Made by a program: the position numbers and the translations under genes
From: a virus
Length of the DNA: 64,000 nt
Virus record (IMG/VR): IMGVR_UViG_3300046660_000367
Span: 1 to 64,000 of that record
Strand: one strand, 5' to 3'
The notes under the pieces: model-generated
Databases searched by the model: none
What the model was told of the DNA's origin: nothing
What the model saw: the letters and a program-made list of their open reading frames with translations, nothing else
Shown here: positions 1-64,000 of the stretch, in pieces
How positions within the stretch are numbered: position 1 is the first letter of the stretch
Layout of the letters: each line of letters opens with the position of its first letter

Positions 1-1
1 G

Positions 2-2029
2 GCCATCGCCTCGCTGGGCAACGCTTCCTTCCCCGCCGCCGCCGTGCAGCTGCCGCCGTTCCCGTCCATCGAGATCAGCCTGCCGCCGCTCGGCAGCGCG
101 CCGGCCGATCCCGGCGACCTGACGGCCGCCATGCCGGCCTTGCCGGGCGAGGTGGCGGTGCGCGACGTGGGGCCGCTGGACCTGCCCGAGGCGCCGGTCA
201 ACAACGCCGTGGCGCCGCTGCTGATCGATATCGATCTGCCCGATCCGATGGACGCCGTGGCGCCGCCCAGCCCCGACCTGCTGACCGTTAGCGTGCCGCT
301 GGAACCGGACTTCGTGCTGCCCGCCGTGCCCGATTTCAACAGCCTGAACCTGCCGCCGGTGCCGCTGCTGGACCTGCCGCTGTTCGATACCGCCGAGCCG
401 CTGGCGCCACTGGCCATTGAAACCAGTTTCGTCTGGTCGGAAGTGGCCTACGCCAGCGCCGACTTGAGCGCGCTGAACACGCGCCTGCTCGATCTGGTGC
501 AAGGCATGAGTACCGGCCTGCCGCCAGAGGTGGAGGTCGCGCTGTGGCACAAGGGCTGTGACGAGGAAGTCATGGCCACCTATCGGACGGTGGACGCGGC
601 CATGGTGGCCTCCGCTGCGCGCGGGTTTAATCTGCCCGATGGCGCGCTGATTCGCGTGGTGCAGCAGGCGGTCGAGGATGGCATCACCCAGGACAGTGAC
701 TTGTCGCGCAAGATCATGACCGACCAGGCCGAGCTGGAGCAAGCCAATTTCCACTTCGCCTTCGGCAACGCCATGCAGCTGGAAGGCCGGCTGATGGACC
801 TGTTCAACCAGACCCGCCAGCGCGCGCTGGACGCCGAACAGTTCCGGGTGGCCTCGCTGATGGAATTGTTCAATGCCCGCGTCTCGCTGTACAAGGCCGA
901 TCTGGCCGCGTTCGGCGTCAAGGCCGATGTCTTCACCACCCGCATCAAGGCCGCGCTGGCCACCCTGGAGGCATACCGCGCGGAGCTGGAAGGCGTGAAA
1001 TTGGTGGGCCGCTTGAACGTGCAGCTGGCCCAGCAGTTCAGTGCGCAAATTTCCGCAGTGCAAGCTACCTCGGAAATCTATAAGGCCCGCGTGGCCGCCG
1101 CCGGGCTGGTGGCCGAGAGCAACAAAAATTTGACCGACAAGTACAAGGCAGAAATTGAAGGCTATACCGCCCTGGCCAAGGCGTCGGCGGGGCAGTCACA
1201 CGGCTATCTGGCCAGCATCCAGGCCGAACAGGCCAAGGCCGATATGCTGTCGGAACAGGTGCAATCCTATTCCTCGCAGGTGGCCGCCTACCAGGCACTG
1301 ACCAGCGCCAAGCTGGCCGAGGCGAATTTCCAGTTCCGCCAATTGCAGGAGTTCCCGACAGCGCTGTACAAGGCCCGGATCGGCGGCTACCAGGCGCAGG
1401 TGTCGGCCGAGGCGGCCCGGCTGTCGGCCAGTGCCGACGTGTTCCGCAACCGCGTGGAAGCCTATGCGGCCGTCGAGCGCACCAGCGCCCAGCGCGCCAG
1501 CGCGAACGCCGATGTGCTGAGCGCCACCACCAAGCTGTACACGTCACGCGCACAAGTGGCGCTGCAGGCGGCCACCGTCAACGCCAATCTGTCCCAGCTC
1601 ACGGCGGAAAACGCGCAGTCGGCCTTGCGCGCGGCCGGCCAGGTGTCCGCGCAGCTGGCCGCCGCCGCCCTGAGCGCCCGCAACGTGTCGGCCTCGCTGA
1701 CCGGCAGCACCAGCAATGCGGCCAATTTCAGCGCGTCGAATCATGAATCGACGGCCTCCAACAGCGGCACCAGCAGCACCTCGCATACCAGCACCAACAA
1801 CACGTCCAACAGCGCGACCAACAACACCGCCACGGCACACGTCACCAATAGCCAGAACATGCAGAACACCGTCAGCCAATCGACTTCCGATGACGAGTCG
1901 TTCAGTGTCAGCACGGACACCTCGACCTCCAACGAGACATCGAGTACGGCGCGCAACAGCCGCAGCAATTCGTTCAACTTCTCGGCGCGCAACTCCAAGA
2001 CCGATATCTACCGCCATCGCGGCAGCTAG
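2..2029 (+). CDS. Virion structural protein, 5'-truncated (Pro-rich N-part, long helical middle, Ser/Thr/Asn-rich tail)
   Basis: Frame is open from the window edge to TAG at 2027-2029; GC3-rich codons; co-oriented with and upstream of ejection-type genes. Confidence 0.6.
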   Translation, partial: AIASLGNASFPAAAVQLPPFPSIEISLPPLGSAPADPGDLTAAMPALPGEVAVRDVGPLDLPEAPVNNAVAPLLIDIDLPDPMDAVAPPSPDLLTVSVPLEPDFVLPAVPDFNSLNLPPVPLLDLPLFDTAEPLAPLAIETSFVWSEVAYASADLSALNTRLLDLVQGMSTGLPPEVEVALWHKGCDEEVMATYRTVDAAMVASAARGFNLPDGALIRVVQQAVEDGITQDSDLSRKIMTDQAELEQANFHFAFGNAMQLEGRLMDLFNQTRQRALDAEQFRVASLMELFNARVSLYKADLAAFGVKADVFTTRIKAALATLEAYRAELEGVKLVGRLNVQLAQQFSAQISAVQATSEIYKARVAAAGLVAESNKNLTDKYKAEIEGYTALAKASAGQSHGYLASIQAEQAKADMLSEQVQSYSSQVAAYQALTSAKLAEANFQFRQLQEFPTALYKARIGGYQAQVSAEAARLSASADVFRNRVEAYAAVERTSAQRASANADVLSATTKLYTSRAQVALQAATVNANLSQLTAENAQSALRAAGQVSAQLAAAALSARNVSASLTGSTSNAANFSASNHESTASNSGTSSTSHTSTNNTSNSATNNTATAHVTNSQNMQNTVSQSTSDDESFSVSTDTSTSNETSSTARNSRSNSFNFSARNSKTDIYRHRGS

Positions 2030-2113
2030 GTCGTATCCAGCAAATTTTAACGAACTGGCGGCGTGCACAGCACGCTGCCTGCACTGCTATTTCTATACCA
2101 AAGGGGGCCGCAA

Positions 2114-5056
2114 ATGGGCAACATGGAAGACGAATATAACCGCCTCAAGGGCGGCACCACGCCAGCGCGCCCGGTCCTCTTGGGCGGCAATGGCGCCCCG
2201 CAACCACCCACCGCGCCAGCCACCCAGCCGAGTAGCGCCTTGACGCGCCCGCCCATTCCTGTGCCGGACCCGCGTGCCAACTTGCCGCAGCCAGGCGCAG
2301 GCGTGGCCGACGCCATGCAGCAGCGCGGCACCGCGCCGGCCACGCCTGCAGCACCATCGAACCTGCGCGCCAGCTTGCCGCAGCCAGCCGCTGGCCTGGC
2401 CGATACGATACACGACCGCGCCATGGCCAGCGCGCAGTTTGATACGCCACACGCGGCGCAGCCAGCCCCCGACCTGCGCACGGCCCTGAACCAGCGCAAC
2501 CCGGTCGGCGAGCTGGCCAACGCGCAGTATGACCGCGCCGCGGCCGGGGCGCGCGCGCCAGCGCCCGCTGCCGCGCCTGTGTCCGCGCCGGACCCGCGTG
2601 CTGCCTTTGGCACCCAGCCAGGTCAGGCACTGTCGGAGGCGAGTGCCGCCCGCAGCGGGCTGCCCGCGCCGGCTGCGCCGCCCACGCCGGCAGCATCGGC
2701 AGTTTCGGACCTGCGTGCCAGCCTGCCCCAGCCAGCCGCTGGCCTGAGCGATGCGATGTACGACCGCGCCATGGCCGGCAAGTACAACCCATCGCCCGCG
2801 CCCGAGCCGGGCCTGTCGCCCACCAGGAACAGCATGCGCGCCGCTGCCGAGGCGGCGGCCAACCCGAACAGCGCGCGTGCCGCCGCCATGGCACCGCCGG
2901 GCGCCGACACCGCCGGCATGGCCAACAAGCTGCGCGGCTCAGTCGGACTGGGCGAGATGGGCGCAGCACCAGCGGGCGCAGCGCCGCCACCGGGGGCACC
3001 TGGCGCCATCCGCAGCGCCGCGCAGACGGCCTTCGGCAACGGCGAGCAATGGTCGCAGTTCGGCCAGAAGGCGCGCGCCGGTATCAACGCCGTCGCCAAC
3101 AATCCGGTGGTCAAGCAAGTCGTCAAGCGGGCGCCGCTGATCGGCGCAGTGGCCGGTGGCGCCGAAGCGGTGCATGGGCTGGCCAACAACGACATGGGCC
3201 AGGCCGGTTTGGGCGCGGCCGACGCTGCTGCCAGCCTCGCGCTGGCCTCGCCGGCAGCACCGGCAGCGGCCGTCTACCTGACCGGGCGCGGCGCCTGGGA
3301 GGGCGGCAAGATGCTGGGCAACGCCTTGCCTGAAACCGCGCGGGATTCCATCGGCAGCGGCATCAACAGCGTAGTGCGCGGCGCCGGCAAGCTGTTTGGC
3401 CAGGATTGGGGCGTTGACGACAGTGCCTTGCAGGCCCAGCGCGGCAGCATCGCCGCAGCAGCTACCGCCGCGAGCAAGCCGCCGGCAGCCAAGCCGACTG
3501 CCAAGCCTGCCGGCCCGGTGATGACCGAGGACCAAGCTGACCAGTACAGCCTGCAACAGCAGGCCCGCCAGTCGGCCAAGCCTGCCGCGCCCGCTGCGGC
3601 TCCGACCGGCCCCGTGCCAGGCGACCAGCGGCAACAGGCCATGCTGGATCGCTATTACGCCTTACACAAGGAATCGCGGGAAAGCCCAATTTCGGGCATC
3701 GATTATGGCGGATCGTACAACGGCACGCACATTTCCTACAAGGATGGCAGCGAGGCCGTCATCCCCCATGGCCAGCCACTGCCGTCCGAAGCGCAGCAAT
3801 ACCTTGACCGCTCCTATGAAGTAAGCAACCTGATGAACGGCAGCTGGCAAGCGCCTGCTCCGGCGCCTGGAACTGCCGCTACGCCAGCTGCCGCCGCGCC
3901 AGCCAATCCGAACTTGAGCGAGAACCAGCGCCGCATCCAGTCGAACGCGCAGGAAATGGGGTACGACCCGGCGCGCGCCATGATGATCAGCTCGATTGAA
4001 ACCGGCGGCAAGTTCAACCACGACGCGCAAAACCCGAACAGCAGCGCTTTTGGCCTGTTCCAGATGACCAAGGAAAACCGCGCCGCCTACCCAATGACGG
4101 CGGCGCAGTGGAAAGACCCGGCTGTGCAGGCGCGCGCTGGCATCGACTTTATGATGAAGACCGACGCCGGCCTGACCTCCAGCCTCGGGCGCGCACCGAC
4201 CCCTGCCGAGTCCTACATGGGCCACCTGCTGGGGGTGAAGGGCGCCACCGCGCTGCTCGGTGCCGACCCGAACGCCCCCATCGAGAAGGTGGTGGCCGGC
4301 TTCTCGCCCAAGAACGCCAAGGCCATCGTCAACAACAACGGCATGTCAGGCATGACCGCCGGCCAGGCCATCGGCAAGTGGACCGGCCTGGCGGCGTCGC
4401 ACATGCCCGGCGGCGGTGGCGCTGGCGGCAGCGCCTCGCCCATCGTCCAGCAGGCCCAGGTGGCGGCAGGCGGCATACCCGGCGGCGTCCCCCCCGAGCT
4501 GCGCGAGCAACCCATCTGGGAAATGCGGGGCATGCACAGCACGATACAGATGCCAGATGGTAGCGTGGTGTCCCCATCCATCTACAACGCGGCCATGGCC
4601 AGCGGCGACTTTTACGGCAAGAACAGCCCGTACACCAAATACCGTGACGCGCAGGTGCAGGGCGAAATCTACGGCGTGAACCCGCTCCAGGCGAAGCTGG
4701 ACGAGCAGGCGCTGCAAAACCAGGGTTCCGCGGCGGTGGCCGCCACCACCGGCCAGTACGGCGTGCAGGGCCATACCATCGCCGGCAAGGCGCATGTGGA
4801 TGCGGCCAAGCTCGCCGCCGAGAGCGGAAAACAGAGCTTCATCAACACCGGCGGCGGGGTCGATCCGACCACCTTTGCGCCGCTGCCGCAGCGCGTGTTC
4901 GACACGCAGACCAAGACCTTCGTCGATCCGCCGGCCAAGCCGAAGCCGTCGCAGGCAGCCGCCACCGCGCAGGCACAGGCGGCGATCAAGGCTGGCGGCA
5001 CCAAGGAAGCGGCAAATGCGATCCTGGCCAACTACGGCTACCCACCGATCAACTAG
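2114..5056 (+). CDS. Virion ejection/internal protein with lytic transglycosylase (SLT/lysozyme-like) domain
   Basis: AAGGGGG RBS before ATG 2114; SSIETGG (catalytic Glu) ... SSAFGLFQM ... LGRAPTPAESYMGHLLG at ~3990-4380; Pro/Ala-rich repeats at the N-terminus. Confidence 0.8.
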   Translation: MGNMEDEYNRLKGGTTPARPVLLGGNGAPQPPTAPATQPSSALTRPPIPVPDPRANLPQPGAGVADAMQQRGTAPATPAAPSNLRASLPQPAAGLADTIHDRAMASAQFDTPHAAQPAPDLRTALNQRNPVGELANAQYDRAAAGARAPAPAAAPVSAPDPRAAFGTQPGQALSEASAARSGLPAPAAPPTPAASAVSDLRASLPQPAAGLSDAMYDRAMAGKYNPSPAPEPGLSPTRNSMRAAAEAAANPNSARAAAMAPPGADTAGMANKLRGSVGLGEMGAAPAGAAPPPGAPGAIRSAAQTAFGNGEQWSQFGQKARAGINAVANNPVVKQVVKRAPLIGAVAGGAEAVHGLANNDMGQAGLGAADAAASLALASPAAPAAAVYLTGRGAWEGGKMLGNALPETARDSIGSGINSVVRGAGKLFGQDWGVDDSALQAQRGSIAAAATAASKPPAAKPTAKPAGPVMTEDQADQYSLQQQARQSAKPAAPAAAPTGPVPGDQRQQAMLDRYYALHKESRESPISGIDYGGSYNGTHISYKDGSEAVIPHGQPLPSEAQQYLDRSYEVSNLMNGSWQAPAPAPGTAATPAAAAPANPNLSENQRRIQSNAQEMGYDPARAMMISSIETGGKFNHDAQNPNSSAFGLFQMTKENRAAYPMTAAQWKDPAVQARAGIDFMMKTDAGLTSSLGRAPTPAESYMGHLLGVKGATALLGADPNAPIEKVVAGFSPKNAKAIVNNNGMSGMTAGQAIGKWTGLAASHMPGGGGAGGSASPIVQQAQVAAGGIPGGVPPELREQPIWEMRGMHSTIQMPDGSVVSPSIYNAAMASGDFYGKNSPYTKYRDAQVQGEIYGVNPLQAKLDEQALQNQGSAAVAATTGQYGVQGHTIAGKAHVDAAKLAAESGKQSFINTGGGVDPTTFAPLPQRVFDTQTKTFVDPPAKPKPSQAAATAQAQAAIKAGGTKEAANAILANYGYPPIN
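2271..2778 (+). repeat. Three intragenic repeats RA(N/S)LPQP(G/A)AG(V/L)(A/S)D plus degenerate copies
   Basis: Near-identical DNA at ~2361-2428 and ~2709-2776 (acctgcgYgccagcYtgccScagccagccgctggcctg...gaccgcgccatggcc); weaker copy from ~2271. Confidence 0.85.
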
Positions 5057-5068
5057 AGAGAGCACCCC

Positions 5069-8000
5069 ATGCCAAAGAACACTGACCTGGGCGACTTCGC
5101 CAGCATTGTGCCGGGCGCTGAACCGGACCTCGGCGAATTCGCCACGATCGTGCCGAAGAACCGGCCGTCCATCATCGGTTCGAGCATCGCAGACCTGGGC
5201 CGCTCGCTGAAAACCGGCGTCGAGCAGTTGCCCGGCATGGTCACCGGCCTGGCCGACATCGTGCCGGCGCTCGCCACCGGCACCCGGCCGTTTACCACGG
5301 CAGCCGACTGGCTCGGCGAGCAGACCGGCTTCCAGCCCGGAAAATGGGCCAAGGAGCAGCAGTTTTCCCCCGCTTACAGGCAGAACCAGCAAGAGATTCA
5401 GGATGCGTGGAAGGGTGTCAACGCGGTCTCCGACGACCCGCACGCGAGCAACGCGGACTACCTGCGCAAGCTGGCCGCCGACGCGCCTGGCATCGCCGCC
5501 GAATATGTGAAGCACCCGATGTATTCGCTCAACCAGGTGACCGAATCGCTGCCGTCGATGATCGCCGGCGGCGCCATCGGGCGCGCTGGGGTGGTCGCCG
5601 GGCGCGCGCTGCCGGTCGCGGCCGACGCGGCACTGGGGACGGCCGCCAAAGCTGCGGTGCCGGGCTATCTGGAACGCGCAGTCGGTAACAAGGTCGCCAG
5701 CGAGATCGCCGGCGGTGTCGGTGAAGGCACGGTGCAGGCCGGACAGGCCATGGACCAGTCGGAAGGCAGCGACCAGCGCAAGAATGCGATTGCGGCGCTC
5801 GGCTCGGGTGCGCTTGATGCGCTCATTGCTGGCGGCGCCGGGCATGTGGCGCACAAGCTCGGCTGGGAAACGGCCAATACCGCGATGGCGCAGGGATTCG
5901 ATCACAAGCTCGCCAGCGGCCTGTCGGCGGCCAAGCGCATCGCCGGCGGCGCCGCCTCGGAAGGACTGCTGCAGGAGGTGCCGCAGTCGATGCAGGAACA
6001 GGCCTGGCAGAACTACGCGGACGGCAAGCCGTTGATGCAGGGCGTGGTCCAGCAGGGCGTCGAAGGCGGGATTGCCGGCGCCGTGATGGGCGCCGGCGCC
6101 AACTTGCGCGGCGGCGAGGCGCCGCCACCACCCGGCGGCAGCACGGCCACGCCGCCGGCCAACAATCCGCCCGGTGGCAGCCAGGGCACCCCGCCAGCGA
6201 CCCCGCCCGGCCCGCTGACGCAAGCGGCCAGCCTGGTCCCCGGCGCGCGCCAGCAGTTCCCGTTCGGCTCCATTGACCTCGCGCAGAAGCAGGCCAACAG
6301 CTTCACCAGCGATTTCGGCATCCCGCATCAGGCGGTGCCGCACCCGAGCGTGCCGGGCAAGTTCGCCGCCGTGCCGGTGACCGTAGACGGCGCTGACGCC
6401 CTGTTCGTCAAGGAAGCCGAGCGGCAGGGGGTCGATCCGGCCGCCGCGCAGCTGGCCACCCATGGCGATGGTGGCGCCAGCCTGATGACCGACCTGCTGG
6501 CCCAGCACCCGGAGCTGACGGCGCAGCAGTGGAGCGACCCGGCCACGCGCGCGCAACTGGCCGCCGCCTACCTCAAACAAGACATCGACGCGCTGGGCGA
6601 GGCGCTGGGGCGTGCACCGACCCCGGCCGAAACCTACATCGGCCGCCAGCTCGGCACCACCACGGCAGCCGAACTGCTGAACGTGCCAGCGTCCGAGCGC
6701 GGCATGCCGGTCTCGTCCATCATCAGCGACCCCGCCGTCGAAGACCGCCTTGGCCTGACCGGCATGCCGGTCGGCTTTGTCATCGACCACTTGACGCAGC
6801 AGGCCGACACCACGCTGGCCACCTTGAAGGGGAACGGCAATGCCAACCTGGGAACCGAAGTACCTGCCGCTGGAGGCGCCACTACTGGATATGATGGTGG
6901 CGCAGCTGTGGGTGACGCAGCAGGAAGTGGAACTGTGGCTGGACGACCTGCTGCCGGAACCGGCGCTGTCGCAGCTGGAACACCGGCTGCACCTGGCGCG
7001 GCTGAAACTGGACCTGACGGTGCCGGTGCAGTAGCGCCGCGCGTGCAAGTCGGCCCGACCGAGGACGGCTTCCAGAATGGCAACGCCCAGCGCCACCGCG
7101 ACACCGCCGACGCGCTGGGCCTGACCGACACCATCGAGCGCCTGTTCGGCGACGGCCTGACGGTCAACCAGGTGGTCGGCCAGATTCAGGACAAGGCGCC
7201 CGGCGTGGTGCCGGCCGACCTGCCGAACCTGGTCAACGGCGTGCGCGGCACGCTCGGCATCCCGGCGCCGATCTCGCCCGAGGGCAAGGGCGCGTTTGAC
7301 GCCTGGCGCGCAGAGTACAAGGCGCGCGGGCAGCAGACCAAACAGCAGGCGGCACAGCAGCAGGACGACCTGTTCCCTGACGTGCCGGACTTCCCGGCCA
7401 CGCCGACCCCGACAGGCACCACCACGTCCGCAGAATCGGCAGCAGCCGATACCCCTGCAACCCCTGATACCCAAGCGCTGCCGGCCTGGCACGATTCGCC
7501 GTTCGCCCCGCGCATCCACGCCATGCTGGATAGCCTGAAAGAAGCCGGCGACACCGATATGGCGCGCTCGATCGAGGCCGGCGTCGAGATGGACGCCAAG
7601 CAGGGCCGCTTGAACGAACAGAACACCGCCTACCGCGAGGAAAAGGCGCGCATCGCCGTCAACACCAAGGCCGGCGAGGGCAAGCCGCCGGTGCCGGTCG
7701 CCATCGCGCCGGAAACCTACGACAGCCTGGCCGGGAAGATCAACACGATTCCCGCCTTGCCACGCGCCATCGGCGAGGCCGCGGTCGCGCGCTGGAACGA
7801 GATCGCGCCCAAGCTGGCCGCGCTCGGCTTCAAGGATGGCGAGGTCGATGCGCGCCACGCGCCCGAGGCACGCGAGCTGCAAAAGCAGCTCAAGGACATC
7901 AGCAGCGCCTTGAATGGCCTGGCGCCGCGCCGCTATCAGGTTGAGCGCGAACACAAGAACGTCAACCCGGATGCCATCGAGCGCGAGGAAAACTTCGCCA

Positions 8001-11000
8001 CCACCGTCCTTGGCATCGATACGCGCGCCCATCCAGGCGTCAATACTGACCACCGCATCACCCTCGGCCAGGGGGTGCAGACACCGACAGGCACCACTAC
8101 GCCCGCGAAAGAGCAAATCGACCTGTCGGACCTGATCGCGCAGTCCACGGCTGCCGGCACCAATGACGCCGGCGAGGCGCTGTTTGAGAACCAGCGCGGG
8201 ACCTTCCGCGTGCGTAAGGACCGCAAGGACCAGCCTGACGGCTACGCCGACTTCGGCGGCGACCTCGCTCCCACCGCCGCAGCACCGGCAGATGCGCGGC
8301 TGGAGTATGCGCGCACTGCCCTGCACGCGCACCTCGGCGCGGCTGGCGAGCTGTACCAGCTCGATGGTGTGCAGCATACCAAAGCGCGCCAGGATGTCAT
8401 GAGTGCGCTGATGGGCACGCCGGTAGAGAAGAAAGAGGCCAGCGTGGACGCGCTGCGCGCGGAACTGTATCGCCGCATCGGTATTGTCAAGGGCAACGCG
8501 CTGGCGAAAGAAATGGTGTTCCAGCAGTGGTACAAGGATGGCGGGCTGGTCAATGTGCCGCAGCAGGGCGGCCACAGCGAGCAGTACGACAACTACCGCA
8601 AGGCCATCGAGGCGGGCCAGGCCAGCCAGGGCATGGCCGAGCAGATCGCCGCCGATGAACGCCTGAATGACGGCGAGGACGGCGAGCTGCAGGACTTGAT
8701 CGAGGCACACGCCAAAGGTAAATCTGACGCCGCGCACGCCGCTGTCGTCAGTGATAACGGGCTGGGCAAACCGGCCAAGATCGATCATGCCCGCTTGACC
8801 TTTGCTGGTGCCAGTTCTGGCTTCACCGTCAGCGATGACCTCAAAGCGCGTGTGCAGCAAGCGTTGCGCGAGCGCCCTGACGCATACAAGACTGGCTTTT
8901 ACAGCCAGAACAATACCCGCTTGAAATTGCCGGCGACTAAACACACTACCAATGAAACGGGCGGTCAGTTCCAGGTGAAGGATGACGGCAGCGTGATGCT
9001 GTTGGGGGATGACGGCTACGGCTGGTATTCCACCATGAGTCAGAAGACCGTCACGCGCACCTTGACCGACTGGCTCAAGAATATGGGTGCGGAGTCGGGC
9101 AAACTCGACAACGGCACCGCGCCGGAACACGCCCGCAACGAGGGCAAGCCGCTTGACCCTAACAACAAGTTCGTGCCGTCTGACAACGGCCCGGTCAATG
9201 AGCTGGCGCCGGTCGATGCAGGCCTGGTGCCGCTGGACATGAGCGTGGACGAGTTTGCCTCGATCACCAACGAGTTCGCCGCGCTGTTCGCTGCGCCGGA
9301 CACCTACGTGCAAACCGAGAAGCGGGTTGACCCCGCCACGGTGCTGCATGCCCCCGAGCCGACACCAGCCGGCGAAGGCAAGTGGACCATGGCGCCGTCC
9401 AAGGCGACCCTGGCCGCGCTCAAGGAGGTCGAGAACGCCCCGGCGCAGCCGCTCATCACCATGGTGGAAGACACCGATGCGCGCAGCACCAAGGAGGGCA
9501 AGCGCCACTTCCGCATCACCGCCAACTACACCAACCGCTATGACGCCGCGCCGATGACTCAGGGCGCCGTGATGGTCGGCGAGCAAGGTGAGGACAATGT
9601 TTCGCGTGACTCGGGCCGGGTCGGCACCAAGCAGGGGCTGGCGGGCGGGGTTGCCGAAATGAAGGCGATGTGGCTGGAGCTGGAATCGGCCATCCTGGAC
9701 CAGGACAAGTGGATCGACCACGCCACCGAGCAGGCCGAAAACAGCAAACTCCGCCAGCAAAACAACCAGAAGATCATCCTGTCGCTGTTCGACTACACCG
9801 GCGAGTGGGGCCAGCCGTGGGCTGACGCCGGCTACAACGTCATTCCCATCGACATTCAGAACGGCATCGACGTGCACGACCTGAACGCCGAGTACCTGTA
9901 CGATGAAATGGGCGTCGAGGGCGACATTCACGGCATGCTCATTGCCGTCCCCTGCACCGACTTCGCGGTGGCCGGCGCCAAGCATTTCGCCGCCAAGGAC
10001 GCCGACGGCCGCACCGAGTCGAGCAAGGAACTGGTCAAGGCGTCCTTGTCGCTGGTCGAGGAATTGCGGCCGAAATTTTGGGCGCTGGAAAACCCGGTCA
10101 GCCGCATCGAAAGCCTGACCGGCCTGCCACCGGCGCGCATGAGTTTTAACCCAAACCACTTCGGCCATGCGTATACCAAGAAGACCATGCTGTGGGGGAA
10201 TTTCCAGACCGATCTGCCGCTCTCGCCGGTCGATCCGGTCCTGGGTAGCAAAATGCACCAGAAGTTCGGCGGCAGCAGCCAGGAAACCAAGAACGCCCGT
10301 TCGGAAACCCCGCGTGGTTTCGCCGCGGCCTTCTTCATGGCCAACAACTACGCCGACCTGACGCCCGAGCAGCGCCTGACCGGCGACTACCCGGAAGCGT
10401 CGGGCGCGATCGCCACCGCCTTGAAAGCCGGCGTACCAGAAGACCGCGTGCGCGAGCTGATGGAGCAGACTTACGAAAACTACGACTCCGAAGCGGCCCG
10501 CAACGCCCTGATCAAGGAAGTGGCCGCGCTGAAAGAGGGCACCGGCGACTATGCCGCTGACGAGGATGCGGACGAGGACGGGCCGAGCGCGCTATCGGCC
10601 AGTGTGCCGGGCACGGTCGATGCCCCGCTCAAGTTCCACAGCGGCATGAGCCGCCCCGGCGACTTCAGCAAGCTGTTTGCCGGGCACCGCAATGTCGGAA
10701 TCGAGGTCGGCGAGCTGTCGAAGGTGTCGGTCCCGAAGATCGCCGCCGCGATGGCCAACACCAATAGCCACCTGTTCGTCGATACCGGCGCCTTCCCGAT
10801 CTACCAGAGCAACAAGCTGGCGTTCCTCGATGCGCTGAAAAAGCAGGACTTCTCCGACTGGAAGAACGAGGAAATGCTGTCGTTTGACCAGATTCTGGAG
10901 CGCTACAAGTCGATCCAGGACGCGATCAACGAGGCCGACGACAGCGGGTTCGCCATCGAGCGCGCCTATTTCGTCATGCCTGACGTGGTCGGCCGCCAGG

Positions 11001-14000
11001 CTGAATCGCTGGCCCTGGTGGGCCAGTACCAGGGCGCCATCAACGGTTTCGGCGACCGCGCGATCCTGCCGCTGCAAGCGGGTGAGCTGACGCTGACCCA
11101 GGCCTACGAGAGCGCAATGATCTCGCTGCGGAAGGACCCGGACCATGATTTCGGCCCGATCGTCGGTATCCCGAGCAACAAGGAGGCCGCGCCCAACGAC
11201 CAGCTGACCGACCTGCTGAAAAAACACGGCGACCGCATCGCCGGTGTGCACGTCCTCGGCCTGTTCGCCGACACGATGCTGGCGCCGCGGCTGGACGCGA
11301 TCCGCGCCGCCGGCTTTGAGGGCCATGTCAGCGCCGACGCCAACCGGCTGCGCTCGCTGATGTACGGCACACGCACGCGCGGCGATGCCATGGATATACT
11401 GCTGGGCCAGTCGGCGCCGGAAAGCGGGGCCAAGAACGGCGGTGCCCCGGCGCCAGCCGACACCAAGCCTGGCCTGAAAAAGATGCAGGACGCCAAGGCC
11501 GAGAAGGACGCGGCCAAGGATGCGCCTGCCGAGGCGGGCCAGCACAGCGGCACCGTCGGCATCGACACGCTAATCGAGCGCGCCGAAGCACGCCTGGCGG
11601 AACAACGCGCGCTGCAAAACGCTGCCGTCGAAGACGGCAATGGCAACGAATGGGTGTACGACAAGAAAATTGCCGCCATCGAGGCCCAACTGGCCGATTA
11701 CCAGCGCGCACGCGCCGAGCTGCTGGCCGAAGACAAGCCGGGCCTGAAAAAGATGCAGGAGGCGAAGGCCGCCAAGGATGCCGCGACACTGCCCGAGACG
11801 GCTGCCGGGCAACAAGGTTATCGTTCGGCGCTGGACGGCTATCGCATGTCCCCACCGAACAACATCAGGACCAACATCGACAAGGCCGAATGGGAAAAGG
11901 GCTGGCTGGCTGGGGAAGCGCGCCGCGATGCCCTCATGGAAGGGGCGGAACCTGTCGTCGTGGGAGGGCGCCTTGCCTCGCCGACCTTGAATTTGCAGCA
12001 TGAACTGGTGTGGCGCGACGAGCGTAGCGGTAAGGATTATGTGTCAATGGATGCGGCCAGGGACGGACTGACCGCCGCCGATAAGCAAGATAAGGATTTT
12101 GAGGCAGCATTGCCAGCCAGCGAAGTCGTCGCCGTGTATCACACCAAAGGCGGCAAGCTGGCGATGCAGATCAAGCGCAGCATGGGCCGCGATGGCCAGC
12201 CGCGCTATGCCTACACCGGGCAATACGGCGCTGGCAGCGGCCATGGCGAAGCGGACATGCGCACCTTCGTCCGGCAGGCCAAGGCGGCGCATCCGGGCAT
12301 GAAACTGGTGTCGGGGCAGGAGTTTGGAGAGGCCGCGGTGCCGGCCGCCATTGACCTTGATGCGCTGCTGGACGACCAACTGAAAGCCGCCCTGTCGGAC
12401 CTGGGCGACGTGCTGGGCGATGTGTTCGGCGGCGTCAAGAAGATGACCGGGCCGCAGCGCACCGCTGGCGATCTGCTGCCGGCGCTGTCAAAGGTGGTCG
12501 AGCTACTGATTCGCAAGGGTCTGCGCTCGTTCCAGCAGGCCATCGGCACGGCCGCGCGCGCCATGCGCGGCAACGACAAGACCGCGCCGTTCGTGGACCA
12601 GATCACCCCGCGCCAGTGGAAGGCGGCCTATAACGCCGTGGCCGAATTGCATGAAGGCACCGACAGCGAGGACAGCGTCAACGCCCTCAGCGCCGACGAG
12701 GTGACGGCATTGACCGGCGTGGCGCCAGCTGCCTCGGCCGAGCGCAACGAACCAGCTGCGCCACCGGCCTCCCGCCGCAAAGCACCGGGACAGGCACGCC
12801 TGCGCCAAGACTATGGTGTCAAGCACATCGACGGCTACACCGCGACCGACGAATTCCCGCACGGCCCGCCGGGCGACATTCCGAGCGGCGGCGTCAAGGA
12901 AGCCTTCCGCAAGGACGCGATGGCGTACCTGAAGGACATCGCTGGCGTCCTGCTCGACCATGGCTTTACCAACTTCACCAACAGCAGCGGCAAGGCCATG
13001 AAGGCCTATTCGTGGAACCCAGGCGGCCCGGCCGTGGCGGGCGACGCCATGCTGTCAATGGTGCACGAAGGCGCCGGCAAGGGCATTTATGTCAACATTG
13101 CCGGCGACAGCATGGTCGGCAAGCCGACGGCGTCGGGCGTGAGCGTGATGATGCGCGTCACGACCAAAGAGAATCCGACCAGCAGCGGCATGAACCTGTG
13201 GCCGGGAGCCGATCTAAGCGGGCAGGAGCTGGCCGACAAGATCATCAAACTGGTCACTGGCGCACCTGCGCGCACCGAAAAGGGTGATAATCAAGACAAC
13301 GCGAAGGACGACAATGGAACTCGACCTGAAATTTCTAACCTGGGTACGCCGGGAATCGGCGAAGCTGGCGGAGAAGTGGCCGCTGGGGGGCGAGCGGGAA
13401 CGCGACCTGCTGGCCCATTGGGCGAGAAACCGGCCGCAGATGATGGCGCGGCTGGAGGCAATGAAGGTGGCGCCGCAGCTGGCCCACGTCCTGCTGGACC
13501 GGGAGTATCAGGCATTCCAGCAGAACCTGCGGGCGGGAATGGGGCCGACGGACGCAACGGAACAGGCGGAACAGGACTGGCTGATGCTGGAACCGGAGTC
13601 GGAGGACCAGCCGTTGGACCTGCCCGAGCCAATTACCACATCGGAGACCCCGAGCAGCTGATCGGCGGCACCCCGAAGGTCCGTTTCGCCAAGAACCGCG
13701 CCGCCATCGAGGCCTACCGCTCGATCACCGAGGAAGGGCGCGCGCCGGTCAAGGAAGACCTTGACGCGATGGCCGCCTACATCGGCTGGGGATCGTTCGG
13801 CCAGGAACTGTTCAAGGGAACCTGGGAGCGTGCGGCGCCGAAAGAGGGCTGGGCCAGCGAAGACGCCTGGCTGCGTGGCCACCTCGGGCAGCAGGAATGG
13901 GAAAGCGCCCAGCGCTCGATCATCAACGCCCACTACACCGACCCCGTCACCGTCAAGACCATGTGGGACATGGTGCGCGCGCTCGGCTTCACTGGCGGGC

Positions 14001-17000
14001 GCGTGCTGGAGCCGTCGATGGGGATTGGCAATTTCTTCGCCATGATGCCGCTCGACCTGGCCGAAAAGAGCGAGCTGACCGGCATCGAAATGGATACCCT
14101 GTCGGGCGGCATGGCCAAGGAGCTGTACCCGAACGCGAATATCCAGATAAAACCTTATCAGGATAGCAAGACGGTCGATGGCTTCTACGATCTGGTGATC
14201 GGCAACTGGCCGTTCGCCAAGGACGGCCCGAGCGACCGTCGCTACATGAAGCTCAATCCGTCCCTGCACGACTTCTTTTTCCTCAAGGCGCTTGACCAGA
14301 CCCGCGCCGGCGGGCTGGTGGTGGGCATCACCAGCGCCGGCACGATGGACAAGAAGGGCCGCGCCACGCGCATGGAAATTGCCAAGAAGGCCGAATTGGT
14401 GGCCGCCTTCCGCCTGCCCGCCGGGGCCTTCGAGAAGTATGCCGGCACCTTTGTGACGACCGACCTGATCGTGCTGCGCAAGCGCGCCGAGCCGGTCGCC
14501 GGCAGCGCATCATGGGTCGAGCTGGGCGAAACCCGCGTCCCGGCCGGCGAAACCATCGAAGTCAACAGCTATTTCCTGCAACACCCCGATCACGTCCTCG
14601 GCACCCTCAATTTTGGCCGTGGCCTGAACGGGCGCCCGGCAATGCTGGTCGAGCGCCCGGCCGACCTGATGGCGCGGCTGGCACAATTGCCCGGCAAGAT
14701 GCCGCCCGACACCTACTCGCCTGCGCAAGGGCGCAAGCAGGTCAGCTACCTGACCAACAACACCGCCGACCGCGAGGGCAGCGTGACACTGGCCGACGGC
14801 AAGCTGTACGTGGTGCGCGGCGAGCGGCTGATGCCGCTGGCCGACGTGACCAGCTACCAGGTCAAGAGCAAGATCGAGACCGCCGCGCGCGAGGCGCAGA
14901 TCGGCAAGCTGATCGCCATGCGCAATGCGTATGGCGCGCTGGTGACGGCCGAGCGCGCCGCCGACAGCAACACCGAGGCGCTGCGCAAGGACCTGCACCG
15001 CCAATACCTGGCGTTCGTCAAAGCCTACGGTTCGTTGGAAGCGTCCGACGGCATGCGCATCCTGCGCAACGTGAAAGACCCGTTCTACTCCGCGCTGGCG
15101 TCGCTGGAAATCGACGGCAAGCCGGCGCGCATCCTGAAAGAGGCGACGCTGCGCGGGCGCAAGAAGCTGGCCAACCCGAGCGTGCGTGACGCCTTCGTGA
15201 TGGCGCGCAACGAAAGCATGGACGTTGACCTGAGCACCATTGCCAAACTATCCAACAAGACCGAAGCGGAAGTGGCGAGCGAGCTGGAAGGGGCCGATGC
15301 GATCTTCAAGACCCCGGCCGGCAACTATGAAGTGGCCGATATCTACCTGTCGGGCAACGTGCGGCGCAAACTGCGCGAAGCGCAGGATGCACAGGCCAAC
15401 GCGCCGGCCGGCCAGGTCAGCGCCGATTTCGCGCGCAACATCGCCGCGCTGGAAAAGGTGCTGCCCAAGACCGTGCCGTACTTCAAGATCGAGGCCAAGC
15501 TGGGTGCGCCGTGGATCAAGGCCGAGCATTACCAGGGCTATGTCGCCCGCCTGCTGGGCCTCACGCGCGACGAGGACAAGGCGGCCGTCGAAGTGCGCAT
15601 GGTCAACGGCTCGTGGAAGGTCAAGTTTACCGACCACAGCCTGAACAACCGGCCGGAAGCGACGACGCAGTGGGGCACCTTCCACATGGCGGCGCGGCTC
15701 GACCGGATGCTGACGGCGGCGATGAACAACCGCAGCATCACCGTCAAGTACAAGGACGACGACGGCAACATGCAGGTGGACGAGGCGGCCACCAAGGAAG
15801 TGAGCGAAAAGCTGGTCAAGCTGCGCGAGGAATTCGGCAATTGGGTGTGGAAGGACGCCGAGCGCCGCGTCTGGCTCGAAGAAAACTACAACGAGGTGAT
15901 GAACGCCATCGCCACGCCCAACTTTGACGGCTCCTTCCTCGACTTCAACGGCATGACCCTGCGCCGGGGCGATGACCCGTTCTCGCTGCGCCAGCACCAG
16001 GTCGATGCCATCTGGCGCGGGCTGGTCAACGGCCGCGGCCTGTACGCCCACGAAGTCGGCACCGGCAAAACCTACACGATGGCCGGCCTGGCGGTCGAGT
16101 CGCGCCGCTACGGGCTGGCGAAAAAGCCGCTGATCTTCGCCCACAACGCCAACAGCGCGTCGGTGGCCAAGGAATTCAACGACATGTACCCGGCAGCGCG
16201 GGTGCTGTACCTCGACAACCTGGCGCCGGCCGACCTCGACGTGCGCATGCGCCAGATCGCCAACGACGATTGGGACGCGGTAGTGGTGCCCCATTCGCTC
16301 ATCAGCCGCTTCGCGCTGACTGCACAGACGCTCAATGAACTGGCCGCCGAAGACATCGCGGCGATGGAGCAGGAGGCGATGGACGCCGCCGAAGACGACA
16401 ACGTCCACTTGACGCTGGCGATGATGGACGACGAAAAGGAGATGAAGAAGGTGCGCAGCGCCACCGCCAAGGACCTGGTCAGGGCGCGCAACAAGATCAT
16501 CAAGAGCATGCAGGACATGGCTCTCAAGTCGTCGAAAGAAGACGCGGTGTCGTTCGAGGACCTGGGCGTGGACATGGTGATCGTGGACGAGGCCCACGAA
16601 TTCAAGAAGCCCCCGGTCGCCACCAAGATGAAGATGCGCGGCCTGAACACCGGCACCTCGAACATGTCGATCGCGCTGCGCTTCCTGACCGATTACGTCA
16701 AGCGCGAGAACAACGGGCGCGGCATCCACCTGTTTACCGGCACGCCGATCACCAATACCCTCACCGAGTTGTACAACATGATGCGCTACGTCATGGATGA
16801 CGTGATGGCGCGCGACGGCATCAAGGACTGGGACAGCTGGTTCAACACCTTCGCCGACTCGACCACCGACGTGGAACTGACGGCGGCCGGTGAGTACGAG
16901 GCGGTCACGCGCCTGGCCAGCTTCGTCAACACGGCCGAACTGCGCCGCATTTCCGGCGAGTTCATGGATATTGTCTTCGCCGACGACATGCCCGAATTCA

Positions 17001-20000
17001 AGCCGCGCCAGACCGCATCGGGCAAGATTTTGACCGACGAGCTGACCGACGTCGAGCGCGAGGAACTGCTGAACGGACGCAGCGAAAACCCGGTCGGCCG
17101 GCCCTACAAGCAAATCATCGTCGATGTGGCGCCGATGGGGCTTGAACAGAAGCAAATGCTGGACAACTTCAAGCGGCTGGCCAAGGAATTCAAGGAGGCC
17201 AGCAAGCAGCGGCGCCGCGAAATCGTGCAGAGCGGCCACCCGGCGAACCCGGTTCTGGTCGAAACCGGCGCGGCCAACGCCGGCATGGACCCGCGCCTGG
17301 TGGATATGAACGCCAAGGACGAGCCAAACAGCAAGGTCAACCGCGTTGCCCGCAATGTCGCCGCGCTGTACCACGAAGACGCGCGTGCCACCCAGGTGGT
17401 GTTCCTCGAACGTGGCTTTACCGACGAAGGCACCAAGACCAAGAGCAACGGCGACGGCACCAAGACCGTTACCAAGGTGCGCAAATTCAACCTGGTCAAG
17501 GACATGGTGGCCAAGATGGTCGCCGCCGGGGTCAAGGAAAGCGAAATCGCCGTGGTTGACGGCTCGGTCAGCAAGGAAAAGCGCAAGGAGATTGCTGACG
17601 CGATGAACAAGTCGCAAATCCGCGTCGTCATCGGTCTGACCAAGACGCTCGGGGTGGGCGTGAACATGCAGGAAAACCTGCGCGCGATGCACCACGTCGA
17701 TGCGCCGTGGATGCCGGGCGAGCTGGAACAGCGCAACGGGCGCGGCTGGCGTCAGGGCAACAAGTGGAACACCGTGCGTGAGTACCGCTACATCACCGAG
17801 CGGCTTGACGGGCGGCGCTGGCAGGTTCTGGCCGTGAAGGACCGTTTCATCAAGCTGTTCCTCAAGGCCGATGAAAACACCCGCATCATCGACGGTGATG
17901 CGGTCGAAATGGAAGAAGGCGATGGCGGCGATCTGGCCGCGACGCTGTCCGAGGCGGCGGGCGACCCGCGCGTGCTGGTGCGCGAAAAGCTCAAGGCCGA
18001 TATCGAGAAGCTGGAAAACCGCGAACGCCAGCATACCTATGCGCTCACTGACGCCGCCGAAATGATGCGCCGCCTGGCGCAGGCAAATGCGGGAATGACG
18101 GAGACGCTGCCGAAGTTGCAAGCCGACTCGGCGCAGTACGAGGCCGGTCGCGGCAACTTCAGCGCGACCATCGGGGGCGAGCAGTACACCGAGCGCGGCG
18201 CTGCCGATGAGGCGATTGACGCCATTATTGAGGGGCTGGACAAGAACGTGGGGCAGCGTCAGATCGGCACCATGCACGGCTTCAAGCTGACGCTCCATCG
18301 CGGCATTGGTGGCTTCTACGTCGATATCCGTGGCCAGCATCAATTTGAGGCATGGACGCCCAGCGTGTCGTCGATCGAGTCGGCGATGCGCAAGCTGGCC
18401 AAGACGGCTGCCGAGTATCAGCAGAAGATCGAAGACAACAAGGCCAGTATCGGGCGCATGGCCGAAATGCAGAAGGAACCGTTCGGGCAGGCGGCGCTGC
18501 TGGAGAAGAAGCGCAAGATGCTGGCCGACCTGATTGCCGACCTGGCGCGCAACCCGGAGCCGGCCCCGGCCTGGCTGCGCCATGGTGCGCCGGCCAATAC
18601 CGCGATCTACGTCAATGGCCAGCAGCGCGTGGTGGAAGGGCACAAGAGCGACAAGGACGGGTATTTCATCGTCACCGAAGAAGGCGACGTGCCTTACCTC
18701 GATGCCACCGACGCGGCTGGCATGCCGATCTATGATCCGGTCGATGGCGATGTGCGCGACGAACGGCCGCCGCTCGATCTGACCGGCACGCCGGCCGAGC
18801 CGGCACGCCTGCAACGGCGCGAAGACGACCGCAAACGGCGCGAAAGCGACCCGCTATTTGCGCGTGCCGAAAATGACGAAGCGGGGGCCGTCGCGCAGAA
18901 CGGCAAAACGCCGATCATCAGCGACACCGATTTCGCCGCCGTCATCGACCGCGTCAAGGCCGCCTTCGCCAAGCGCGCCGGTGGCGCCCTCACCGTCAGC
19001 ATCAAGCCAGTGCGGGGGATGGACGACCTGCCGCCGGCCTTGCAAGAGGCAGCGCGCCGCCAGCAGCTTGACCTTGGCAAAGGCGTGTATTTTGAGAACA
19101 CCGTATATGTGGTGCAGCAGGCCCATAGCACGGCCGAGGAAGTGGAAAAGACGATATTCCATGAATTATACGGCCATGCCGCCACCGCCACCCTGTTTGG
19201 CGACGAGTGGGTGGCCAAGCAGAATGCACTATTGAAAGCCATCGGCGGCGGCGCGGGCCTGTACCGGATCGCAGCCGCCAACCAGATCAACCTGCACGCC
19301 TACGCCGATGGCCTGGCAGCCGACACCACCCTGACCGACGCGCAGCGCAGCGCATCCATGATGGACGAGTTGCTGGCGCACATGGCCGGGAAGAAGACTG
19401 TGCTGCGCCAGAAGATCAACGAGTTCATCGGTGCGGTGCGCGCCTGGCTGCGCGCGCACGGTTTCGCCAAGCTGGCCGAGTACGGCAACACCGACCTGGC
19501 GCACCTGCTGGCGGAGGGGCGCCGGAGCCTGGCCGCGAAAGCCACCGGCAAGGCTGGCCCGGCGATGCCGGTGTTCGCCCGCGACCCCGACCATGCGCCG
19601 GTGTTCTACTCGACGCTGACGCGCCAGATCGACAAGACGGTGACGAAATCGGCCTCGCCGCTGCACTGGGCCGAGACCATCATGGGCACCTCGTTTGCGC
19701 AGCAAGGCGTCAAGCAGGATGAAATCCAGTGGTCCGGCGTGCTGGACTGGCTGGCGATGCAGCAAGAGGCCGGCGTGAAAAAGGTGGACAAGGCGCAGCT
19801 GCTCGACTACCTGGCCGAGAACGGCGTGCGCGTAAGCGAAACCATGCAGGGCGAACCGGCGCCGGCCAGCGAGGAAGGTTTGGCACAGCGCAAGGCCGTG
19901 TTCGACCAGTACCAGCCGCAGATCGACGCGCTGCGCCAGCGCGCCGAGGACTACAAGTCGCCCAGCCGGGAAATGGATGAGGCGCGCGACGAGTGGGCGG

Positions 20001-23000
20001 AATTGATTGACGAGCGCGACCGCGCCGCGAACGACGCCTACACCTTGCCGGCCGACGATACTTCGCCTGGCCAGTACGGTCAATACCAGCTGCCCGGTGG
20101 CGAAAACTACCGCGAGCTGCTGCTGACGCTGCCGCAGAAGGAGATCAGCACCGCCGACTTCCTGACCACGGACGCCAAAGGCGAGCCGTTTGGCGTGCAC
20201 GCAACCGAGGCGGAGGCGCGCAACGCGGCCCGTACCATTGGCGGCACCTACGAGGCTGGCGAGTCCATTTCGCGGGAGGCGGTCAAGTTCCAGTCGGCGC
20301 ACTGGACGGGGGTAGGCAACGTCCTCGCCCATGTGCGCTTCAACGACCGCATTGACGCCGATGGCCAGCGCGTGCTGTTCATCGAGGAGCTGCAGTCCGA
20401 TTGGCAAGCCGCCGGCAAGAGGCAGGGCTTTGGCGTGGCCGATGTGGAGAAGGAACGTGATCGCCTGCACGCGGCCGGCGATCCAGCCTGGGCGACAGTG
20501 TCCATCAGTAACGCCAGCAAGATCGCCCCGGCCCCGTTCGTCGGCAAGACCGAGGCCTGGCTGTCGCTCGCGGTCAAACGCATGATCTCCTACGCCGCGC
20601 AGAACGGCTACGACAAGGTGGCGTTCGTCAATGGCAAGCAGTCGGTGGAGCGCTACGACCTCTCCAAACAAGTTGCGCAGATTCGCTATGTCAAGCGCGC
20701 GGACGGCACGTATGACGTGTGGGCCGCCGACGAAAGCGGCCGCTCGCTGAACGACACCGTTGACAAGCAAGGACTGAAGCCTGAACAGGTCGAGGAATTC
20801 GTCGGCAAGGAAGTGGCCGAGAAGATCATCAACGGTGAGGGCCACAACGAGGATGGCGACATGGTGCTATCCGGCCTCGACCTGAAAGTCGGTGGCGAAG
20901 GCATGAAGACGTTCTACGACCGGATCGTGCCGAACGTGGTCAATGACGTGCTGAAAAAACTTGGCGGCGGCAAGCTGGGCACTGTCAACGTTGGCATCAA
21001 GGACGAGTCGCCCATCCCCCACTGGAAGACGAAGCAACCGGGCTTCGACCATTCGCGCATGATGATGCAGCCGCAGCCAGGCTTCGCCATCAGTGACGCC
21101 CTACGCGAGAAGGCGCAAGGCGGCTTGCCGCTGTTCAAGCGCGGAGAACAGCGTGCGCCGAACGGCAAAGCGTCGAACCTGCCCGCGCACCTGTGGCAGA
21201 AGGTGCGCACGCCGGAATTCAAGGCGTGGTTCGGCGACTGGGAAAAGGAGCCAGGCAAGGCATCGCAGGTGGTGGACGAGAACGGCGAGCCGCGCGTGGT
21301 CTATCACGGCACCAACGCCGACTTCACCGAGTTCGACAAGGCGAAAGTGCGCCTGCAAAGCCTGGGCGGCTTCTGGTTCGCCGAGCGCAACAACTATGTC
21401 GGCAACCTTCGGAGCGACCGGGAAGGCTTCAACCAGATGCCGGTGTTCCTGAATATCCGCCGCCCTGTTGACGGCAGCCGCTACGCGATGTTCCGCAACG
21501 GCGCCACCAGTAACGAGCAAGTGCAGCGGCAGTTCAAAATGAGCGGCAAGGACGGCGTACGCCTTGACAATGGCAGCGATTCGGTCTGGATCGCGCTGCA
21601 CCCCGAACAGATCAAGTCGGCCATCGGCAACAACGGCCAGTTCAACCAGGGCAACCCGAATATCCTGTTCTCGCGCAGCCCGGCCGATATCTCGCGCCAG
21701 GTTGGATCGACCATCAAGGCGCTGACTCTCACCCGCATCAAGAATAAGCTGATCGACTACGGGCGGATAGCATTGCAGTTCCTCGGCCGCCAGCAGCTGG
21801 TCGAAGTGTACGGCAACCTGTTCCCGCAAGGGACCAAGGACAGCCTGATGGTGCAGTACAACAAGCTGGCCATGCAGATGGACGCCGACAAGAACGACAC
21901 CAGCGCGCAGGCCGACACCATCGCCACCGATTGGGGCAAGCTGAAGGACCACCAGGCGCTGGCCGAACTGATGCACGACGCGACCCGCTTGCAGATCGAC
22001 CCGCGCAAGAAGTACGACCTGGGCGACATCAGGACCAACTACACCGATCTGCGCGCCCGCTACGAGGCGCTGTCGCCGGGTGCCAAGGCGATCTTCAACG
22101 AGGCGTCGGCAGCCTACGAGAAGCACTACGCCGCAGTGCGGGCGGCGGTGCACGACCGCATCGGCCGCGCCATGGTCGGCAACCCGAACCGCGCTTCGAT
22201 GCTGGCGCGCATGGATGCCGAGTTCTTCGGCAAGATCAAGGGCATCTACTTCCCGCTGGCGCGCTTCGGCGACTACATGGTGCAGGTGAACTGGCGCGGC
22301 GCCAATCCGAACCCAGCCATGGGACAGGCGCGCGAGGCGATCCACTTCGCCGAAACCATGAGCGAGGCGCAGGCCCTGCGCACCGAGCTGATGAAGGAAT
22401 ACCCGCCGGAAAAGGGCTATCAGGTGGCGCAGGTGACCCTGCGCGCCGAGTACAACGCGGCGCGCGATTCGGTTGGGCGCGGCTTCCTGCAGCAAATGTT
22501 CAACATGTTCAAGACAACCGGCATGGACCCATCCTTGCAGGATGCCATCAACCAGCTGTATCTGACCTCGCTGCCGGACCTGTCCTGGGCCAAGCATGGC
22601 ATCCACCGCAAGGGCACGCCCGGCTTCTCGCAGGATGCGCGCCGCGCCTTCGCCAACCACATGTTCCACGGTGCGCGCTACCTGGCCAAGCTGAACTATG
22701 CCGACCAGCTGGCGCAGGCGCTCGACGACATGCAGCATTACGTCAACGCGCACAACCAGGACGCCGGATACGATGCGGTCAAGGCGCAGCAGGTGGTTGA
22801 CGAAATGATCAAGCGGCACGACATTTACATGAACCCGAAGAACAATAAGCTGTCGAACTTGCTGACCTCGACCGGCTACGTGTTCTACCTGGGCCTGTCG
22901 CCGGCCTCGGCGGCGGTCAACCTGACGCAGACGGCGCTGGTGGCCTACCCGATCCTGGGCGGGCGCTACGGCTTCGGCAAGGCCGCCTCGGCGCTGCTGG

Positions 23001-24328
23001 CCGCCTCGCAGGACGCGGTGCGCGGCCACAACGACATGGGCAAGGTGCTTACCGGCGACGAGCTGCTTGCCTATGAGAACTGGATCAAGTCGGGGCTGGT
23101 CGATGTCACGCTGGCACACGACCTGACCAGCATCGCCGCCGGCAACGACAATGCGCTGCACGGCGCCATGGGCACGGCCATGAAATGGGCCTCGTTCATG
23201 TTCCACCACGCCGAGCGCTTCAACCGCCAGGCCACGGCGCTGGCAAGCTACCGGCTGGCGCGCGAGAAGGGCATGGACCACGACGCCGCCTACGCCGCCT
23301 CGGTGCAGGACACCTACGCGAGCCACTTCGATTACAGCTCAGGTAATCGTGCGCGTGTCATGCAGGGCGACGTGGCGCGCGTTGTGTTGTTGTTTAAACA
23401 GTACGCGCAGAACATGATCTACACCTTCGCCAGCAACGCGCTGCTGGCCATCAAGGGCGACCGCCAGGCCGCCAAGACCATCGCCGGCCTGTTGACGACC
23501 CACGCGCTGGCCGCTGGCGTGCTGGGCCTGCCGGTGGTGGGCATGCTGCTGGCCGCCGCTTCGATGATCGGCGGCTCGGACGACGATCCGTGGGACGCCG
23601 AGATCGCGCTGCGCAACCTGTTTGCCGACGCCTTCGGCGACAAGGCCGGCGAGGTGCTGGCACATGGCCTGTCGCGCCTGACGCCGTGGGACATTTCCGC
23701 GCGTGTCGGACTCAATTCGCTGCTGCTGCCGGACGTGCAGGAAGGGCTGGCCGGCGCACCCCTGGCCGAATCGTACTTGACCGGGTTGCTGGGCGCGGTG
23801 GCCGGCATGGCCGTGAATGCGTCCAAGGGCATCTATACCATTGCCCACAACGGCGACTGGCAGCGCGGGCTGGAGGAAATGATGCCGGCGTTCCTGCGCG
23901 GGCCACTGAAAACCCTGCGCTACGCCCAGGAGGGGATCAAGGACCGCACCGGCATCGAGCTGGTGCCGGAAACCACGTTCGCCGAGGAAGCCGGCCAGTT
24001 CCTCGGCTTCTCGCCGGGCCGCGGCCGTGAGGCGCAGGCGGGGAAAAGCGCGATCTACAAGACCGACAAGGCCTTGCAGCAGCGCCGCCAGCAGCTGATG
24101 AACGAATATGCGCACCACGTCATGCAGCAGGAAGACCCGACCAGCACCTTGCAGGCGATCCAGGCATTCAATGCGCTGCACCCGAGCCGCATGATCGCGC
24201 CGCTGCACTTGCAGCATAGCGTGCGCCTGCGCGTGCAGCATGTGGCGCAGGCCAAGGACGGCATTTTCTTGCCACGGTCGCGCAGCGATGCACGCGCCGC
24301 TGGCGCCTTCGCCGACGAAACCCCGTAA
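5069..24328 (+). CDS. 6419-aa DarB-like large polyvalent virion protein (degenerate SLT, C5-MTase-like, TGT-like, N6-MTase, SNF2 helicase, HExxH metallopeptidase, EExQSD domain, ART, PLxRFG C-terminal region)
   Basis: Motifs: LSLFDYTG/VPCTDF/LENPV (~9770-10350); VDTGAF/MPDVVG/VHVLGL/SADAN (~10630-11365); VLEPSMGIGNF and GNWPF (~14000-14220); HEVGTGKT, DEAH, QRNGRGWRQGN (~16050-17760); FHELYGH (~19160); FIEELQSDW (~20380); VYHGT...QIKSAIGNNG (~21300-21640); YFPLARFG (~22250). Confidence 0.92.
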   Translation: MPKNTDLGDFASIVPGAEPDLGEFATIVPKNRPSIIGSSIADLGRSLKTGVEQLPGMVTGLADIVPALATGTRPFTTAADWLGEQTGFQPGKWAKEQQFSPAYRQNQQEIQDAWKGVNAVSDDPHASNADYLRKLAADAPGIAAEYVKHPMYSLNQVTESLPSMIAGGAIGRAGVVAGRALPVAADAALGTAAKAAVPGYLERAVGNKVASEIAGGVGEGTVQAGQAMDQSEGSDQRKNAIAALGSGALDALIAGGAGHVAHKLGWETANTAMAQGFDHKLASGLSAAKRIAGGAASEGLLQEVPQSMQEQAWQNYADGKPLMQGVVQQGVEGGIAGAVMGAGANLRGGEAPPPPGGSTATPPANNPPGGSQGTPPATPPGPLTQAASLVPGARQQFPFGSIDLAQKQANSFTSDFGIPHQAVPHPSVPGKFAAVPVTVDGADALFVKEAERQGVDPAAAQLATHGDGGASLMTDLLAQHPELTAQQWSDPATRAQLAAAYLKQDIDALGEALGRAPTPAETYIGRQLGTTTAAELLNVPASERGMPVSSIISDPAVEDRLGLTGMPVGFVIDHLTQQADTTLATLKGNGNANLGTEVPAAGGATTGYDGGAAVGDAAGSGTVAGRPAAGTGAVAAGTPAAPGAAETGPDGAGAVAPRVQVGPTEDGFQNGNAQRHRDTADALGLTDTIERLFGDGLTVNQVVGQIQDKAPGVVPADLPNLVNGVRGTLGIPAPISPEGKGAFDAWRAEYKARGQQTKQQAAQQQDDLFPDVPDFPATPTPTGTTTSAESAAADTPATPDTQALPAWHDSPFAPRIHAMLDSLKEAGDTDMARSIEAGVEMDAKQGRLNEQNTAYREEKARIAVNTKAGEGKPPVPVAIAPETYDSLAGKINTIPALPRAIGEAAVARWNEIAPKLAALGFKDGEVDARHAPEARELQKQLKDISSALNGLAPRRYQVEREHKNVNPDAIEREENFATTVLGIDTRAHPGVNTDHRITLGQGVQTPTGTTTPAKEQIDLSDLIAQSTAAGTNDAGEALFENQRGTFRVRKDRKDQPDGYADFGGDLAPTAAAPADARLEYARTALHAHLGAAGELYQLDGVQHTKARQDVMSALMGTPVEKKEASVDALRAELYRRIGIVKGNALAKEMVFQQWYKDGGLVNVPQQGGHSEQYDNYRKAIEAGQASQGMAEQIAADERLNDGEDGELQDLIEAHAKGKSDAAHAAVVSDNGLGKPAKIDHARLTFAGASSGFTVSDDLKARVQQALRERPDAYKTGFYSQNNTRLKLPATKHTTNETGGQFQVKDDGSVMLLGDDGYGWYSTMSQKTVTRTLTDWLKNMGAESGKLDNGTAPEHARNEGKPLDPNNKFVPSDNGPVNELAPVDAGLVPLDMSVDEFASITNEFAALFAAPDTYVQTEKRVDPATVLHAPEPTPAGEGKWTMAPSKATLAALKEVENAPAQPLITMVEDTDARSTKEGKRHFRITANYTNRYDAAPMTQGAVMVGEQGEDNVSRDSGRVGTKQGLAGGVAEMKAMWLELESAILDQDKWIDHATEQAENSKLRQQNNQKIILSLFDYTGEWGQPWADAGYNVIPIDIQNGIDVHDLNAEYLYDEMGVEGDIHGMLIAVPCTDFAVAGAKHFAAKDADGRTESSKELVKASLSLVEELRPKFWALENPVSRIESLTGLPPARMSFNPNHFGHAYTKKTMLWGNFQTDLPLSPVDPVLGSKMHQKFGGSSQETKNARSETPRGFAAAFFMANNYADLTPEQRLTGDYPEASGAIATALKAGVPEDRVRELMEQTYENYDSEAARNALIKEVAALKEGTGDYAADEDADEDGPSALSASVPGTVDAPLKFHSGMSRPGDFSKLFAGHRNVGIEVGELSKVSVPKIAAAMANTNSHLFVDTGAFPIYQSNKLAFLDALKKQDFSDWKNEEMLSFDQILERYKSIQDAINEADDSGFAIERAYFVMPDVVGRQAESLALVGQYQGAINGFGDRAILPLQAGELTLTQAYESAMISLRKDPDHDFGPIVGIPSNKEAAPNDQLTDLLKKHGDRIAGVHVLGLFADTMLAPRLDAIRAAGFEGHVSADANRLRSLMYGTRTRGDAMDILLGQSAPESGAKNGGAPAPADTKPGLKKMQDAKAEKDAAKDAPAEAGQHSGTVGIDTLIERAEARLAEQRALQNAAVEDGNGNEWVYDKKIAAIEAQLADYQRARAELLAEDKPGLKKMQEAKAAKDAATLPETAAGQQGYRSALDGYRMSPPNNIRTNIDKAEWEKGWLAGEARRDALMEGAEPVVVGGRLASPTLNLQHELVWRDERSGKDYVSMDAARDGLTAADKQDKDFEAALPASEVVAVYHTKGGKLAMQIKRSMGRDGQPRYAYTGQYGAGSGHGEADMRTFVRQAKAAHPGMKLVSGQEFGEAAVPAAIDLDALLDDQLKAALSDLGDVLGDVFGGVKKMTGPQRTAGDLLPALSKVVELLIRKGLRSFQQAIGTAARAMRGNDKTAPFVDQITPRQWKAAYNAVAELHEGTDSEDSVNALSADEVTALTGVAPAASAERNEPAAPPASRRKAPGQARLRQDYGVKHIDGYTATDEFPHGPPGDIPSGGVKEAFRKDAMAYLKDIAGVLLDHGFTNFTNSSGKAMKAYSWNPGGPAVAGDAMLSMVHEGAGKGIYVNIAGDSMVGKPTASGVSVMMRVTTKENPTSSGMNLWPGADLSGQELADKIIKLVTGAPARTEKGDNQDNAKDDNGTRPEISNLGTPGIGEAGGEVAAGGRAGTRPAGPLGEKPAADDGAAGGNEGGAAAGPRPAGPGVSGIPAEPAGGNGADGRNGTGGTGLADAGTGVGGPAVGPARANYHIGDPEQLIGGTPKVRFAKNRAAIEAYRSITEEGRAPVKEDLDAMAAYIGWGSFGQELFKGTWERAAPKEGWASEDAWLRGHLGQQEWESAQRSIINAHYTDPVTVKTMWDMVRALGFTGGRVLEPSMGIGNFFAMMPLDLAEKSELTGIEMDTLSGGMAKELYPNANIQIKPYQDSKTVDGFYDLVIGNWPFAKDGPSDRRYMKLNPSLHDFFFLKALDQTRAGGLVVGITSAGTMDKKGRATRMEIAKKAELVAAFRLPAGAFEKYAGTFVTTDLIVLRKRAEPVAGSASWVELGETRVPAGETIEVNSYFLQHPDHVLGTLNFGRGLNGRPAMLVERPADLMARLAQLPGKMPPDTYSPAQGRKQVSYLTNNTADREGSVTLADGKLYVVRGERLMPLADVTSYQVKSKIETAAREAQIGKLIAMRNAYGALVTAERAADSNTEALRKDLHRQYLAFVKAYGSLEASDGMRILRNVKDPFYSALASLEIDGKPARILKEATLRGRKKLANPSVRDAFVMARNESMDVDLSTIAKLSNKTEAEVASELEGADAIFKTPAGNYEVADIYLSGNVRRKLREAQDAQANAPAGQVSADFARNIAALEKVLPKTVPYFKIEAKLGAPWIKAEHYQGYVARLLGLTRDEDKAAVEVRMVNGSWKVKFTDHSLNNRPEATTQWGTFHMAARLDRMLTAAMNNRSITVKYKDDDGNMQVDEAATKEVSEKLVKLREEFGNWVWKDAERRVWLEENYNEVMNAIATPNFDGSFLDFNGMTLRRGDDPFSLRQHQVDAIWRGLVNGRGLYAHEVGTGKTYTMAGLAVESRRYGLAKKPLIFAHNANSASVAKEFNDMYPAARVLYLDNLAPADLDVRMRQIANDDWDAVVVPHSLISRFALTAQTLNELAAEDIAAMEQEAMDAAEDDNVHLTLAMMDDEKEMKKVRSATAKDLVRARNKIIKSMQDMALKSSKEDAVSFEDLGVDMVIVDEAHEFKKPPVATKMKMRGLNTGTSNMSIALRFLTDYVKRENNGRGIHLFTGTPITNTLTELYNMMRYVMDDVMARDGIKDWDSWFNTFADSTTDVELTAAGEYEAVTRLASFVNTAELRRISGEFMDIVFADDMPEFKPRQTASGKILTDELTDVEREELLNGRSENPVGRPYKQIIVDVAPMGLEQKQMLDNFKRLAKEFKEASKQRRREIVQSGHPANPVLVETGAANAGMDPRLVDMNAKDEPNSKVNRVARNVAALYHEDARATQVVFLERGFTDEGTKTKSNGDGTKTVTKVRKFNLVKDMVAKMVAAGVKESEIAVVDGSVSKEKRKEIADAMNKSQIRVVIGLTKTLGVGVNMQENLRAMHHVDAPWMPGELEQRNGRGWRQGNKWNTVREYRYITERLDGRRWQVLAVKDRFIKLFLKADENTRIIDGDAVEMEEGDGGDLAATLSEAAGDPRVLVREKLKADIEKLENRERQHTYALTDAAEMMRRLAQANAGMTETLPKLQADSAQYEAGRGNFSATIGGEQYTERGAADEAIDAIIEGLDKNVGQRQIGTMHGFKLTLHRGIGGFYVDIRGQHQFEAWTPSVSSIESAMRKLAKTAAEYQQKIEDNKASIGRMAEMQKEPFGQAALLEKKRKMLADLIADLARNPEPAPAWLRHGAPANTAIYVNGQQRVVEGHKSDKDGYFIVTEEGDVPYLDATDAAGMPIYDPVDGDVRDERPPLDLTGTPAEPARLQRREDDRKRRESDPLFARAENDEAGAVAQNGKTPIISDTDFAAVIDRVKAAFAKRAGGALTVSIKPVRGMDDLPPALQEAARRQQLDLGKGVYFENTVYVVQQAHSTAEEVEKTIFHELYGHAATATLFGDEWVAKQNALLKAIGGGAGLYRIAAANQINLHAYADGLAADTTLTDAQRSASMMDELLAHMAGKKTVLRQKINEFIGAVRAWLRAHGFAKLAEYGNTDLAHLLAEGRRSLAAKATGKAGPAMPVFARDPDHAPVFYSTLTRQIDKTVTKSASPLHWAETIMGTSFAQQGVKQDEIQWSGVLDWLAMQQEAGVKKVDKAQLLDYLAENGVRVSETMQGEPAPASEEGLAQRKAVFDQYQPQIDALRQRAEDYKSPSREMDEARDEWAELIDERDRAANDAYTLPADDTSPGQYGQYQLPGGENYRELLLTLPQKEISTADFLTTDAKGEPFGVHATEAEARNAARTIGGTYEAGESISREAVKFQSAHWTGVGNVLAHVRFNDRIDADGQRVLFIEELQSDWQAAGKRQGFGVADVEKERDRLHAAGDPAWATVSISNASKIAPAPFVGKTEAWLSLAVKRMISYAAQNGYDKVAFVNGKQSVERYDLSKQVAQIRYVKRADGTYDVWAADESGRSLNDTVDKQGLKPEQVEEFVGKEVAEKIINGEGHNEDGDMVLSGLDLKVGGEGMKTFYDRIVPNVVNDVLKKLGGGKLGTVNVGIKDESPIPHWKTKQPGFDHSRMMMQPQPGFAISDALREKAQGGLPLFKRGEQRAPNGKASNLPAHLWQKVRTPEFKAWFGDWEKEPGKASQVVDENGEPRVVYHGTNADFTEFDKAKVRLQSLGGFWFAERNNYVGNLRSDREGFNQMPVFLNIRRPVDGSRYAMFRNGATSNEQVQRQFKMSGKDGVRLDNGSDSVWIALHPEQIKSAIGNNGQFNQGNPNILFSRSPADISRQVGSTIKALTLTRIKNKLIDYGRIALQFLGRQQLVEVYGNLFPQGTKDSLMVQYNKLAMQMDADKNDTSAQADTIATDWGKLKDHQALAELMHDATRLQIDPRKKYDLGDIRTNYTDLRARYEALSPGAKAIFNEASAAYEKHYAAVRAAVHDRIGRAMVGNPNRASMLARMDAEFFGKIKGIYFPLARFGDYMVQVNWRGANPNPAMGQAREAIHFAETMSEAQALRTELMKEYPPEKGYQVAQVTLRAEYNAARDSVGRGFLQQMFNMFKTTGMDPSLQDAINQLYLTSLPDLSWAKHGIHRKGTPGFSQDARRAFANHMFHGARYLAKLNYADQLAQALDDMQHYVNAHNQDAGYDAVKAQQVVDEMIKRHDIYMNPKNNKLSNLLTSTGYVFYLGLSPASAAVNLTQTALVAYPILGGRYGFGKAASALLAASQDAVRGHNDMGKVLTGDELLAYENWIKSGLVDVTLAHDLTSIAAGNDNALHGAMGTAMKWASFMFHHAERFNRQATALASYRLAREKGMDHDAAYAASVQDTYASHFDYSSGNRARVMQGDVARVVLLFKQYAQNMIYTFASNALLAIKGDRQAAKTIAGLLTTHALAAGVLGLPVVGMLLAAASMIGGSDDDPWDAEIALRNLFADAFGDKAGEVLAHGLSRLTPWDISARVGLNSLLLPDVQEGLAGAPLAESYLTGLLGAVAGMAVNASKGIYTIAHNGDWQRGLEEMMPAFLRGPLKTLRYAQEGIKDRTGIELVPETTFAEEAGQFLGFSPGRGREAQAGKSAIYKTDKALQQRRQQLMNEYAHHVMQQEDPTSTLQAIQAFNALHPSRMIAPLHLQHSVRLRVQHVAQAKDGIFLPRSRSDARAAGAFADETP
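6840..7034 (+). CDS. Nested +1-frame gene (64 aa) overprinted inside the giant ORF
   Basis: GAAGGGGA RBS at 6826-6833; the nested frame uses CTG/CCG/GCG/CAG codons while the host frame shifts to A/T-ending codons (GGA, ACT, GCT, CCT) and a G/A/T-rich linker over this interval. Confidence 0.72.
   Translation: MPTWEPKYLPLEAPLLDMMVAQLWVTQQEVELWLDDLLPEPALSQLEHRLHLARLKLDLTVPVQ
13314..13661 (+). CDS. Nested +1-frame gene (115 aa, TnpV-like helical protein) overprinted immediately before the N6-MTase domain
   Basis: AAGGA RBS at 13304-13308; GC3-rich codons in the nested frame while the host frame is a G/A/P-rich linker; HWARNRPQMMARLE...AEQDWLMLEPE resembles TnpV-like proteins. Confidence 0.8.
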   Translation: MELDLKFLTWVRRESAKLAEKWPLGGERERDLLAHWARNRPQMMARLEAMKVAPQLAHVLLDREYQAFQQNLRAGMGPTDATEQAEQDWLMLEPESEDQPLDLPEPITTSETPSS

Positions 24329-24351
24329 CCGGCTAACGCCGGTGTATCCCC

Positions 24352-24379
24352 GCCCCCGGTGATACGGGGGCTTTTTTTT
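24352..24379 (+). terminator. Rho-independent terminator after the giant gene
   Basis: GCCCCCG-gtgata-CGGGGGC followed by T8. Confidence 0.9.
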
Positions 24380-24398
24380 GCCCCAAGGAGGATCGTCA

Positions 24399-24710
24399 AT
24401 GCCCCATTCACCACAACAAGACCAACTTATCGACAGCGACCAGCGCATGGGCGTGCCGTTGCACTGGCTGCTGTCGTCGGCCGGCACGATCCTGGTGAGC
24501 TTGGCGGCAACGCTGTGGAACGTCGCCGGCCAGAGCAACAAACTCGACCAGCTCATTATCAGCAACGCCAAGCTGGAAAAGCGCCTGGACGACCGCGACG
24601 CCCGCATCGACGCGCTGCGCGACAAGCTGTTCAGCTACGAGCGCAGCATCGACAGCGTGCAGATGCGCCTGGATATGCTGGAACGTATGCGCACGGAACA
24701 ACGTAAATAA
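24399..24710 (+). CDS. Lysis-cassette membrane protein (1 TM plus coiled coil; holin/antiholin- or spanin-like)
   Basis: AAGGAGG RBS; hydrophobic LLSSAGTILVSLAATLW then a heptad-rich tail. Confidence 0.6.
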   Translation: MPHSPQQDQLIDSDQRMGVPLHWLLSSAGTILVSLAATLWNVAGQSNKLDQLIISNAKLEKRLDDRDARIDALRDKLFSYERSIDSVQMRLDMLERMRTEQRK

Positions 24711-24723
24711 CCGGAGAAATAGC

Positions 24724-25209
24724 ATGTTCCTAACCCTGTTAATGAGCTTGGGCGGAGGCCTGATGCGCCTGCTGCCGGAAGTGGTGGCCTTCTTCAACAA
24801 GAAGGCCGATAATTCGCACGAGCTGGCGATGCTGGACAAGCAGGCCGAACTGGAGAAGACCCGCTCGGCCATGCGCCAGCAGGAAATCGCCACGCAGGGC
24901 CAGGCCGACATGAACGTGGCCGAGCTGGCCGCGCTGTCGGAAGCGCTCAAGGGCCAGATGCAGGTCACCGGCAACAAGCTGGTTGACACGCTCAACTTCC
25001 TGGTGCGCCCGGCAACGACCTATTTCCTGCTGACCCTGTACGCGCTGTCGAAGGTGGCCATGTTCGTGCTGGCGGTGCAACATGGCGTGTCCGGCTGGGA
25101 CGCGATCGTCAAGGTGTATGACGAGGAAGACCGCGCGCTGCTGTCGGGCATCATCAGCTTCTGGTTCGTCGGCCGCACGCTGGACCGCCAGAACGGGCAT
25201 ATCAAGTGA
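24724..25209 (+). CDS. Holin-like protein (3TM GTA-holin-like)
   Basis: VRPATTY and FWFVGRT motifs, hydrophobic segments, GTGA overlap with the endolysin. Confidence 0.65.
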   Translation: MFLTLLMSLGGGLMRLLPEVVAFFNKKADNSHELAMLDKQAELEKTRSAMRQQEIATQGQADMNVAELAALSEALKGQMQVTGNKLVDTLNFLVRPATTYFLLTLYALSKVAMFVLAVQHGVSGWDAIVKVYDEEDRALLSGIISFWFVGRTLDRQNGHIK

Positions 25210-25643
25210 GCCTGGCGTTGGAACTGGCGCTGCGCCTGATTCGCACGTTCGAGGGCTGCCGGCTCAAGGCCTACCGCGACATGGTCGGTATTTGGACCAT
25301 CTGCTTCGGTTCGACCAAGGGGGTCACGGCTGGCATGGTCAAGACGCAGTCGCAATGCGACCTGCTGCTGGCGAGCGAGGCCGGTGGCTTCATGCTGCGC
25401 GTGCTGCAGCTGTGCCCCGAGCTGGCTCCGTACCCGCACCGGCTGGCGGCCGTCACGTCATTTGCATACAACTTGGGGCTGGGCGCCTTTACGGCCTCGA
25501 CCCTGCGTCGCAAGTGCCGCGCCAAACAGTGGCGCGCGGCCGGCGCGGAGTTCGCCAAGTGGAAGTTCGCCGGCGGGCGCGAGGTGCGCGGGCTGGTGAT
25601 CCGGCGCGCGCTGGAGCGTAAGGCGTTCGAGGGCGGCGGCTGA
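25206..25643 (+). CDS. Endolysin, GH24 phage lysozyme
   Basis: FEGCRLKAYRDMVGIWTICFGST (E-x8-D-x5-T triad), SFAYNLG, GLVIRRALE. Confidence 0.93.
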   Translation: MSLALELALRLIRTFEGCRLKAYRDMVGIWTICFGSTKGVTAGMVKTQSQCDLLLASEAGGFMLRVLQLCPELAPYPHRLAAVTSFAYNLGLGAFTASTLRRKCRAKQWRAAGAEFAKWKFAGGREVRGLVIRRALERKAFEGGG

Positions 25644-25663
25644 CGGCTGGGGTCGCCCAGCCG
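25644..25663. terminator. GC hairpin at the convergence of the late and leftward accessory transcripts
   Basis: CGGCTGGG-gtcg-CCCAGCCG perfect 8-bp stem; no clear U-tract. Confidence 0.5.
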
Positions 25664-25800
25664 GCCTATAATCACTCTATAATCGCTCTATAGTCTCCTA
25701 TAAAGTCCCGAGCAAGCATCTTAGGGCGGCTTCCGGCAGATGGCCGATGATGGCGCAGCGCCGCGCGCTGGAGCGCAAGACCTTCGAGGCCGAAGGGTGA

Positions 25801-26079
25801 TCAGAAGCTGGAAGGTTTCACCACAGCGCGCTTGAGCCACATCAGGCCGGTTTGCAGGTTGCGCTTGGCCTCGCTGACCGCTTCGCAGGCGGCGTAGGCG
25901 GTGTCCAGCTCTGGCGTGGTGCTGGCGTTAAAGCCGCCCAGCGCCTGGTAGTTGTCGTTGCATTCGGCGTCGATCTTGTCGTGCAGCGCGCGCAGCGTTT
26001 CGCCCACGGCATCGATCTCGGCAAAGATATTGGTTTTGGTGTGGTTGTTGTTCGGGTTTGCCTGGTGCTGGTTTTCCAT
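25801..26079 (-). CDS. Acb2/Tad1-like nucleotide-sponge homolog (divergent)
   Basis: N-terminal MENQH and C-terminal KRNLQTGLMWLKRAVVKPSSF match the Acb2 pattern (QTGxMxxxRAxxxPxSF). Confidence 0.7.
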   Translation of the reverse strand: MENQHQANPNNNHTKTNIFAEIDAVGETLRALHDKIDAECNDNYQALGGFNASTTPELDTAYAACEAVSEAKRNLQTGLMWLKRAVVKPSSF

Positions 26080-26139
26080 TGCTCTCTCCTGGTGGTGCCG
26101 CGCAGCTCCCGGCGCGGCGGCGGGTTGCTTACGTCACGC

Positions 26140-26505
26140 TCACAGCAGCGCGTGCTTAACGCTGCCGGTGTAGCGCAGGATTTCGCGCTCGACCTGTGGA
26201 TCGAGCAGCTTGGCCGGGCGCCGGCCGTGCGGGCAGGGCAGCTTTTCTACCGTGCCGAACAGGCGGCACACCAGCGGGCGTTCCTCGTACACCATGCAGC
26301 CGGTCGGCCCCTTGTGCGGGCAGGACAGGCCAGCGGCCGTGTAGCAGGCGGCGCGCGTGGCCTGGTCCAGCTTGGGCAGGCGTTTCAGTTCCCACTCGCT
26401 GGCCGGCACCGGGCCGCAGCAGTCAGTACACCCCGGCACGCACTCGAATGTCGGGATCGCGGTGCGGAACATGCGCACGATCTGGCCCTGTTTGGGCTTA
26501 CTCAC
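26140..26505 (-). CDS. YkgJ-family cysteine-cluster (Zn/Fe-S) protein
   Basis: FECVPGCTDCCG, CMVYEERPLVCRLFG. Confidence 0.85.
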   Translation of the reverse strand: MSKPKQGQIVRMFRTAIPTFECVPGCTDCCGPVPASEWELKRLPKLDQATRAACYTAAGLSCPHKGPTGCMVYEERPLVCRLFGTVEKLPCPHGRRPAKLLDPQVEREILRYTGSVKHALL

Positions 26506-26732
26506 GGCATCCTCCAGGCTTGTTCAATACCGCTATCCGACCCGGTAATAAGAGACTGCTGCTTGCCCTTGGTGACACACAACGCCATCATGATCTTGCC
26601 CGCCTCCAAAGGTAAGACGCCGACGAACTCCCACCGGCCACCACTGTTGTCCTTGAAGCTGACGACACCTTTCAGTGTCCCTTTGGGTGGGGTGCCCGGC
26701 TCGATAGATGCTTTGAATCTTTTCGCTCTCAT
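26502..26732 (-). CDS. Hypothetical protein
   Basis: Start/stop overlaps with both neighbours. Confidence 0.5.
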   Translation of the reverse strand: MRAKRFKASIEPGTPPKGTLKGVVSFKDNSGGRWEFVGVLPLEAGKIMMALCVTKGKQQSLITGSDSGIEQAWRMP

Positions 26733-27085
26733 GGCTGTCCTTCCGGGGATGGGGCGGCGGCTGGCACGCTGTCGCCAAATTCGTTTATGGTGTATCCATA
26801 AGGCGCATGGACATACGGTTCACCCGGCGCTGCGCACTGTGCCTGCTGCAGGCGCACCAGCTCCTGGTAAGCCGGAATCCGATCGACCGGCAGGTCCGGC
26901 CTCTCCCGCAGCAGCGCGCAGCGCGCCACCTGGTCGGCATGGTTAGCTTTCCAGTGGCGGGCGTTGGCCTCTGCCTGGCGCGCAGCCAACTTGGCCTCAT
27001 CGCGTTCGCGGCGCAGGATGGTCAGTTCTTCGTCGTAGGCGGCGATGATCAACATCACGACCTCGGCCACACTTTTGTCGTTCAT
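26729..27085 (-). CDS. Hypothetical coiled-coil protein
   Basis: AGGAGG RBS; ATGA overlap with the upstream gene. Confidence 0.6.
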   Translation of the reverse strand: MNDKSVAEVVMLIIAAYDEELTILRRERDEAKLAARQAEANARHWKANHADQVARCALLRERPDLPVDRIPAYQELVRLQQAQCAAPGEPYVHAPYGYTINEFGDSVPAAAPSPEGQP

Positions 27086-27441
27086 CTTGCCCATCCTCCT
27101 GTTTTCCATACCGGCACCTTGGCCGCTTCGGCTTTCGCCACCATGTCGGCCGTCCCGGTGCCGCCGGGGAAGGCGACCACCGCCTCGGGCCGGCCCTCGG
27201 ACAGCATCTGGCCATTGCGCAGCTTGCCGGCGATGGCCTGGCCATACTTGGCCCACTGCGCCTCAAACGTGCACAGCAGGACATTGTTGCGCTTGGCCCA
27301 GCTGCGCGCCAGCCGGTCGGCGCCGCGCGCACCGCCCTCGATCAACATCGTGATGCCATGCTTGCGGTGCACCGCGTCCAGCGCGTTGTCCACCGCGTCC
27401 TGGTCGGCGTAGTCGCGCCCGCCCGTCACCAGTATCCGCAT
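27082..27441 (-). CDS. YspA/DUF2493 SLOG-family protein
   Basis: MRILVTGGRDY, IEGGARGADRLA, RNGQML, AFPGGTGT. Confidence 0.9.
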   Translation of the reverse strand: MRILVTGGRDYADQDAVDNALDAVHRKHGITMLIEGGARGADRLARSWAKRNNVLLCTFEAQWAKYGQAIAGKLRNGQMLSEGRPEAVVAFPGGTGTADMVAKAEAAKVPVWKTGGWAR

Positions 27442-27728
27442 CAGGCGGCGCTCCTGGCCACGCCCATATCGCAATGGGTGGGGTCGGTGCGCAGCACCCG
27501 ACACAGGCACTGGTCTGACGAACAAAAGTCCTTCGAGGCCGCATACTCGCGCTCGACCCGCTCGATATCGCGCTGCACCTGCTTGCTGGCGTGACTGTCC
27601 GAGGGCGACATCGAGAACGTCACCTTGCGCCCGGAATGATGCAGCAGGACGTGGTGCTTGCTGTTCGGCGCCAGGGTCCAGCCGCGCGTGCAGGCGGCGC
27701 GCACCACGCGCTTGGTCTCCTTGTCCAT
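27441..27728 (-). CDS. HicA-like (dsRBD-fold) protein
   Basis: GWTL..NSKHHVLLHHSGRKVTFSMSPSD pattern. Confidence 0.6.
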   Translation of the reverse strand: MDKETKRVVRAACTRGWTLAPNSKHHVLLHHSGRKVTFSMSPSDSHASKQVQRDIERVEREYAASKDFCSSDQCLCRVLRTDPTHCDMGVARSAA

Positions 27729-27730
27729 GG

Positions 27731-28105
27731 CTATGCCTGCGCAAGGGTTGTGCTGTCGTTCGACGCTTGCGCCGGCCCGAACAGCGCTTCGACCAGGTAG
27801 TCGCGCCGGGCGTGGCCGGTTTGGTAGTAGGCAAAACTGCGCTGCACTGGCAAAGCGTCGGGCGTGATTTGCTCGTCATCGAGCCGTGCCTGGTCGGGAC
27901 CGGGCGCCCATAGCTGGGTCCCGTCGGGCCGGTGCGCACGGCAGTCGGCGCGCAGGCGGTACAGGTACACCAATGCCGACTTCGGTGTGACAGCAAGCAG
28001 CACGGCGATATCTTCGTGGCTGGTGGCGCCGTGCTGAATCAGGTACTCGGCGACCAGGTTCAAGCGCCTGATCCCCTCTGGCTTGGAAAATCGCGTGCCG
28101 GCCAT
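27731..28105 (-). CDS. Putative winged-HTH protein
   Basis: TSHEDIAVLLAVTPKSALVYLYRL; C-terminal RRDYLVEALFG motif. Confidence 0.6.
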   Translation of the reverse strand: MAGTRFSKPEGIRRLNLVAEYLIQHGATSHEDIAVLLAVTPKSALVYLYRLRADCRAHRPDGTQLWAPGPDQARLDDEQITPDALPVQRSFAYYQTGHARRDYLVEALFGPAQASNDSTTLAQA

Positions 28106-28124
28106 CTGCTGGTCTCCGTATCGT

Positions 28125-28478
28125 TCATGCCGCCGGGTCAAGTGCCCCGGTCTGGTCGTTCGCCGCACTGCTGTCGCGCGCCGCCGGCCGATCGCTGCGC
28201 CGGCGCCGTGCCAGCGGCATATCGGCCGGCGACAACGACTGCAGCACCAGGTCGATGCCGAGCGCACGCAAGGTGCCGTACAGGCGGCCAACGTGCATGG
28301 CGTCGGGGTCGCTTTCCAGCACCGATATCTGCGATTGGCTCAGCCCCACCTTGGCGCCGAGCTGACGCTGTGACCAGCGGCGCGCACGCCGCGCACGAAT
28401 GATGGTGCCCGCCATCAGCTGGCACCACTGGTGGCTTTCTTCTTCCAGTGTCAGAGTCAATGGTTTACGCGCTGTCAT
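28125..28478 (-). CDS. XRE-family HTH protein, HipB-like
   Basis: RARRARRWSQRQLGAKVGLSQSQISVLESDPD...TLRALGIDLVL. Confidence 0.75.
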   Translation of the reverse strand: MTARKPLTLTLEEESHQWCQLMAGTIIRARRARRWSQRQLGAKVGLSQSQISVLESDPDAMHVGRLYGTLRALGIDLVLQSLSPADMPLARRRRSDRPAARDSSAANDQTGALDPAA

Positions 28479-28522
28479 CCAGTCTCCTTTTCCCCCAGCA
28501 CGCGGCACGCCCGCGTCGCGTC

Positions 28523-29140
28523 CTACGCTTTCCTGCCGGTCCTCGGCACGAAAAACTCCCTGATATCCGCATACTTCATCGTTAGCGCCCCACCGAACGC
28601 CTTCACGAACGCCGTGTCGTAGCTGGCCGCATTGAGGTTCGGCGAACGTATCTTCACGCCCGGCACGATCTCGCACAGCAGGTTGTCGGCATCGACCGAC
28701 ACATGCACCCGGCAGGCATACGGCCGCTGCGCATAGATGCTGCACCCCTGCTCGGTCAGAAAAGTGCACGCCACGCCCTCGTACTTCTCTTGCAACTCGC
28801 CGCCGAACTGGTTGAAACGCGCCGGCATCGTCAGCTTCGCGCCGGTCTCGCGCGCGATCACCTCGGCCTCCTGCACCGACACCAGCGTGGCCATCTTGCA
28901 GCAATGGTTGCAGCCCTTTTTGCATGGGGCAATGCCGCTTGAGGCCTTGACCACGCCGTCAGCCAGTTGGCGCAGCAGCACCACCTTGGCCTGCTTGCTG
29001 TTGGCCGCCTTGGCCAGCTCGGCCAGCTTTTGCCCCGCCACCGTGTCGATGCGCGCATAGATCGCATCGGAGCGTTTCTGCGCCTCGACCAGCATGTCCG
29101 GGTCGGCGCCGCGTGCGCGGATTGCTTCCATGTCAGCCAC
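28523..29140 (-). CDS. Second YkgJ-family cysteine-cluster protein
   Basis: CKKGCNHCC, ACTFL...CSIYAQRPYACR. Confidence 0.88.
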   Translation of the reverse strand: MADMEAIRARGADPDMLVEAQKRSDAIYARIDTVAGQKLAELAKAANSKQAKVVLLRQLADGVVKASSGIAPCKKGCNHCCKMATLVSVQEAEVIARETGAKLTMPARFNQFGGELQEKYEGVACTFLTEQGCSIYAQRPYACRVHVSVDADNLLCEIVPGVKIRSPNLNAASYDTAFVKAFGGALTMKYADIREFFVPRTGRKA

Positions 29141-29282
29141 GGCGACCGTACTCCTTCAGTGAGATAAACATGCCGGCAGTGCGGTGATGTTTACGTTTCC
29201 CATAAGGCGGGGCAGTGCCTGGCCGCCAGCACCCGGCGTACTCGCCCTCGCGCTGGTTGCGACTATGGATCAAATCAGTCAT
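29133..29282 (-). CDS. Small hypothetical protein (SRNQREGEY motif)
   Basis: Fills the gap between co-oriented genes and shares a motif with two neighbours. Confidence 0.45.
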   Translation of the reverse strand: MTDLIHSRNQREGEYAGCWRPGTAPPYGKRKHHRTAGMFISLKEYGRRG

Positions 29283-29604
29283 TGCGCTGCCCCTTGGCGA
29301 TATAGCGCGGGTGGCGCAATGGTTGCGGTTCGCCGGCGCGGTGCGAGGCCACGCTCCAGGCGACATCGGCAGCCGGCGCACCGAACCAGTAACGCAGTTG
29401 CTTGGCCGTGCGCAGGTGGCGCCCACGGAACTTGCCGATATAGCGCCCCTCGCGGGCGTTGCGGCTATCACGCCGTTGCAGTGCCCACGCCAGCGCATTC
29501 TCCACCAGCTCGTCCATGGTCTGGCCCACGTCCACGGCGAATTGCGCCAGGTTGCGCGCCAACTCGTCGGGCAGCCGAAGCTCGATCTCGATCTTGTCGT
29601 CCAT
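29275..29604 (-). CDS. Ribbon-helix-helix-like protein with SRNAREGRY tail
   Basis: IEIELRLPDELARNLAQFAVDVGQTMDELVENAL. Confidence 0.6.
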   Translation of the reverse strand: MDDKIEIELRLPDELARNLAQFAVDVGQTMDELVENALAWALQRRDSRNAREGRYIGKFRGRHLRTAKQLRYWFGAPAADVAWSVASHRAGEPQPLRHPRYIAKGQRND

Positions 29605-29786
29605 CACTGGCCCCTTTGGCGGGCCGGGTAGTCCGCCCCGATCTGGATGAAGTCGGAACAGCGTGACACGCCTGGCGGCGGGCAGAACACGCTGTAGGAC
29701 TGCCAGGAACTGGCGGTGGCCATATAGCGGTAGCACATGCTGCGGTCAGGGCAGGTCGGGGTGGCGCACATGGAAATGTCAGCCAT
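29604..29786 (-). CDS. Small Cys-rich phage protein
   Basis: DISMC...CP...CYRY...QSY pattern. Confidence 0.65.
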   Translation of the reverse strand: MADISMCATPTCPDRSMCYRYMATASSWQSYSVFCPPPGVSRCSDFIQIGADYPARQRGQ

Positions 29787-30441
29787 GATCGCCTCCCCAC
29801 ACCGCGATGAAATCCCGGCTGCCGTTGTGCGCGCGCGAGTACAGCCAGTCCGGGTAGATGATCCGGTGCGGCCGGTTCCAGATCGACTTGTGCCGGTGCA
29901 CCTGCTCGTTGCCGATGAAAATGTAGCTCTCGCAGGCGTCCAGCAGCGCTTCCTCGTCCACGCCGAACATATTGCCGCCCGCCTCGGGCCGATCTTCGCG
30001 CCACTTGTGTGTCACCCAGCAGGCCACCACCACCTGCGGCTTGTAGTAGTCGATGGCCTCGTCGGCGGCCATCTTGAACACGTTGGGGCCGTAGCTGATG
30101 ACCTTTTGGTGGGTTGCCGCGTACGCTGCCGCGATGGCCGGGTCCTGCTGCATCCAGTTATCGGTGGCGGCAATGCCCAGCGCGCCGGCCAGGGCGCCGT
30201 GCCCTGCGCCGATCTCGATCGCGCTGCGCCCGCCAATCTCGTTGCTGACCCACGCCACCAGCTCGGTCGTGGGCAAGCCGTACAGCGCGTTGCGGGCACC
30301 CAGCAAGGCGCGTTCCTCGACACTGGTGGCGCGGTAGTAGTCGGCCGGCATGATGCGCGGCCGGCCTGGCGTGCTGTCGTCCATCACCTCGTCGCTACGG
30401 TCGCGCACGTTGCGGATATCGATGATTTTCATGCCGTCCAT
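29779..30441 (-). CDS. Class I SAM-dependent methyltransferase-like protein
   Basis: AIEIGAGHGALA motif I; YIFIGN. Confidence 0.55.
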   Translation of the reverse strand: MDGMKIIDIRNVRDRSDEVMDDSTPGRPRIMPADYYRATSVEERALLGARNALYGLPTTELVAWVSNEIGGRSAIEIGAGHGALAGALGIAATDNWMQQDPAIAAAYAATHQKVISYGPNVFKMAADEAIDYYKPQVVVACWVTHKWREDRPEAGGNMFGVDEEALLDACESYIFIGNEQVHRHKSIWNRPHRIIYPDWLYSRAHNGSRDFIAVWGGDHG

Positions 30442-30806
30442 CAGTGGAATCCCTTGTCGATACCGTCGATGTAGGCTTCGGCTTCTGCCATGTTGTCAAC
30501 CTGCATGGCGACCAGCTTGATGTTGTGCGCCCTGGCCAGTATGGCGGCGATGCGCCGGTCGGCTTCCTGCTGATCGGGTTCCTTGCCGGTTTCCTTGGCA
30601 GTCAGGACGGCGGCCAGCTGGCCGATGGCGCGACAGGCCATCGCGGCGGAGAACACCACGTCTTCCCACTCCAGCACGTTGTCGTCAGCGTTGACGGCTG
30701 CGACCATTTGCTGGGTCAGGTAGGCGGCGAACGAGGCCACATGGTTCCCGCGCTCGGCGGTCATGGTGGTGGCGTTGTCGTCGGTCGGTTGTTGGTCGTT
30801 TTCCAT
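30441..30806 (-). CDS. Hypothetical protein
   Basis: Good codon usage; abuts the downstream gene. Confidence 0.65.
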   Translation of the reverse strand: MENDQQPTDDNATTMTAERGNHVASFAAYLTQQMVAAVNADDNVLEWEDVVFSAAMACRAIGQLAAVLTAKETGKEPDQQEADRRIAAILARAHNIKLVAMQVDNMAEAEAYIDGIDKGFH

Positions 30807-30818
30807 GGTTCGCTTTCG

Positions 30819-31067
30819 TTATGGGGTGGGTGGCGACAGGCCAAGCGCGGCCCGCCATGCGGTGGTGGCCGAGCGCGGGCCGCAGACCATGTTCACGCCC
30901 AGGCGCTGCGACAGCAGGCCATCGACGACCCACTCGTCGCCGTCTTCCTGGCTTTCGTCGGCCCAGGAGCGCATCAGCGTGACCATGTCGGTGAGCGGCA
31001 TCCAGCCCCGGATGACGCGGCAGTCGCGGGTGTGGGTGATGGTGTAGCTGCGTTCTCGTTCGGTCAC
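30819..31067 (-). CDS. Hypothetical protein
   Basis: GTGA overlap with the upstream gene. Confidence 0.5.
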   Translation of the reverse strand: MTERERSYTITHTRDCRVIRGWMPLTDMVTLMRSWADESQEDGDEWVVDGLLSQRLGVNMVCGPRSATTAWRAALGLSPPTP

Positions 31068-31291
31068 GCGAAAGCTCCGGTCAGGATGGCGAAATAGCGC
31101 AGGTCGGGCGGATACAGCTGGCCGACCGCCCACTTGGCGGCGGCGTCAGCAGCGCCAAAATCCGGCCAGGGCGTGGCATGGCGCACGTTGGGCACCGTGT
31201 ACACCTTGGTGATCTTGCGGCCGGCGCCATCCGGGTAGTGTTCGACGACGAGGAAACCACCGTAGACGGCGATGTAATAGGGCGCGCTCAC
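31064..31291 (-). CDS. Hypothetical protein
   Basis: GGAGG RBS, GTG start, overlaps on both sides. Confidence 0.55.
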   Translation of the reverse strand: MSAPYYIAVYGGFLVVEHYPDGAGRKITKVYTVPNVRHATPWPDFGAADAAAKWAVGQLYPPDLRYFAILTGAFA

Positions 31292-31515
31292 AGCCACACC
31301 TCCACAATACAAGGGGCGTCTTGTTCCTGGCGATCTAGGCGATACAGGTCGGGCGGCAGCCGCAGCCGCACAGCATCGAGCGTCGGCGCGAGCAGGTAGG
31401 AGGCGGTCGCCTGGTGGGTCATGCCGTCCCATAGCCGTGCGACAAAATGGTCAGGGAAGTCGTCGGGTCGGGCGGAGATCACCCATATCGGCAGGCGGAT
31501 AGTCGTCATTCTCAT
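31288..31515 (-). CDS. Conserved small phage protein
   Basis: WVISARPDDFPDHFVAR...DAPCIVEVWL. Confidence 0.65.
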   Translation of the reverse strand: MRMTTIRLPIWVISARPDDFPDHFVARLWDGMTHQATASYLLAPTLDAVRLRLPPDLYRLDRQEQDAPCIVEVWL

Positions 31516-31976
31516 GCTGTTCCTGGAACACGGGTGCGCCAATGCCGGCCGCCATGCTTGAAGCCGTAGCGGCCCTCGCGGGCGTTGCGGCTGGTCCGCG
31601 GCACCGTCAGCAGGGCGCGCAGCGTATCCAATGTCAGCTGGTGGGCGTCAGCGTACTCGCGTTCGAGCATCGAGCGGATGCGCTCGTGGCCGGCCTGCGC
31701 CTCGGCCCAGGTGCGATAGCGCTCCATGGCGCCATAGTCACCGTCAGTAAAGAACACCATGGTCTCGAACAGGATCGGGTCGTCTTGCCGGAAGTGGTTG
31801 TGGTCGAGCGCGAGGAACACGGTGCTGACCCGGTAATGTTCGGTGCGGTCGTCACCGATCCGGCAAGCGGCCAAATTGTTGGCGTGCCACGTTCCCCACT
31901 CGATCACGTCGAAGCAGGGGACCGGCACGCGGTCGGCGCCGATCGTATAGAAGCCAGCCCAGCCGTCCAAGCTCAT
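31512..31976 (-). CDS. Hypothetical protein (VSTVFLALDH..FETMVF..RY.TW.EA.AGH family) with SRNAREGRY tail
   Basis: Recognisable phage motif; ATGA overlap with the LuxR gene. Confidence 0.7.
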   Translation of the reverse strand: MSLDGWAGFYTIGADRVPVPCFDVIEWGTWHANNLAACRIGDDRTEHYRVSTVFLALDHNHFRQDDPILFETMVFFTDGDYGAMERYRTWAEAQAGHERIRSMLEREYADAHQLTLDTLRALLTVPRTSRNAREGRYGFKHGGRHWRTRVPGTA

Positions 31977-32701
31977 AGCGGCGCCACCGGCCGCGTCAGC
32001 AGTCCGAGTGTCAGCGCCTTTACCACGCAGTCGGTGATGTTGCTGCAACCGAGCTTGACGACCGCATGGCCGCGCACGTAATCCACCCGCCGCAGCGAAA
32101 TGCCCATCCGGCGCGAGGTCTGCTTGGACGTGTAGCCATCGGCCGTCCATGCCAGCACTTCCCTTTCTTCGCGCGTCAGCGTGACGGTGTCGTTCACCAG
32201 CAGGGTAGGGGAGACCAGCTTGCGCACCGCCTCGTCCATCACATCGGTCAAAACGGTCCAGCGCGGCAGCTCGTTCTCGTATTCCTGCTGGCCGAACGGT
32301 CCGCTGGTGCGCAACGCGGTGAAGCGGCCGATGGCATGGTTGCGATCGGCGGCGGCCAGGGTCCAGCCGGCGCGTACGCCGAGCCGGCGCATGTCCATCC
32401 AGAACAGGTCGGGCGGCCTTCCCTCGATCGGCCACAGCATCAGTTTGGCCGAGTTGCGCGCGTGCAGTGCCGTGGGCAAGGCCGCCTGCGCGCGGTGCGC
32501 CTCGACTTTGGCCAGCAATTCGCCGTCCAGGTTGGCGAGGAATAGGGAGCGGGGGGCACTCACCGGCAAGATCGTCTCCAGGGTATAACCACAATATTCA
32601 AAGCCCAGCATGCTGGCCAGCGCGACGGCGCCTTGCAGGGCGCCGTCAAGGGTCTGGTTAGGGACCAGCAATGTGCTGGCACAACGCTCGTACCAGTGCA
32701 T
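31973..32701 (-). CDS. LuxR-family regulator (autoinducer-binding fold plus HTH), solo
   Basis: LGFEYCGY...FWMDMRRLGVRAGWT...LTREEREVLAWTADGYTSKQTSRRMGIS; no luxI in the window. Confidence 0.9.
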   Translation of the reverse strand: MHWYERCASTLLVPNQTLDGALQGAVALASMLGFEYCGYTLETILPVSAPRSLFLANLDGELLAKVEAHRAQAALPTALHARNSAKLMLWPIEGRPPDLFWMDMRRLGVRAGWTLAAADRNHAIGRFTALRTSGPFGQQEYENELPRWTVLTDVMDEAVRKLVSPTLLVNDTVTLTREEREVLAWTADGYTSKQTSRRMGISLRRVDYVRGHAVVKLGCSNITDCVVKALTLGLLTRPVAPL

Positions 32702-34086
32702 CAGCCAACTGCAGCCACGCTGGCCTCTTTCGCTGAATCGGTCAACCAGCCGCCAATCACCCGGTACATGTCCGTCACGCTGCCGTTGATCGGAACGTAG
32801 CGCTCGCCGGCTGCGCGGCGGGCATGCTTGGCCAGCTCATGCGACACGAACTTGATCAGCACGATCACCTTGTCGCAGTTGCGCACGCTGTCGATCTTCT
32901 TGCTGCTTTCGATGCACTCGAATTCAACGGACTGGAAACGCCGCTCAAGGTCGTCGGCGTAGGTGCTGCGATTGCCGACAATGCCGACGCGCATGACCTT
33001 GCGTGCCGGCACCGCGGGCGCGAGGGACAAGTGCGCTGGCGGCGTTGGCCGCGGCGGCGCAGCTTTTGCCAGGCCTTCGAGCAGCGCTGGCAGCAGCTGG
33101 GAGCCGATCTCGCGCACCAGCAGATCGACGAAGGGCTTGAAGGCGGTTTCCCAAGGGTTCGGCTCGGCAGCGACCGCGGCGGCGCGTGCCAGCAGCTCGC
33201 TATGCGCCTGCTGTGCCACCGCCATCTTTTGCTGGCCTTCCTCGACCTGCATGGCACGCACCGTCTTGAACGCCTCGATCAGCGGCCCGCGCAACATCGA
33301 CATGGCGACCTGTTTCAGGTTTTTGCGGCGGCGCTCGTCGGGCAGCACGATCTGCGCGCTGTACACGTCGGCCGCGTTCAGGGCGCCCAGGTTATTGCGT
33401 TCGGGGTACTTGGCATGCGGGTACTGGCGGTGCAGCTCGGCGGCGATCTTGACCCATTCGGTCTTGGTCCAGAATATCTTGCAGCTGGGTGCGTGGGGGG
33501 CGGTTTGGGTGATGACCGGGTGCAGCTTGGCCGGGGCGGCGGGTTTGGCTGCTGCCTCTGGCGGGCGCACGCCGGTGAACATCGGGTCGCCTAAACGCCT
33601 GGCTTCGGCGTAGATCACCCGCAGACGCACGATCGGGGAGCCAAGGGCGTTGAAGGTGCGCTGCCTGTCAGGCGCCATCATGCCGCCGGCCTTGTTCAGG
33701 TGACCGAGCCGGAGCTGGGCCAGGTCGGGCGAGTTGAACAGGTCCAATTGCGGGAACAGCGTCATCAGCGACAGCGCATAGAGCCGCCATTCTTCCGGGG
33801 ACCAGCGCACGAGCGCGTTGGGCGGTTTCTGGCGTTGACGGGGTGGGGATGGGACGCCGCCGCCAGCCTGGATCAGCTTGGCCGTCAGCTTCTTGACCAT
33901 GCCCTGCGTGAGCGCCCGCTGTCGATCCCGCGGGAAGGTGGCGTGCATGACCACGACAACTTCGTGGGCGGTGAAAACGAACTGCTTCGGCGTCACGGCC
34001 TGGGCTGCGGCCCGATCGGGGAATTGCTGCCGCAAGGCCTGCGCCAGTGCGTTAAATTCCTGCTCGGTCCAGTGAATTTTGGTCAT
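32701..34086 (-). CDS. Protein with three W(T/S)xxE repeats and a C-terminal DUF2325-like domain
   Basis: IHWTEQEF, VRWSPEEW, IFWTKTEW; VGIVGN...DKVIVLIKFVSH. Confidence 0.7.
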   Translation of the reverse strand: MTKIHWTEQEFNALAQALRQQFPDRAAAQAVTPKQFVFTAHEVVVVMHATFPRDRQRALTQGMVKKLTAKLIQAGGGVPSPPRQRQKPPNALVRWSPEEWRLYALSLMTLFPQLDLFNSPDLAQLRLGHLNKAGGMMAPDRQRTFNALGSPIVRLRVIYAEARRLGDPMFTGVRPPEAAAKPAAPAKLHPVITQTAPHAPSCKIFWTKTEWVKIAAELHRQYPHAKYPERNNLGALNAADVYSAQIVLPDERRRKNLKQVAMSMLRGPLIEAFKTVRAMQVEEGQQKMAVAQQAHSELLARAAAVAAEPNPWETAFKPFVDLLVREIGSQLLPALLEGLAKAAPPRPTPPAHLSLAPAVPARKVMRVGIVGNRSTYADDLERRFQSVEFECIESSKKIDSVRNCDKVIVLIKFVSHELAKHARRAAGERYVPINGSVTDMYRVIGGWLTDSAKEASVAAVG

Positions 34087-34413
34087 GGTGCCCCACTTGT
34101 ACGTGAAAAGTTGTTCGTTGACATAAAGCAAACCATACACACAAAATTGAATGAAAGACACTGCGGAAAATACCAATTCCGGTATTAAAATTACAATACT
34201 CACGGGACAGGAATGATGCAGCCAAGCAAAACGCCCGGTATTGTACAGGGCATTGTGATTTTGTGTCGTAGTTGCCTAGTTGCTATTTGGTGACAAAAGT
34301 CGGCCGACCGTGCGCCGCCAGCGCCCGCGCGCGTTGCGCCTGCGCGAAGTTGCAAAAAAGACAACATCAGTAACCCAAGGAACCCCATTGCCAAAGCAAC
34401 AGCACAAGAAGAC

Positions 34414-35060
34414 TGCACCCCTACGGGGCGCACAAGGTAGCGGGCCTACGGCCCTATAGACTCAACACCGAAACGCTGCCGCCAAGGGCTAGAGCAGGGC
34501 GATTTACCCTCCGGGCTAAATCGTCGGCCATCCCGCCGACTCGGCGCAGGGACGCGCCTCCCTGCCGTGCCGATTGCCCCCTGCTCGGAAACGCAACGGG
34601 GCCTCGAACTCAGCAGAGTCTACAGGTGGAAAGCGCAATTCCTGTGCCAGTGGCCGGGGCGAACCGGGGTTTCTGTTCTCGTAAGAGAACGGCCTCTAAA
34701 AACGCAGGCGTGGCGGTTTTGCGCAGCAAAATCGGGGCGCAACAACGCGAGAGCGTTGGGGGTTATTGTTGCCAGTGAACAAGTCTCCTGGACCGGGTTT
34801 AAAGTAAGTATGAACTCACACAGGTAGCGGCTTGGCTAGGGCATAAGACAATACGTAAGAAGGGACGCGATAAAATAATGAATGTAATCAATTAGTTGCA
34901 CGATTTCAAATTGCAGGAACTGAAACTAAACTTTCAGTTCCTGCAATTACTCTTTCAGTTTATGGTCTGTTTTTGATTGAAGTTCTTTCAAACGGTGAAA
35001 GAGCAGGCATCAAAAATTCATCCAAATTGATTGAACTCTTTGATGGATTATCTTTCATCA
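34414..35060. other. Candidate plasmid replication origin: hairpin cluster, 17-bp inverted repeat and CTTTCA/TGAAAG iteron-like repeats
   Basis: Many GC hairpins at 34414-34760; perfect IR AATTGCAGGAACTGAAA-N6-TTTCAGTTCCTGCAATT at 34909-34948; AT-rich 34860-35120; directly upstream of the Rep gene. Confidence 0.7.
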
Positions 35061-35124
35061 CGTGAGAAATGTTACATCAAAAAACCTATCGTTATGATTG
35101 ACACTGCTGATGTGATGTTGTTTA

Positions 35125-35760
35125 ATGCAAAGGTTTCCAAAATTCAAACGTGCCATGAAACCTATCCTGCCATCCACGCCCCCTGTTCTCAAGACGCGAC
35201 GCGGTGATATCGTGTACGAGTCTAATCCCTTTCTGAAGGGGGCTGTGGCCAACACCAATCGAGGGGTTAAGCGCATCACCAGCCAAGACAGCGAACGTAT
35301 GCTTGTCGTTAGCGAAAAGAGCGGCGAGGTGCTGGGCGGGGCTGGGTTCTGGCAAACCAAGCAAGTCGATAAGACCCAATTCATCAAGCTATACGTCAAC
35401 GGCGTCAAGGGCCTGGCCGACTTGACCAGCGCTGGCACCAAGTTGTTCGGCGTCCTTTACATGGAAATGCAGAAGCAGATGGGTGAGGATCAAATCTTCC
35501 TTAGCCACACGCATCTGGACAAGGCGATCTTTCCCGATTTGAGTCCGGCAACCTTTTCGCGCGGCGTGCGCGAATTGAAGGACAAGAATTTCATTGCGCC
35601 CATGATGACGCAGGGCTGGTTTTTTGTGAACCCCGATTTCATCTGGAACGGCGACCGCCTGGCGTTCGTGCAGGAGTACCGCCTGCGCGACCAGGACCGG
35701 ACGCCTGCCCCCGGCCCTGTTGAGGCTGTCACTCACACCGACACGGACGAAGAAGAATGA
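35125..35760 (+). CDS. RepL-family (wHTH) plasmid replication initiator
   Basis: VDKTQFIKLY, LSPATFSRGVRELKDKNFI, GWFFVNPDFIWNGDR; start codon uncertain. Confidence 0.82.
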   Translation: MQRFPKFKRAMKPILPSTPPVLKTRRGDIVYESNPFLKGAVANTNRGVKRITSQDSERMLVVSEKSGEVLGGAGFWQTKQVDKTQFIKLYVNGVKGLADLTSAGTKLFGVLYMEMQKQMGEDQIFLSHTHLDKAIFPDLSPATFSRGVRELKDKNFIAPMMTQGWFFVNPDFIWNGDRLAFVQEYRLRDQDRTPAPGPVEAVTHTDTDEEE

Positions 35761-36287
35761 GAGTCAACGCGCATAAGCGAAGTGCGCTCCTGGCGTCGAA
35801 GATGATCATCGGCGCCTCGCCGACGCCCGAGACCGAGCAGCAGCTGCGCAGCGAGCAAGGCTATCCGCCTGATGCGGAAGTGACCATGTCAGTGTTCGAG
35901 GTCGAGATCGACAACACCATCCGCTACTGCTGCTGGTCTGGCGGCGCGCTGATCCCTGACCCCGACGGCTCGGGCCACCCCGTTCCGCACCTGACGCCTG
36001 CCGGCGTCGGCGCGTGCGAAGCGCTGCTGCGTCTGCCGTACCTGTACGGCCCCGACGGTGAATTTCTGCACACCTTGGTCTTTCACGGCATCGCCGTAGG
36101 TAAGACGCCGCTGCGCGACAAGGTCATATCCGCGTTTCGTATGACGGCCGATGTCAACGCGGTGATCTGTTTCGTCGGCGACCTGGCCAAAGAGCTGAAC
36201 GGCAAGATGGGCGTTACCTTCAACGTCTGTGACGCCGTGCCGATCGGCGAGATCGCCGGCATGCGCCGGCCTGGCGAGTCCCGTTAG
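35757..36287 (+). CDS. Hypothetical protein coupled to rep
   Basis: ATGA overlap; good codon usage. Confidence 0.7.
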   Translation: MRVNAHKRSALLASKMIIGASPTPETEQQLRSEQGYPPDAEVTMSVFEVEIDNTIRYCCWSGGALIPDPDGSGHPVPHLTPAGVGACEALLRLPYLYGPDGEFLHTLVFHGIAVGKTPLRDKVISAFRMTADVNAVICFVGDLAKELNGKMGVTFNVCDAVPIGEIAGMRRPGESR

Positions 36288-36301
36288 CGCAGCTGGCCGA
36301 G

Positions 36302-36646
36302 TCAGCTGCCAGTTGTAGCCGCGACTTCGGGGAACAGCCAGCCGGGCAAGTGGTTCTGTTCATACACCATCGCCACGTCAACCAGCGCATCGAGCAGCGC
36401 TTCCTCGGCTGGCGTGAGCGCAGCTTCGGGCAGGTCCATCAGCTCACTGATCTCGCCCATGATGACGTCGTACAGCGGTGGCAGCGGCAGCGCATTGGCG
36501 TCATCTGGTCGGCGCAGGCTGCGCGCACGCCGGGCCGCCGGCGCCTTCGCGGCCGTCAGCTCGGCGATTTTGCTCTCGGCCGCCTGCAGCGCGGCCAGCG
36601 CCTCGATGTGGGATAGCTCGCACAGTGGCTTCGGCGTATTAGTCAA
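36302..36646 (-). CDS. Protein containing a HigA antitoxin N-terminal-like segment, no HTH
   Basis: YDVIMGEISELMD...TPAEEALLDALVDVAMVYEQNH. Confidence 0.5.
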   Translation of the reverse strand: MTNTPKPLCELSHIEALAALQAAESKIAELTAAKAPAARRARSLRRPDDANALPLPPLYDVIMGEISELMDLPEAALTPAEEALLDALVDVAMVYEQNHLPGWLFPEVAATTGS

Positions 36647-36951
36647 GGCGCCGTTCTCCTAATTAGGAACTGCGTGCGGTCCTGGTCCTTCAGCCAGATC
36701 GGCGGGGCGCCCTGGCCGGTCCAGGTCTTGCCGGTGAGCGGGTCAGCGTACAGTGCTTCCTTTTTCGGCCGAATACGCACCGGCGGTTTCAGCACCAGGC
36801 CGAGGTCGGTGGCGCCGATGCTGTAGTCGGCCATCATGGTCTTGATCTGCGCGATGGCGTCACCGCGCCCCTCCATAATGAGCAGGGCGGCGCGCGCTTG
36901 CAGGTCGGCGATCTGTTTCTGAATTTGTTGTACTTCGCTCACGGTACTCAT
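36643..36951 (-). CDS. H-NS family nucleoid protein
   Basis: N-terminal coiled coil and YADPLTGKTWTGQGAPPIWL DNA-binding motif. Confidence 0.92.
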   Translation of the reverse strand: MSTVSEVQQIQKQIADLQARAALLIMEGRGDAIAQIKTMMADYSIGATDLGLVLKPPVRIRPKKEALYADPLTGKTWTGQGAPPIWLKDQDRTQFLIRRTAP

Positions 36952-37190
36952 GGTGCGCTTTCATCCCTATTCGCTAAGGCGACAGGCACGCCGCCGCGTG
37001 TTTTCGTCCCCCACGGCGCGCGCGGCTTCGCTTCAAGGTCGGCCATGGTCATGCCGGCGTCCTGCATCAGGGCCAGTATCTGCTGGGTGGCCTGGGTGCG
37101 CGCCATCCGTTGGGCGTCCAGCGCTTCTTCCTCCAGCCGGCTGATCTCGGCGCGCAGTTTGCGGTAGTGGGCAAGGTAATCGATTTCCAT
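36948..37190 (-). CDS. Truncated H-NS-like protein (oligomerisation region only)
   Basis: YRKLRAEISRLEEEA...QILALMQDAGMTMADL; no TWTGxG motif. Confidence 0.7.
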   Translation of the reverse strand: MEIDYLAHYRKLRAEISRLEEEALDAQRMARTQATQQILALMQDAGMTMADLEAKPRAPWGTKTRGGVPVALANRDESAP

Positions 37191-37281
37191 TTTTGTTTCC
37201 TTCGGTTAGTGTGGTTTGTGTAGATGCTGCGTCGCCCCGTAGCAGTTTGACGCGCGCCATGGGGTCAGAATAGTGACTCAT

Positions 37282-37530
37282 TTAGTGTTTGGCGGCGTGC
37301 CGTTGCCGCAGCTTATCGAGCTTGCCCGAGGACACCTCGAATCCGTCGCCGAAGGCGCTCAGGTATTGTTGGAACGTCGCCTCATCGGGTAGGTTATTGT
37401 GCACAATCTGGCTGATGGCCAGCCCGCCAGCGATGTAGCCGAATACATGCATCGAATCTAGCGGGGGCAGCTCCAAGTGTTTCGCCAGTTCGGCAATCGC
37501 GCGCAGGAAGGCCGCTTGTTTCTCGTTCAT
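37282..37530 (-). CDS. Hypothetical protein
   Basis: ATGA overlap; plausible helical protein. Confidence 0.6.
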   Translation of the reverse strand: MNEKQAAFLRAIAELAKHLELPPLDSMHVFGYIAGGLAISQIVHNNLPDEATFQQYLSAFGDGFEVSSGKLDKLRQRHAAKH

Positions 37531-37859
37531 GGCAGCGTCCTTTGTATGGTTTCCCACAGCGCACACGCGGCTTGCGCGGCCTGGCGCCGGGACATGCCGG
37601 GCGGGTCTTCTTCGGTGCCGCCGAAGCAGCTGCAGCGCCGCAGCTGGTGGCCAACTGAACCGATCACGCCGCGCATGCGGCACTCGTAATGGGTCACCTG
37701 GTCGGCACCATCGATGGTGCCGATGTCGCCCTCGGCGATCGCTTCCCCGCACAGCAGGCAGGCCTGCCCAATCGGCGGTGCGACCTGGCGTTCGTAGTCC
37801 TTCATCATGTGGGCCGGGCCGAAGAAGCCGATGGCGAAAGGGAAATCGTCGTCGCTCAT
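37527..37859 (-). CDS. Zn-binding hypothetical protein
   Basis: CLLC...HYEC...HQLRRCSC. Confidence 0.65.
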   Translation of the reverse strand: MSDDDFPFAIGFFGPAHMMKDYERQVAPPIGQACLLCGEAIAEGDIGTIDGADQVTHYECRMRGVIGSVGHQLRRCSCFGGTEEDPPGMSRRQAAQAACALWETIQRTLP

Positions 37860-38089
37860 GGGAATTTCCTGGTGAAGGTGGCGCTGCGGCGGTAGCACTT
37901 GGCGCTGCTGTCGTACTCCATGTTGGCTGGCGCCGCCTGTTGATAATGGCTGATATCGTAGCTGGCCTGCGGCGTCGAAATGCCGTAGAAGTCCTCGATG
38001 ACGACGCGGTTGAGGGTGCCGTAGTAGTCGAGGACCATGTCGATGAAGCGCAGGCGCGCAAGCTGCGCCGCGTTGTTCGGGCCGGTCAT
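37856..38089 (-). CDS. Stand-alone CapW/BrxR-type winged-helix domain (no WYL domain)
   Basis: RLRFIDMVLDYYGTLNR..I..FYGISTPQASYDI..Y...AP.NMEYD.SAK.Y. Confidence 0.8.
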   Translation of the reverse strand: MTGPNNAAQLARLRFIDMVLDYYGTLNRVVIEDFYGISTPQASYDISHYQQAAPANMEYDSSAKCYRRSATFTRKFP

Positions 38090-38262
38090 GGCGACTCCTT
38101 ACGTCGGGCGGTCAACGCCCACGCCCACGCGCACACGCCAGCGCAGCCAAGCGAGAACGCGCCGAACAGGTACGACCACCAGCCGGCCGGCTTGCACAGG
38201 TCGTGGACGGCGCAGGCCAGGTTGAGGACAACACCGACAATGGATAGGCGCTTCACGTTCAT
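38086..38262 (-). CDS. Small 2-TM membrane protein
   Basis: 58 aa, ATGA overlaps on both sides, hydrophobic. Confidence 0.55.
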   Translation of the reverse strand: MNVKRLSIVGVVLNLACAVHDLCKPAGWWSYLFGAFSLGCAGVCAWAWALTARRKESP

Positions 38263-38525
38263 GGCAGCTTTCCCCGCGCCGGCACGTACCGCCGTATCTG
38301 CGCCAAGCTGATGCCGCAGTGTTCGATCATGGCCAGCTGTACGGTTGCGCCAAGATGGAGGTGGCCGTTGCGGATTTTACTGAGTCCCGGCCGGGAAATG
38401 CGCAGGGTCGCCGCCAGCATCGCATCGTTCTGCGCGCAGGTTTGCACGATGACAAAATCGAGCAGGGCGTTGTTCGCTATGCGCTGGTGATCGGTGACGA
38501 TGGCGGCTTCGTTCATGCTGCTCAT
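38259..38525 (-). CDS. Small HTH protein (NDAxLA family), paralog of 45516-45749
   Basis: LLD...NDAMLAATLRISRPGLSKIRNG. Confidence 0.75.
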   Translation of the reverse strand: MSSMNEAAIVTDHQRIANNALLDFVIVQTCAQNDAMLAATLRISRPGLSKIRNGHLHLGATVQLAMIEHCGISLAQIRRYVPARGKLP

Positions 38526-38914
38526 ACAAGCGTCCCCAGGTCGGCGATGCCGACCATCAGCGACGGCGGGCGCGGCAGCTCGATGCCGACCGGGCGCCAC
38601 ATGTGCAGGCAATAGGTATGATTTGATATCCAATCAGCGCGGGGAGGGTGGTACTGCACTACGCAGTCGTCATCATCCCAAAACAGGTCCTTGATTTCGC
38701 ACAGTTCCGCCCACAGCGGGCAGCGGTCGGTGCGCGACACGGAAACGTGTTCCCAGCGCGATCCGCCCTGGTCGGCGCCGTCGCTGGCGATCACTTTCAG
38801 GCGCGTGCCGTTTTTCAGCGTGACCAGGAAGGCGCCGTTGTTCCCGTCCTTGGCGCTGGTGGCGTAGGCGCTGCCGCGCACGATGCGGAATTTCTCGGGG
38901 ACGCGGAACGTCAT
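38522..38914 (-). CDS. Conserved phage protein (WEHVSVS family)
   Basis: WEHVSVS..RCP.W.E.C.IKDLFW....VVQYHP...H.YCLHMWR. Confidence 0.85.
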   Translation of the reverse strand: MTFRVPEKFRIVRGSAYATSAKDGNNGAFLVTLKNGTRLKVIASDGADQGGSRWEHVSVSRTDRCPLWAELCEIKDLFWDDDDCVVQYHPPRADWISNHTYCLHMWRPVGIELPRPPSLMVGIADLGTLV

Positions 38915-39264
38915 GGGCGCCAACCGGCCATGGTGTCCTTGGCAATGGCGGCGTTGAGGACCATGCCGGTGTCGCTCGACTTGAAACCGGGGAAGCCCTT
39001 CTGGTATTCAGCATCAAGCCGGTCGGCCGCACCCAGCAGGGCCGCGTCGTATTCCTCGTCGGTGAATACCTTCTTCTCGATCAGCAGGAAGGTCACGGCG
39101 CTTAACTCGGCGCGCAACATGATGGTCGCCTCGCGGTGGTCGCGCACGGCCTGGCACTCCGGGTCTTCCTTGGTGCGGGTGCCGAGCTGCCAGCTGGCGA
39201 ACACGCTGCGCCATTTTGTCAGGCGGTTGAGGGAGGTGGTCAGCGCCTTTTGCAGTGGAGTCAT
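38911..39264 (-). CDS. Hypothetical protein
   Basis: Good codon usage, ATGA overlaps. Confidence 0.75.
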   Translation of the reverse strand: MTPLQKALTTSLNRLTKWRSVFASWQLGTRTKEDPECQAVRDHREATIMLRAELSAVTFLLIEKKVFTDEEYDAALLGAADRLDAEYQKGFPGFKSSDTGMVLNAAIAKDTMAGWRP

Positions 39265-39476
39265 GCCTGTTCTTTCGGGTTGGGTTGTGGGGTCACGTCA
39301 GCGTCGGCCCGGACGTGCACCACGGTGCCGTCAGGTGCGGTGCAGTAGGAGAACATGCCGTCAATGTTGCCCAGCCAGTAGACCGTGTCGCAGTCAACCG
39401 GCGGGGCACCTGGCGGCACTTGCAGGCCCCCGTCGATGGTGAAGTAGCTGCAATTGGGCAGGTTCCATAATTTCAT
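39261..39476 (-). CDS. Small conserved phage protein
   Basis: NIDGMFSYC motif. Confidence 0.65.
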   Translation of the reverse strand: MKLWNLPNCSYFTIDGGLQVPPGAPPVDCDTVYWLGNIDGMFSYCTAPDGTVVHVRADADVTPQPNPKEQA

Positions 39477-40066
39477 CAGCTTTGCTCCTTGAAAGGGCGT
39501 GGGGTGTTGGCACGCTCGGCGCGCAGCGCGTTGCGGTCGGCGTTGGCTGACTCGTAGCGCTGCCAGCCCTGGTCGGCACGCAGCGTCTCAGCGGCCAGCT
39601 GGCGGTGCAGGCGGGCGTTTTCGGCGACAATGGCGTCGTAGTCGGTGGCACCGGCCAGATGCAGCGCGAGGTCGCGCGGGTAGCCACTCCTGAGCAGGTT
39701 CACATGCAGCTTGGCCGGGTCATGCCAGACCGCTTCCAGCTCGGCGATGCGGCTGCGGGCCGCCTCGGCCTTGGCGGGCAGGTCGGACCAGTCGTGCAAA
39801 GTCAGCGGCGGCGGCGGGCCTTTCAGGCCGGCGGCCACGCCGGTCAGCAGGGCGGCAAGTCGGTCGCGCAGGGCGTCGTCGTCCTGGATTTCCTCGGCCA
39901 GCTGCTCGACCGACTCGAAGAACCGTTCGATCGCCGCGCGCGATCCGGCCAGGTGCGCCACCTCGATCATGGCCGTGCCGGGCCTCACCATCACACTTTC
40001 GAGTGATGCCCTTGCTGCGGCGATGCGTGTCTTCCAGAGGCCGGATATGGTGTCGCTGTCAGTCAT
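39476..40066 (-). CDS. Hypothetical coiled-coil protein
   Basis: LKGPPPPLTLHDWSDLP; RADQGWQRYE. Confidence 0.7.
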   Translation of the reverse strand: MTDSDTISGLWKTRIAAARASLESVMVRPGTAMIEVAHLAGSRAAIERFFESVEQLAEEIQDDDALRDRLAALLTGVAAGLKGPPPPLTLHDWSDLPAKAEAARSRIAELEAVWHDPAKLHVNLLRSGYPRDLALHLAGATDYDAIVAENARLHRQLAAETLRADQGWQRYESANADRNALRAERANTPRPFKEQS

Positions 40067-40322
40067 CTTCGTTTTCTCCTTGTGAACGTATCCATTCCGC
40101 GCGCCCGCCGGTCGGTTCCATTTCTTCCCAGGTGGCGCGGTAGTAGGCCTGGCCGCCGCGCTCGCCGTTCTCGCCCAGCGCCTGCACGTAGCCCTGCGCG
40201 CCCCATGGCTTCGGCTCGGTGACGACGAACATGCAGGCGCAGAACATGGCGTTGCGCGTCACGTCCGGGTCGGGGTTGAGCTGCATGATGTCGCCAACAG
40301 CCAGGTCGGGGACCGGCGTCAT
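40059..40322 (-). CDS. Small SH3-like hypothetical protein
   Basis: GDIMQL...VVTEPKPWGAQGYV...AYYR. Confidence 0.65.
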   Translation of the reverse strand: MTPVPDLAVGDIMQLNPDPDVTRNAMFCACMFVVTEPKPWGAQGYVQALGENGERGGQAYYRATWEEMEPTGGRAEWIRSQGENEDD

Positions 40323-40816
40323 TGGCACTCCTTGGTGGCCAGCGCGTGCAGCTGCGCGGCCAGGTCGGTGACTTCGGCGAACACGTAGTCGATGATGCAA
40401 TAGCGTTGGGGCTGGTTGAACAGCTCGATACCGTCAAAATTGGAAATGCCAAGCTCCTTTATGTGCGCCGCCATGCCCGGCGAGAAATCCCAGCTGTGGC
40501 CGCAATCAAAACCCAGCCACCACAACGGTGTGCTGTCGTTCAGCGGCGGGTCAAGGCGCAGCGAGGCCAAGGAAAATTCGTTGGCAAAGTTGATGTCGCC
40601 ATGGGCGTGCAGCGCGATGTTTCTATACTCCTTGCCGTGCAGCGGATGCCCCGGCAAGAGGCCCACATAGCCGCACAGGTGGCCGAAGTCCGCGCGCGCG
40701 ATCATGCACTGCAAGCCGGTCTGCGGATCGACCCACAGCAGCATATCCGGCTCGCTCTGCCACGGGCCGTCGCCCCAGGTGCTTTTATCGTCGAGGCGGT
40801 ATTCAATTTTCTGCAT
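40319..40816 (-). CDS. Conserved phage protein (GFDCxH family)
   Basis: GHLCGYVG..PGHP...HGDINF...WWLGFDCGH. Confidence 0.85.
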   Translation of the reverse strand: MQKIEYRLDDKSTWGDGPWQSEPDMLLWVDPQTGLQCMIARADFGHLCGYVGLLPGHPLHGKEYRNIALHAHGDINFANEFSLASLRLDPPLNDSTPLWWLGFDCGHSWDFSPGMAAHIKELGISNFDGIELFNQPQRYCIIDYVFAEVTDLAAQLHALATKECQ

Positions 40817-40833
40817 GGTCTCGTTCAGTCGGT

Positions 40834-41040
40834 TCAGATCACCATGTAAGTATTCATGCGGCCATCAGGTTTCTTGACCATGAACACGCTGCCTGACTCC
40901 ACTTCCTGGATCATCGTTTCGTACAGGCGCAGTGCGTTGGCGATGACTTCGGCGTGCGTGCCTTCCGTGATCTTGCACAGCGCGTCTAAGCGCTCGCTGG
41001 CTTCGTGCGGCATGGTCACTGTGTATTCTTTATCACGCAT
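40834..41040 (-). CDS. CopG/RHH-like DNA-binding protein
   Basis: YTVTMPHEASERLDAL...AEVIANALRLYE; GGAG RBS. Confidence 0.7.
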   Translation of the reverse strand: MRDKEYTVTMPHEASERLDALCKITEGTHAEVIANALRLYETMIQEVESGSVFMVKKPDGRMNTYMVI

Positions 41041-41136
41041 GTGTACTCCGTTCGTTAAACTGAGGGTTGTTGGCCTATTCACAATGTTATCAATTTGACA
41101 TAATGTTGATTATGCGAAACACTTGTTGTGCAAAGA

Positions 41137-41325
41137 CTAATCATCGCCGGGGACCTTGGGTACAACCTGGGCTGCCGTTACGGCGACCAAGCACAGACAC
41201 AGCAACGCCAGTAGCGGTTTCCCTTCGTTGAACATCACCAGCGTGCCGTATGCGGCATACACGCCTGTTGCGTGCTGCACCACCAAGGCGAAGCGGGCAA
41301 ACAGGCGTAGCAGGTTAAGGCTCAT
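41137..41325 (-). CDS. Small membrane protein
   Basis: Two hydrophobic segments. Confidence 0.5.
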   Translation of the reverse strand: MSLNLLRLFARFALVVQHATGVYAAYGTLVMFNEGKPLLALLCLCLVAVTAAQVVPKVPGDD

Positions 41326-41564
41326 GGGCATGACTCCGTGGGCTTGGCCAGCACGAACTGCACGCGCACCTGGTAGCCGAGCGCGGCGGCGATGGCGTTG
41401 ATGGTCAGCACCGTCAGCGTCTGGTTGCCGCGCTCGATGTTGGTGATGCTGGTGCGCTCGACTCCTGCCAGCTCGGCCAGCTGGGCCTGGGTCATGCCGC
41501 GCAGCTTGCGCAGCGCCTTGATGGTCTGGCCCAGCCCGTTGTTCTTGTCCATGTGCGCAGTCAC
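41322..41564 (-). CDS. XRE-family HTH regulator
   Basis: RKLRGMTQAQLAELAGVERTSITNIERG. Confidence 0.9.
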   Translation of the reverse strand: MTAHMDKNNGLGQTIKALRKLRGMTQAQLAELAGVERTSITNIERGNQTLTVLTINAIAAALGYQVRVQFVLAKPTESCP

Positions 41565-41571
41565 CTGGCCA

Positions 41572-42423
41572 TCACGCCTCGGGCATCCCGGCCAGAAAGC
41601 CAGCGACCAACTGCAGGCGCAGGTCGGTGGTCTCGAACTGGCCGTTCTTGATCATCAGGCTGCGCAAAATGTCGAGCCGCCCGCGCTTGGTGCCATCGTA
41701 TTTGACCAGGGTTTCCGGGTTGACGCCCCTGGCATCGAGGATCGCACGCACGTTGGCCAGCGTCGTTGCGAGCTGGGCCTTGTCGGCAGGGCTGGCCAGG
41801 AAGTGGGTGAAGCGGCCGTGTTCCTGGCCGGCCAGCTCGTGCGCGTACTGCACGTCGCCGCAGCGCCGGTCGAGGCCAGCGCCGGTGATCGGCGCCTTCC
41901 CCTGCCAGTATTGGTCGGCCGTTTCAACTGTCAGCAGCAGGATTTCCTGCTGGCCCGGCATGTTGGCGATGCGCCCGCCGTACTGCGCCCGCAGCGCCGC
42001 CATTTTCGCCGGCGTGTTCACCGGCTGTGCCCACGCCTCTGACAGCAGGATGACCACGTCGGCATCCATTTCGTCGGCCAGCAGCCGGGTTTCCTGCGCC
42101 ATCAAGTCGCGGTCTTCCGGGTCGCCCATGCGCATTGTCGGCTGCGACACCAGCCCCTTGGCGGTGTTCATCACGACAATCTCAGGCGCCACTTCCCTGC
42201 CCTGGCAGATGGTGGTGCGCGCCGTCAGTGCTATGTTCTCGGCGATGGCCATGAGGTGGGGCGGGATCGGCACCTGGCTGTCGTCGTGGAAGCGCATGCA
42301 GTTGCCACAATAGCGCTGGCTCACGTCGTCAATGTTGTGGCTGACCAGGCTGCAGAAGTGGCACTTGATCGCCGTGCCGTCGTCAAGGATGGTGTAGCGC
42401 AGCTTGGTGTAGGTGTCGGTCAT
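41572..42423 (-). CDS. Hypothetical protein with N-terminal Zn finger
   Basis: CHFC.LVSHN..D...RYCGNC. Confidence 0.75.
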   Translation of the reverse strand: MTDTYTKLRYTILDDGTAIKCHFCSLVSHNIDDVSQRYCGNCMRFHDDSQVPIPPHLMAIAENIALTARTTICQGREVAPEIVVMNTAKGLVSQPTMRMGDPEDRDLMAQETRLLADEMDADVVILLSEAWAQPVNTPAKMAALRAQYGGRIANMPGQQEILLLTVETADQYWQGKAPITGAGLDRRCGDVQYAHELAGQEHGRFTHFLASPADKAQLATTLANVRAILDARGVNPETLVKYDGTKRGRLDILRSLMIKNGQFETTDLRLQLVAGFLAGMPEA

Positions 42424-42668
42424 GGCGTGTGCTTCCGCGGCGTGATGGTGGCCATGTTCTCGCGCACCGCGAAGCGCGCCAGCGTCAGCGTCCGGCCAGT
42501 TCCGTCGGCGACCTGCTGTGCCAGCTTGCGCAGGGTTTCGACGCGGGCGGCGTCGGCCCCAACCAGGGGCATCATCATGCCGTTCAGCTGGATCGCCGGT
42601 ATCCCCTCCCCCAGGTCCTCGGTGGCAATAAAGGCGTACAGCTCAGTGATGATGTGTGGGTCGGGCAT
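42420..42668 (-). CDS. Hypothetical protein
   Basis: LYAFIA...GEGI...MPLVGAD...LARF. Confidence 0.7.
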   Translation of the reverse strand: MPDPHIITELYAFIATEDLGEGIPAIQLNGMMMPLVGADAARVETLRKLAQQVADGTGRTLTLARFAVRENMATITPRKHTP

Positions 42669-42730
42669 AGAGCAACTTGTAGTTTAAAAAACAGCAGGCA
42701 TATTAGGTAGCATTGACGCTTTATGCAACT

Positions 42731-43183
42731 TTATTTCTTTTCAGAAGGTTTGTAGTGTTCGGCCAGCAACTTATCGATGAAGTCGAACAGGCACGCTTCC
42801 ACCAACTTCTGGTGTGATTTCATGCGCGGCACGTTGTCCACGATCCACTTCATCTTGGCGTGGGTGACGCCGTCGAACTTGAGGTTGACGTGCTTGGCGA
42901 CCTTGCGGTCGGCGTGCTGCCACGGCGGCACGTGCGGCTTCTCCTTGGCCGCTGGCGCGACCTCGGCCGCCTGCGGTGTGGCTGGCTTTGCCGCCTTCTT
43001 GCGTGCCGCTGGCTTGGCCGGCATCGCAGCTGGCGTCTCCGGGGGGGCGACGGGGGCTGCTGGCGGCAACTCGGCGGCTGCGATGAACTGGTCTTCGGCA
43101 GCCTGGCGCGCAGCGGTCGTACCGGCGATCGGCAGCGGCTGGCGAAACTTCTTCACGGCCACGGTCTTTGCCGGCGCGGTCAT
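42731..43183 (-). CDS. Centromere-binding partner of ParA (C-terminal ribbon-helix-helix, ParG-like)
   Basis: ATGA-coupled to parA; disordered Pro/Ala N-terminus then KHVNLKFDGVTHAKMKWI...SHQKLVEACL. Confidence 0.7.
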   Translation of the reverse strand: MTAPAKTVAVKKFRQPLPIAGTTAARQAAEDQFIAAAELPPAAPVAPPETPAAMPAKPAARKKAAKPATPQAAEVAPAAKEKPHVPPWQHADRKVAKHVNLKFDGVTHAKMKWIVDNVPRMKSHQKLVEACLFDFIDKLLAEHYKPSEKK

Positions 43184-43848
43184 GATGCCACCCGCTCGTC
43201 TACCCACACTTCGGCTGCCAGCGCCGCCATTTCTGCCACGGCCTTGTCGTCGGTTTCGGCGCGCGGGTACTCGCTGGTGGCGCGGCCGTCGCGGGCGCAG
43301 CGGCGGTAGGCCTTGCGCGAATGGACTTCGGTGGCCAGGATCGTGTAGTTCTGCATGTCGGCCAGCGCTTCACGCATTTCCGCCACGTCCTGCTGCTGGG
43401 CGTTGGTGGGGGCGCAGTTGACCAGCAACACGGCGGCGAGGCCTTCGTTGATGGTGCGCACCTCGCCCACCAGCCTATCCATGGTGAAGGTCGAGAAGAT
43501 ATCGAACTGCGACGGTTCGCAGGGCGTGACGATCAGGTCCGCTACCATCATCGCGGCGCGCAGCTCGATCGAGTCCTGGCCACCGGCGTCGATGACGATG
43601 TGGTCGTATTTGTCCTTGAGGGCGCGCACTTCCTCCTTGAGCGACTTGCCGCGCAGGCCGATGCAGGTGATCGCCGGCAGAATGCCTTCCTCGCGCCGCG
43701 CTGCCGCCCATTGCTGCGCCGATCCCTGCTTGTCGGTGTCGATCAGCAGCACGTCCTTGCCCTGAGCCGCGCACGATACCACCAGGTTGACCGCGATCGT
43801 GCTTTTGCCGACCCCGCCCTTTTCCGCTCCTACCACGACGATTGCCAT
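43180..43848 (-). CDS. parA: Type Ib ParA partition ATPase
   Basis: Deviant Walker A EKGGVGKST, LIDTDKQGS, IVIDAGG; no N-terminal HTH; AGGGGG RBS. Confidence 0.95.
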   Translation of the reverse strand: MAIVVVGAEKGGVGKSTIAVNLVVSCAAQGKDVLLIDTDKQGSAQQWAAARREEGILPAITCIGLRGKSLKEEVRALKDKYDHIVIDAGGQDSIELRAAMMVADLIVTPCEPSQFDIFSTFTMDRLVGEVRTINEGLAAVLLVNCAPTNAQQQDVAEMREALADMQNYTILATEVHSRKAYRRCARDGRATSEYPRAETDDKAVAEMAALAAEVWVDERVAS

Positions 43849-43849
43849 A

Positions 43850-44345
43850 CCGCCCCCTTGTTTAATGTGATGACAAAAAGGAAGTATCTCATACGAATAT
43901 GTGCAATGCAATGCTAATCATACAAATGTCGATCTGTATTGATAGGCATTAATCCACATAAGATAGGTTAAATTAGATTAATAGCAATTAAGTTAATGCT
44001 GAATACAATAAGTCACAGTTAATCGGCATTAATCTCATTAATGCCGATGAATATCATTTTAAATAAATTGGACCGATATAAGACAACATAATTTTAATTA
44101 GCATTGCATTTATTGCATTAGTTTAATGTAAGTCTAATTTAATTGGTGCTGATCTATAGTAAACAACATAAGCTAACATTATGCACTCCAACATAAATGT
44201 AATTGGTGTTGATAAGCACTAATTAGATTAAATTTAATTTGTGCAAATTTGATCAAAGTTAATCAGTGCTGATTACAATTGCACAAACTTATACTTGTAT
44301 GTGCAACTTTGTGCTATTTTGTGCAAAAAGTTGCACTAATGCCAT
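43850..44345. repeat. AT-rich array with ~10-bp periodicity upstream of parA (candidate centromere/operator)
   Basis: Phased TTAAT/ATAAG/TGAT units; TAATTGGTGYTGAT twice 60 bp apart; 12-bp IR at 44022-44048; repeated TGTGC/TGCAC at 44240-44336. Confidence 0.7.
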
Positions 44346-44818
44346 TATGTGTTTGCCACGGTGAGCAGGCGGCGCAGGGCGCTGTAGTTGGCAATTGACA
44401 GCCCGTTGGCCGGGTCGGTGAGTATCCAGCGCGGGCCGTGCATGTCGTCTATATCGAGGATATCGTCCACGATGGCATAGGTGATGACCTCCGGGTGGGC
44501 GGCCAGCCAGGCGGCGATCTCCATGGCGCGGGTGCCGGTGACGTTGATCGGCGTCACGTCCATGATCGGCAGGTCGAAGGCGTTGGCGGCCTCGTGCGCG
44601 GTGCAGGTGTAGCGCCAGTCCGACGACAGGACGACCGAGCAGCCGGTCTCGCGGCACAGGCGCCGCACCAGGCCGATGGCGACATGGTCGAACTTGGCCA
44701 TGTCGCCGGGCCGGAACGAGTGCGGAAAGCCACCGAACGCCATCTGGCTGCGGCCGCTGTTCAGGACGCCGTCGATATCGAGGAATAGGACCTTGAGGCC
44801 GGGTTTAGCTGTTGACAT
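44345..44818 (-). CDS. HAD-superfamily phosphatase (Swiss-army-knife RNA-repair type)
   Basis: FLDIDGVLN, VVLSSDWR, EIAAWL..HP....YAIVDD. Confidence 0.88.
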   Translation of the reverse strand: MSTAKPGLKVLFLDIDGVLNSGRSQMAFGGFPHSFRPGDMAKFDHVAIGLVRRLCRETGCSVVLSSDWRYTCTAHEAANAFDLPIMDVTPINVTGTRAMEIAAWLAAHPEVITYAIVDDILDIDDMHGPRWILTDPANGLSIANYSALRRLLTVANT

Positions 44819-45503
44819 AGATGGTGGTGAGCGCTTCTTTGAGTTTGTCCATGCCGCCCATGACGAGCATGGGTTCCTGTCCGATCGACTTGAGCAGCTC
44901 GACGTGTTTGTGGCTGACGAATTTCGTCATGACCACGACCTTGTGGCAAGCGCGCAAGCCATGCAGTTTGGCAATGCAGTCGGCATCATATATCGTCAGC
45001 TTCAGTTCGTTGCCGAATTCGCGGACGATATGCTCATGGTGGATATTGAACAGGCCGATGACAGCGACATGCTTGCGGTACGCCGACGGCGTCTTGACGG
45101 CGGGGCGGTCCTCCGCATCCTTGCGCTGTTGCGTAACGCGGGCCGCTTCCAGTGCGTCACGGATTGCCGTTCTGTCCTTGGGCTTCGGTCCAGGCTTGGC
45201 ACGCACCGGCGCGGGCGGGGTCACCTCGGCGCTTGGCGCCGGCTGGGCCTCCAGCGGCAGGGCAGACTGCACCGGGGGCAGCACCCGCTGCGTTTCCTCC
45301 CATCCTGCGCGCCCGCCGATGCGCCAGTCCTCCCATGTCAGCAACAGCTCGGCTGGGTCAGGGGGCAGCACGCGCCCCGGTTCGGTGAGGAAGGTGGCGA
45401 TGCGCTGACCGACCACGCCCAGGTGGTCGGCGAACTGCGCGTCGGCCCGGTTGCGGAAGATGCGGCCATCGTCGGACAGATAGGCGGTGATTTCCTGTGT
45501 CAA
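44805..45503 (-). CDS. Protein with C-terminal DUF2325-like domain
   Basis: VAVIGL...KVVVMTKFVSH...GGMDKLKEAL; GGAGG RBS with TTG start. Confidence 0.7.
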   Translation of the reverse strand: MTQEITAYLSDDGRIFRNRADAQFADHLGVVGQRIATFLTEPGRVLPPDPAELLLTWEDWRIGGRAGWEETQRVLPPVQSALPLEAQPAPSAEVTPPAPVRAKPGPKPKDRTAIRDALEAARVTQQRKDAEDRPAVKTPSAYRKHVAVIGLFNIHHEHIVREFGNELKLTIYDADCIAKLHGLRACHKVVVMTKFVSHKHVELLKSIGQEPMLVMGGMDKLKEALTTIYVNS

Positions 45504-45515
45504 GGCCGCCTCCGC

Positions 45516-45749
45516 TTAGTAGTTCGGGTAGTACAGCAGCGTGCGCAGATCGGCGATCGACATGCCGGTGTAGTCGTGCAGCTTAATGAGCAGCGCTGCC
45601 GTGACGGGCAGGCGGTCATGGCGCACCTTGGACAGTGCCGGTGGCGACACCCCGACAGCACGCGCCAGGGCCGCGTCGTTCTTCAGGTTTTTGATTTCCA
45701 GCACGCTGTCCAGGAAATGGTTCGGGTTTTGCGGTGCTTTATTGGGCAT
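45516..45749 (-). CDS. Small HTH protein (NDAALA family)
   Basis: PNHFLD...LKNDAALARAVGVSPPALSKVRH.RLPV. Confidence 0.8.
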   Translation of the reverse strand: MPNKAPQNPNHFLDSVLEIKNLKNDAALARAVGVSPPALSKVRHDRLPVTAALLIKLHDYTGMSIADLRTLLYYPNY

Positions 45750-45772
45750 GGTGCATCCTTTATGGTGGGGAA

Positions 45773-46165
45773 TTAATCGAATTGCACGCCCAGCTCCTGG
45801 GCGGCGTAGGCTTCTACCTGCTGCATGAACTGGCTGAATTCTTCGACGTTCAAGTCGGTCGAGGACATCGCCCGCACGCCACCGCCGGGCAGGTCGATGA
45901 CGCCGACAAACCGGCGCTTAAATAGCTCGTGCCAGCTCTCCTTGTCGTACTGGCGCCCATCCACCCACGCCTGCTCGGTGATCGCGCCCAGCACGGCCGG
46001 CCCGAAATAGCGCCGGTTCTGGTCCAGCGAACGCTTGGACTTGTAGAAGCTGACCGTCACGGCCAGGAACTTGCCCTCGCGGGCGAACACCTGCCAGTTG
46101 GCCGTCAGGAAGGCGACCAGGCCGGCAAGGTGCTGCGCCTCGCGTAGGACAAAAAGGCGCTGCAT
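45773..46165 (-). CDS. ninB: NinB/Orf-family recombination accessory protein
   Basis: KRSLDQNRRY, E.WHELFK, SSTDLNVEEFSQFMQQVEAYAA..LGV.F. Confidence 0.85.
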   Translation of the reverse strand: MQRLFVLREAQHLAGLVAFLTANWQVFAREGKFLAVTVSFYKSKRSLDQNRRYFGPAVLGAITEQAWVDGRQYDKESWHELFKRRFVGVIDLPGGGVRAMSSTDLNVEEFSQFMQQVEAYAAQELGVQFD

Positions 46166-46503
46166 CAGTGGTGGTGCTTGTTCGGCGCTGGCGTTATGGC
46201 CACTGGAGCAGCAGGGGCGTCGGTCGCCAAGGCGATCACTTCGCGGATGCGCGCCGTGAAGATGTCCACGCCAGTAACGGGGTCAGCCGCGAATTCCACA
46301 AACAGCGTGCCCATGCAGTCGGCGATCTGCGTCAGCGCCAAGTTCAGGGCGTGCTGCTTTGCGGCGGTCGTGTCAAAGTCATTGGCCGCATCCAGTATGG
46401 AATCGACGAAGCAGGCGAAGCACGGCATTTGGACATCGGGGCCGTAGTGGGGCAGGTCCATTTCGTCGTCGGCGGCGTCGGTCAGGTCGGTGAAGTCGGT
46501 CAT
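46165..46503 (-). CDS. Hypothetical acidic protein
   Basis: Overlapping start/stop with neighbours. Confidence 0.6.
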   Translation of the reverse strand: MTDFTDLTDAADDEMDLPHYGPDVQMPCFACFVDSILDAANDFDTTAAKQHALNLALTQIADCMGTLFVEFAADPVTGVDIFTARIREVIALATDAPAAPVAITPAPNKHHH

Positions 46504-46994
46504 GGGCAGTCTTTCAATGGCAGTTGCAGCGTTGGTGTGGCCGAGCTGCGCAGCACGTCATCAACTTGCGTGCGCACTTCCTGTGATGGAAAGGATTTGA
46601 AGGTCTCGTACTCGCTGATCTGCGAGTTGTTGATGACGCCACCCGTCCGCTCGGCCAGCTCGGTCTGTTTCAGCTCCCTGCTCAAGCGCAGGAAGCGCGC
46701 TTCGGATGCCCAAAGCTCATCTGCGGTAAAGAAGGTGGACATGCCCTTGCTGGCAGCTGCGGCCGCCGCAGCCAGTGCCGCCTCCTTGGTGGCTGCGCGA
46801 AACGCGGTGCAGTAGCCAAACCAGAGGCTGGAAAAGGCGTCGCTAAAGTCACTCGCGCTGGCAATGCGACCGCCGATATCGCGCAGCAGGTCCATCAGGT
46901 CCTTGGCGAAAGCAGCGTGTGCCTCGTCTACCGTGTCGGTTTCCAGAAGGAATACGCCGAACCGCTTGTCGAGTAGGGTCTTGGTGTCGATCAT
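46500..46994 (-). CDS. Protein with C-terminal XRE HTH
   Basis: RLSRELKQTELAERTGGVINNSQISEYE...FPS. Confidence 0.7.
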   Translation of the reverse strand: MIDTKTLLDKRFGVFLLETDTVDEAHAAFAKDLMDLLRDIGGRIASASDFSDAFSSLWFGYCTAFRAATKEAALAAAAAAASKGMSTFFTADELWASEARFLRLSRELKQTELAERTGGVINNSQISEYETFKSFPSQEVRTQVDDVLRSSATPTLQLPLKDCP

Positions 46995-47542
46995 CAGAAT
47001 TCCCCCTGATTGACCATGGCCAGTGCCAGGCCGCGGCCGTGGCGCGCGCGCAGCTGGGCCTTGGAATGGCCAGCGGTGTCGTTGAGGATGGTCAGGTCCC
47101 GCAGGAATGGGATATCGTCCATCGGGAAGTCGGCGTTGCGGGCTGGCGCGCGTTCCGGCGGTGGTGCCTGGCGCTGCGGCGCTGGTGCGCTCTGGCCGCC
47201 ACCCTCGGGGCGCCCGCCCAGCATCTGCATGGACTCGGCCACGATGTCGGTGGCGTACTTTTCGACGCCGTCCTTGTCGGTGTACTTGCGCGTTTGCAGG
47301 CGCCCCTCGACGTAGACCGACGATCCCTTTTTCAGGTACTGGCCGACGATCTCGGCCAGCTTGCCGAAGAAGCTGATGCGGTGCCATTCGGTCGATTCCT
47401 TGACCTCGCCGGTATTCTTGTCCTTGTTCTTGTACGAGGTGGCGACGGCGATGTTGGCGATCGCATCGCCCGATGGCATGTAGCGCATTTCGGGATCGCG
47501 CCCGAGGTTACCGACAATGATGACTTTGTTGACAGATGCCAT
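46994..47542 (-). CDS. ssb: Single-stranded DNA-binding protein with an extension after the DDIPF tip
   Basis: [18 protein letters not shown]...TEWHR...[11 protein letters not shown]...DDIPF plus 36 aa. Confidence 0.97.
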
Positions 47543-47557
47543 GGGATTCCTTGGTGG

Positions 47558-48289
47558 TTAGAGTGGGTGTTCCGCGTGGATGCGCTCGATGTAGGCGGCG
47601 ATGTACTGGCGTGCCGCGATCACCTTGCGCATGATTTTTTGTTCCAGCGCGCGGTCGCGCTGGTAGTGCACGACGGTTACCCGCAGGTGTTCGGGCAGCG
47701 CGTCAACTTCGTGCAGCTCGCGCTGCTCGTAGCGAATCAGTTCTTCAGGCGTGTCCACCAGGCAGTAGGCCACTTCCGCCGCCTCGGCGTCCCACAGCCA
47801 CATGTAGCCGCGCATCTGCCACTCGTAGTCGCGGTCCTCGCCTTCCTCGGCCGTCATCGGGAACGTAGCGCGCGACCAGCTGGACTTGGTATCGACGATC
47901 TTCTTGCCGGTCCAGATATCGCACTCACCGGTGATGTAGTCGTTCTGGCGTCGTTCGGTGTTCTTGACGTAATTGGTGAAGAAGCGCGAGTTGTAGAGGG
48001 CGATGGCGTCGTTCTCGACGATCACGCCCTTGTCCAGGTACTTGCTGGTGACGACCTCGTGGAAGTCGAGCATGAATTCGCGCGCCCACTTCTTCAGGTA
48101 GGTCTTGGCGCCGGCCGACAAGCTGTAGTCGAACAGCTCGGCCAGCTGCGCCTGTTCCTCGTCGCTCTTGACCTTCTTCTTGGCGATGACGGCCGTGTCC
48201 TCATCGAGCAGGGCCGGGTCGATCGCCTTCGGATCGGTCATCAACTGGCCCAGGCTGGAGCAGCGCATGCGGAATTCGGGAACGATCAC
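47558..48289 (-). CDS. YqaJ/lambda-exonuclease-like PD-(D/E)xK nuclease
   Basis: RCSSLG..MT, GECDI....VDTKSSW, YEWQMRGYMWL. Confidence 0.85.
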   Translation of the reverse strand: MIVPEFRMRCSSLGQLMTDPKAIDPALLDEDTAVIAKKKVKSDEEQAQLAELFDYSLSAGAKTYLKKWAREFMLDFHEVVTSKYLDKGVIVENDAIALYNSRFFTNYVKNTERRQNDYITGECDIWTGKKIVDTKSSWSRATFPMTAEEGEDRDYEWQMRGYMWLWDAEAAEVAYCLVDTPEELIRYEQRELHEVDALPEHLRVTVVHYQRDRALEQKIMRKVIAARQYIAAYIERIHAEHPL

Positions 48290-48792
48290 GCGGCCGGCTC
48301 CGCTTCGACGGCGGCCAGCTCGGCCTCCTGGGCCAGTGACAGGGCAAACTTGTCGCGCAGGGTGGCCGCCGCGAAGGTGCCTGCCTTGATGCCGGCCAGC
48401 GCCTTGCTGAAGCGGGCGGCAGCCAGCGGCTCCTTCTCCAGGGGCGGAATTTTCGCGCGGATGCGCAGGCACTCGACCATGTCGGAGCCGAGCTTGGTGG
48501 TGGAAGCGTACAGCGTCACGCGCTGGTTCGCCCAGTCCTCGATGTAGGGGCCGTACAGCTTTTCCAGCGTCTTCTGGTTGGTGACGTTCAGGATCATCGG
48601 CTTGTGCCCAGCCAGGTACATCAGGCTGTGGTCTTCCTTCTTCCCGCCCATCATCGTGACCGTTTCCTTCTGCACGTAGTTGATGGTGACGGTCATGTCG
48701 GCGCCGTTGGGCAGCGCGTAGGCGCCGATGAAGCGCGGATCGGTCAGCTGCTTCCAGTGGGTCTTGCTCAGTAGCGCGGCGACCTGGCTCAT
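48286..48792 (-). CDS. Putative OB-fold ssDNA-binding/annealing protein partnering the exonuclease
   Basis: THWK...KPMILNVTN...IEDW...CLRIR; lies between ssb/exonuclease and the start of the pL operon. Confidence 0.6.
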   Translation of the reverse strand: MSQVAALLSKTHWKQLTDPRFIGAYALPNGADMTVTINYVQKETVTMMGGKKEDHSLMYLAGHKPMILNVTNQKTLEKLYGPYIEDWANQRVTLYASTTKLGSDMVECLRIRAKIPPLEKEPLAAARFSKALAGIKAGTFAAATLRDKFALSLAQEAELAAVEAEPAA

Positions 48793-49211
48793 GCGCGGCC
48801 CTCCAGTTCGGTGTCGATCCAGGCATCGACAAAGGCGTCGGCGCGGTTTTCGCGCATCTGCTTGAGCAGGGCCAGCTCCATGGCGATCAGGCCGCGGTCG
48901 GTGAAGTAGGGGCGCAGGTCGCTGCCGGCCGCCAGCGTGACCAGCACGCCGCGCTCGGCGTCGGCGAAGTGCAGCGGCTGCGCTGACTTGATGCGCAGAA
49001 TATCCAGGCACTCCTGTTCGCCCGGCTCGTCGCTGGGGTCGCCATTGGGCAGGTACATCGCCGCCAGGCGCGGCGCGGTGTAGTCGTAATCGACCAGCAG
49101 CTGGGCCGGGGCGGTGAGAACCGGCAGCGCCGCCGGCTCGTTGCGTTCGCCGCGCAGGTCGGCGGCGCACACCCCGAGGGCGAGATAGGGGAAGGTGTAA
49201 GAGGTTTTCAA
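48789..49211 (-). CDS. Hypothetical protein, first gene of the leftward early operon
   Basis: AGGAG RBS with TTG start. Confidence 0.55.
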   Translation of the reverse strand: MKTSYTFPYLALGVCAADLRGERNEPAALPVLTAPAQLLVDYDYTAPRLAAMYLPNGDPSDEPGEQECLDILRIKSAQPLHFADAERGVLVTLAAGSDLRPYFTDRGLIAMELALLKQMRENRADAFVDAWIDTELEGRA

Positions 49212-49252
49212 CCGCACTCCTGTTTTCGTTGAGGCAACGGAAAACAGTGTAC

Positions 49253-49306
49253 GTAAGGTAAACTTACTTCTGCAAGACAATATTGCTAAATGCAAGTTTA
49301 GCTTGC
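49253..49306. promoter_or_regulatory. OL: three 15-bp operators (GCAAG-N5-CTTGC consensus)
   Basis: GTAAGgtaaaCTTAC 49253, GCAAGacaatATTGC 49272, GCAAGtttagCTTGC 49292. Confidence 0.85.
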
Positions 49307-49439
49307 GGTGTTGTGGCTAAAGTAACTGTTGCTTGCTTACCAATAATCGACGGCGATCAATCGTTCTCAATCGTTTTCACTGTTCTGGTGCTTGTCCGAT
49401 GGCGTCCGATGGCGTCCATCGGCACCTGGCGCGGGACGC

Positions 49440-49465
49440 AAAAAAGCCCCGCACGCGGCGGGGCT
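49440..49465 (-). terminator. Rho-independent terminator after the repressor gene
   Basis: AGCCCCGC-N5-GCGGGGCT with an A6 run on + (U-tract on -). Confidence 0.85.
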
Positions 49466-49487
49466 GGTTGGCGGGGATGGGGCCAGG

Positions 49488-50132
49488 TCAGGCGAAGGTA
49501 CTCTGCGCCACGATCACCCGGCCGAGGACCGGCGGCAGCTGGTCCGGCTGGTAGGTTTCGGGCGCTGTCGCCGGCTGGTCGGTGCGCAACTCGATGCTGC
49601 CGTCGGCGCGCATGAACACGCGCCGCACCAGCAGGCCGTGGGCCGTTTGGAACACGTAGATTTTTGACGACACCAGCGTCTTGTCGGCGGCATGGACGAG
49701 CAGCTGGTTTCCCAAGGACATGCTGCTGTCATTGGAGATAACGACCACGCAGTCGCTTGCGCGAGCGCCCAGGTCGGTCAGCAAATCCTTGCGATACGCA
49801 TACGTATCCTTGCCGTCAAGGTGATCGACGACCTCATCATGGTAGTTCACGGTGGGACCCTTTTTGAACGCCTCTGCATACCGGGGTATGAAGGCATATT
49901 TATCGTTGGGGTCCACGTTAGCACTAATTCCAAGGGTCAAGTATTCGACCGTCGTTTTTAATGCGTCGGCGACTTTTTTTGTGAGGTGGCGGCGTGGCGC
50001 TGTGCCTTTTTGGTCTTCCGGCAGCTCCCACAGCAGCACCGTTTGACGCGAGACACCGACCGTGTCGGCCAACTCCTGGGGCGACAGCTTGAGTTCCAAG
50101 CGGCGCTCTTTAATTCTCGAATGTATGTCCAT
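49488..50132 (-). CDS. CI-like repressor (XRE HTH plus S24-like domain)
   Basis: RIKERRLELKLSPQELADTVGVSRQTVLLWE; C-terminal DSSM...VRRV...VLGRVI; flanked by operator triplets. Confidence 0.9.
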   Translation of the reverse strand: MDIHSRIKERRLELKLSPQELADTVGVSRQTVLLWELPEDQKGTAPRRHLTKKVADALKTTVEYLTLGISANVDPNDKYAFIPRYAEAFKKGPTVNYHDEVVDHLDGKDTYAYRKDLLTDLGARASDCVVVISNDSSMSLGNQLLVHAADKTLVSSKIYVFQTAHGLLVRRVFMRADGSIELRTDQPATAPETYQPDQLPPVLGRVIVAQSTFA

Positions 50133-50148
50133 GAGACAGCATGGTACT

Positions 50149-50202
50149 ACAAGTCTGTCTTGCGGTTTGAAATAATATCTTGCAAGTGCAATGTTATCTT
50201 GT
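50149..50202. promoter_or_regulatory. OR: three 15-bp operators between the repressor and cro
   Basis: ACAAGtctgtCTTGC 50149, GAAATaatatCTTGC 50169, GCAATgttatCTTGT 50188. Confidence 0.85.
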
Positions 50203-50216
50203 CAAAATCAGTCCCT

Positions 50217-50804
50217 ATGATAAAGATATCCAAGCGCATCCAAGACATCATCCGCTCCCGCGAGTGGGTCGCACTGGACACCGTCGCCAAGCACGCTGGG
50301 TCGAAATCGGCCCTCGGCGACCTGTTTGGTGTGAGCTACCAGGCGGTGCAGAGTTGGTACAGGAACCGCGTGCCGTTGCAGCACTGCCCGATCATGGAGA
50401 CCATGACACGCGGCGCAGTGCAGTGCGAACAGCTGCGCGCCGATTACAGCAAGCTGTACGAGCGGCCATACCGCAAGGCGCACAACATTTACCGCGCCGG
50501 CGATCCGCCACGCATCTACATCGCCGGCCCGATGACAGGCTACCCGGAGCTGAACCATCCCGCCTTCCACGCCGAGGCGGCCCGCCTGCGCGCCGCCGGC
50601 CTGAACGTGGTCTGCCCAGCCGAGGTCACGCTGGACGGCAATCCCACCTGGTTCGACTACATGCGCGCCGATCTGCGTCTGATGATGCAGTGCAGCACCA
50701 TCTGCCTGCTGCCAGGCTGGCGCCGCTCGAAAGGCGCACGCATTGAATACTTCATCGCCAAGTGCCTCGGCTTCGAGGTGATGGTCGCCGGGGAATTGGC
50801 ATGA
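50217..50804 (+). CDS. Cro/YdaS-like HTH fused to a DUF4406 (nucleoside deoxyribosyltransferase-like) domain
   Basis: AGSKSALGDLFGVSYQAVQSW..RVP..C...E..T.G.V....LR.D then IYIAGPMTG...LPGW..SKGA..E; start uncertain. Confidence 0.8.
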   Translation: MIKISKRIQDIIRSREWVALDTVAKHAGSKSALGDLFGVSYQAVQSWYRNRVPLQHCPIMETMTRGAVQCEQLRADYSKLYERPYRKAHNIYRAGDPPRIYIAGPMTGYPELNHPAFHAEAARLRAAGLNVVCPAEVTLDGNPTWFDYMRADLRLMMQCSTICLLPGWRRSKGARIEYFIAKCLGFEVMVAGELA

Positions 50805-51232
50805 AGCGCAGCGGCCCGCTCAAGCGCAGCACCCCGATGCAGCGTAGCCCGATGGCCCCGCCGAAAACGGGTGCGCCGGCCAAAGGCGCCAAGCCGAAGC
50901 GGGCCAAGAAACTGACCTCACACGAGCGCCCGGTCAGCGCCGCCGAGAAGGCGCTGTGGGACCGTATGGCCAGCGAGATCGGCTGCATCGCCTGCCGCGT
51001 GGCCGGCCGCGCCACCAGCGAGTACGTGTCGATCCACCACATTGACGGGCGCACCCGTCCTGGTTGCCACCTGCTGGTGCTGCCGCTGTGTGCTGGTTGC
51101 CACCAGCAGGGCACCGGCAACGACAAGAGCCTGGTCGCGGTGCACCCGAACAAAGCCCGCTTTGAAAAGCTGTACGGCAGTCAGCTCGAACTGCTCGACA
51201 TGATCCACGCTATCCTCGGAATGCAGCCATGA
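50801..51232 (+). CDS. Ref/DUF968-like HNH nuclease
   Basis: GCIACR...IHHIDG...LPLCAGCHQ. Confidence 0.85.
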   Translation: MKRSGPLKRSTPMQRSPMAPPKTGAPAKGAKPKRAKKLTSHERPVSAAEKALWDRMASEIGCIACRVAGRATSEYVSIHHIDGRTRPGCHLLVLPLCAGCHQQGTGNDKSLVAVHPNKARFEKLYGSQLELLDMIHAILGMQP

Positions 51233-52197
51233 CCGACAACGATTTGCTCGACCCGAACGTCCCACTGCACTGCCTGCGCCTCGATGGCGGCACGCAGTCG
51301 CGCGCTGCCATGGATGACGCCGCGATCGCCGAATACAGCGAGGCGATCCGCCAGGGCGCCACGCTGCCGCCGCTGATCGTGTACTACGACAGTGTCGATT
51401 TCTGGCTGGCCGACGGTTTCCACCGCTACCACGCCTACCGCGCCGCCGGCGTGGAACAGGTGATGACCGATGTGCGCACCGGCTCCAAGCGCGACGCAGT
51501 GCTGTTTTCGGTCGGCGCCAACGCCGCGCACGGCCTGCGCCGCACCAACGAGGACAAGCGCCGCGCGGTTGAAACGTTGCTGGCCGATGCCGAGTGGGCG
51601 GCGTGGACTGACGTTGCCATCGCCAAGGCATGCGGTGTTTCGTCGAACTTTGTGGGTGATGTACGCCGTCACATTAATCCGATTAATGTGACGACATCAG
51701 CCGAGCGCACTTACACCACCAAGCACGGCACCACGGCCACGATGAAAACGGCCAACATCGGCAAGGCCAAGCCGGCAGAGCCGCCCGCTACCGAAGCATC
51801 GGACCCCGCCACGGATGCGCCGCCCGATCCGGTCCTGGCCAAGGCTCGTCCTGTAGAAATCCCAGGGCGCTTGGCCGCCGCCGAACCGGACGGCCCGGCC
51901 CCTGCCGAACTGGACGCGCTGCGCGCCGAAAACGCTGCCCTGCTCGCGGAGCTGGACGACCTGAAGGCCGATCTCGCCGAAACGCTGGCCGACAACGAAA
52001 TGATGGGGCGCGTGTTCGACGCCGACGACAAGGTCAAGGCCTCGATGGATGAAGCGCGCCGCCAGAAGGCGCTGGCCGACAACGCCGAGCGCACGTTGGC
52101 AGCTCGCTCGCAGGAGTTCAACGAGCGCGCGCGCAATGTTGTGTACTGGAAGAAGCGCGCCGAGAAAGCCGAGCGCGAGCTGGAAAAGGCGGCCTGA
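51229..52197 (+). CDS. ParB/Srx N-terminal domain protein with HTH and coiled coil
   Basis: TQSRA...LPPLIVY...WLADGFHR; WTDVAIAKACGVS. Confidence 0.8.
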   Translation: MTDNDLLDPNVPLHCLRLDGGTQSRAAMDDAAIAEYSEAIRQGATLPPLIVYYDSVDFWLADGFHRYHAYRAAGVEQVMTDVRTGSKRDAVLFSVGANAAHGLRRTNEDKRRAVETLLADAEWAAWTDVAIAKACGVSSNFVGDVRRHINPINVTTSAERTYTTKHGTTATMKTANIGKAKPAEPPATEASDPATDAPPDPVLAKARPVEIPGRLAAAEPDGPAPAELDALRAENAALLAELDDLKADLAETLADNEMMGRVFDADDKVKASMDEARRQKALADNAERTLAARSQEFNERARNVVYWKKRAEKAERELEKAA

Positions 52198-52198
52198 C

Positions 52199-53698
52199 AT
52201 GCAGCCCGCCGCCTACGTCAACCACAAATTCCCTGAGCCACGCCCGTTCCAGCAGTCGGCGCGGGCACTACTGCGCGAGGCGTTCGCCGCCGGCCACCGC
52301 TGCCAGATGGTGATGAGTCCGACCGGCTCGGGCAAGACCATCTTGGCGATGTTCCTGATTAACGAGTCGCTGGCGCGCGGCAAGCGGGTGATCTTTGTGG
52401 CCGACCGCCGCACCCTGATTAACCAGACTTCCGAGGTGGCCGATTCGCTGGGCCTGTCGCATGGCGTGCTGATGGCCGACAGCCTGCGCTTCGACCCGGA
52501 TGCGCCGTTCCAGATCGCCAGCGCGCAGACCCTGGCCATGCGCGACTGGCCGGATGCCGACCTTATCATCATCGACGAGGCGCATACCCAGCTCAAGGTG
52601 TGGACCGAGCATATCCAGACCTGCCGCGCCGCCGTCATCGGTCTGTCGGCGACGCCGTTCTCGGCTGGCCTGGGCAAGCTGTTCTCGAACCTGATCAACG
52701 CCACCACTATGGCCGAATTGACCGCGTCCGGCGTGCTGGTGCCGATGCGCGTGCTGTCGTGCACCAAGGTCAATATGAAGGGCGCGGCCACGGCCGGCGG
52801 CGAGTGGACGGTCGAGGCGGCCGGCGCGCGCGGCATGCAGATCATCGGCGACGTGGTGCAGGAATGGCTGCGCCACGCCGACGGGCGCAAGACCATCGTG
52901 TTCGGCGCTACCATCGCCCACTGCGAGGCGCTGTGCGCGGAGTTCACCGCTGCTGGCGTGCTGGCGGCCTGCTTCACCGCCGAGACCACCGACAGCACAC
53001 GCGCCGACCTGCTGGCCAGCTTCCGTGGCCCTGACGCGCTGCTGCGCGTGCTGATCTCCGTCGAGGCACTGGCCAAGGGCTTCGACGTGCCGGACGTGGC
53101 CTGCGTGTGCGACGTGCGCCCGCTGCGCAAATCGCTGTCCACCGCGATCCAAATGTGGGGCCGCGGCCTGCGCGCCTCGCCCGACACCGGCAAGACCGAA
53201 CTGCTGCTGCTTGACTTCTCGGGCAACATCGTGCGCTTTGCCGAGGACTTCGAGGCGCTGTTTCATGACGGGCTGGGATCGCTCGACAGCGGCGAAAAAC
53301 TCGACAAGGCGGTGCGCAAGGACCGCGACGATGACCACGAGCCAACCGGCTGCCCGAAGTGCCACTACAAGCCGTTCGGCAAGTGCTGCATGTCCTGCGG
53401 CTTCGAGATCATCAAGCAGAACCTGATCGAACACGAAGCCGGCAAGATGGTCGAGTTCACTGTCGGCAAGAACAAGGTTGGCGACAAGGCCAGCGTGTGG
53501 GCGCAGTGCGTGACCCTGATGCGCACCACCGGCGCCCCGGCCACCGCGCCGCAACGCGCCGCCTACCTCTACAAGAGCATCACCGGCGCCTTCCCGCGCA
53601 GCCTGCCCGACTTCCACGCCGTCGCTGCCGTCAGCGTCACGCGCGGCGTGATGAACAAGCACAAGGCCAACAAGATCGCCTACCGGAGGGCGGTATGA
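52199..53698 (+). CDS. SF2 DEAD/DEAH helicase with Zn ribbon
   Basis: SPTGSGKT, IIDEAH, LSATP, GFDVPD, QMWGRGLR, CPKC..CMSC. Confidence 0.95.
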   Translation: MQPAAYVNHKFPEPRPFQQSARALLREAFAAGHRCQMVMSPTGSGKTILAMFLINESLARGKRVIFVADRRTLINQTSEVADSLGLSHGVLMADSLRFDPDAPFQIASAQTLAMRDWPDADLIIIDEAHTQLKVWTEHIQTCRAAVIGLSATPFSAGLGKLFSNLINATTMAELTASGVLVPMRVLSCTKVNMKGAATAGGEWTVEAAGARGMQIIGDVVQEWLRHADGRKTIVFGATIAHCEALCAEFTAAGVLAACFTAETTDSTRADLLASFRGPDALLRVLISVEALAKGFDVPDVACVCDVRPLRKSLSTAIQMWGRGLRASPDTGKTELLLLDFSGNIVRFAEDFEALFHDGLGSLDSGEKLDKAVRKDRDDDHEPTGCPKCHYKPFGKCCMSCGFEIIKQNLIEHEAGKMVEFTVGKNKVGDKASVWAQCVTLMRTTGAPATAPQRAAYLYKSITGAFPRSLPDFHAVAAVSVTRGVMNKHKANKIAYRRAV

Positions 53699-54546
53699 CG
53701 TTCACCCAATTCGCCAGCCTGTACGGCCTGATCCTGCCCGACCTGTACCCCAGCGAGCGGGTGCGCCGCTGCCCGACCGAACAGCATCCGCGTACCAAGG
53801 ACGGCGCCTATTTTTGGGACGGCCGCCGTGGCTGGGTGTCGGACTGGTCGAATGGCGCCGAAATCCACTGGTACGACAACCCGGACGCCAAGGGCTTCAC
53901 CGACGCTGACAAGAAGGCCTGGGCCGAGCGCAAGCGCGCGCAGGAGCGCCGCCAGGCCGAGGTGCACCGTCAGGCCGAGCGCACCGCCGCCGCCATGCTG
54001 GCCGCCTGCAAGCCGGACGAACACATGTATTTGCGTAGCAAGCAGCTGCCTGACGTGCGCGGCCTGGTCAATGACGAGCGCGAGCTGATCGTGCCGATGC
54101 GCACGCTGGAGTCGAACCAGCTGGTTGGCGCCCAGGTCATCAAGTGGCTGATGGACGAGCGCGAGTGGCAGAAAAAGATGATCTACGGGACCCGCGCCAA
54201 GGGCGCCGTGTTCCGGCTGGGGAACCCGCGCGCACCCGAAACCTGGCTGGTCGAGGGCTACGCCACCGGCCTGACCTTGGCCATGGCGATCCGCCAGCTG
54301 AACCAGCAGGCGCAGGTGCTGATCTGTTTTTCGGCCAGCAACCTGACCCATGTGGCGGCGCAGGTGAAGGGCCGCAAGTTCGCCTTCGCCGACCACGACA
54401 AGAGCGGCACTGGCCAGCGCGCCGCCGAACAGGCGCAACTGGCGTACTGCATGAGTCCGGTCGAGGGCGAGGATGCCAACGACCTGTACGTGCGCGCCGG
54501 CCTGATGGCGGTGAGCAAACTGATGATGGAGGCGCGCACGCGCTGA
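53695..54546 (+). CDS. TOPRIM-domain primase
   Basis: LIVPM, LVEGYATG, FADHD..G.G, GEDAND. Confidence 0.9.
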   Translation: MTFTQFASLYGLILPDLYPSERVRRCPTEQHPRTKDGAYFWDGRRGWVSDWSNGAEIHWYDNPDAKGFTDADKKAWAERKRAQERRQAEVHRQAERTAAAMLAACKPDEHMYLRSKQLPDVRGLVNDERELIVPMRTLESNQLVGAQVIKWLMDEREWQKKMIYGTRAKGAVFRLGNPRAPETWLVEGYATGLTLAMAIRQLNQQAQVLICFSASNLTHVAAQVKGRKFAFADHDKSGTGQRAAEQAQLAYCMSPVEGEDANDLYVRAGLMAVSKLMMEARTR

Positions 54547-54863
54547 CGGGACCACAGGTGGCGCGGACGACACCTTAAAAAACGTGCATGGGCTTGCATC
54601 GGCCCCCACCGCGCAAAGACTGGCCCTGCTTAACCTTGCAGGCGTGCCAACGCAGCGTAGCTGAAGCGACTGCAAGCAAGGCGGCGGGGGCAAATGGTGA
54701 GACAACCCGGTGCCGAGTGAATTCAGCCTCCAGGAGGGCGTGGTGTCCGGCTGTATGGACATGGCGCGGGATGAGAGCCTGCCACCACGGCACCCCTCTC
54801 ACCTTTGGAGGGCCGTGGGCCACTGGTTTTCGATTTTCAACCACAACGACAGAATGGGCAATC

Positions 54864-55532
54864 ATGAAAACAGAAATCATCGCCATCCAGGACCGCAGCG
54901 GCTCGATGGCGCCGCTGCACCGTGACGTGGTTGGCGGCTACAACAGCTTCCTGGCCGAGCAGCGCGCCGTGCCGGGTGAGGCGCGCATCACCTGCGTGCA
55001 GTTCAACGACGAGGTGCGCACCCTGTACCAGGCGGTGCCGCTGGACTGTCTCAAGGACATGAGCGTCGCCGACTATCTCCCGACGGGCGGCACGGCGCTG
55101 CTTGACGCGATCGGCACCACGCTGGAAGCACAGGGCAAGCGCATCGCCGACGAGGGCTGGGCCGAGCTGGTGATTGTGCACATCAACACCGACGGCGAGG
55201 AAAACGTCAGCCGCAAGTACACGCTCGATCAGATCAAAACCATGATCTCGCAGAAGCAGGAGAAGGGCGGCTGGAAGTTCCTGTTCCAGGCGGCCAACCA
55301 GGACGCTTTCGCCGCCGGCAGCAAGTACGGCATCAGCGCGGCGACCACCAGCAACTTCACCGCCAGCGCGGCCGGGCTGCGCGAGGCCTACGGCTCGACC
55401 AGCATGTCGGTCACCAACTTGCGCACGGCGAGCGCGCAGCCGCCGGCCGATGCGATCGCCAGCGTGCCGCTGCCGCAGTCGCAGCCGTCCGGCGTGCTGC
55501 CTGACGCGATTGCCGGCCTGCAGCAGCCGTAA
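54864..55532 (+). CDS. von Willebrand factor A domain protein
   Basis: MIDAS motif DRSGSM, GGTALLDAIG, TDGEENVS. Confidence 0.92.
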   Translation: MKTEIIAIQDRSGSMAPLHRDVVGGYNSFLAEQRAVPGEARITCVQFNDEVRTLYQAVPLDCLKDMSVADYLPTGGTALLDAIGTTLEAQGKRIADEGWAELVIVHINTDGEENVSRKYTLDQIKTMISQKQEKGGWKFLFQAANQDAFAAGSKYGISAATTSNFTASAAGLREAYGSTSMSVTNLRTASAQPPADAIASVPLPQSQPSGVLPDAIAGLQQP

Positions 55533-55828
55533 TGGCCCGCCCGCACGCTGTCAGCCGTCGCCCGAAGATTTGGGTGACGAAGGAATTCGCGTGCGACTTC
55601 CGCTATGTCGTGTGGTTTTACGACATGACGGAGGCCGAGGCCGAGGAATGGCGCGAGCTGGTGCGCGTCAGCCCCGGCCCGATGATGGACTACATCGCCA
55701 CGCTGGCGATGGCACTGCGCAATGGCTACACCCAAACCGCCAAGAACAACTACGTGCGCCTCAATACGTGGCTGCTGGATACCTGGCGCCAACCGATCAC
55801 CAAGTACAGCGAAGGAGAACAGCCTTGA
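55532..55828 (+). CDS. Hypothetical protein
   Basis: TAATG coupling to the vWA gene. Confidence 0.65.
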   Translation: MARPHAVSRRPKIWVTKEFACDFRYVVWFYDMTEAEAEEWRELVRVSPGPMMDYIATLAMALRNGYTQTAKNNYVRLNTWLLDTWRQPITKYSEGEQP

Positions 55829-56211
55829 AACTGCCGCCGAAGACCTCGCGCGCCATGGCCATCGTGCAGGCGCTGCGCCAGTGCGGGCCGGTGACCTTGA
55901 GGGAGGGGATCGAGCTGCACGGCTCGTTCAACAACAAGATGACGCTGGCCCGCATGGGCGATCTGTACGAGGAACTGGTGTCGGTCGGCTGCCTGGAACG
56001 GGTCGGGACGCGCTACTGCGTCACCGAGGCGGTGCTGTCCCACTACGACCCGCGCCCGAAGGTGGCCGCGCCGCTGGTGCCGCCGCGCGAGGTGAACCGT
56101 TTCACGCCGCCGCTGGATCGCCGCTACTTCCTGTCCGCGCGCGGCACCCGCGAGGGCAGCAACGATCTGCGCGACGTGCCGAGTAAGTACGCCGAGCTGG
56201 AAAAAGAGTAG
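55825..56211 (+). CDS. Hypothetical wHTH-like protein
   Basis: AAGGAG RBS with TTG start; R.GS.D....PS tail. Confidence 0.6.
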   Translation: MKLPPKTSRAMAIVQALRQCGPVTLREGIELHGSFNNKMTLARMGDLYEELVSVGCLERVGTRYCVTEAVLSHYDPRPKVAAPLVPPREVNRFTPPLDRRYFLSARGTREGSNDLRDVPSKYAELEKE

Positions 56212-56238
56212 GTCCGAGTCACTTCAACGGGAGAAAGC

Positions 56239-56706
56239 ATGTTCGGATGGCTGAAAAAATGGGGACCGGCGGCACGCAATGCGCGCGACGAGCGGGAAAT
56301 CGAGGCAGCGATCGAGCGCACGGCGGCGATGGCGGCGGCGATCAACGCGCGCCGCGCCCGCGAGAAGGCGGCCCAGGACGCGGCGCGCGCCGCGGTGACG
56401 GCCCGCTGGGAGGCGGCACGTGCACAGCAAAATGAGCGCACGGCATTCGAGCGCAATGTGATACGCGACATGCAACGCGAGCGGGAGGCCAAGCTGGCGC
56501 CGCGACCGCCTGCGCAACCGAAGCGTGACAGCGAATCGACCCCGGCACCGGACACCATGCCGCTCGATATGGGCACGCCGGTGTATCTGGTGCCGATCCA
56601 CCATCTGCCTTCGACCAGCGACTGGTGCGCCTCGTCCGGCAGCGATGCGTCCAGCTCGGACAGCGGTAGCAGTGACAGCGGCGGCAGCTGCGGGGGTGGC
56701 GATTGA
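56239..56706 (+). CDS. Hypothetical protein with Ser/Gly-rich tail
   Basis: GGAG RBS; ends SSSDSGSSDSGGSCGGGD. Confidence 0.65.
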   Translation: MFGWLKKWGPAARNARDEREIEAAIERTAAMAAAINARRAREKAAQDAARAAVTARWEAARAQQNERTAFERNVIRDMQREREAKLAPRPPAQPKRDSESTPAPDTMPLDMGTPVYLVPIHHLPSTSDWCASSGSDASSSDSGSSDSGGSCGGGD

Positions 56707-57065
56707 AGCGCCCCGGTTCCCTGCCCAAGCGCCCGAAGTACGGCAACAAGAAGGTCGAGATCGACGGCCAGCACTTCGATTCGCAGGCCGAGGCGGCGCG
56801 CTGGATCGAGCTGAACCGCCTGCAGCAGCGCGGCAAGATCACCGACCTGCGCCGCCAGGTGACATTCGAGCTGGTGCCGTCGGTGCGCTTCTTTGGTTCA
56901 ACGCGGGCCACGCCGGCACTGCGCTACGTCGCCGACTTCAGCTACACGCTGGCGGCCACCGGCAAGCCGGTCATCGAGGACACCAAGGGCGTACTCACGC
57001 GCGTCTACAAGATTAAGAGGCACCTGATGAAGGCGCTGTTCAACATCGACATTCTGGAAACTTAG
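56703..57065 (+). CDS. DUF1064-family PD-(D/E)xK endonuclease
   Basis: KYGNKK...FDS..EA.R...YVADFSY...IEDTKG. Confidence 0.9.
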   Translation: MKRPGSLPKRPKYGNKKVEIDGQHFDSQAEAARWIELNRLQQRGKITDLRRQVTFELVPSVRFFGSTRATPALRYVADFSYTLAATGKPVIEDTKGVLTRVYKIKRHLMKALFNIDILET

Positions 57066-57076
57066 GAGCTGACGGC

Positions 57077-57613
57077 ATGGCACAACTGGCACAGCGTTAC
57101 GTGCGCGCGGTCGGGTCGGGCAATCTGCGCTCCGACGAACTCCACTTCGACACCGATGTGCTGGCGGCGATGGCGCTGTCGTCCACCTATGGCGGGTTGC
57201 TGTTCCGCGCGAAGTATTTCAACGACCCGGCCAGCTACCGGCGCCTGCTCAACCAGTGGACGTGGATTGTGTCCACCAAGGCGGAGCGGCGCGGCTGGCC
57301 GGTGCATATCCCGGTTGACAAGGTGGCCCGTATCTCCTTGCGTATATGGGCCAATGACGTGTGCCCGGCGTGCACAGGGCGCAAGATGGTGACGATTTTC
57401 AACACACCCAGTCTGTCGGATAAGGCTTGCCCGTTGTGCAATGGCACCGGCAAGACCGAGCTGCGCTGTGACCAAAGTTTGCGTGATTACGTGCTGGACA
57501 TGATCGAGGAATTGACCGCCGACGAGCGCAAGGCCGGGGCGCGCGGCGCCAGGAAACTTGGCAAACAGAACAGCGACATCAGCGATTTCATGCCGGCGCA
57601 AAAAAATGCTTGA
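57077..57613 (+). CDS. Q-like late antiterminator
   Basis: CPACTG and CPLCNGTG Zn finger; last delayed-early gene before a promoter/terminator gap. Confidence 0.7.
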   Translation: MAQLAQRYVRAVGSGNLRSDELHFDTDVLAAMALSSTYGGLLFRAKYFNDPASYRRLLNQWTWIVSTKAERRGWPVHIPVDKVARISLRIWANDVCPACTGRKMVTIFNTPSLSDKACPLCNGTGKTELRCDQSLRDYVLDMIEELTADERKAGARGARKLGKQNSDISDFMPAQKNA

Positions 57614-57810
57614 GTTTACGGCAAGGCACCTTTATGCTTGGCGCACTGCTGAGTTGATCGGGTTGTACTGCCCACTTTGGACCCCTTTGCTTGGCATAAT
57701 TCGGGCAAAACCCGTCTTTTTTTACGGGTGGCGCAAGCAGCCGGTTGGTAAAGGACGGCGACCCTTGATGCCCTTGTTCGCCCGTACCACAGCATTTCCC
57801 TTTTCGCAAC

Positions 57811-57842
57811 AAGCCCGCTCCCTCACCAGGCGCGGGCTTTTT
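57811..57842 (+). terminator. Late-leader (tR'-like) terminator
   Basis: AAGCCCGC-N13-GCGGGCTTTTT about 200 nt after the Q-like gene. Confidence 0.75.
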
Positions 57843-57925
57843 GCATTGGTTTACAGCTTTCGGGGCGCAAGACGCAAGACCACACCCCTATACCCGCCCG
57901 ATCGGGCCTCTATAGGAGCATCACC

Positions 57926-58171
57926 ATGACGATTTCATCCGTGCGCGCCAAGATGGTTTGCAACAGCACGTCGCAGCCGACCCCCAGCGGCGCGGTCACG
58001 CGGGTTGACCTGGGCTGCGTCTACTCGAACGACAAGAGCGAGAACGCCGACTTCACCCGCTACACCCCATGGGGCAGCTGCCAGATGGGGATCGACGCCG
58101 AAGCGGCTGCCGCGATGTTCTTCGAGCCGGGCAAAAAGTATTACGTGACCTTCACCGAAGCGCCCGACTAA
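57926..58171 (+). CDS. Conserved small phage protein
   Basis: AGGAG RBS; VRAKM.C...EN..F...TP.G...F.PGK.YYV.F. Confidence 0.8.
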   Translation: MTISSVRAKMVCNSTSQPTPSGAVTRVDLGCVYSNDKSENADFTRYTPWGSCQMGIDAEAAAAMFFEPGKKYYVTFTEAPD

Positions 58172-58181
58172 GCACGCTTGA

Positions 58182-58233
58182 TTAGCTGATCTGGCCTTAT
58201 TAGCTGCACAGCTAATCAGGCCGTTTCAGCTAA
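58182..58233. repeat. 52-bp near-perfect palindrome with four TTAGCTG half-sites
   Basis: TTAGCTGA..GGCCT.ATTAGCTG-CA-CAGCTAAT.AGGCC..TCAGCTAA symmetric about 58207/58208. Confidence 0.85.
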
Positions 58234-58254
58234 ACCAACCCGCAGGAGGTTGCC

Positions 58255-58410
58255 ATGCCGACCGTGACCGCGCCGTCAAAAGAGGCTGTCCGACTATACC
58301 TGCAGGAGCGCGCCAACGCGCCCACGCCACCGGGCACGCCTGCGGAAATTCGCCGCCAGCTCGGCTGGTGGCTGCTCCCGCACAACAATCTCCCGCCAGG
58401 CTCACGCTGA
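58255..58410 (+). CDS. Small protein (51 aa, PSKE.VR...EIRRQLGW family), absent from the ORF track
   Basis: AGGAGG RBS; MPTVTAPSKEAVRLYLQER...PAEIRRQLGWWL. Confidence 0.7.
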   Translation: MPTVTAPSKEAVRLYLQERANAPTPPGTPAEIRRQLGWWLLPHNNLPPGSR

Positions 58411-58437
58411 GACTGACGCCGACGTTCGCCTAGTTTA

Positions 58438-58462
58438 GCCCGCCTTGCGCGGGTTTTTTTTT
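58438..58462 (+). terminator. Rho-independent terminator
   Basis: GCCCGC-cttgc-GCGGGT followed by a T-run. Confidence 0.8.
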
Positions 58463-58473
58463 GGAGTTCCGCC

Positions 58474-58893
58474 ATGGCTCTCGATACCCAATTGTCTAAC
58501 GCTGCCGTCAACGCCGAAGGCGACGCCATGGCGACGCTGCTCAACAACGGCTATCTGCGCCTCTATAGCGGCAGCAAGCCGGCCACCGCCGACACGGCGC
58601 TGTCGGGCAACACGCTGCTGGCCGAACTGCGCTTTGGCGCCACCGCGTTCGGCGCGACCGCTGCCGGCGTGATGACCGCCAACGCCATCACCGCCGACTC
58701 GTCGGCCGACAATTCCGGCACGGCGACCTGGTTTCGCGCGCTGAAGTCGGACGGCACCACCGCCATCCTGGATGGCACGGTGGGCACCTCCGGCGCCAAC
58801 CTGAATATCGCCACCACCACCATCACGGCGGCGCAAACGGTGTCCTGCTCGGCGTTTACGCACACGCTCAACAAAGCCACTTCGGGCCTGTAA
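58474..58893 (+). CDS. Virion structural protein (Ig-like/decoration)
   Basis: LRLYSGSKPATAD...GTATWFR...DGTVG; Ala/Thr-rich beta protein. Confidence 0.7.
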   Translation: MALDTQLSNAAVNAEGDAMATLLNNGYLRLYSGSKPATADTALSGNTLLAELRFGATAFGATAAGVMTANAITADSSADNSGTATWFRALKSDGTTAILDGTVGTSGANLNIATTTITAAQTVSCSAFTHTLNKATSGL

Positions 58894-58923
58894 GCGGGCG
58901 CGGGCAGACGGTAGGGGCGCGGC

Positions 58924-61632
58924 ATGGCGACTTTCTACATGGACCTGGTGGGCGGTAACGATTCCAACAACGGCACCTCGTTTGCGAATCGCTGGAAGTC
59001 CTTTGCCTCCGGCGCGACCGCCGCGCGCACCGCGCCGGGTGACACGATCCGCGTCATGTCCTCCCCCGATCCCACGCTGGTAGGCAACGCCACCTGGACT
59101 CAAAACAGCAAGACCATCACGCTGGCGTCTGCCGTCACCCTGAACATCACCGATTGCGAGACTGCCTGGACGGCCAGCGCGAACGTCACCAGCACCGCCG
59201 ACACCGCGCAGTTCAAGGAGAACACCAGGTCGGCCAAGCATGTGATCGCGGGAGCGTTCACCACCGGCTTGTGCGCCTATCTCGCCCCGCTCAACATATC
59301 CGGTGTGTCGATCAGCAACCGCGCGTCCAACATCGTCGGCGCAGCCTCACTGACCTTGGCCGTGAATGCCAACGCGGACGAAGGTCTGCAAACCATCACA
59401 TTGCCGTTCAGCGTGCTATACAACGGAGTTTATTACAGCACGGTAACGGTATCGTCAAATAGCTGGATGGCATTCGGCAGCACCTCGACCAACGCATATT
59501 CCGGCCTGTCAGCGTCAAACCCGCCGCTGCCGACCATCCTGATCGGCGCCAGCGACGGAAGCTGGCAGCGCGTGTATTACGGCACCGAGGGCAGTACCTT
59601 CCGTATCCGGGTCGAAGGCACGAATGCTACTTCCGGCACTGTAGGATCACCGACGTGGGTGTGGGAGATCACCTTTGACTCGACTGCCCCAGGCACCATC
59701 AAGATCGATATGGCGAGCAACAGCTACCGTGCCACGCCGGTATCGGGCCTGTCGGATGGGCTTGGCAACTACATCGCCACCTTTGCCAGTGGAGTGTCGA
59801 ACACCGGCTACACACTAACTCAAACAGCCACGCCCCTGACCTTAGACTTGTCGGGCTACCAGCAGGTCAGTTTTTGGGTGTACGCCAACGCCGCCATCAC
59901 CGCCAACACCTTGTCGCTGCGCCTGTGCACCGACACCGCTGGCGCGACCTCAGTCCACACGATCCCTATCCCGTCGAACAACCAGGCTTCGCTGTGGTGG
60001 CCGGTAACGGTGGACCTGGGTACGAACATGAATTCCGCCATCAAGTCGGTCGCGCTGTACCAGGACGTGGATATCGCGGCAGTCACGGTGCAGATCGATA
60101 ACATCATCGCCTGCAAGGCGGTCAGCAGCGCCAATTCGCTCTCGCTGACCTCGCTGATCGGCAAGGTGTGGAACTTGAACTGGGCGGCATCAACCACCTA
60201 TGCCGCCAACGATATTCGTAAGCCGACACCACAGAACCGCAATGGCTTTCGCTACAAGGTGACAGCAGGCGGCGGCGGTAATTCTGGCAGCACAGAACCG
60301 ACTTGGCCGCTGGAGATCGGCGCGACCATCACTGATGGCGCGCTGACCTGGGCCTGCGACGATCTGGAGGACACTTGGTACGGCATCCAGTCGATCAACG
60401 GCACCACTGTCAAACTCGATAATGGCCCGCAGACGCTGGGTAACGCGGGGCGTGGCTATGCAGGCACTACTGAGACGGTGGCCACCTACAAGCGCGAAAC
60501 CATCAAGCAGGCGATGGTTGGTACGTTTACCGCATTTAATGTTGTACAAGAGGCCGGCACGGTAGGTAGCCCGATCACCTACAGCGGTGGCTGGAACAGT
60601 ACGGACATGGCCACGCAGACCGGGGAAACCTGGATCGATGGACAGCATGGCAGCTACAACTACGGCTACCACCTGAACAACGTCTCGTACCTCACGTTCG
60701 ACAACCTGAACACCGTGCGCTGTTATCAAGCCCTGGTGGGGTTGTCCACCATGGCCGGCCTACTCATTAAGAACTGCCACACCAACAACAACCTCGACAC
60801 CGCGATATCGTTTGGTAACAACGGCCTCAACGCGCCATCCTCTGTAATTGGCTGCGTGGCCGACAACAATGGCTATGCAGGGCTTAGCCTCGCCAATCCC
60901 ATGGTGGGGGTCCGCCGCGCGTCCATGAACAGTAACAACCAATATGGCGTGATAGTTACTGGCGGAACTAATCAAAACCCCTTCCAGGACATCGCTGCCA
61001 AAAATAACAGCCAGGTCGGCTTTATGCTATCGGGGGCAGCCTTTCCGATAAAAGTGGCGCGGCTGGTAACTGCATCGAACGCCAGTGCAGGGGTGTCTAT
61101 CGGTGCGGGGGTAATTCTGCTCAACAGCTCCATTACCGACACCACCAAGTTCAGTGGATTTAACGTTGGCAGCAATCTCAGCGTGTATTCGCAAAAAGAC
61201 GGCGGGGTGGCCGATACGCACGTTATCACGACGTATGGCGGTACGATCATTTCCACCACCGACCAGCGCCATACTGTACCGGGGATTGCCTGGAAATTCC
61301 GCCCCACCGACACCTACCGGATTGCATCCTACCCGCTCGCCTTGTCGGTGGCCAAGATCGCCTGCGCGGCGAACGCGGCTGTTTCCGTGTCGATCTGGAC
61401 CCGCCGTGACAACACCAACATCAAGGGCCAGTTGATCCTGCGCGGCGGGCAGATCGCCGGTGTCCCCAGCGACATCGCCGTGAGCTGCACACCGTCCATC
61501 AACACCTGGACCCAATCTGGCAACCTCACCTTCACGCCGACCGAGGCGGGCGTGGTGGAGCTTTTCTTTGAGGTGTGGGACGGCGTGGGCACCAGCAATG
61601 CGTTCTGGGTCGATGACGAGTTGATCAGCTAA
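58924..61632 (+). CDS. Tail spike/fibre protein with carbohydrate-binding modules and a parallel beta-helix
   Basis: FYMD..GGNDSNNG.S....WK...PGDTI; Asn-rich NN..G beta-helix repeats; mosaic GC content. Confidence 0.7.
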   Translation: MATFYMDLVGGNDSNNGTSFANRWKSFASGATAARTAPGDTIRVMSSPDPTLVGNATWTQNSKTITLASAVTLNITDCETAWTASANVTSTADTAQFKENTRSAKHVIAGAFTTGLCAYLAPLNISGVSISNRASNIVGAASLTLAVNANADEGLQTITLPFSVLYNGVYYSTVTVSSNSWMAFGSTSTNAYSGLSASNPPLPTILIGASDGSWQRVYYGTEGSTFRIRVEGTNATSGTVGSPTWVWEITFDSTAPGTIKIDMASNSYRATPVSGLSDGLGNYIATFASGVSNTGYTLTQTATPLTLDLSGYQQVSFWVYANAAITANTLSLRLCTDTAGATSVHTIPIPSNNQASLWWPVTVDLGTNMNSAIKSVALYQDVDIAAVTVQIDNIIACKAVSSANSLSLTSLIGKVWNLNWAASTTYAANDIRKPTPQNRNGFRYKVTAGGGGNSGSTEPTWPLEIGATITDGALTWACDDLEDTWYGIQSINGTTVKLDNGPQTLGNAGRGYAGTTETVATYKRETIKQAMVGTFTAFNVVQEAGTVGSPITYSGGWNSTDMATQTGETWIDGQHGSYNYGYHLNNVSYLTFDNLNTVRCYQALVGLSTMAGLLIKNCHTNNNLDTAISFGNNGLNAPSSVIGCVADNNGYAGLSLANPMVGVRRASMNSNNQYGVIVTGGTNQNPFQDIAAKNNSQVGFMLSGAAFPIKVARLVTASNASAGVSIGAGVILLNSSITDTTKFSGFNVGSNLSVYSQKDGGVADTHVITTYGGTIISTTDQRHTVPGIAWKFRPTDTYRIASYPLALSVAKIACAANAAVSVSIWTRRDNTNIKGQLILRGGQIAGVPSDIAVSCTPSINTWTQSGNLTFTPTEAGVVELFFEVWDGVGTSNAFWVDDELIS

Positions 61633-61643
61633 GGAGGGCGGCC

Positions 61644-63803
61644 ATGGCGAACCCTCCCGATCCATCCAACGTTAAACTGCTGTGTCACTTCAACGGCAGC
61701 GACGGCCAGACAACGACTACCGATTCGTCGCTGAATGCACGTACCTTAACTGCAAACTCCACCTACGGCGGCGTGCTATCGACTGCACAAAGCAAATTCG
61801 GAGGCGCATCACTCGCATTAGGCGGGGTTAATGGGTCAGCCGTGCCGTATTCGGGCTTTTTTGCGGCCGACAGCGATGATTTTGCTTTTGGTGCCGGTCA
61901 ATTCACGATTGAATCGTGGGCCTACTTTGCCGCAGCCCCCGGTGGCTCCGTACTTTCCATCATGCAGCAATGGGGGAGCGCGCCTAATCTAGGCTTCTTC
62001 TTCGGCATGGTCAGCGGAGCTTTGGCGTTCTACTACTCCACTACGGGGTCAGACAACCCGAACGTCGGCGCGGCGTGGACCCCAACACTGAATACGTGGT
62101 ATCACATCGCCGTTGACCGCGATGCCTCTAACGTGCTTCGCGTCTACGTGGATGGCGCGGTACTGGCCAGCGCGACCGTAGCGTCAACGTTATTTAATAG
62201 TAACCTTGCCGTGGTTGCTGGCGGGCTTTCCTCATCTTGGCCCGGCATCAATGGCTATGTCGATGATCTGCGCGTGGTCAAGGGGGAGGCGGTCTACGGT
62301 GGCGCGTTCACCCGGCCTGCCGCCGCGCTGCCGGACCCGGTGTTGACCATGGCACAGCGCATCGCCGGTATGGACTGGGCTTTTGCTGGCCAGCCGTTCG
62401 TGCAGGTTGCCAAATCCGGCATCGACACCAGCACCCTGGACGTGGCGCAGGACGGCCAGCCCTTCTCGGCCTCCTATGTACTGGCCAGCAGCGGCTCGGC
62501 CGCCAGCGGCAGCACCCGCCAGGCGCAAACCGTGACGGCCACCGGATCAACCGGCGTGAATGCCACGGTGGCCACCAGCCAGGGGCAGCGCGCCACTGCC
62601 ACGGCGGCACTGGCTGCCAACGCCACGGCTGCCACAGCCCAGGCGCAGACTGTTGGTGCCACGGCCACGCTGGGCGCGGACACGACCGCCAGCACCGGCC
62701 AGGCCCAGTCTGTGGCCGGGGCACTGGCCAGTAGCGAAGGGGCGACACAAGCGTTCACCGCACAGGCGCAGAGCGTGGCAGCGCTGGGCGAGGTGCGCAG
62801 CGACATGACAGCGGCCACCAGCCAGGCGCAATCCGTCGCCGCGGTTGCGGCAGTGGGCGTGGGCGCCACGGCCAGCACGGCCCAAGCGCAGAGCATCACA
62901 GCGACAGCGGTTGTCGCTGCGGCTGTGAGCGTGGCAACAAGACAAGGCCAGAGCGCAAGCGCAACCGGCCAGATCGCGGTGGACGCGGTGATCACCACCA
63001 GCCAGGCACAGTCCACGACCGCCAGCACCGCGCAAGAATTAGTCTGCAGCGTGGCCACCGGCCAGGCGCAGGGCAGTATCGCTGCTGCCAGCGTGGCCGT
63101 GGCGGCATTGGCCGGCACCGCGCAGGCCGGACAGGCAGCGCAGGCGCAGGGCCAGGTTAGTACCGATGCGCTGGCGGCGACCGCACAAGGCCAGTCGGCC
63201 AGCGCTGCCGCCGCGTTGTCAGCTTCGGCCAGCGTGGCGACTGCGCAGGCGCAGCGCGTGGCGGCCACCGGCCAGAGCGGCAGCGACAGCCAGAGCAGCA
63301 GCAGCCAGGCCCAAAGCAGCAGGGGCGATTTACTCGCCATCAGCGACGGGCAGGGCGTACAGACCTATCAGGCAGGTCAGACGGTGCAGGCCAGCGGCGA
63401 GCTGTCGGTGGCGTTCGCGGTCGAGACGCAGCAGGGGCAAGTAACCATTGCCAGCCTCGGCGTGGCCATGGACAGCAGCGCGACCACGGCGCAGGCGCAA
63501 GGCACGCATGGCGTGATTGTCGCGGGCGTGGACGGCATCGCCAGCACCGGCCAGGCCGGGCAGTCGGTCCATGGCAGCATCATCGAGTTTGTGCAGCAAG
63601 TGGGCGCCATCGCGGTGGGCCAGATCAGTGTGCGCCAGGCGGTCAGCGGGCAATTCGGGATGGCGCTGGCGGTGCAAGTCCATAGTTGCCTCCGACAGCG
63701 CCAGGCAGTCAACGGGCGGGTCGGGATGACGGCATCGGTGCAAGCCCATAGCCGCATCCGGCCAGTCCTGGCTGCTTACACCAATTTGAGGCCCGCACAA
63801 TGA
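61644..63803 (+). CDS. Fibre protein: LamG/ConA lectin domain plus ~18 x 20-aa TxQAQ repeats
   Basis: LLCHFNG, FTIESW, WYHIAV, GYVDDLRVVKG; repeats at ~62512-63570. Confidence 0.8.
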   Translation: MANPPDPSNVKLLCHFNGSDGQTTTTDSSLNARTLTANSTYGGVLSTAQSKFGGASLALGGVNGSAVPYSGFFAADSDDFAFGAGQFTIESWAYFAAAPGGSVLSIMQQWGSAPNLGFFFGMVSGALAFYYSTTGSDNPNVGAAWTPTLNTWYHIAVDRDASNVLRVYVDGAVLASATVASTLFNSNLAVVAGGLSSSWPGINGYVDDLRVVKGEAVYGGAFTRPAAALPDPVLTMAQRIAGMDWAFAGQPFVQVAKSGIDTSTLDVAQDGQPFSASYVLASSGSAASGSTRQAQTVTATGSTGVNATVATSQGQRATATAALAANATAATAQAQTVGATATLGADTTASTGQAQSVAGALASSEGATQAFTAQAQSVAALGEVRSDMTAATSQAQSVAAVAAVGVGATASTAQAQSITATAVVAAAVSVATRQGQSASATGQIAVDAVITTSQAQSTTASTAQELVCSVATGQAQGSIAAASVAVAALAGTAQAGQAAQAQGQVSTDALAATAQGQSASAAAALSASASVATAQAQRVAATGQSGSDSQSSSSQAQSSRGDLLAISDGQGVQTYQAGQTVQASGELSVAFAVETQQGQVTIASLGVAMDSSATTAQAQGTHGVIVAGVDGIASTGQAGQSVHGSIIEFVQQVGAIAVGQISVRQAVSGQFGMALAVQVHSCLRQRQAVNGRVGMTASVQAHSRIRPVLAAYTNLRPAQ

Positions 63804-64000
63804 CCACGATCACCTTACTGTATATCGGCAACGACAATATCCTGGAAGTGTGCCATGTGCGCCAGGAACTGACCGGCGACTTTCTTAACAGCGCCACGGT
63901 GTCGGTGACGCTGTTTGACGAGGACGGCACGGAAGTGACAGGCGACACCTGGCCCAAGCCCATGCCCTATGTGGACAGCAGCAAGGGCGTGTACCGCGCC
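63800..64000 (+). CDS. Structural protein, 3'-truncated (not in the ORF track)
   Basis: ATGA overlap; MTTITLLYIGNDNILEV...SKGVYRA open to the window end. Confidence 0.7.
   Translation, partial: MTTITLLYIGNDNILEVCHVRQELTGDFLNSATVSVTLFDEDGTEVTGDTWPKPMPYVDSSKGVYRA

Follow-up and report, generated by a model that had tools for sequence, protein, structure and literature searches.

Does the spacer between two domains of a giant phage protein only hold those domains apart, or can the same DNA be read a second time as a gene of its own? The question arose in a 64,000-nt window, comprising positions 1 to 64,000 of the IMG/VR record IMGVR_UViG_3300046660_000367, a metagenome-assembled contig that represents a 98-kb virus genome with terminal repeats. 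In the window, a very long open reading frame (hereafter, the host gene) contains a short one in its +1 frame.

The product of the host gene matched the Pfam families ART-PolyVal (E = 7e-20), LPD39 (E = 3e-32), SNF2-rel_dom and Helicase_C, and by tblastn the gene matched a DarB-like antirestriction protein from Pseudoalteromonas phage Y7. It therefore belongs to the polyvalent proteins, in the sense of giant multidomain phage or plasmid proteins that carry polyvalent-specific domains. It resembles those described by Iyer et al. (2017, PMC5512222) in its ART-PolyVal, LPD39, SNF2 helicase and methyltransferase modules and in its low-complexity linkers; in that study, linkers were treated as mere spacers, and overlapping or embedded genes or frameshifts were nowhere mentioned. 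The features around the linker considered here are as follows.

5069 to 24328, plus strand: host gene, polyvalent protein ORF in the main frame, 6419 codons (ORF list and translation).
6257 to 6835, plus strand: upstream conserved domain (FPFG...TLATLKG), weakly transglycosylase-like (sequence comparison).
6825 to 6827, plus strand: TGA, a +1-frame stop four codons ahead of ATG 6840 (read from the sequence; present in the relative L037 too).
6826 to 6833, plus strand: Shine-Dalgarno-like GAAGGGGA, whose AAGGGG core ends 7 nt before ATG 6840.
6836 to 7036, plus strand: host-frame linker rich in G/A/T/P, residues about 589–656 (translation).
6840 to 7034, plus strand: embedded gene (protein P0001) in the +1 frame of the host gene, 64 sense codons plus TAG 7032–7034.
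7037 to 7321, plus strand: downstream conserved domain (PRVQVGP...NAQRHRD...AWRAEYK), conserved in relatives.

The whole module around the linker was 85% identical to that of the relatives G001 and G002, and 62–63% identical to that of G004 and G005. A Pfam search with the upstream domain gave no match, and a five-sequence profile of it gave a weak match (E = 0.016–0.017) that covered only the C-terminal 55 residues of the phiKZ gp144/3bkh lytic transglycosylase. The giant proteins are mosaics, and a tree of the N-terminal domain is consequently unusable for polarizing gain or loss of the embedded ORF.

We computed the GC content at third codon positions (GC3) of the host frame and found a value of 0.31 over the 65 codons at 6840–7034, compared with a gene mean of 0.84; this was the minimum among such windows of the 19-kb gene. 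When the same amino acids were resampled with the codon usage of the gene, the expected value was 0.87 ± 0.04. A CAI-like index calculated on the same DNA scored the +1 ORF at 0.72 and the host frame at 0.18, while elsewhere in the gene host-frame windows reached 0.70 ± 0.09 (minimum 0.41) and +1 frames 0.24 (maximum 0.51). The shift of codon bias at this site is thus far beyond chance. The first-pass annotation, which was made from the letters alone, had described a ribosome-binding site, ATG 6840 and 64 codons of near-ideal usage inside a G/A/T spacer with shifted codon bias, and had considered that such phase shifts might arise by chance; each of these elements is present in the sequence, and the resampling speaks against chance. 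A Gly/Ala-rich stretch brings with it, in part automatically, an open +1 frame and NNG codons, so that the length of the ORF alone is not significant. The minus-strand frames at the locus were not protein-like, being Arg/Gln-rich or Ala/Pro-rich shadows. Expansion of tandem or direct repeats was also considered as a source of the odd codons and was rejected, since the locus is free of tandem repeats and the sole direct repeat, of 12 nt, is attributable to chance.

When 1.84 billion proteins were searched with HMMER, seven true homologues of P0001 were obtained, of 64–71 residues and 38–73% identity over the full length, and a profile search added an eighth. A degenerate DNA pattern search of IMG/VR revealed two further copies, L037 and L038. 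Each is an ORF of 64 codons at the corresponding position of a giant ORF, about 580 codons after the giant ORF begins and shifted to its +1 frame, and is about 43% (42–45%) identical to the window ORF. In all three contigs the small ORF has its own start and stop and is entirely contained in a longer same-strand ORF; these three are the copies for which DNA was available, and in L037 and L038 the GC content by ORF codon position was about 0.71/0.32/0.83. The family aligns end to end with no internal gaps, the only gaps being N-terminal extensions, and M1, W4, L11, W24, E29, L52, P62 and Q64 are invariant; eleven members share length, start, stop and hydrophobic pattern. In a collection of 15 billion proteins, the 64-residue family comprised nine single-member clusters and nothing else. 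When family members were compared by tblastn with cultured phages and plasmids, no true match was obtained; scanning JGI metagenomes and GTDB genomes with the pattern gave chance matches only, and an IMG/VR scan with the profile-derived pattern A3 gave nothing (A1 and A4 were too diverse for use). By these comparisons, the +1 ORF is a real gene that has been conserved; homologues with a conserved +1 ORF, whose existence had been left to be checked, were found as the eight proteins together with L037 and L038.

The origin of the record as a metagenome-assembled contig raises the possibility of a false frame relation caused by assembly or sequencing indels. However, the layout recurs in three independently assembled contigs at the level of ORF identity given above, and the flanking domains are in phase on either side of the linker in five genomes, which leaves this explanation with a negligible probability.

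P0001 is an acidic protein of 64 residues with a pI of about 4.5, for which AlphaFold2, run with a 10-sequence alignment, predicted three helices (pLDDT 83.5). No sequence match was found in Pfam, NCBIfam, PHROGs or the PDB sequences. Foldseek searches of PDB and BFVD gave a best E above 3, with nothing above background; the best VIA-align Z was 3.7, with generic three-helix or HTH-like bundles near Z 3; and neither the wide VIA-align search (nothing above background) nor the ESM Atlas (no usable match) indicated a relative.

Two relatives have lost the ORF. In G001 and G002, 28 ORF codons are deleted and the TAG is gone, the deletion being a multiple of three in the host frame, and the +1 frame is now Arg/Pro-rich. 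The family HMM matched the remnant in G001 alone (E = 0.009), and the search of G002, a complete genome, gave no match. At 39 shared codons the host-frame GC3 was 0.64 in these two genomes versus 0.36–0.41 in the ORF-bearers, and their third positions are drifting back to G/C. The loss indicates that the small gene is dispensable. The flanking domains are retained at about 85% identity despite the loss, which argues against an obligatory link between the two products. An immunity or chaperone role of the small protein for the adjacent domains, which had been proposed for this locus, is accordingly less likely if it is taken as obligatory. The view that the ORF is not conserved, which G001 and G002 alone would have suggested, was overturned by the database homologues together with L037 and L038.

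We then compared the constraint on the two frames. A/T at second positions of the ORF, which are third positions of the host frame, was kept in two relatives at 31 of 44 and 28 of 44 sites, compared with 2 of 18 and 2 of 15 four-fold sites outside the overlap (Fisher tests, P = 4e-5 and 9e-4), where true synonymous sites are saturated. The identity of the base was conserved as well, with 17 TT and 14 AA pairs against 4 mixed ones (31 of 35 sites). Conversely, when the synonymous choices of the ORF were resampled, the actual host frame was more linker-like than the resampled ones (0.88 versus 0.76–0.79; P ≤ 0.002 in each of three genomes), and NNG codons were in excess as well. Pairwise BLOSUM scores or identities per frame did not discriminate, and the unused +2 frame scored similarly. 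As judged from these substitution patterns, selection maintains the two frames alike, with the stronger, protein-like constraint on the small one.

These data also bear on the possibility that there is no second gene, and that the linker uses rare A/T-ending codons, for instance for slower translation from one domain to the next or to avoid extreme local GC, with the ORF as a by-product. In keeping with this, GC at positions 1 and 2 is negatively correlated with GC3 along the giant genes (r = –0.17 to –0.46), a PANPAN repeat linker in G004 has a lowered GC3 (0.63) and no ORF, and the +1 frame of a GNN-rich stretch is almost automatically open. Selection for rare codons would, however, be indifferent to T versus A, and would neither keep start, stop and length down to 38% identity nor yield a confident fold. 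Moreover, G001 and G002 keep the linker, yet the low GC3 is gone after the ORF broke. We consider this explanation very improbable.

The sequence ahead of its start gives indirect signs of how the small frame would be translated. L037 and L038 carry GAAGGAG and CAAGGAG, respectively, at the Shine-Dalgarno position, so that AAGGAG or AAGGGG lies 7–8 nt from the ATG, and in the window the RNA around the Shine-Dalgarno-like site is weakly folded (z = +1.95). The site and the ATG coincide with a conserved host-frame motif, LK[GE].GN[AE], which is kept in ORF-less relatives too; conservation of the site is therefore not independent evidence for initiation. A search for an internal sigma-70-like promoter found none. 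P0001 is most likely translated alone, from the Shine-Dalgarno-like site and ATG 6840 on a long late mRNA. The alternative is a +1 ribosomal frameshift near 6830–6840, which would give a truncated product of about 590 residues that ends in the 64-residue domain and stops at TAG 7032. Programmed frameshifts in phages do yield two products from one gene, as in tail assembly chaperones and T7 gene 10, and both the +1 relation and the site are conserved here. However, in both the window and L037 a +1-frame stop precedes the ATG at a distance of only four codons, so that a shift site would hardly fit in between, and no slippery motif was noticed in the sequence. All 64-residue members start from the same Met, the extensions of the two longer members begin with a Met too, and the spacing of the Shine-Dalgarno-like site also fits separate initiation; we consider frameshifting very improbable.

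On the age of the two frames, Pavesi et al. (PMC3744397) provide a criterion by which codon usage identifies the ancestral frame. Across three genomes, the correlation with genomic codon usage was rs = 0.43–0.55 for the ORF and 0.15–0.23 for the host frame (P = 0.02–0.05, only marginally significant per genome). Because the usage of the ORF resembles the genome's more closely, the small ORF is predicted to be the ancestral frame and the linker reading the younger one, although such a test may mislead if the younger frame is under stronger selection (PMC3494269). In addition, normal genes of these genomes, when read in the frame of the linker, are open and give a linker-like peptide of about 78% small or polar residues.

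The opposite order, in which the small ORF was born de novo by classical overprinting inside a pre-existing Gly/Ala linker with no absorption, is a rival reading that we regard as less likely. All copies with visible context are embedded; no stand-alone copy was found in cultured phages and plasmids, nor by pattern scan in IMG/VR, GTDB genomes and JGI metagenomes; and the family has very few members, all of them within this phage group. Genes born de novo long ago can also come to use codons as the genome does and prevail over the ancestral frame (PMC3494269). On the other hand, the usage of the ORF is nearer to that of the genome in all three genomes, and nowhere in the gene is the usage of the host frame poorer than here. 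Starting from a GC3-rich linker, whose +1 frame would read Arg/Pro/Ala as in G001 and G002, a three-helix fold would need dozens of coordinated third-position changes. Finally, the disordered, low-complexity product, the usual hallmark of the younger frame (PMC3494269), is here that of the host frame.

The first-pass annotation had also claimed a second case in the same gene. This is borne out by the following feature, which is in the same +1 frame.

13314 to 13661, plus strand: second embedded gene (protein P0003), +1 frame, 115 codons, directly ahead of an N6-methyltransferase-helicase module.

This region has the same embedded design as 6840–7034. A search of linkers for phase-shifted GC3 combined with an internal Shine-Dalgarno-ATG picked exactly these two embedded genes in the 19-kb gene. 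The two products, P0001 and P0003, show no similarity. An assignment of P0003 to TnpV (Pfam PF14198) was rejected, because none of nine family members matched at E ≤ 0.1 and the resemblance was by eye only. These small acidic proteins are new candidate accessory or counter-defence factors of phages.

Taken together, the most probable explanation, to which we assign a probability of about 0.85, is that this dual-coding stretch is a linker and, at the same time, an independently translated, older, absorbed accessory gene. Its 195 bases would be read both as a Gly/Ala/Thr/Pro linker between two domains and as a 64-residue three-helix protein. We infer that the giant gene took in the older small gene as a linker by out-of-frame read-through; growth of the giant gene over a pre-existing small gene in this manner is consistent with the comparisons but not proven by them. 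P0001 would then be a dispensable accessory factor acting in trans, one that probably binds a protein, either the polyvalent protein or some target in the host, and not DNA. Of the overall reading in the first-pass annotation, the conserved gene overlapping a linker and the repetition of the design stand, and an obligatory role for the adjacent domains has become less likely.

Several known systems resemble this arrangement in part. The small regulatory gene comS of Bacillus subtilis, which has a known function in the competence switch, lies out of frame in the giant multidomain NRPS gene srfAB and uses its transcript. Both comS and the embedded ORF are very small and out of frame in a giant gene; however, the region that comS overlaps encodes an enzymatic domain and not a linker, and the two are not homologous. 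In lambda Rz/Rz1, a small complete phage gene with its own start likewise lies in the +1 frame inside a longer gene on the same strand, and it has been suggested that this arrangement, too, arose by read-through once the upstream stop codon was lost (PMC6139136). However, Rz and Rz1 encode lysis proteins of comparable size, the latter a lipoprotein that attaches to the former, whereas the host here is a 6419-residue injected-type polyvalent protein overlapped in a disordered interdomain linker, and the small protein, acidic and helical, looks cytoplasmic and has no relation in sequence or fold. The viral overprinted pairs compiled in the Rancurel, Sabath and Pavesi sets are similar in that both frames are selected and that an ordered product is paired with a disordered one; in these pairs, codon usage tells the older frame from the younger (PMC3494269, PMC3744397). 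In classical overprinting, the short disordered accessory protein is the newcomer in a large ordered gene. The roles here look inverted, with the short ordered protein older and the linker of the giant gene the newcomer. We found no published description of embedded genes in polyvalent proteins in the literature searched, and within that scope the claim that this design is undescribed holds.

We hypothesize, tentatively and at somewhat less than even odds, that linkers of polyvalent proteins can originate when small genes are absorbed whole and stay expressed as trans-acting accessories. In such a route, an upstream gene would lose its stop codon and read into its neighbour, taking the G/C-rich third positions of the neighbour as first positions; in a GC-rich genome this would automatically give a stop-poor, Gly/Ala/Pro-rich spacer, which would then join the next gene in phase. 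The absorbed gene would keep its own ribosome-binding site, and its product could serve, for example, as an anti-defence adaptor or as a partner of an injected protein. Gene finders forbid long overlaps on the same strand, and such genes are thus systematically missing from phage annotation; phase-shifted GC3 together with an internal Shine-Dalgarno-ATG in linkers offers a recipe for detecting them. The comparative evidence indicates that a spacer in an anti-defence mega-protein is not just a spacer, and gives a concrete, testable picture of how giants with many domains may be assembled, namely by reading through a small gene out of frame. If true, gene fusion would have a general route of this kind, and a layer of unannotated small proteins would lie hidden in the polyvalent genes of phages and plasmids.

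The window covers positions 1-64,000 of a complete virus record of 98,275 bp that carries direct terminal repeats, and its largest gene (5069-24328, + strand) encodes 6419 residues. Pfam identified SNF2-rel_dom, Helicase_C, ART-PolyVal (an ADP-ribosyltransferase) and LPD39 domains in this giant protein, no Pfam match was obtained for its first 3000 residues at E <= 1e-5, and its N-terminus matched a DarB-like antirestriction protein of a Pseudoalteromonas phage. These domains and the DarB-like match make the product a polyvalent protein as defined by Iyer et al. 2017 (PMC5512222). The features of this gene considered here are as follows.

6826-6833, + strand: Shine-Dalgarno-like GAAGGGGA (sequence inspection)
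6840-7034, + strand: small 64-codon ORF, +1 relative to the giant ORF, ATG at 6840, TAG at 7032-7034 (ORF analysis)
13314-13661, + strand: second embedded +1 ORF, 115 codons, directly ahead of a methyltransferase-helicase module (low-GC3 stretch and relatives)
16730-17758 and 21275-22255, + strand: SNF2-rel_dom, Helicase_C, ART-PolyVal and LPD39 domains of the giant protein (Pfam)

The first-pass annotation had described a ribosome-binding site, an ATG at 6840 and 64 codons of near-ideal usage opposite a main-frame spacer, and all of these are present. A TGA lies in the +1 frame four codons ahead of the ATG, and the host-frame (giant gene) reading of 6840-7034 is a Gly/Ala/Thr/Pro spacer. On a CAI-like index of the same DNA, the small ORF scored 0.72 and the host frame 0.18, compared with 0.70 ± 0.09 for ordinary host-frame windows and 0.24 for ordinary +1 frames elsewhere in the giant gene. 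Host-frame GC3 across the small ORF was 0.31, the minimum among 65-codon windows of the 19-kb gene, which averages 0.84. Resampling codons for the same residues gave 0.87 ± 0.04, a difference of 14 SD, which argues against a phase shift by chance. Host-frame Gly and Ala were frequently encoded by GGA (9/17) and GCT (8/20), each used at 4% gene-wide. Since a GNN-rich host frame yields NNG codons and no +1 stops, the open +1 frame and its NNG codons are partly automatic and the length of the ORF is no evidence by itself; what needs explaining is the A/T at host-frame third positions. The sole other stretch of the gene with such a codon shift is 13284-13661. A hairpin resembling a terminator, with 8 pairs and a T-poor tail, occurs at 6755-6774, inside the giant gene and ~65 nt before the small ORF's ATG; such hairpins are no more numerous than in shuffled sequence.

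The earliest relatives found, genomes G001 and G002 (loci L002/L003), share 78% identity with the giant protein over this part and lack the small ORF: 28 codons are missing from their linker, there is no TAG, and the +1 frame is Arg/Pro/Ala-rich. Taken alone, they suggested a chance ORF, a reading overturned by database homologues and by two further loci, L037 and L038. When 1.84 billion proteins were searched exhaustively with HMMER, seven true homologues of the small product emerged (64-71 residues, 38-73% identity, full-length alignment), and a profile search added an eighth. Gaps among them are N-terminal extensions only, a C-terminal P-x-Q is present in all, and every one is a single-member cluster from metagenome contigs, mostly short. 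A degenerate DNA pattern derived from the invariant residues of the family was scanned against IMG/VR, JGI metagenomes and GTDB genomes; the last two gave chance matches only, and IMG/VR yielded two further copies, L037 (genome G004) and L038 (genome G005). Homologues with a conserved +1 ORF, on which the first-pass annotation had made its proposal depend, therefore exist at the same site and in the same frame: both copies have 64 codons and are nested in the +1 frame within giant ORFs of 7153 and >4219 codons, at a distance of 576-585 codons from the ORF start. They are flanked by the two conserved domains seen in the window, with AAGGAG upstream and GC by codon position of ~0.71, 0.32 and 0.83.

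Between the window and L037/L038, A/T four-fold sites of identical residues outside the overlap carried the same base in 2/18 and 2/15 cases; true synonymous sites are saturated. Inside the overlap, where host third positions are small-ORF second positions, A/T was retained at 31/44 and 28/44 (Fisher 4e-5 and 9e-4 versus outside), and T versus A was itself conserved (17 TT and 14 AA against 4 mixed). This choice sets hydrophobic or polar residues in the +1 frame and makes no difference to host Gly/Ala/Thr/Pro codons, so a linker that is simply rich in rare codons or low in GC is ruled out. For the host frame, we fixed the small protein and redrew synonymous codons from the usage of each of three genomes. 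The host frame stayed open in 51-88% of trials with 76-79% small/polar residues, compared with an observed 0.88-0.89 (P <= 0.002 in each genome), and G-ending codons were in excess in the small ORF (P 0.004-0.012). In 5/5 genomes the domains on either side of the linker are in phase, and the G001/G002 deletion is a multiple of three. As the small and host frames are each constrained, the overlap represents true dual coding.

The giant proteins are mosaics: the first 360 residues (window 5069-6150) group with the relative G003/L004 (support 100/100), and the module around the small ORF (window 6257-7321) shares 85% identity with G001/G002 and 62-63% with G004/G005, with divergence resuming directly after ...PDFPA. 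The small ORF is thus present on either side of the deepest split among the five genomes; a single loss in the G001/G002 lineage is the simplest history. The +1 frames of G001/G002 retain remnants (M.TW...LPL at the start, LARL.L....P.Q near the end); that of G001 gave an HMM match (E 0.009), and G002, a complete genome, had no HMM match and no copy elsewhere in the genome. Host GC3 at 39 shared linker codons was 0.64 in G001/G002 and 0.36-0.41 in ORF-bearers, a relaxation to be expected after loss of the +1 constraint. The small gene is therefore dispensable, although the neighbouring domains are retained, which argues against an obligatory form of the immunity or chaperone role for adjacent domains suggested initially.

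The first-pass annotation had also proposed a repeated design within this gene, and this is borne out by the second low-GC3 stretch with its conserved +1 ORF. Directly ahead of the N6-methyltransferase start, the ORF is kept at the same site and frame in G001, G002, G004 and two further contigs, L047 and L048; these relatives span 49-66% GC, the two contigs only 49-53%. AAGGAGG precedes its ATG in G001 and G002, between which 7/10 core substitutions leave the +1 protein unchanged and alter the host-frame residue. This second ORF also has database homologues of its own and a strongly conserved motif (TDA.EQAE.DWLM.EPE), with no match to Pfam TnpV. In the L038 giant ORF, two more low-GC3 stretches (residues ~2288-2397 and 4094-4209) contain ATG-started +1 ORFs and are possibly additional hidden genes. 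The PANPAN-repeat linker of L041 (G004; residues 306-389) has moderately lowered GC3 (0.63) without a +1 ORF, a useful negative control indicating that some linkers hide no gene.

An AAGGGG/AAGGAG motif lies 7-8 nt ahead of the small ORF's ATG. RNA around the start (6800-6880) was less folded than shuffled controls (-20 kcal/mol, z +1.95), whereas the homologous site in ORF-less G001 (L010 14770-14850, - strand) was far more stably folded (-36 kcal/mol, z -1.55). From the motif, the upstream in-frame stop and the weakly folded RNA, we infer independent initiation at ATG 6840; the motif and ATG lie inside a conserved host-frame motif and hence are not independent proof. Since no internal promoter-like site is present, translation of the small gene would use the mRNA of the giant gene. 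AlphaFold2, run with only ten sequences, modelled the product confidently (pLDDT 83.5) as a small fold whose helices span 13-21, 27-34 and 42-54. The family is acidic (pI 4.1-4.6 in 9/10 members, 5.2 in one), shows by eye no signal peptide or membrane segment, and had no match to any family or fold in sequence-family and structure searches. Our best guess is that the product may be a trans-acting, protein-binding accessory.

In the literature searched, we found no published description of polyvalent-protein linkers that harbour genes, in agreement with the first reading; embedded same-strand genes themselves are known. One example within a giant bacterial gene is comS in srfAB, which the present case resembles. 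In phages, Rz1 of lambda is likewise nested in Rz, on the same strand and in the +1 frame, and read-through has been discussed as its origin (PMC6139136).

Such an origin had been proposed for the small ORF. In a codon-usage test for the older frame (PMC3744397), correlation with the genome (rs) was 0.43-0.55 for the small ORF and 0.15-0.23 for the host frame in the overlap (Hotelling P 0.019-0.054, three genomes), marginal per genome; for the second embedded gene it was 0.68 versus 0.34 (P 0.003). It is the host frame that yields a disordered, low-complexity product, and such products usually come from the younger frame (PMC3494269). Moreover, a normal gene of these genomes read in the host-type frame gives a stop-poor, linker-like peptide. 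Based on these three observations, we favour a model in which the giant gene would have come to read through an older small gene.

What the first reader, a model, noticed from the sequence alone, without database searches (positions are those of the whole stretch)
10628..11365. TGT/DpdA-like transglycosylase domain inside an injected polyvalent protein
Seen: LFVDTGAF, VMPDVVG, LPLQAG, VHVLGL and SADAN in order. This series matches the TIM-barrel tRNA-guanine transglycosylase/DpdA superfamily (DSGxF, xxD, QG, HxxG, SxD). No que/7-deazaguanine synthesis genes are in the window. Inference: a virion-delivered base-exchange or glycosylase activity that modifies incoming DNA using host preQ0/preQ1, or attacks host DNA or tRNA.
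Basis: partly seen in the sequence, partly recalled or inferred. Interest (0 to 1): 0.75.

Follow-up and report, generated by a model that had tools for sequence, protein, structure and literature searches.

The report
DpdA-like base-exchange domain in giant phage protein
A 6,419-residue multi-enzyme protein of an uncultured phage contains an apparently intact domain from an uncatalogued family related to the enzymes that swap guanine in DNA or tRNA for 7-deazaguanine, so the phage may rewrite DNA bases using host-made precursors, though no activity has been tested.

Summary
All five motifs occur in order in residues 1854-2099 of a 6,419-aa ORF (window 5069-24328, + strand). That ORF is a DarB-like polyvalent protein at the end of the phage's structural operon.

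The domain (residues ~1848-2119, window 10610-11425) has no reported Pfam, PHROG, NCBIfam or PDB sequence match. It belongs to a family with 277 cluster representatives. Most sit inside giant phage or plasmid proteins; the rest are stand-alone proteins of 270-390 aa.

- **Fold:** AlphaFold gives a confident (beta/alpha)8 barrel (pLDDT 94.6). Archaeosine TGT, DpdA, Cap10 and bacterial TGT all rank in the top 11 of 48,161 PDB representatives. For a stand-alone relative, DpdA, ArcTGT and TGT are the top three.
- **Sequence:** Profile-profile alignment links the family to phage DpdA1 (89.6%, E 1.9e-6) and DpdA4/DUF6610 (80-89%). Decoys score 0.8% or less. The near-invariant Asp residues after strands 3, 4 and 8 align with DpdA1's.
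- **Differences:** There is no TGT zinc subdomain. QueC and QueD are absent from this complete genome, and no preQ0 pathway turned up in 19 other viral records carrying the family.
- **Context:** Recurrent fusion partners are DNA-modifying enzymes.

Superfamily membership is well supported. DNA base exchange with host preQ0/preQ1 is inferred. This scan noted the same kind of domain earlier on other DNA.

The parts
5069..24328 (+). 6,419-aa polyvalent (DarB-like) protein ORF that contains the domain
   Evidence: ORF list. Pfam ART-PolyVal, LPD39, SNF2 and Helicase_C. PHROG DarB-like antirestriction, 3.9e-242.
10610..11425 (+). DpdA/TGT-like (beta/alpha)8 barrel domain, residues 1848-2119, flanked by low-complexity linkers
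10640..10645 (+). S1858-G1859, conserved after beta1 (family motif F-x-S-G-x-S/N-R)
   Evidence: 248/258 and 251/258 conserved. Aligns with the P-G-M-N-R stretch of DpdA1.
10772..10795 (+). Beta3 motif LFVDTGAF. D1905 (nt 10781-10783) is the predicted general acid/base, equivalent to the DSGGF/DSGAF Asp of TGT and DpdA.
   Evidence: D in 257/258. Aligns to FLDSGAF of DpdA1 and to LTDSGGF of E. coli Tgt.
10973..10999 (+). Beta4 motif VMPDVVGRQ. D1972 (nt 10982-10984) is the predicted base-binding Asp; Q1977 is also conserved.
   Evidence: D 258/258, P 255/258, Q 250/258. Aligns to LDGIGDP of DpdA1 and GGDY of DpdA4.
11066..11083 (+). Beta5 motif LPLQAG (P2001, Q2003, G2005)
   Evidence: Q 243/258, G 254/258. 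Aligns to CFHAGE of DpdA1 and VVPHG of DpdA4. Correspondence to Q203 of TGT is by strand position only.
11165..11173 (+). Beta6 motif G-I-P (G2033, P2035)
   Evidence: P 257/258, G 230/258.
11246..11263 (+). Beta7 motif VHVLGL (H2061, L2063, G2064)
   Evidence: H 258/258, L 257/258, G 258/258. Aligns to VHGFG of DpdA1 and HLLGG of DpdA4.
11330..11344 (+). Beta8 motif SADAN. D2090 (nt 11336-11338) is the predicted nucleophile.
   Evidence: D 255/258. Aligns to SCDSS of DpdA1 and SIDGN of DpdA4.
9746..10366 (+). C5-cytosine DNA methyltransferase domain (residues 1560-1766), directly upstream of the barrel
   Evidence: PHROG 757 DNA methyltransferase, 4e-45. The same pairing recurs in other proteins and as neighbouring genes.
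13661..17758 (+). DarB-like N6-adenine methyltransferase plus SNF2 helicase module
   Evidence: PHROG 10089 and 11801. Pfam ResIII, SNF2-rel_dom and Helicase_C.
19160..19177 (+). HELYGH zincin-type motif, a candidate processing peptidase of the polyvalent protein
   Evidence: Motif located; no Pfam hit. The processing role is inferred from Iyer et al. 2017 (PMC5512222).
21275..22255 (+). ART-PolyVal and LPD39 domains
   Evidence: Pfam 6.9e-20 and 2.6e-32.
2063..5056 (+). Upstream 997-aa protein with a lytic transglycosylase / baseplate-hub-like region, the last recognisable virion-type gene before the polyvalent gene
   Evidence: PHROG 4067 transglycosylase and PHROG 196 baseplate hub.

Best explanation
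Residues ~1848-2119 form a catalytically intact, minimal TIM-barrel enzyme. It belongs to an uncatalogued branch of the deazaguanine transglycosylase superfamily (TGT, bacterial DpdA, phage DpdA1-4, Cap10, TIM-B) and is closest by sequence profile to phage DpdA1 and DpdA4.

**Proposed mechanism (inferred).** By analogy with TGT and DpdA, D2090 after beta8 attacks C1' of a flipped-out guanine nucleotide in DNA. D1905 in the DSGAF-type loop acts as general acid/base. D1972 and Q2003 hold the purine. A 7-deazaguanine base (preQ0 or preQ1) from the host's queuosine pathway then replaces guanine.

**Proposed biological role (inferred).** The domain sits in one polypeptide with a C5-cytosine methylase and a DarB-like N6-methylase/helicase. 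It would therefore be a third DNA-marking activity of an anti-restriction protein. That protein is made with the virion proteins and is probably packaged. The domain could act on progeny DNA before packaging, on incoming DNA after ejection, or on both.

**Confidence by layer.**
- Superfamily membership and an intact active site: about 0.85.
- DNA as the substrate: about 0.6.
- Guanine to 7-deazaguanine exchange using host precursors: about 0.4.
For: **Fold**
- AF2 model: pLDDT 94.6, pTM 0.91, eight beta-alpha units.
- TGT entries fill 49 of the top 50 rows of the second-look search.
- In BFVD, the named phage hits are mostly 'queuine tRNA-ribosyltransferase' (DpdA-type) proteins.

**Sequence**
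- hhalign of the 258-sequence family against phage 9g DpdA1 homologues: 89.6%, E 1.9e-6, 194 columns.
- The motifs of strands 1, 3, 4, 5, 7 and 8 pair up, including all three Asp residues.
- Against DpdA4/DUF6610: 80-89%, E 1e-5 to 2e-6.
- Reversed or column-shuffled decoys score 0.8% or less.
- One family member hits Pfam DUF6610 directly, E 0.0026.

**Conservation**
- The three Asp, Q, H and G residues are near-invariant across 258 sequences.

**DNA context**
- C5-MTase co-occurs in 16 of 86 long proteins and lies within about 60 residues of the domain in five, including the shorter proteins P0039 and P0058; Pfam confirms it in P0012.
- It is also the only recurrent neighbouring gene (4 of 19 viral loci).
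- Other fusions: N6-MTase (P0071, P0079); Mom (P0110, P0201); the YaaA/DpdC-like DUF6884 (PMC11701544).

**Precedent**
- 9g DpdA alone, expressed in E. coli, inserts dPreQ0 into plasmid DNA from host-made preQ0. Singleton DpdA phages are known (PMC6884629).

**Virion link**
- The gene ends the terminase, portal, head and structural-protein operon.
Against: - Pfam reported no match for the domain (search to E 10), so none to TGT (PF01702), DpdA (PF23859), DUF6610 or Beta_protein. There is also no PDB sequence match.
- hhalign against a bacterial TGT profile is not significant (2.2%). The same set-up also fails to link DpdA1 or DpdA4 to TGT (9.8% and 0.4%), so this negative carries little weight.
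- The C-terminal zinc/hairpin subdomain that positions the nucleic acid in TGT and bacterial DpdA is absent.
- QueC and QueD are absent from this complete genome and were not found in 19 other viral records carrying the family, apart from one weak QueC-type hit. Most characterised phage DpdAs travel with a preQ0 pathway.
- Several members are fused to an inorganic pyrophosphatase, which base exchange does not explain.
- No experiment exists for any family member. Packaging of this protein is inferred from gene order and from homology to DarB-type proteins.
Confidence: 0.5

Rival explanations
1. Same superfamily and DNA substrate, but different chemistry or base. The domain could be a hydrolytic DNA glycosylase. 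Alternatively, it could be a transglycosylase that inserts or removes a base other than a 7-deazaguanine, giving a new DNA modification or erasing a host mark.
For: - The family is not linked to QueC or QueD in any of 20 viral records.
- The beta6 loop is G-I-P, not the G-G-L-A-V-G-E loop that reads the 7-substituent in TGT.
- The family is a distinct branch with its own invariant H2061 and Q1977.
- Hutinet et al. left open whether singleton DpdAs have diverged in function (PMC6884629).
Against: - The Asp/Asp/Gln/Asp set that binds and exchanges guanine-type bases in TGT is retained.
- A glycosylase that leaves abasic sites in the element's own DNA would be harmful.
- The fused partners are DNA-marking enzymes (methylases, Mom, a DpdC-like domain), not nucleases.
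Confidence: 0.2
2. Same superfamily, but the substrate is not DNA. The domain could act on host tRNA, as TGT does. It could act on a protein, as Cap10 does when it attaches a deazaguanine to a CD-NTase. Or it could act on a free nucleotide or immune signal, as proposed for TIM-B regulators. In each case the effect would be to disarm a host defence.
For: - The protein-language-model atlas places a 'beta protein family' cluster second (0.93). TIM-B/PF14350 was recently unified with this superfamily as a nucleobase-transfer regulator (preprint 10.64898/2026.10.19.760177).
- InPase fusions hint at nucleotide chemistry.
- The nucleic-acid-positioning C-terminal subdomain is missing.
Against: - The closest profile matches are the DNA-acting DpdA1 and DpdA4.
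- The tightest fusions and the only recurrent neighbour are DNA-modifying enzymes.
- Pfam reported no match, so none to PF14350.
Confidence: 0.2
3. An unrelated TIM-barrel enzyme, for example an aldolase-like or sugar-acting one, whose motifs resemble TGT/DpdA by convergence.
For: - TIM barrels generally cross-match.
Against: - All four TGT-superfamily representatives rank in the top 11 of 48,161, and the top three for a second family member are DpdA, ArcTGT and TGT.
- Profile-profile matches to DpdA1 and DpdA4 pair six strand motifs and far exceed decoys.
- There is no set of His/Glu metal ligands as in class II aldolases; only one His is conserved.
- The fusion context is DNA modification.
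Confidence: 0.07
4. A non-catalytic structural or binding module.
For: Polyvalent proteins do carry degenerate domains. One example is a transglycosylase-like stretch at residues 473-558 of this protein.
Against: Near-invariance of three acidic residues, Gln and His at the barrel's catalytic face across 258 sequences, including free-standing proteins.
Confidence: 0.03

Closest known systems
Phage DpdA1 (Enterobacteria phage 9g gp03 type), a DNA guanine/preQ0 transglycosylase
   Same: - Best profile-profile match: 89.6%, E 1.9e-6, 194 columns.
- Near-identical F-[VL]-D-S-G-A-F loop.
- Asp residues after beta4 and beta8 align, as does the V-H-x-[LF]-G motif on beta7.
- Similar small size.
- Neither has TGT's CxCxxC...H zinc motif.
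- A role in phage anti-restriction is established for DpdA1 (PMC6884629).
   Different: - DpdA1 is a free-standing protein of ~306-317 aa, encoded next to FolE, QueD, QueE and QueC/Gat-QueC.
- This domain is embedded in a 6,419-aa protein in a genome without QueC or QueD.
- Beta5 has Q where DpdA1 has H.
- No tblastn match to any of 50,697 deposited phage genomes.
DpdA4 / DUF6610 (PF20314; Halovirus HVTV-1 gp69)
   Same: - hhalign 80-89%, E 1e-5 to 2e-6, over beta4-beta8. The H-L-L-G-G and S-I-D-G-N motifs match V-H-x-L-G and S-A-D-A-N.
- One family member hits the Pfam model directly at E 0.0026.
   Different: - DpdA4 is found in archaeal viruses next to a full preQ1 pathway, or fused to GNAT.
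- Its N-terminal half differs: F-I-D-M-D-W in place of F-V-D-S-G-A-F.
- Its activity is itself only predicted (bioRxiv 10.1101/2023.04.13.536721).
Bacterial DpdA (S. Montevideo, PDB 7UI4) and tRNA-guanine transglycosylases (TGT/ArcTGT)
   Same: - Conserved Asp residues follow the third, fourth and eighth barrel strands. This matches the order of the D89, D143 and D264 motifs in the E. coli Tgt sequence.
- The Q after beta5 corresponds to the Q-G motif of TGT.
   Different: - No zinc subdomain, no N-terminal beta-sheet lid and no DpdA-specific insertions.
- No DpdB-type ATPase partner was looked for or seen.
- No significant HMM or profile match to TGT.
Polyvalent proteins (Iyer et al. 2017) and phage P1 DarB
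   Same: - A giant multi-domain protein with ART-PolyVal, LPD39, a zincin motif and a DarB-like methylase-helicase.
- The gene lies at the end of the virion module.
   Different: A text search of that paper for 'TIM barrel', 'glycosylase' and 'base-exchange' found nothing, and its three uses of 'transglycosylase' refer to peptidoglycan enzymes. This domain is therefore an addition to the known repertoire.

Membership tests
Deazaguanine transglycosylase superfamily (TGT / DpdA / Cap10 / TIM-B) | (beta/alpha)8 barrel most similar to TGT/DpdA structures | tested here: met
   - pLDDT 94.6 barrel.
- Second family member: DpdA 15.0, ArcTGT 13.8, TGT 12.9 as the top three.
- For the window model, the margin over aldolases is only about 1-2 Z.
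Deazaguanine transglycosylase superfamily (TGT / DpdA / Cap10 / TIM-B) | General acid/base Asp in a D-S-G-[GA]-F loop after beta3 | tested here: met
   D1905 lies in F-V-D-T-G-A-F and is conserved in 257/258. It aligns to the DSGAF loop of DpdA1 and the DSGGF loop of E. coli Tgt.
Deazaguanine transglycosylase superfamily (TGT / DpdA / Cap10 / TIM-B) | Base-binding Asp after beta4 | tested here: met
   D1972 is conserved in 258/258. It aligns to the Asp of L-D-G-I-G-D in DpdA1.
Deazaguanine transglycosylase superfamily (TGT / DpdA / Cap10 / TIM-B) | Nucleophile Asp after beta8, superposable on D280 of TGT and D256 of DpdA | tested here: inconclusive
   D2090 is conserved in 255/258, sits at the end of beta8 and aligns to the Asp of S-C-D-S-S in DpdA1 and S-I-D-G-N in DpdA4. 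A coordinate-level superposition on 7UI4 or 1Q2R could not be run with these tools.
Deazaguanine transglycosylase superfamily (TGT / DpdA / Cap10 / TIM-B) | C-terminal zinc-binding (CxCxxC...H) hairpin/helix subdomain that positions the macromolecular substrate | tested here: not met
   - No conserved Cys and only one conserved His in 258 sequences.
- The model shows two short helices after beta8 and then a low-complexity linker.
- Phage DpdA1 also lacks the CxCxxC...H motif, so this feature does not define the phage branch.
Deazaguanine transglycosylase superfamily (TGT / DpdA / Cap10 / TIM-B) | Significant match to the curated family models (PF01702 TGT, PF23859 DpdA, PF20314 DUF6610, PF14350 Beta_protein) | tested here: not met
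   Pfam reported no family for the window domain when searched to E 10. Among 56 family members scanned at E 0.01 or below, one weak DUF6610 hit appeared (E 0.0026).
Phage DpdA (7-deazaguanine DNA insertases, DpdA1-4) | Profile-level homology to an established DpdA subfamily | tested here: met
   89.6% (E 1.9e-6) to DpdA1 and 80-89% to DpdA4; decoys 0.8% or less. These probabilities are moderate, not decisive.
Phage DpdA (7-deazaguanine DNA insertases, DpdA1-4) | Genomic linkage to preQ0/preQ1 synthesis genes (FolE, QueD, QueE, QueC, QueF) | tested here: not met
   - QueC: found in 1 of 20 viral records, as a weak partial hit in a 186-kb genome.
- QueD: found in 0 of 20.
- Both are absent from this complete genome.
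- Singleton DpdAs are known (PMC6884629), so this lowers membership but does not exclude it.
Phage DpdA (7-deazaguanine DNA insertases, DpdA1-4) | Guanine / 7-deazaguanine exchange in DNA | not testable with these tools
   Needs LC-MS/MS of DNA nucleosides or a [14C]guanine exchange assay.
Polyvalent proteins of phages and conjugative elements (Iyer et al. 2017) | Giant multi-domain protein carrying signature domains (ART-PolyVal, LPDs, DarB-type MTase-helicase, zincin peptidase), encoded with the virion or transfer genes | tested here: met
   - ART-PolyVal 6.9e-20 and LPD39 2.6e-32.
- DarB-like 3.9e-242.
- HELYGH motif.
- The gene follows the terminase, portal, head and structural genes.
- Physical packaging was not tested.

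The most novel reading that the evidence does not exclude
Phages and conjugative plasmids deliver, inside a giant polyvalent protein, a stripped-down DpdA-type enzyme. It rewrites bases in the incoming or progeny DNA without any dedicated biosynthetic pathway. It does this either by drawing on the host's queuosine precursors or by installing a base not yet known in DNA. In that case 'inject-and-rewrite' base exchange would be a widespread and so far unrecognised anti-restriction strategy.
Probability: 0.3. Interest if true: 0.85.

Novelty: new variant of a known kind. Interest (0 to 1): 0.62.

Why it matters
7-Deazaguanine DNA modification is currently recognised in genomes by a DpdA gene, usually next to a preQ0 pathway.

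A large branch of the same superfamily has no curated model (277 cluster representatives at 50% identity). About half of the near-full-length representatives sit inside proteins of more than 1,000 residues from phages and plasmids. The others are fused or adjacent to C5- and N6-methylases, Mom and a DpdC-like domain. Base-exchange chemistry may therefore be a common part of the entry-stage anti-restriction toolkit that current annotation misses.

This would add a domain type to the polyvalent-protein repertoire. It raises the testable question of whether host queuosine precursors are used to protect foreign DNA. It also points to cultured carriers (Pseudomonas, Cupriavidus and Shewanella plasmids) in which the activity can be assayed.

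Tried and rejected
- **Family and PDB sequence searches (domain alone).** Pfam, PHROG, NCBIfam and PDB searches, by single sequence and by profile, gave nothing meaningful.
- **Deposited phages.** tblastn of the window domain and of two stand-alone members against 50,697 phage genomes found no match. No cultured phage carrier was identified.
- **Window DNA.** megablast of window 1-25000 against the phages collection found no match.
- Neighbourhoods were read from viral contigs instead.
- **Too-divergent query.** The search for related loci with the divergent alignment A1 failed for lack of a conserved stretch. It was rerun with subfamily alignment A4.
- **DpdA sample.** A search for PF23859 (DpdA) in 201 genomes of one phylum, meant to collect sequences, found none, and the control rang nowhere. 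This is uninformative.
- **Bacterial TGT profile.** hhalign of the family against a 36-sequence bacterial TGT profile gave 2.2%, with only the DSGGF loop sensibly aligned. The set-up is too insensitive to count as evidence against: DpdA4 against TGT gave 0.4% and DpdA1 against TGT 9.8%.
- **Conserved operon.** A search around stand-alone homologues in 19 viral loci found only a C5-methylase recurring, in 4 loci. There is no conserved partner such as DpdB.
- **Simple ORF calling.** Greedy longest-ORF calling was unreliable at this G+C content and was replaced by all-ORF clustering.
- **Aldolase reading.** A class II aldolase or sugar-epimerase reading was considered because of close Z and Foldseek scores. 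It was rejected on motif, profile and context grounds.
- **TIM-B.** Relation to TIM-B/PF14350 was not tested beyond the null Pfam scan and an atlas lead.

Full report
**Setting.**
- The window is the first 64 kb of a complete 98,275-bp uncultured virus genome with 127-bp direct terminal repeats and ~65% G+C.
- The finding lies in a single 6,419-aa ORF at 5069-24328 on the + strand.
- The C-terminal half of that ORF carries Pfam SNF2, Helicase_C, ART-PolyVal and LPD39.
- PHROGs add a C5 DNA methyltransferase at residues 1560-1766 and a very strong 'DarB-like antirestriction' match, 3.9e-242.
- This is a polyvalent protein in the sense of Iyer et al. 2017 (PMC5512222).
- All on the + strand, the order is: terminase (74.2 kb), portal (77.7 kb), major head protein (83.9 kb), further structural proteins (to 93.6 kb), two paralogous PHROG-10969 proteins, a 997-aa lytic-transglycosylase/hub-like protein (2063-5056), and then the giant gene.
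- The terminal repeats make this one continuous late module. Virion association is therefore plausible, but it is inferred from gene order and family, not shown.

**The observation.**
- The five motifs are present in order at nt 10772-11344.
- The domain runs from about residue 1848 to 2119 (nt 10610-11425) and is bounded on both sides by acidic or Ala/Pro/Lys-rich linkers.
- It has no Pfam match even at E 10, no PHROG or meaningful NCBIfam match, and no PDB sequence match.

**A real, large, unnamed family.**
- An exhaustive phmmer search of 1.84 billion cluster representatives found 277 proteins at E 1e-3 or better, 109 of them at 1e-10 or better.
- Among 141 listed representatives with near-full-length matches, 74 are longer than 1,000 aa. 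In these the domain sits at widely varying positions. Another 19 are 451-1,000 aa and 48 are 450 aa or shorter.
- A profile search added about 170 stand-alone proteins of ~320-350 aa. Those that carry a source name are 'hypothetical', and only one has a precomputed Pfam domain.
- The family occurs on 42 sequenced plasmids, namely Pseudomonas megaplasmids and Cupriavidus, Shewanella and Microvirga plasmids. One is a 2,206-aa LPD1 polyvalent protein encoded about 2 kb upstream of a traW conjugal-transfer gene.
- It also occurs on at least 21 IMG/VR viral contigs and in a few MAGs.
- None of 50,697 deposited phage genomes has a tblastn match.
- Across 258 aligned domains the following are invariant or nearly so: S-G after beta1, G on beta2, F-V-D-S-G-A-F, V-x-P-D-x-V-G-x-Q, I-V-P-x-Q-x-G, G-I-P, H-x-L-G, the Asp of S-A-D-A-N, and two Arg residues.

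**Fold.**
- With a 56-sequence alignment, AlphaFold2 gives pLDDT 94.6 and pTM 0.91, with eight alternating strand-helix units.
- Each conserved motif sits at the C-terminal end of a strand, which is the catalytic face of a TIM barrel.
- Foldseek against the PDB ties TGT with sugar epimerases (E ~1e-5, TM ~0.5), so on its own it does not discriminate.
- In the second-look search, TGT entries take 49 of the top 50 places, with the alignment spanning the whole barrel.
- In the viral structure library, named matches after the family's own member are mostly phage 'queuine tRNA-ribosyltransferase' proteins.

**Residue-level homology.**
- I built a 258-sequence family alignment and compared it with profiles of established subfamilies.
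- Against 120 homologues of phage 9g DpdA1, hhalign gives 89.6% probability and E 1.9e-6 over 194 columns. The pairings are:

| Strand | This family | DpdA1 |
|---|---|---|
| beta1 | F-x-S-G-M-S-R | Y-x-P-G-M-N-R |
| beta3 | F-V-D-S-G-A-F | F-L-D-S-G-A-F |
| beta4 | P-D-V-V-G-D-Q | L-D-G-I-G-D-P |
| beta5 | P-x-Q-x-G-E | C-F-H-A-G-E |
| beta7 | V-H-x-L-G | V-H-G-F-G |
| beta8 | S-A-D-A-N | S-C-D-S-S |

- 9g DpdA1 is the enzyme shown to insert preQ0 into DNA (PMC6884629).
- Against DpdA4/DUF6610 (Halovirus HVTV-1 gp69 homologues) the probability is 80-89%, E 1e-5 to 2e-6.
- Reversed and column-shuffled decoys reach at most 0.8%.
- Against a bacterial TGT profile the score is insignificant (2.2%), although the DSGGF loop is the part that aligns. 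In the same set-up DpdA1 against TGT gives 9.8% and DpdA4 against TGT gives 0.4%. The set-up cannot see across the superfamily, so this negative is uninformative.
- By strand position, D1905, D1972, Q2003 and D2090 correspond to E. coli Tgt D89, D143, Q187 and D264 (sequence). They also correspond to DpdA D95, D130 and D256, the first and last of which are required for guanine exchange (PMC10164549).
- I could not run a coordinate superposition, so this last equivalence rests on alignment and topology.

**What is missing.**
- There is no CxCxxC...H zinc subdomain or C-terminal hairpin. Phage DpdA1 lacks that motif too.
- No QueC or QueD exists in this complete genome. In 19 other viral records carrying the family, 9 of them at least 90% complete, the only hit is one weak partial QueC-type match.

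**Context that bears on the substrate.**
- Around stand-alone genes in 19 viral loci, the only recurrent neighbour is a C5-cytosine DNA methylase, in 4 loci.
- In this window the domain directly follows such a methylase domain.
- 16 of 86 long homologues carry the same methylase type, and in five it lies within about 60 residues of the domain, including the 633- and 726-aa proteins P0039 and P0058. Pfam confirms the methylase in P0012.
- Other fusions:
  - Eco57I-type N6-methylase (P0071, P0079).
  - The Mu Mom DNA-modification family (P0110, and the 497-aa P0201).
  - DUF6884 in a Cupriavidus plasmid protein. DUF6884 is related to YaaA (PF03883), the Pfam family to which DpdC is assigned (PMC11701544).
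- Fusions to a polyvalent-type inorganic pyrophosphatase also recur. Base exchange does not explain these.

**Interpretation.**
- Shown: the domain is real, conserved and confidently a TIM barrel. It belongs to the TGT/DpdA superfamily on structural and profile evidence, and it keeps the acidic triad.
- Inferred: it exchanges a base in DNA. The base is a host-made 7-deazaguanine. This protects the element's DNA. The protein is packaged.
- Precedent: 9g DpdA alone in E. coli writes dPreQ0 into plasmid DNA from the host pool, and 'singleton' DpdA phages mostly infect queuosine-proficient hosts.
- Rivals that cannot be excluded are a different base or hydrolytic chemistry, and a non-DNA substrate as for Cap10 or the newly proposed TIM-B regulators.

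**Novelty.**
- A text search of the polyvalent-protein survey found no mention of a TIM barrel, glycosylase or base-exchange domain.
- A full-text search for DpdA together with 'polyvalent' listed four of six matching papers. The one I opened used 'polyvalent' in an unrelated sense, and no listed title or abstract concerns such a domain.
- Earlier notes of this scan (e1-6003825 and e1-6003790) describe the same kind of domain in ~7,200-aa proteins on other DNA and named DpdA1 as closest. I tested that claim independently here and it holds.
- I rate this as a new variant of a known kind: an uncatalogued branch of a known enzyme superfamily in a new architectural and genomic context.

Noticed in passing
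window 44-2029 and genome 95711-98032 (L068:13711-16029): Two paralogous large proteins (661 and 773 aa) both match PHROG 10969, of unknown function, at ~1e-95. They flank the genome ends, just upstream of the transglycosylase and polyvalent genes.
   Followed up: partly
window 2063-5056, and residues 473-558 of the giant ORF (about nt 6485-6742): The 997-aa upstream protein has a lytic transglycosylase / baseplate-hub-like region (PHROGs 4067, 196, 22520). A weak match to the same PHROG 22520 recurs inside the polyvalent protein, consistent with a degenerate second copy.
   Followed up: partly
window 19160-19177: A HELYGH zincin-type motif sits in the polyvalent protein with no Pfam match. 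It is a candidate for the processing metallopeptidase expected in polyvalent proteins.
   Followed up: no
window 34001-36000: G+C drops sharply to 0.54 against ~0.65 elsewhere. This lies close to where the sign of the AT skew changes between the oppositely oriented gene blocks.
   Followed up: no
proteins P0082, P0116 (and 3 of 56 members of alignment A2): The DpdA-like domain is repeatedly fused to the polyvalent-type inorganic pyrophosphatase (InPase, PF18823). Base exchange releases no pyrophosphate, so this pairing is unexplained.
   Followed up: partly
proteins P0282-P0286 (homologues of HVTV-1 gp69): DUF6610/DpdA4 domains fused to GNAT acetyltransferases. This matches the GNAT-TGT pairs described for BREX-related capture systems (PMC12839542).
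   Followed up: no
stand-alone subfamily (alignment A4, model m0b2e0a5a26ef): Stand-alone members carry a beta-hairpin insertion after beta3. They also have a conserved G-R-x-N-G-x-G-G-x-P-R-x-L-T stretch and long C-terminal helices, all absent from the polyvalent-embedded version. These may replace the missing substrate-positioning subdomain.
   Followed up: partly
L002 (P. aeruginosa DN1 megaplasmid, NZ_CP018048.1 302236-314874): On Pseudomonas megaplasmids the stand-alone homologue lies among small hypothetical genes. A ribonucleotide reductase beta subunit and a 736-aa PAPS-reductase-family (PP-loop) protein lie within a few kb.
   Followed up: no
window 61644-63803: A 719-aa protein has a Laminin_G_3 / concanavalin-like domain and matches baseplate-wedge or tail-fibre PHROGs. 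It is a likely receptor-binding protein.
   Followed up: no

Follow-up and report, generated by a model that had tools for sequence, protein, structure and literature searches.

In a phage of 98 kb, represented by an IMG/VR virus record with direct terminal repeats, a short segment of one very large gene reads as a low-complexity linker in the frame of that gene and as an ordinary protein in the frame beside it. The locus therefore raises the question of whether this DNA encodes two proteins at once and, if it does, what the smaller product has to do with the methyltransferase-helicase module that begins where the linker ends. We addressed this in a window comprising the first 64,000 nucleotides of the record, and in its relatives among cultured phages, genomes and metagenomes.

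The giant gene and the frame nested within it

The host gene is a single open frame of 6419 codons (5069..24328, plus strand). Its product shows Pfam matches to LPD39, ART-PolyVal, SNF2-rel_dom, Helicase_C and ResIII, and with an N6-methyltransferase, an SNF2 helicase and polyvalent-protein domains it has the composition of a DarB-like polyvalent protein. The DarB-like N6-adenine methyltransferase module (13631..15550, plus strand) begins NYHIGDPEQLIGG..., carries NWPF at 14198-14227, and is followed on the same strand by the SNF2 helicase from about 15986. The methyltransferase part is matched by 89 phage records at 30-49% identity, many of them annotated 'DarB-like antirestriction', and the modules align with a mean column identity of 68%. 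The giant protein of a relative, JC1 gp69, is associated with the virion, where mass spectrometry detected 51 of its peptides (PMC9144972).

Directly 5' of this module, at 13313..13630 on the plus strand, the giant frame turns into a Gly/Ala/Pro-rich stretch of low complexity (62% G+A+P). The +1 frame of the same strand holds an ORF of 115 aa (13314..13661), which lies wholly inside 5069-24328 and runs from an ATG at 13314 to a TGA at 13659-13661; a Shine-Dalgarno-like AAGGA (13303..13307, plus strand) stands 6 nt 5' of the ATG. An earlier note on this DNA had described the overprinted gene together with its ATG and ribosome-binding site, and both signals are read directly at these positions. 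The nested TGA overlaps CTG ATC, the Leu-Ile codons of LIGG in the methyltransferase module, and the motif NYHI..P..LIGG to which these residues belong is found 3' of the nested gene in 20 loci.

The nested protein is acidic (pI 4.7), contains the motif HW..RPQM..L ... AEQDWLMLEPE, and is predicted to consist of five helices and a disordered acidic tail. The AF2 model (mean pLDDT 76.6, about 90 for residues 10-80) shows it folding as a compact five-helix protein. Pfam and PHROGs searches with the protein returned nothing useful, PDB sequence profiles gave no match below E 0.17, and in Foldseek comparisons of the model with PDB and BFVD nothing reached E<=0.001. The top BFVD entry was the unnamed Q8W6J4_2 (probability 0.94, TMq 0.51, above E 0.001) and the best VIA-align wide result (Z 5.2) was a generic helical match, none of the matches from these fold and family searches being informative on function. 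A second candidate ORF in the window, at 6840-7034, had no homologue that we could find.

Coding signal, conservation and selection in the two frames

The giant ORF as a whole has GC1/2/3 values of 0.66/0.45/0.84. Across 13310-13650 the main-frame values flip to 0.82-0.88/0.74-0.78/0.35-0.45, and the genome-typical pattern is found in the +1 frame; therefore the coding signature here lies in the nested frame, as the earlier note had supposed from the contrast between a low-complexity main frame and normal coding in the +1 frame. The flip coincides exactly with the nested ORF, and every high-GC3 relative shows it at the corresponding position. Other GC3-flip segments are present in the giant ORFs of relatives, and in these the +1 frame is mostly K/R/P-rich junk, or simply the upstream gene.

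The two-frame arrangement is widespread. About 40 independent loci, with GC contents of 0.42-0.69, have both frames open in the same relative frame, and in these the nested ORF always lies directly 5' of the N6-methyltransferase/SNF2 module. The homologue was found in this frame in eight of nine genome and virus loci and in about 30 of 38 metagenome loci, within giant ORFs of up to 6237 aa; one match (L009) was spurious. Carriers include Acinetobacter, a Burkholderiaceae MAG and Pseudomonas phage vB_PaeM_USP_25, in which the nested layout is present and a 4899-aa CDS alone is annotated. The deposited annotations that we inspected all give the giant CDS only and omit the nested gene, in keeping with the suggestion that standard annotation misses it.

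When 1.84 billion representatives were searched with a profile of the nested protein, 289 cluster representatives matched at E<=1e-3, the best 150 of which are all 61-275 aa long, with no giant protein among them that carries the domain in frame. Homologues sharing 39-84% identity have been called as proteins in their own right, each about 115 aa long, and conservation, including invariant residues, extends down to 19-40% identity. By hhalign the family is related (94.8%, E 5e-8) to a sister group formed by nested ORFs from phages of Klebsiella, Pseudomonas and Ochrobactrum, and with an HMM of that group the nested ORF is also recovered from phages of Erwinia, Vibrio, Microcystis, Sinorhizobium and Agrobacterium. 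In Lessievirus phages and in phage 8P the corresponding site is occupied by a +1 ORF with no demonstrable homology, and a plasmid collection contained no copy of the nested gene. In L021, L039 and L048 an intact copy has outlasted the loss or truncation of the giant gene.

Comparison of the two frames points to selection on both. In the nested frame homologues have an amino-acid identity of 0.49; in the main frame the value is 0.32, no better than in the third frame. In close pairs pN/pS is 0.30 and 0.39 for the nested frame against 1.82 and 1.69 for the main frame, a measure that is biased in overlapping frames and saturated for distant pairs (nested median 0.71). By these measures the nested frame is under purifying selection, and the giant frame across the overlap behaves as an unconstrained Gly/Ala/Pro linker, on which selection acts only against stop codons. 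The probability of an open giant frame, calculated from the nested protein and local codon usage, is <1e-4 in an Acinetobacter locus of GC 0.42 (L002), 1e-4 in L006 and 0.007 in L007, all low-GC3 loci, and over 10 loci the values multiply to about 1e-19; for the cultured Klebsiella phage SopranoGao it is 0.002 and for the cultured Vibrio phage VvAW1 <1e-4. The expectation that homologues would be nested, stop-free and constrained in the +1 frame is thus borne out, and selection maintains both readings.

The start signals are conserved as well. A Shine-Dalgarno-like motif lies 3-12 nt 5' of the nested start in 26 of 36 distinct loci, compared with a background of 14.5% at ATGs inside giant ORFs (P ~9e-15), and in all nine of the cultured-phage nested ORFs checked; the other 10 of the 36 have no recognisable Shine-Dalgarno sequence at the position-picked start. 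The nested gene possesses its own initiation signals, a conserved ATG and a Shine-Dalgarno sequence. Internal initiation of ribosomes on a long late mRNA would yield the small protein separately, and for ribosomes already in the giant frame the same stretch would encode a flexible spacer. We consider it very probable that 13314-13661 is a genuine second protein-coding gene with independent translation, and hence dual-coding DNA, a judgement that concerns the existence of the gene and leaves its role aside.

Origin, possible role and rival explanations

The earlier note had also called the nested protein TnpV-like. Pfam TnpV (PF14198, gathering cut-off 27 bits) matched neither the window protein nor 15 and 69 of its relatives at E<=10, a search of the window's genome and of a second genome carrying the nested gene with the TnpV model found nothing, and there was no match over the cut-off in 401 Pseudomonadota genomes or in control genomes. 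What stood was a more distant connection: seven of the nine sister-group members match TnpV below that cut-off (E 0.0035-0.015, 15.7-17.7 bits), it is the only recurrent Pfam match in the group, and one Atlas cluster, 13% TnpV, scores 0.80. Because the window's family is homologous to these nested ORFs, a remote kinship with TnpV is plausible. The two resemble each other in size (about 110 aa) and in their all-helical build, and the sister-group motif W/H..hP..y..L...G.L aligns to positions 22-84 of the TnpV profile. The TnpV proteins, of Tn4451-type transposons, are small transposon proteins with no established function (PMC3158075), whose genes differ from the present one in standing alone and not being overprinted. 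The small gene would on this account be the older reading, a remote TnpV-like protein of mobile elements, and a fusion of the upstream modules to the methyltransferase-helicase by read-through in the -1 frame would have swallowed it.

As to function, the note had proposed a dedicated partner of the DarB module, and modelling lends this weak support. Co-folding of the nested protein with the first 640 aa of the methyltransferase module scored 0.42, versus 0.02 for the best of three controls, with runs agreeing in at least 34% of contacts and a partner pLDDT of at least 68. Of 80 solved complexes 58 reach the mark applied, as do 2 of 110 mismatched pairs; at scores <=0.60 only 7 of the 80 do so, along with both mismatches. 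The pass belongs to a weak class that, according to the tool, is wrong in most cases unless the pairing had been probable to begin with. Because the overlap locks the position of the gene, its conserved adjacency to the methyltransferase module cannot count as separate evidence that the two are functionally linked. Our tentative reading, to which we give somewhat less than an even chance, is that the nested protein, made separately, binds the N-terminal methyltransferase part and either acts as a chaperone in assembly or packaging or restrains the activity of the module in the producing cell.

Another reading is that the small protein is made independently and has a role unrelated to the DarB-like module, as a regulator or an anti-defence factor for example, its position being a frozen accident of the fusion. 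An overlapped gene cannot move, which deprives adjacency of information, and the nearest Pfam family consists of stand-alone proteins. Moreover, detached copies, intact (L021) or partial, occur next to unrelated genes where no functional giant gene is present, one after an HsdR gene (L045) and one beside IS1 (L037); the standalone loci have no flanking homology to the window's giant protein. Against this, several detached copies look truncated or lie in decayed stumps of a giant gene, the great majority of copies lie within DarB-like giant genes and none in the plasmid collection, and the co-folding result, weak as it is, favours the methyltransferase module over the controls. We regard a wholly unrelated role as rather unlikely, though well worth keeping in mind.

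The partner reading has a broader form, in which the nested protein would be an obligatory separate subunit or regulator of DarB-type antirestriction in many phages of Pseudomonadota and cyanobacteria, and overprinting a general route by which polyvalent giants are built. This is doubtful in our estimation, with perhaps a minor chance of being right. If true, it would mean that neighbouring genes fuse by reading through a resident small gene, whose DNA becomes linker and which itself stays alive.

Programmed ribosomal frameshifting is common in phages, and the +1 segment could be part of a longer product, made either by a shift to +1 and back or by a -1 fusion to the methyltransferase-helicase. 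Both frames are indeed open on the same strand, and in five of ten loci the nested stop falls within the first codons of the methyltransferase module. In the other direction, the 10 nested ORFs contain no X XXY YYZ slippery heptamer, a +1-frame stop lies 12-24 nt 5' of the ATG in L002, L005 and L006, the ATG and Shine-Dalgarno sequence are conserved, the nested ORF ends well 5' of the methyltransferase motif in five loci and at varying distances, and among the best 150 of the 289 profile matches the domain is never in frame in a large protein. We consider such a product highly improbable, and take the comparative data to refute a frameshift fusion as well as an assembly error. Coupling of termination at the nested stop to reinitiation in the methyltransferase module was also entertained and dropped, there being no canonical start near the nested stop, whose position varies among loci.

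The least probable of the alternatives, that the open +1 frame is a by-product of compensating assembly frameshifts or of chance openness and no small protein exists, can draw on the fact that alternative frames are often open in DNA of 64% GC (at about 20% of the positions of this giant ORF the analogous -1 frame runs for 115 codons without a stop), but is contradicted by the recurrence of the layout in about 40 independent assemblies, finished cultured-phage genomes and loci of 42-50% GC among them, by the conservation of the +1 protein over large distances, and by coding GC, purifying selection and start signals that all lie in the +1 frame.

Significance and comparison with known systems

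In many cultured phages of Klebsiella, Pseudomonas, Erwinia, Burkholderia and Vibrio, which are studied for therapy and for antirestriction, a DarB-like giant gene accounts for about one fifth of the genome. If the nested gene is expressed, knockout, truncation or recoding of the 'linker' in such a phage would also affect a second protein, and a component of an antirestriction system may have been overlooked. Because cultured phages carry the nested gene, among them Klebsiella phages SopranoGao and LASTA, Erwinia phage Pavtok, Vibrio phage VvAW1 and Pseudomonas phages Itty13 and USP_25, the proposal of a dual-coding gene is directly testable. For the evolution of overlapping genes, the locus would be a clear case in which the embedded reading came first and gene fusion created a disordered linker as the overprinting one.

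The host gene bears the hallmarks of the polyvalent proteins surveyed by Iyer et al. 2017 (LPD39, ART-PolyVal and the combination of methyltransferase and SNF2 helicase), a survey that treats domain fusions only and whose text is without overlapping genes, frameshifts or linkers (PMC5512222). The resemblance to DarB of phage P1 lies in a virion-carried antirestriction module of N6-methyltransferase and helicase and, in P1, in a need for small accessory proteins encoded nearby, namely Ulx, DdrA, Hdf and DarA. P1 darB differs in being a stand-alone gene of 2255 codons without a nested ORF, with ulx 3' of it, and hhalign found no similarity of the nested family to Ulx or DdrA (probability 0.7% and 0.2%, respectively).

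Embedded genes on the same strand are known in phages from Rz1, which lies inside Rz in lambda and in Lessievirus phages (PMC5295617; PMC9144972). As in those cases, a whole small gene is contained in the +1 frame of a larger one on the same strand, with start signals of its own, and both readings are conserved across related phages. The two products of Rz/Rz1 are both structured and form a known single complex, whereas the present pair is known from sequence and modelling. A further difference is that the host reading here is an unconstrained low-complexity linker within a gene of about 19 kb, and the small gene is apparently the older of the two.

The giant host gene and its nested frame

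The giant ORF runs as a single open frame of 6419 codons from 5069 to 24328 on the plus strand, and Pfam places SNF2, Helicase_C, ART-PolyVal and LPD39 domains in its second half. The N6-adenine methyltransferase (MTase) module, which begins NYHIGDPEQLIGG... at 13631, has an NWPF motif at 14198-14227, and the stretch from 13631 is 30-49% identical to proteins annotated as 'DarB-like antirestriction' in 89 phage records. Given these matches, the transglycosylase and baseplate-hub similarities of the preceding gene, and the window's place in a complete IMG/VR virus record of 98,275 bp that has terminal repeats, the host gene encodes a DarB-like giant phage protein that is polyvalent as Iyer et al. 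2017 use the term (PMC5512222). The version of this protein in a relative, gp69 of phage JC1, is virion-associated by mass spectrometry (PMC9144972). No Pfam family was found in the first 3300 residues. At 9776-9976 the protein reads ILSLFDYTGEW ... PCTDFAVAG, like motifs I and IV of C5-cytosine DNA methyltransferases, so that another methyltransferase may precede the DarB-like one; at 19154-19177 the protein has an HExxH motif (IFHELYGH).

From about 13313 to 13630 glycine, alanine and proline make up 62% of the giant frame. GC by codon position is 0.66/0.45/0.84 in the giant ORF overall and 0.82-0.88/0.74-0.78/0.35-0.45 in this interval, which, moved by one base, is a normal coding pattern. 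The +1 frame of the same strand holds the nested gene, 115 residues from the ATG at 13314 to the TGA at 13659-13661, with AAGGA six bases 5' of the ATG. The earlier note's description of the segment is accurate.

The giant ORF shows the same GC flip in one more linker (6794-7123, main-frame GC3 0.32), where a +1 ORF of 64 aa at 6840-7034 has a protein-like reading; it had no homologue in a search of 5.8 billion proteins or in loci L001-L010, which include the closest relative, L003, and is probably open by chance or peculiar to this lineage. In the relative L006, another GC3-flip linker lies about 500 nt ahead of the nested gene, with a 58-aa +1 ORF of coiled-coil-like reading at 9206-9382.

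Conservation, initiation and selection

Database homologues of the 115-residue protein are 39-84% identical to it, and each was gene-called as a protein in its own right, about 115 aa long. When their DNA loci were drawn from genomes, viral contigs and metagenomes, the homologue was nested and stop-free in the same relative frame inside a larger ORF at 8 of 9 genome and viral loci and about 30 of 38 metagenome loci, the host ORFs reaching 6237 codons, and it lay directly upstream of the NYHI motif at the start of the MTase module wherever that motif was recognisable. Carriers include an Acinetobacter brisouii contig (42% GC), a Burkholderiaceae MAG, and Pseudomonas phages vB_PaeM_USP_18 and USP_25, in which the homologue lies within a 4899-aa 'hypothetical protein' with no other annotation there.

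When distance from the invariant Trp was the sole criterion for choosing the start, 26 of 36 distinct loci had an SD-like tetramer 3-12 nt upstream of it, versus 14.5% of ATG triplets within giant ORFs (binomial P ~9e-15). Independent initiation rather than ribosomal frameshifting is favoured by the lack of a -1 slippery heptamer in ten nested ORFs, by three loci with a +1-frame stop as little as 12-24 nt ahead of the nested ATG, by a nested stop whose position differs among loci, and by a profile search across 1.84 billion representatives, in which the best 150 of 289 matches were all 61-275 aa, none of them a large protein with the domain in frame. A pair of compensating assembly frameshifts, which the earlier note had named as a possible refutation, is ruled out because the independent assemblies differ so much in composition.

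For each locus we computed the exact probability of a stop-free giant frame, given the nested protein and local codon usage. This was 0.27 for the window, <1e-4 for the Acinetobacter locus, 1e-4 and 0.007 for two further relatives (L006 and L007) and 0.03-0.07 for three others, with a product of ~1e-19; among more distant carriers it was 0.002 for SopranoGao and <1e-4 for VvAW1. Such low values indicate that the giant frame is actively kept open. Across the 76 codons free of gaps, amino-acid identity averaged 0.49 in the nested frame versus 0.32 in the giant frame, which did no better than the third frame, and in the two closest pairs pN/pS was 0.30 and 0.39 for the nested versus 1.82 and 1.69 for the giant frame. 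The per-frame comparison that the earlier note proposed thus places the sequence constraint in the small gene, the linker being constrained only to stay readable.

Origin and distant relatives

The usual criteria for pairs of overlapping genes (reviews: PMC8227390, PMC3494269) make the small gene the ancestral reading, since the nested frame is genome-typical, has an ordered predicted fold and is under purifying selection, whereas the host frame is low-complexity and unconstrained. Intact copies persist at L021, L039/L040 and L048, where the giant gene is missing or survives only as a stump. At L021 (2047-2424) host-frame stops lie on either side, and at L039 (987-1343) and L048 (1416-1826) the copy sits within stumps of 245-337 aa that end just past an NFHIDDP motif. 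Truncated fragments follow a type I HsdR gene (L045, 3510-3863) and lie beside an IS1 transposase (L037, 879-1148). In the simplest history, a stand-alone small gene would once have stood in front of a DarB-like gene, and upstream modules would have been fused to the latter by reading through the small gene in the -1 frame.

The earlier note had called the protein TnpV-like. Pfam TnpV matched neither it nor any of 69 diverse relatives, and the TnpV model had no match on genomes carrying the nested gene; the protein is therefore not assigned to that family. In cultured phages whose DarB-like modules are more distant, a sister group of nested +1 ORFs, every one checked having an ATG and an SD motif, lies ahead of the module (Klebsiella phage SopranoGao, Pseudomonas phage Itty13, Erwinia phage Pavtok, Ochrobactrum phage POI1126, Vibrio phage VvAW1, Microcystis phage Mwe-JY07, Sinorhizobium phage PBC5 and Agrobacterium phage Atu_ph08). 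By hhalign it is homologous to the family of the window protein (94.8%, E 5e-8, 69 columns), and its only recurrent Pfam family is TnpV, in 7 of 9 aligned members at E 0.0035 or weaker and 15.7-17.7 bits, where the cut-off is 27. Distant kinship with TnpV is therefore plausible, though unproven. No function is established for TnpV, a role in excision having been postulated from its resemblance to lambda Xis (PMC3158075).

Two deposited annotations in this group deserve mention. In Itty13 (MW460249.1, 2530-9461) the DarB-region CDSs are on the strand opposite the tblastn match, whose own strand is open over the whole 6.9 kb, and the giant gene is probably annotated on the wrong strand. In PBC5 (NC_003324.1, 22169-27133) the annotation splits the DarB-like gene into two CDSs and leaves a gap at 980-2610 of the locus, although the main frame has no stop between 403 and the locus end; the nested homologue is upstream of the MTase start.

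Burkholderia phages BcepIL02 (locus 2190-2513) and JC1 (1130-1468) and Pseudomonas phage 8P (1142-1414) have, in the corresponding position before the MTase module, +1 ORFs of 90-112 aa preceded by strong SD motifs. Profile comparison with the window's family gave nothing significant (hhalign probability <2%), and these ORFs could be either highly diverged relatives or overprints of independent origin; one fecal phage contig had no +1 ORF there.

The small protein and precedents for its arrangement

AlphaFold2, run on the family alignment, predicts five helices, with pLDDT ~90 for residues 10-80, and an acidic tail that is disordered; the pI is 4.7, and the invariant core of the family is W..RP.M..L ... 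AGM.PTDA.EQAE..LMLEPE. Foldseek, VIA-align and PDB profiles gave no informative match, and the protein is unrelated to P1 Ulx and DdrA.

The earlier note took it for a dedicated partner of the DarB module. Co-folding with the first 640 residues of the MTase module scored 0.42 versus 0.02 for the best of three controls, which is graded 'weak support'. Of 80 solved complexes 58 reach this mark, as do 2 of 110 mismatched pairs, but only 7 of the 80, and both mismatches, do so at 0.60 or below; the runs share at least 34% of contacts, with a partner pLDDT of at least 68. Adjacency to the module is locked by the overlap and so is not independent evidence of a functional link, and none of these analyses yields a function. 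A partner of the DarB-like module, acting as chaperone, packaging adaptor or brake, is our tentative reading, slightly more likely than a role of its own unrelated to that module; neither is likelier than not.

Every GenBank record inspected lists the giant CDS only. The survey of polyvalent proteins makes no mention of overlaps or frameshifts (PMC5512222), and the JC1 paper annotates an embedded Rz1 and nothing inside the DarB-like gene (PMC9144972). In phage P1 the annotated gene iddB (NC_005856.1, 26577-26975) lies within ddrB but is read from the other strand, and there is therefore a precedent for genes hidden in Dar-system genes. Embedded genes on the same strand, as in the window, are classical in phages, Rz1 within Rz being the example (PMC5295617).
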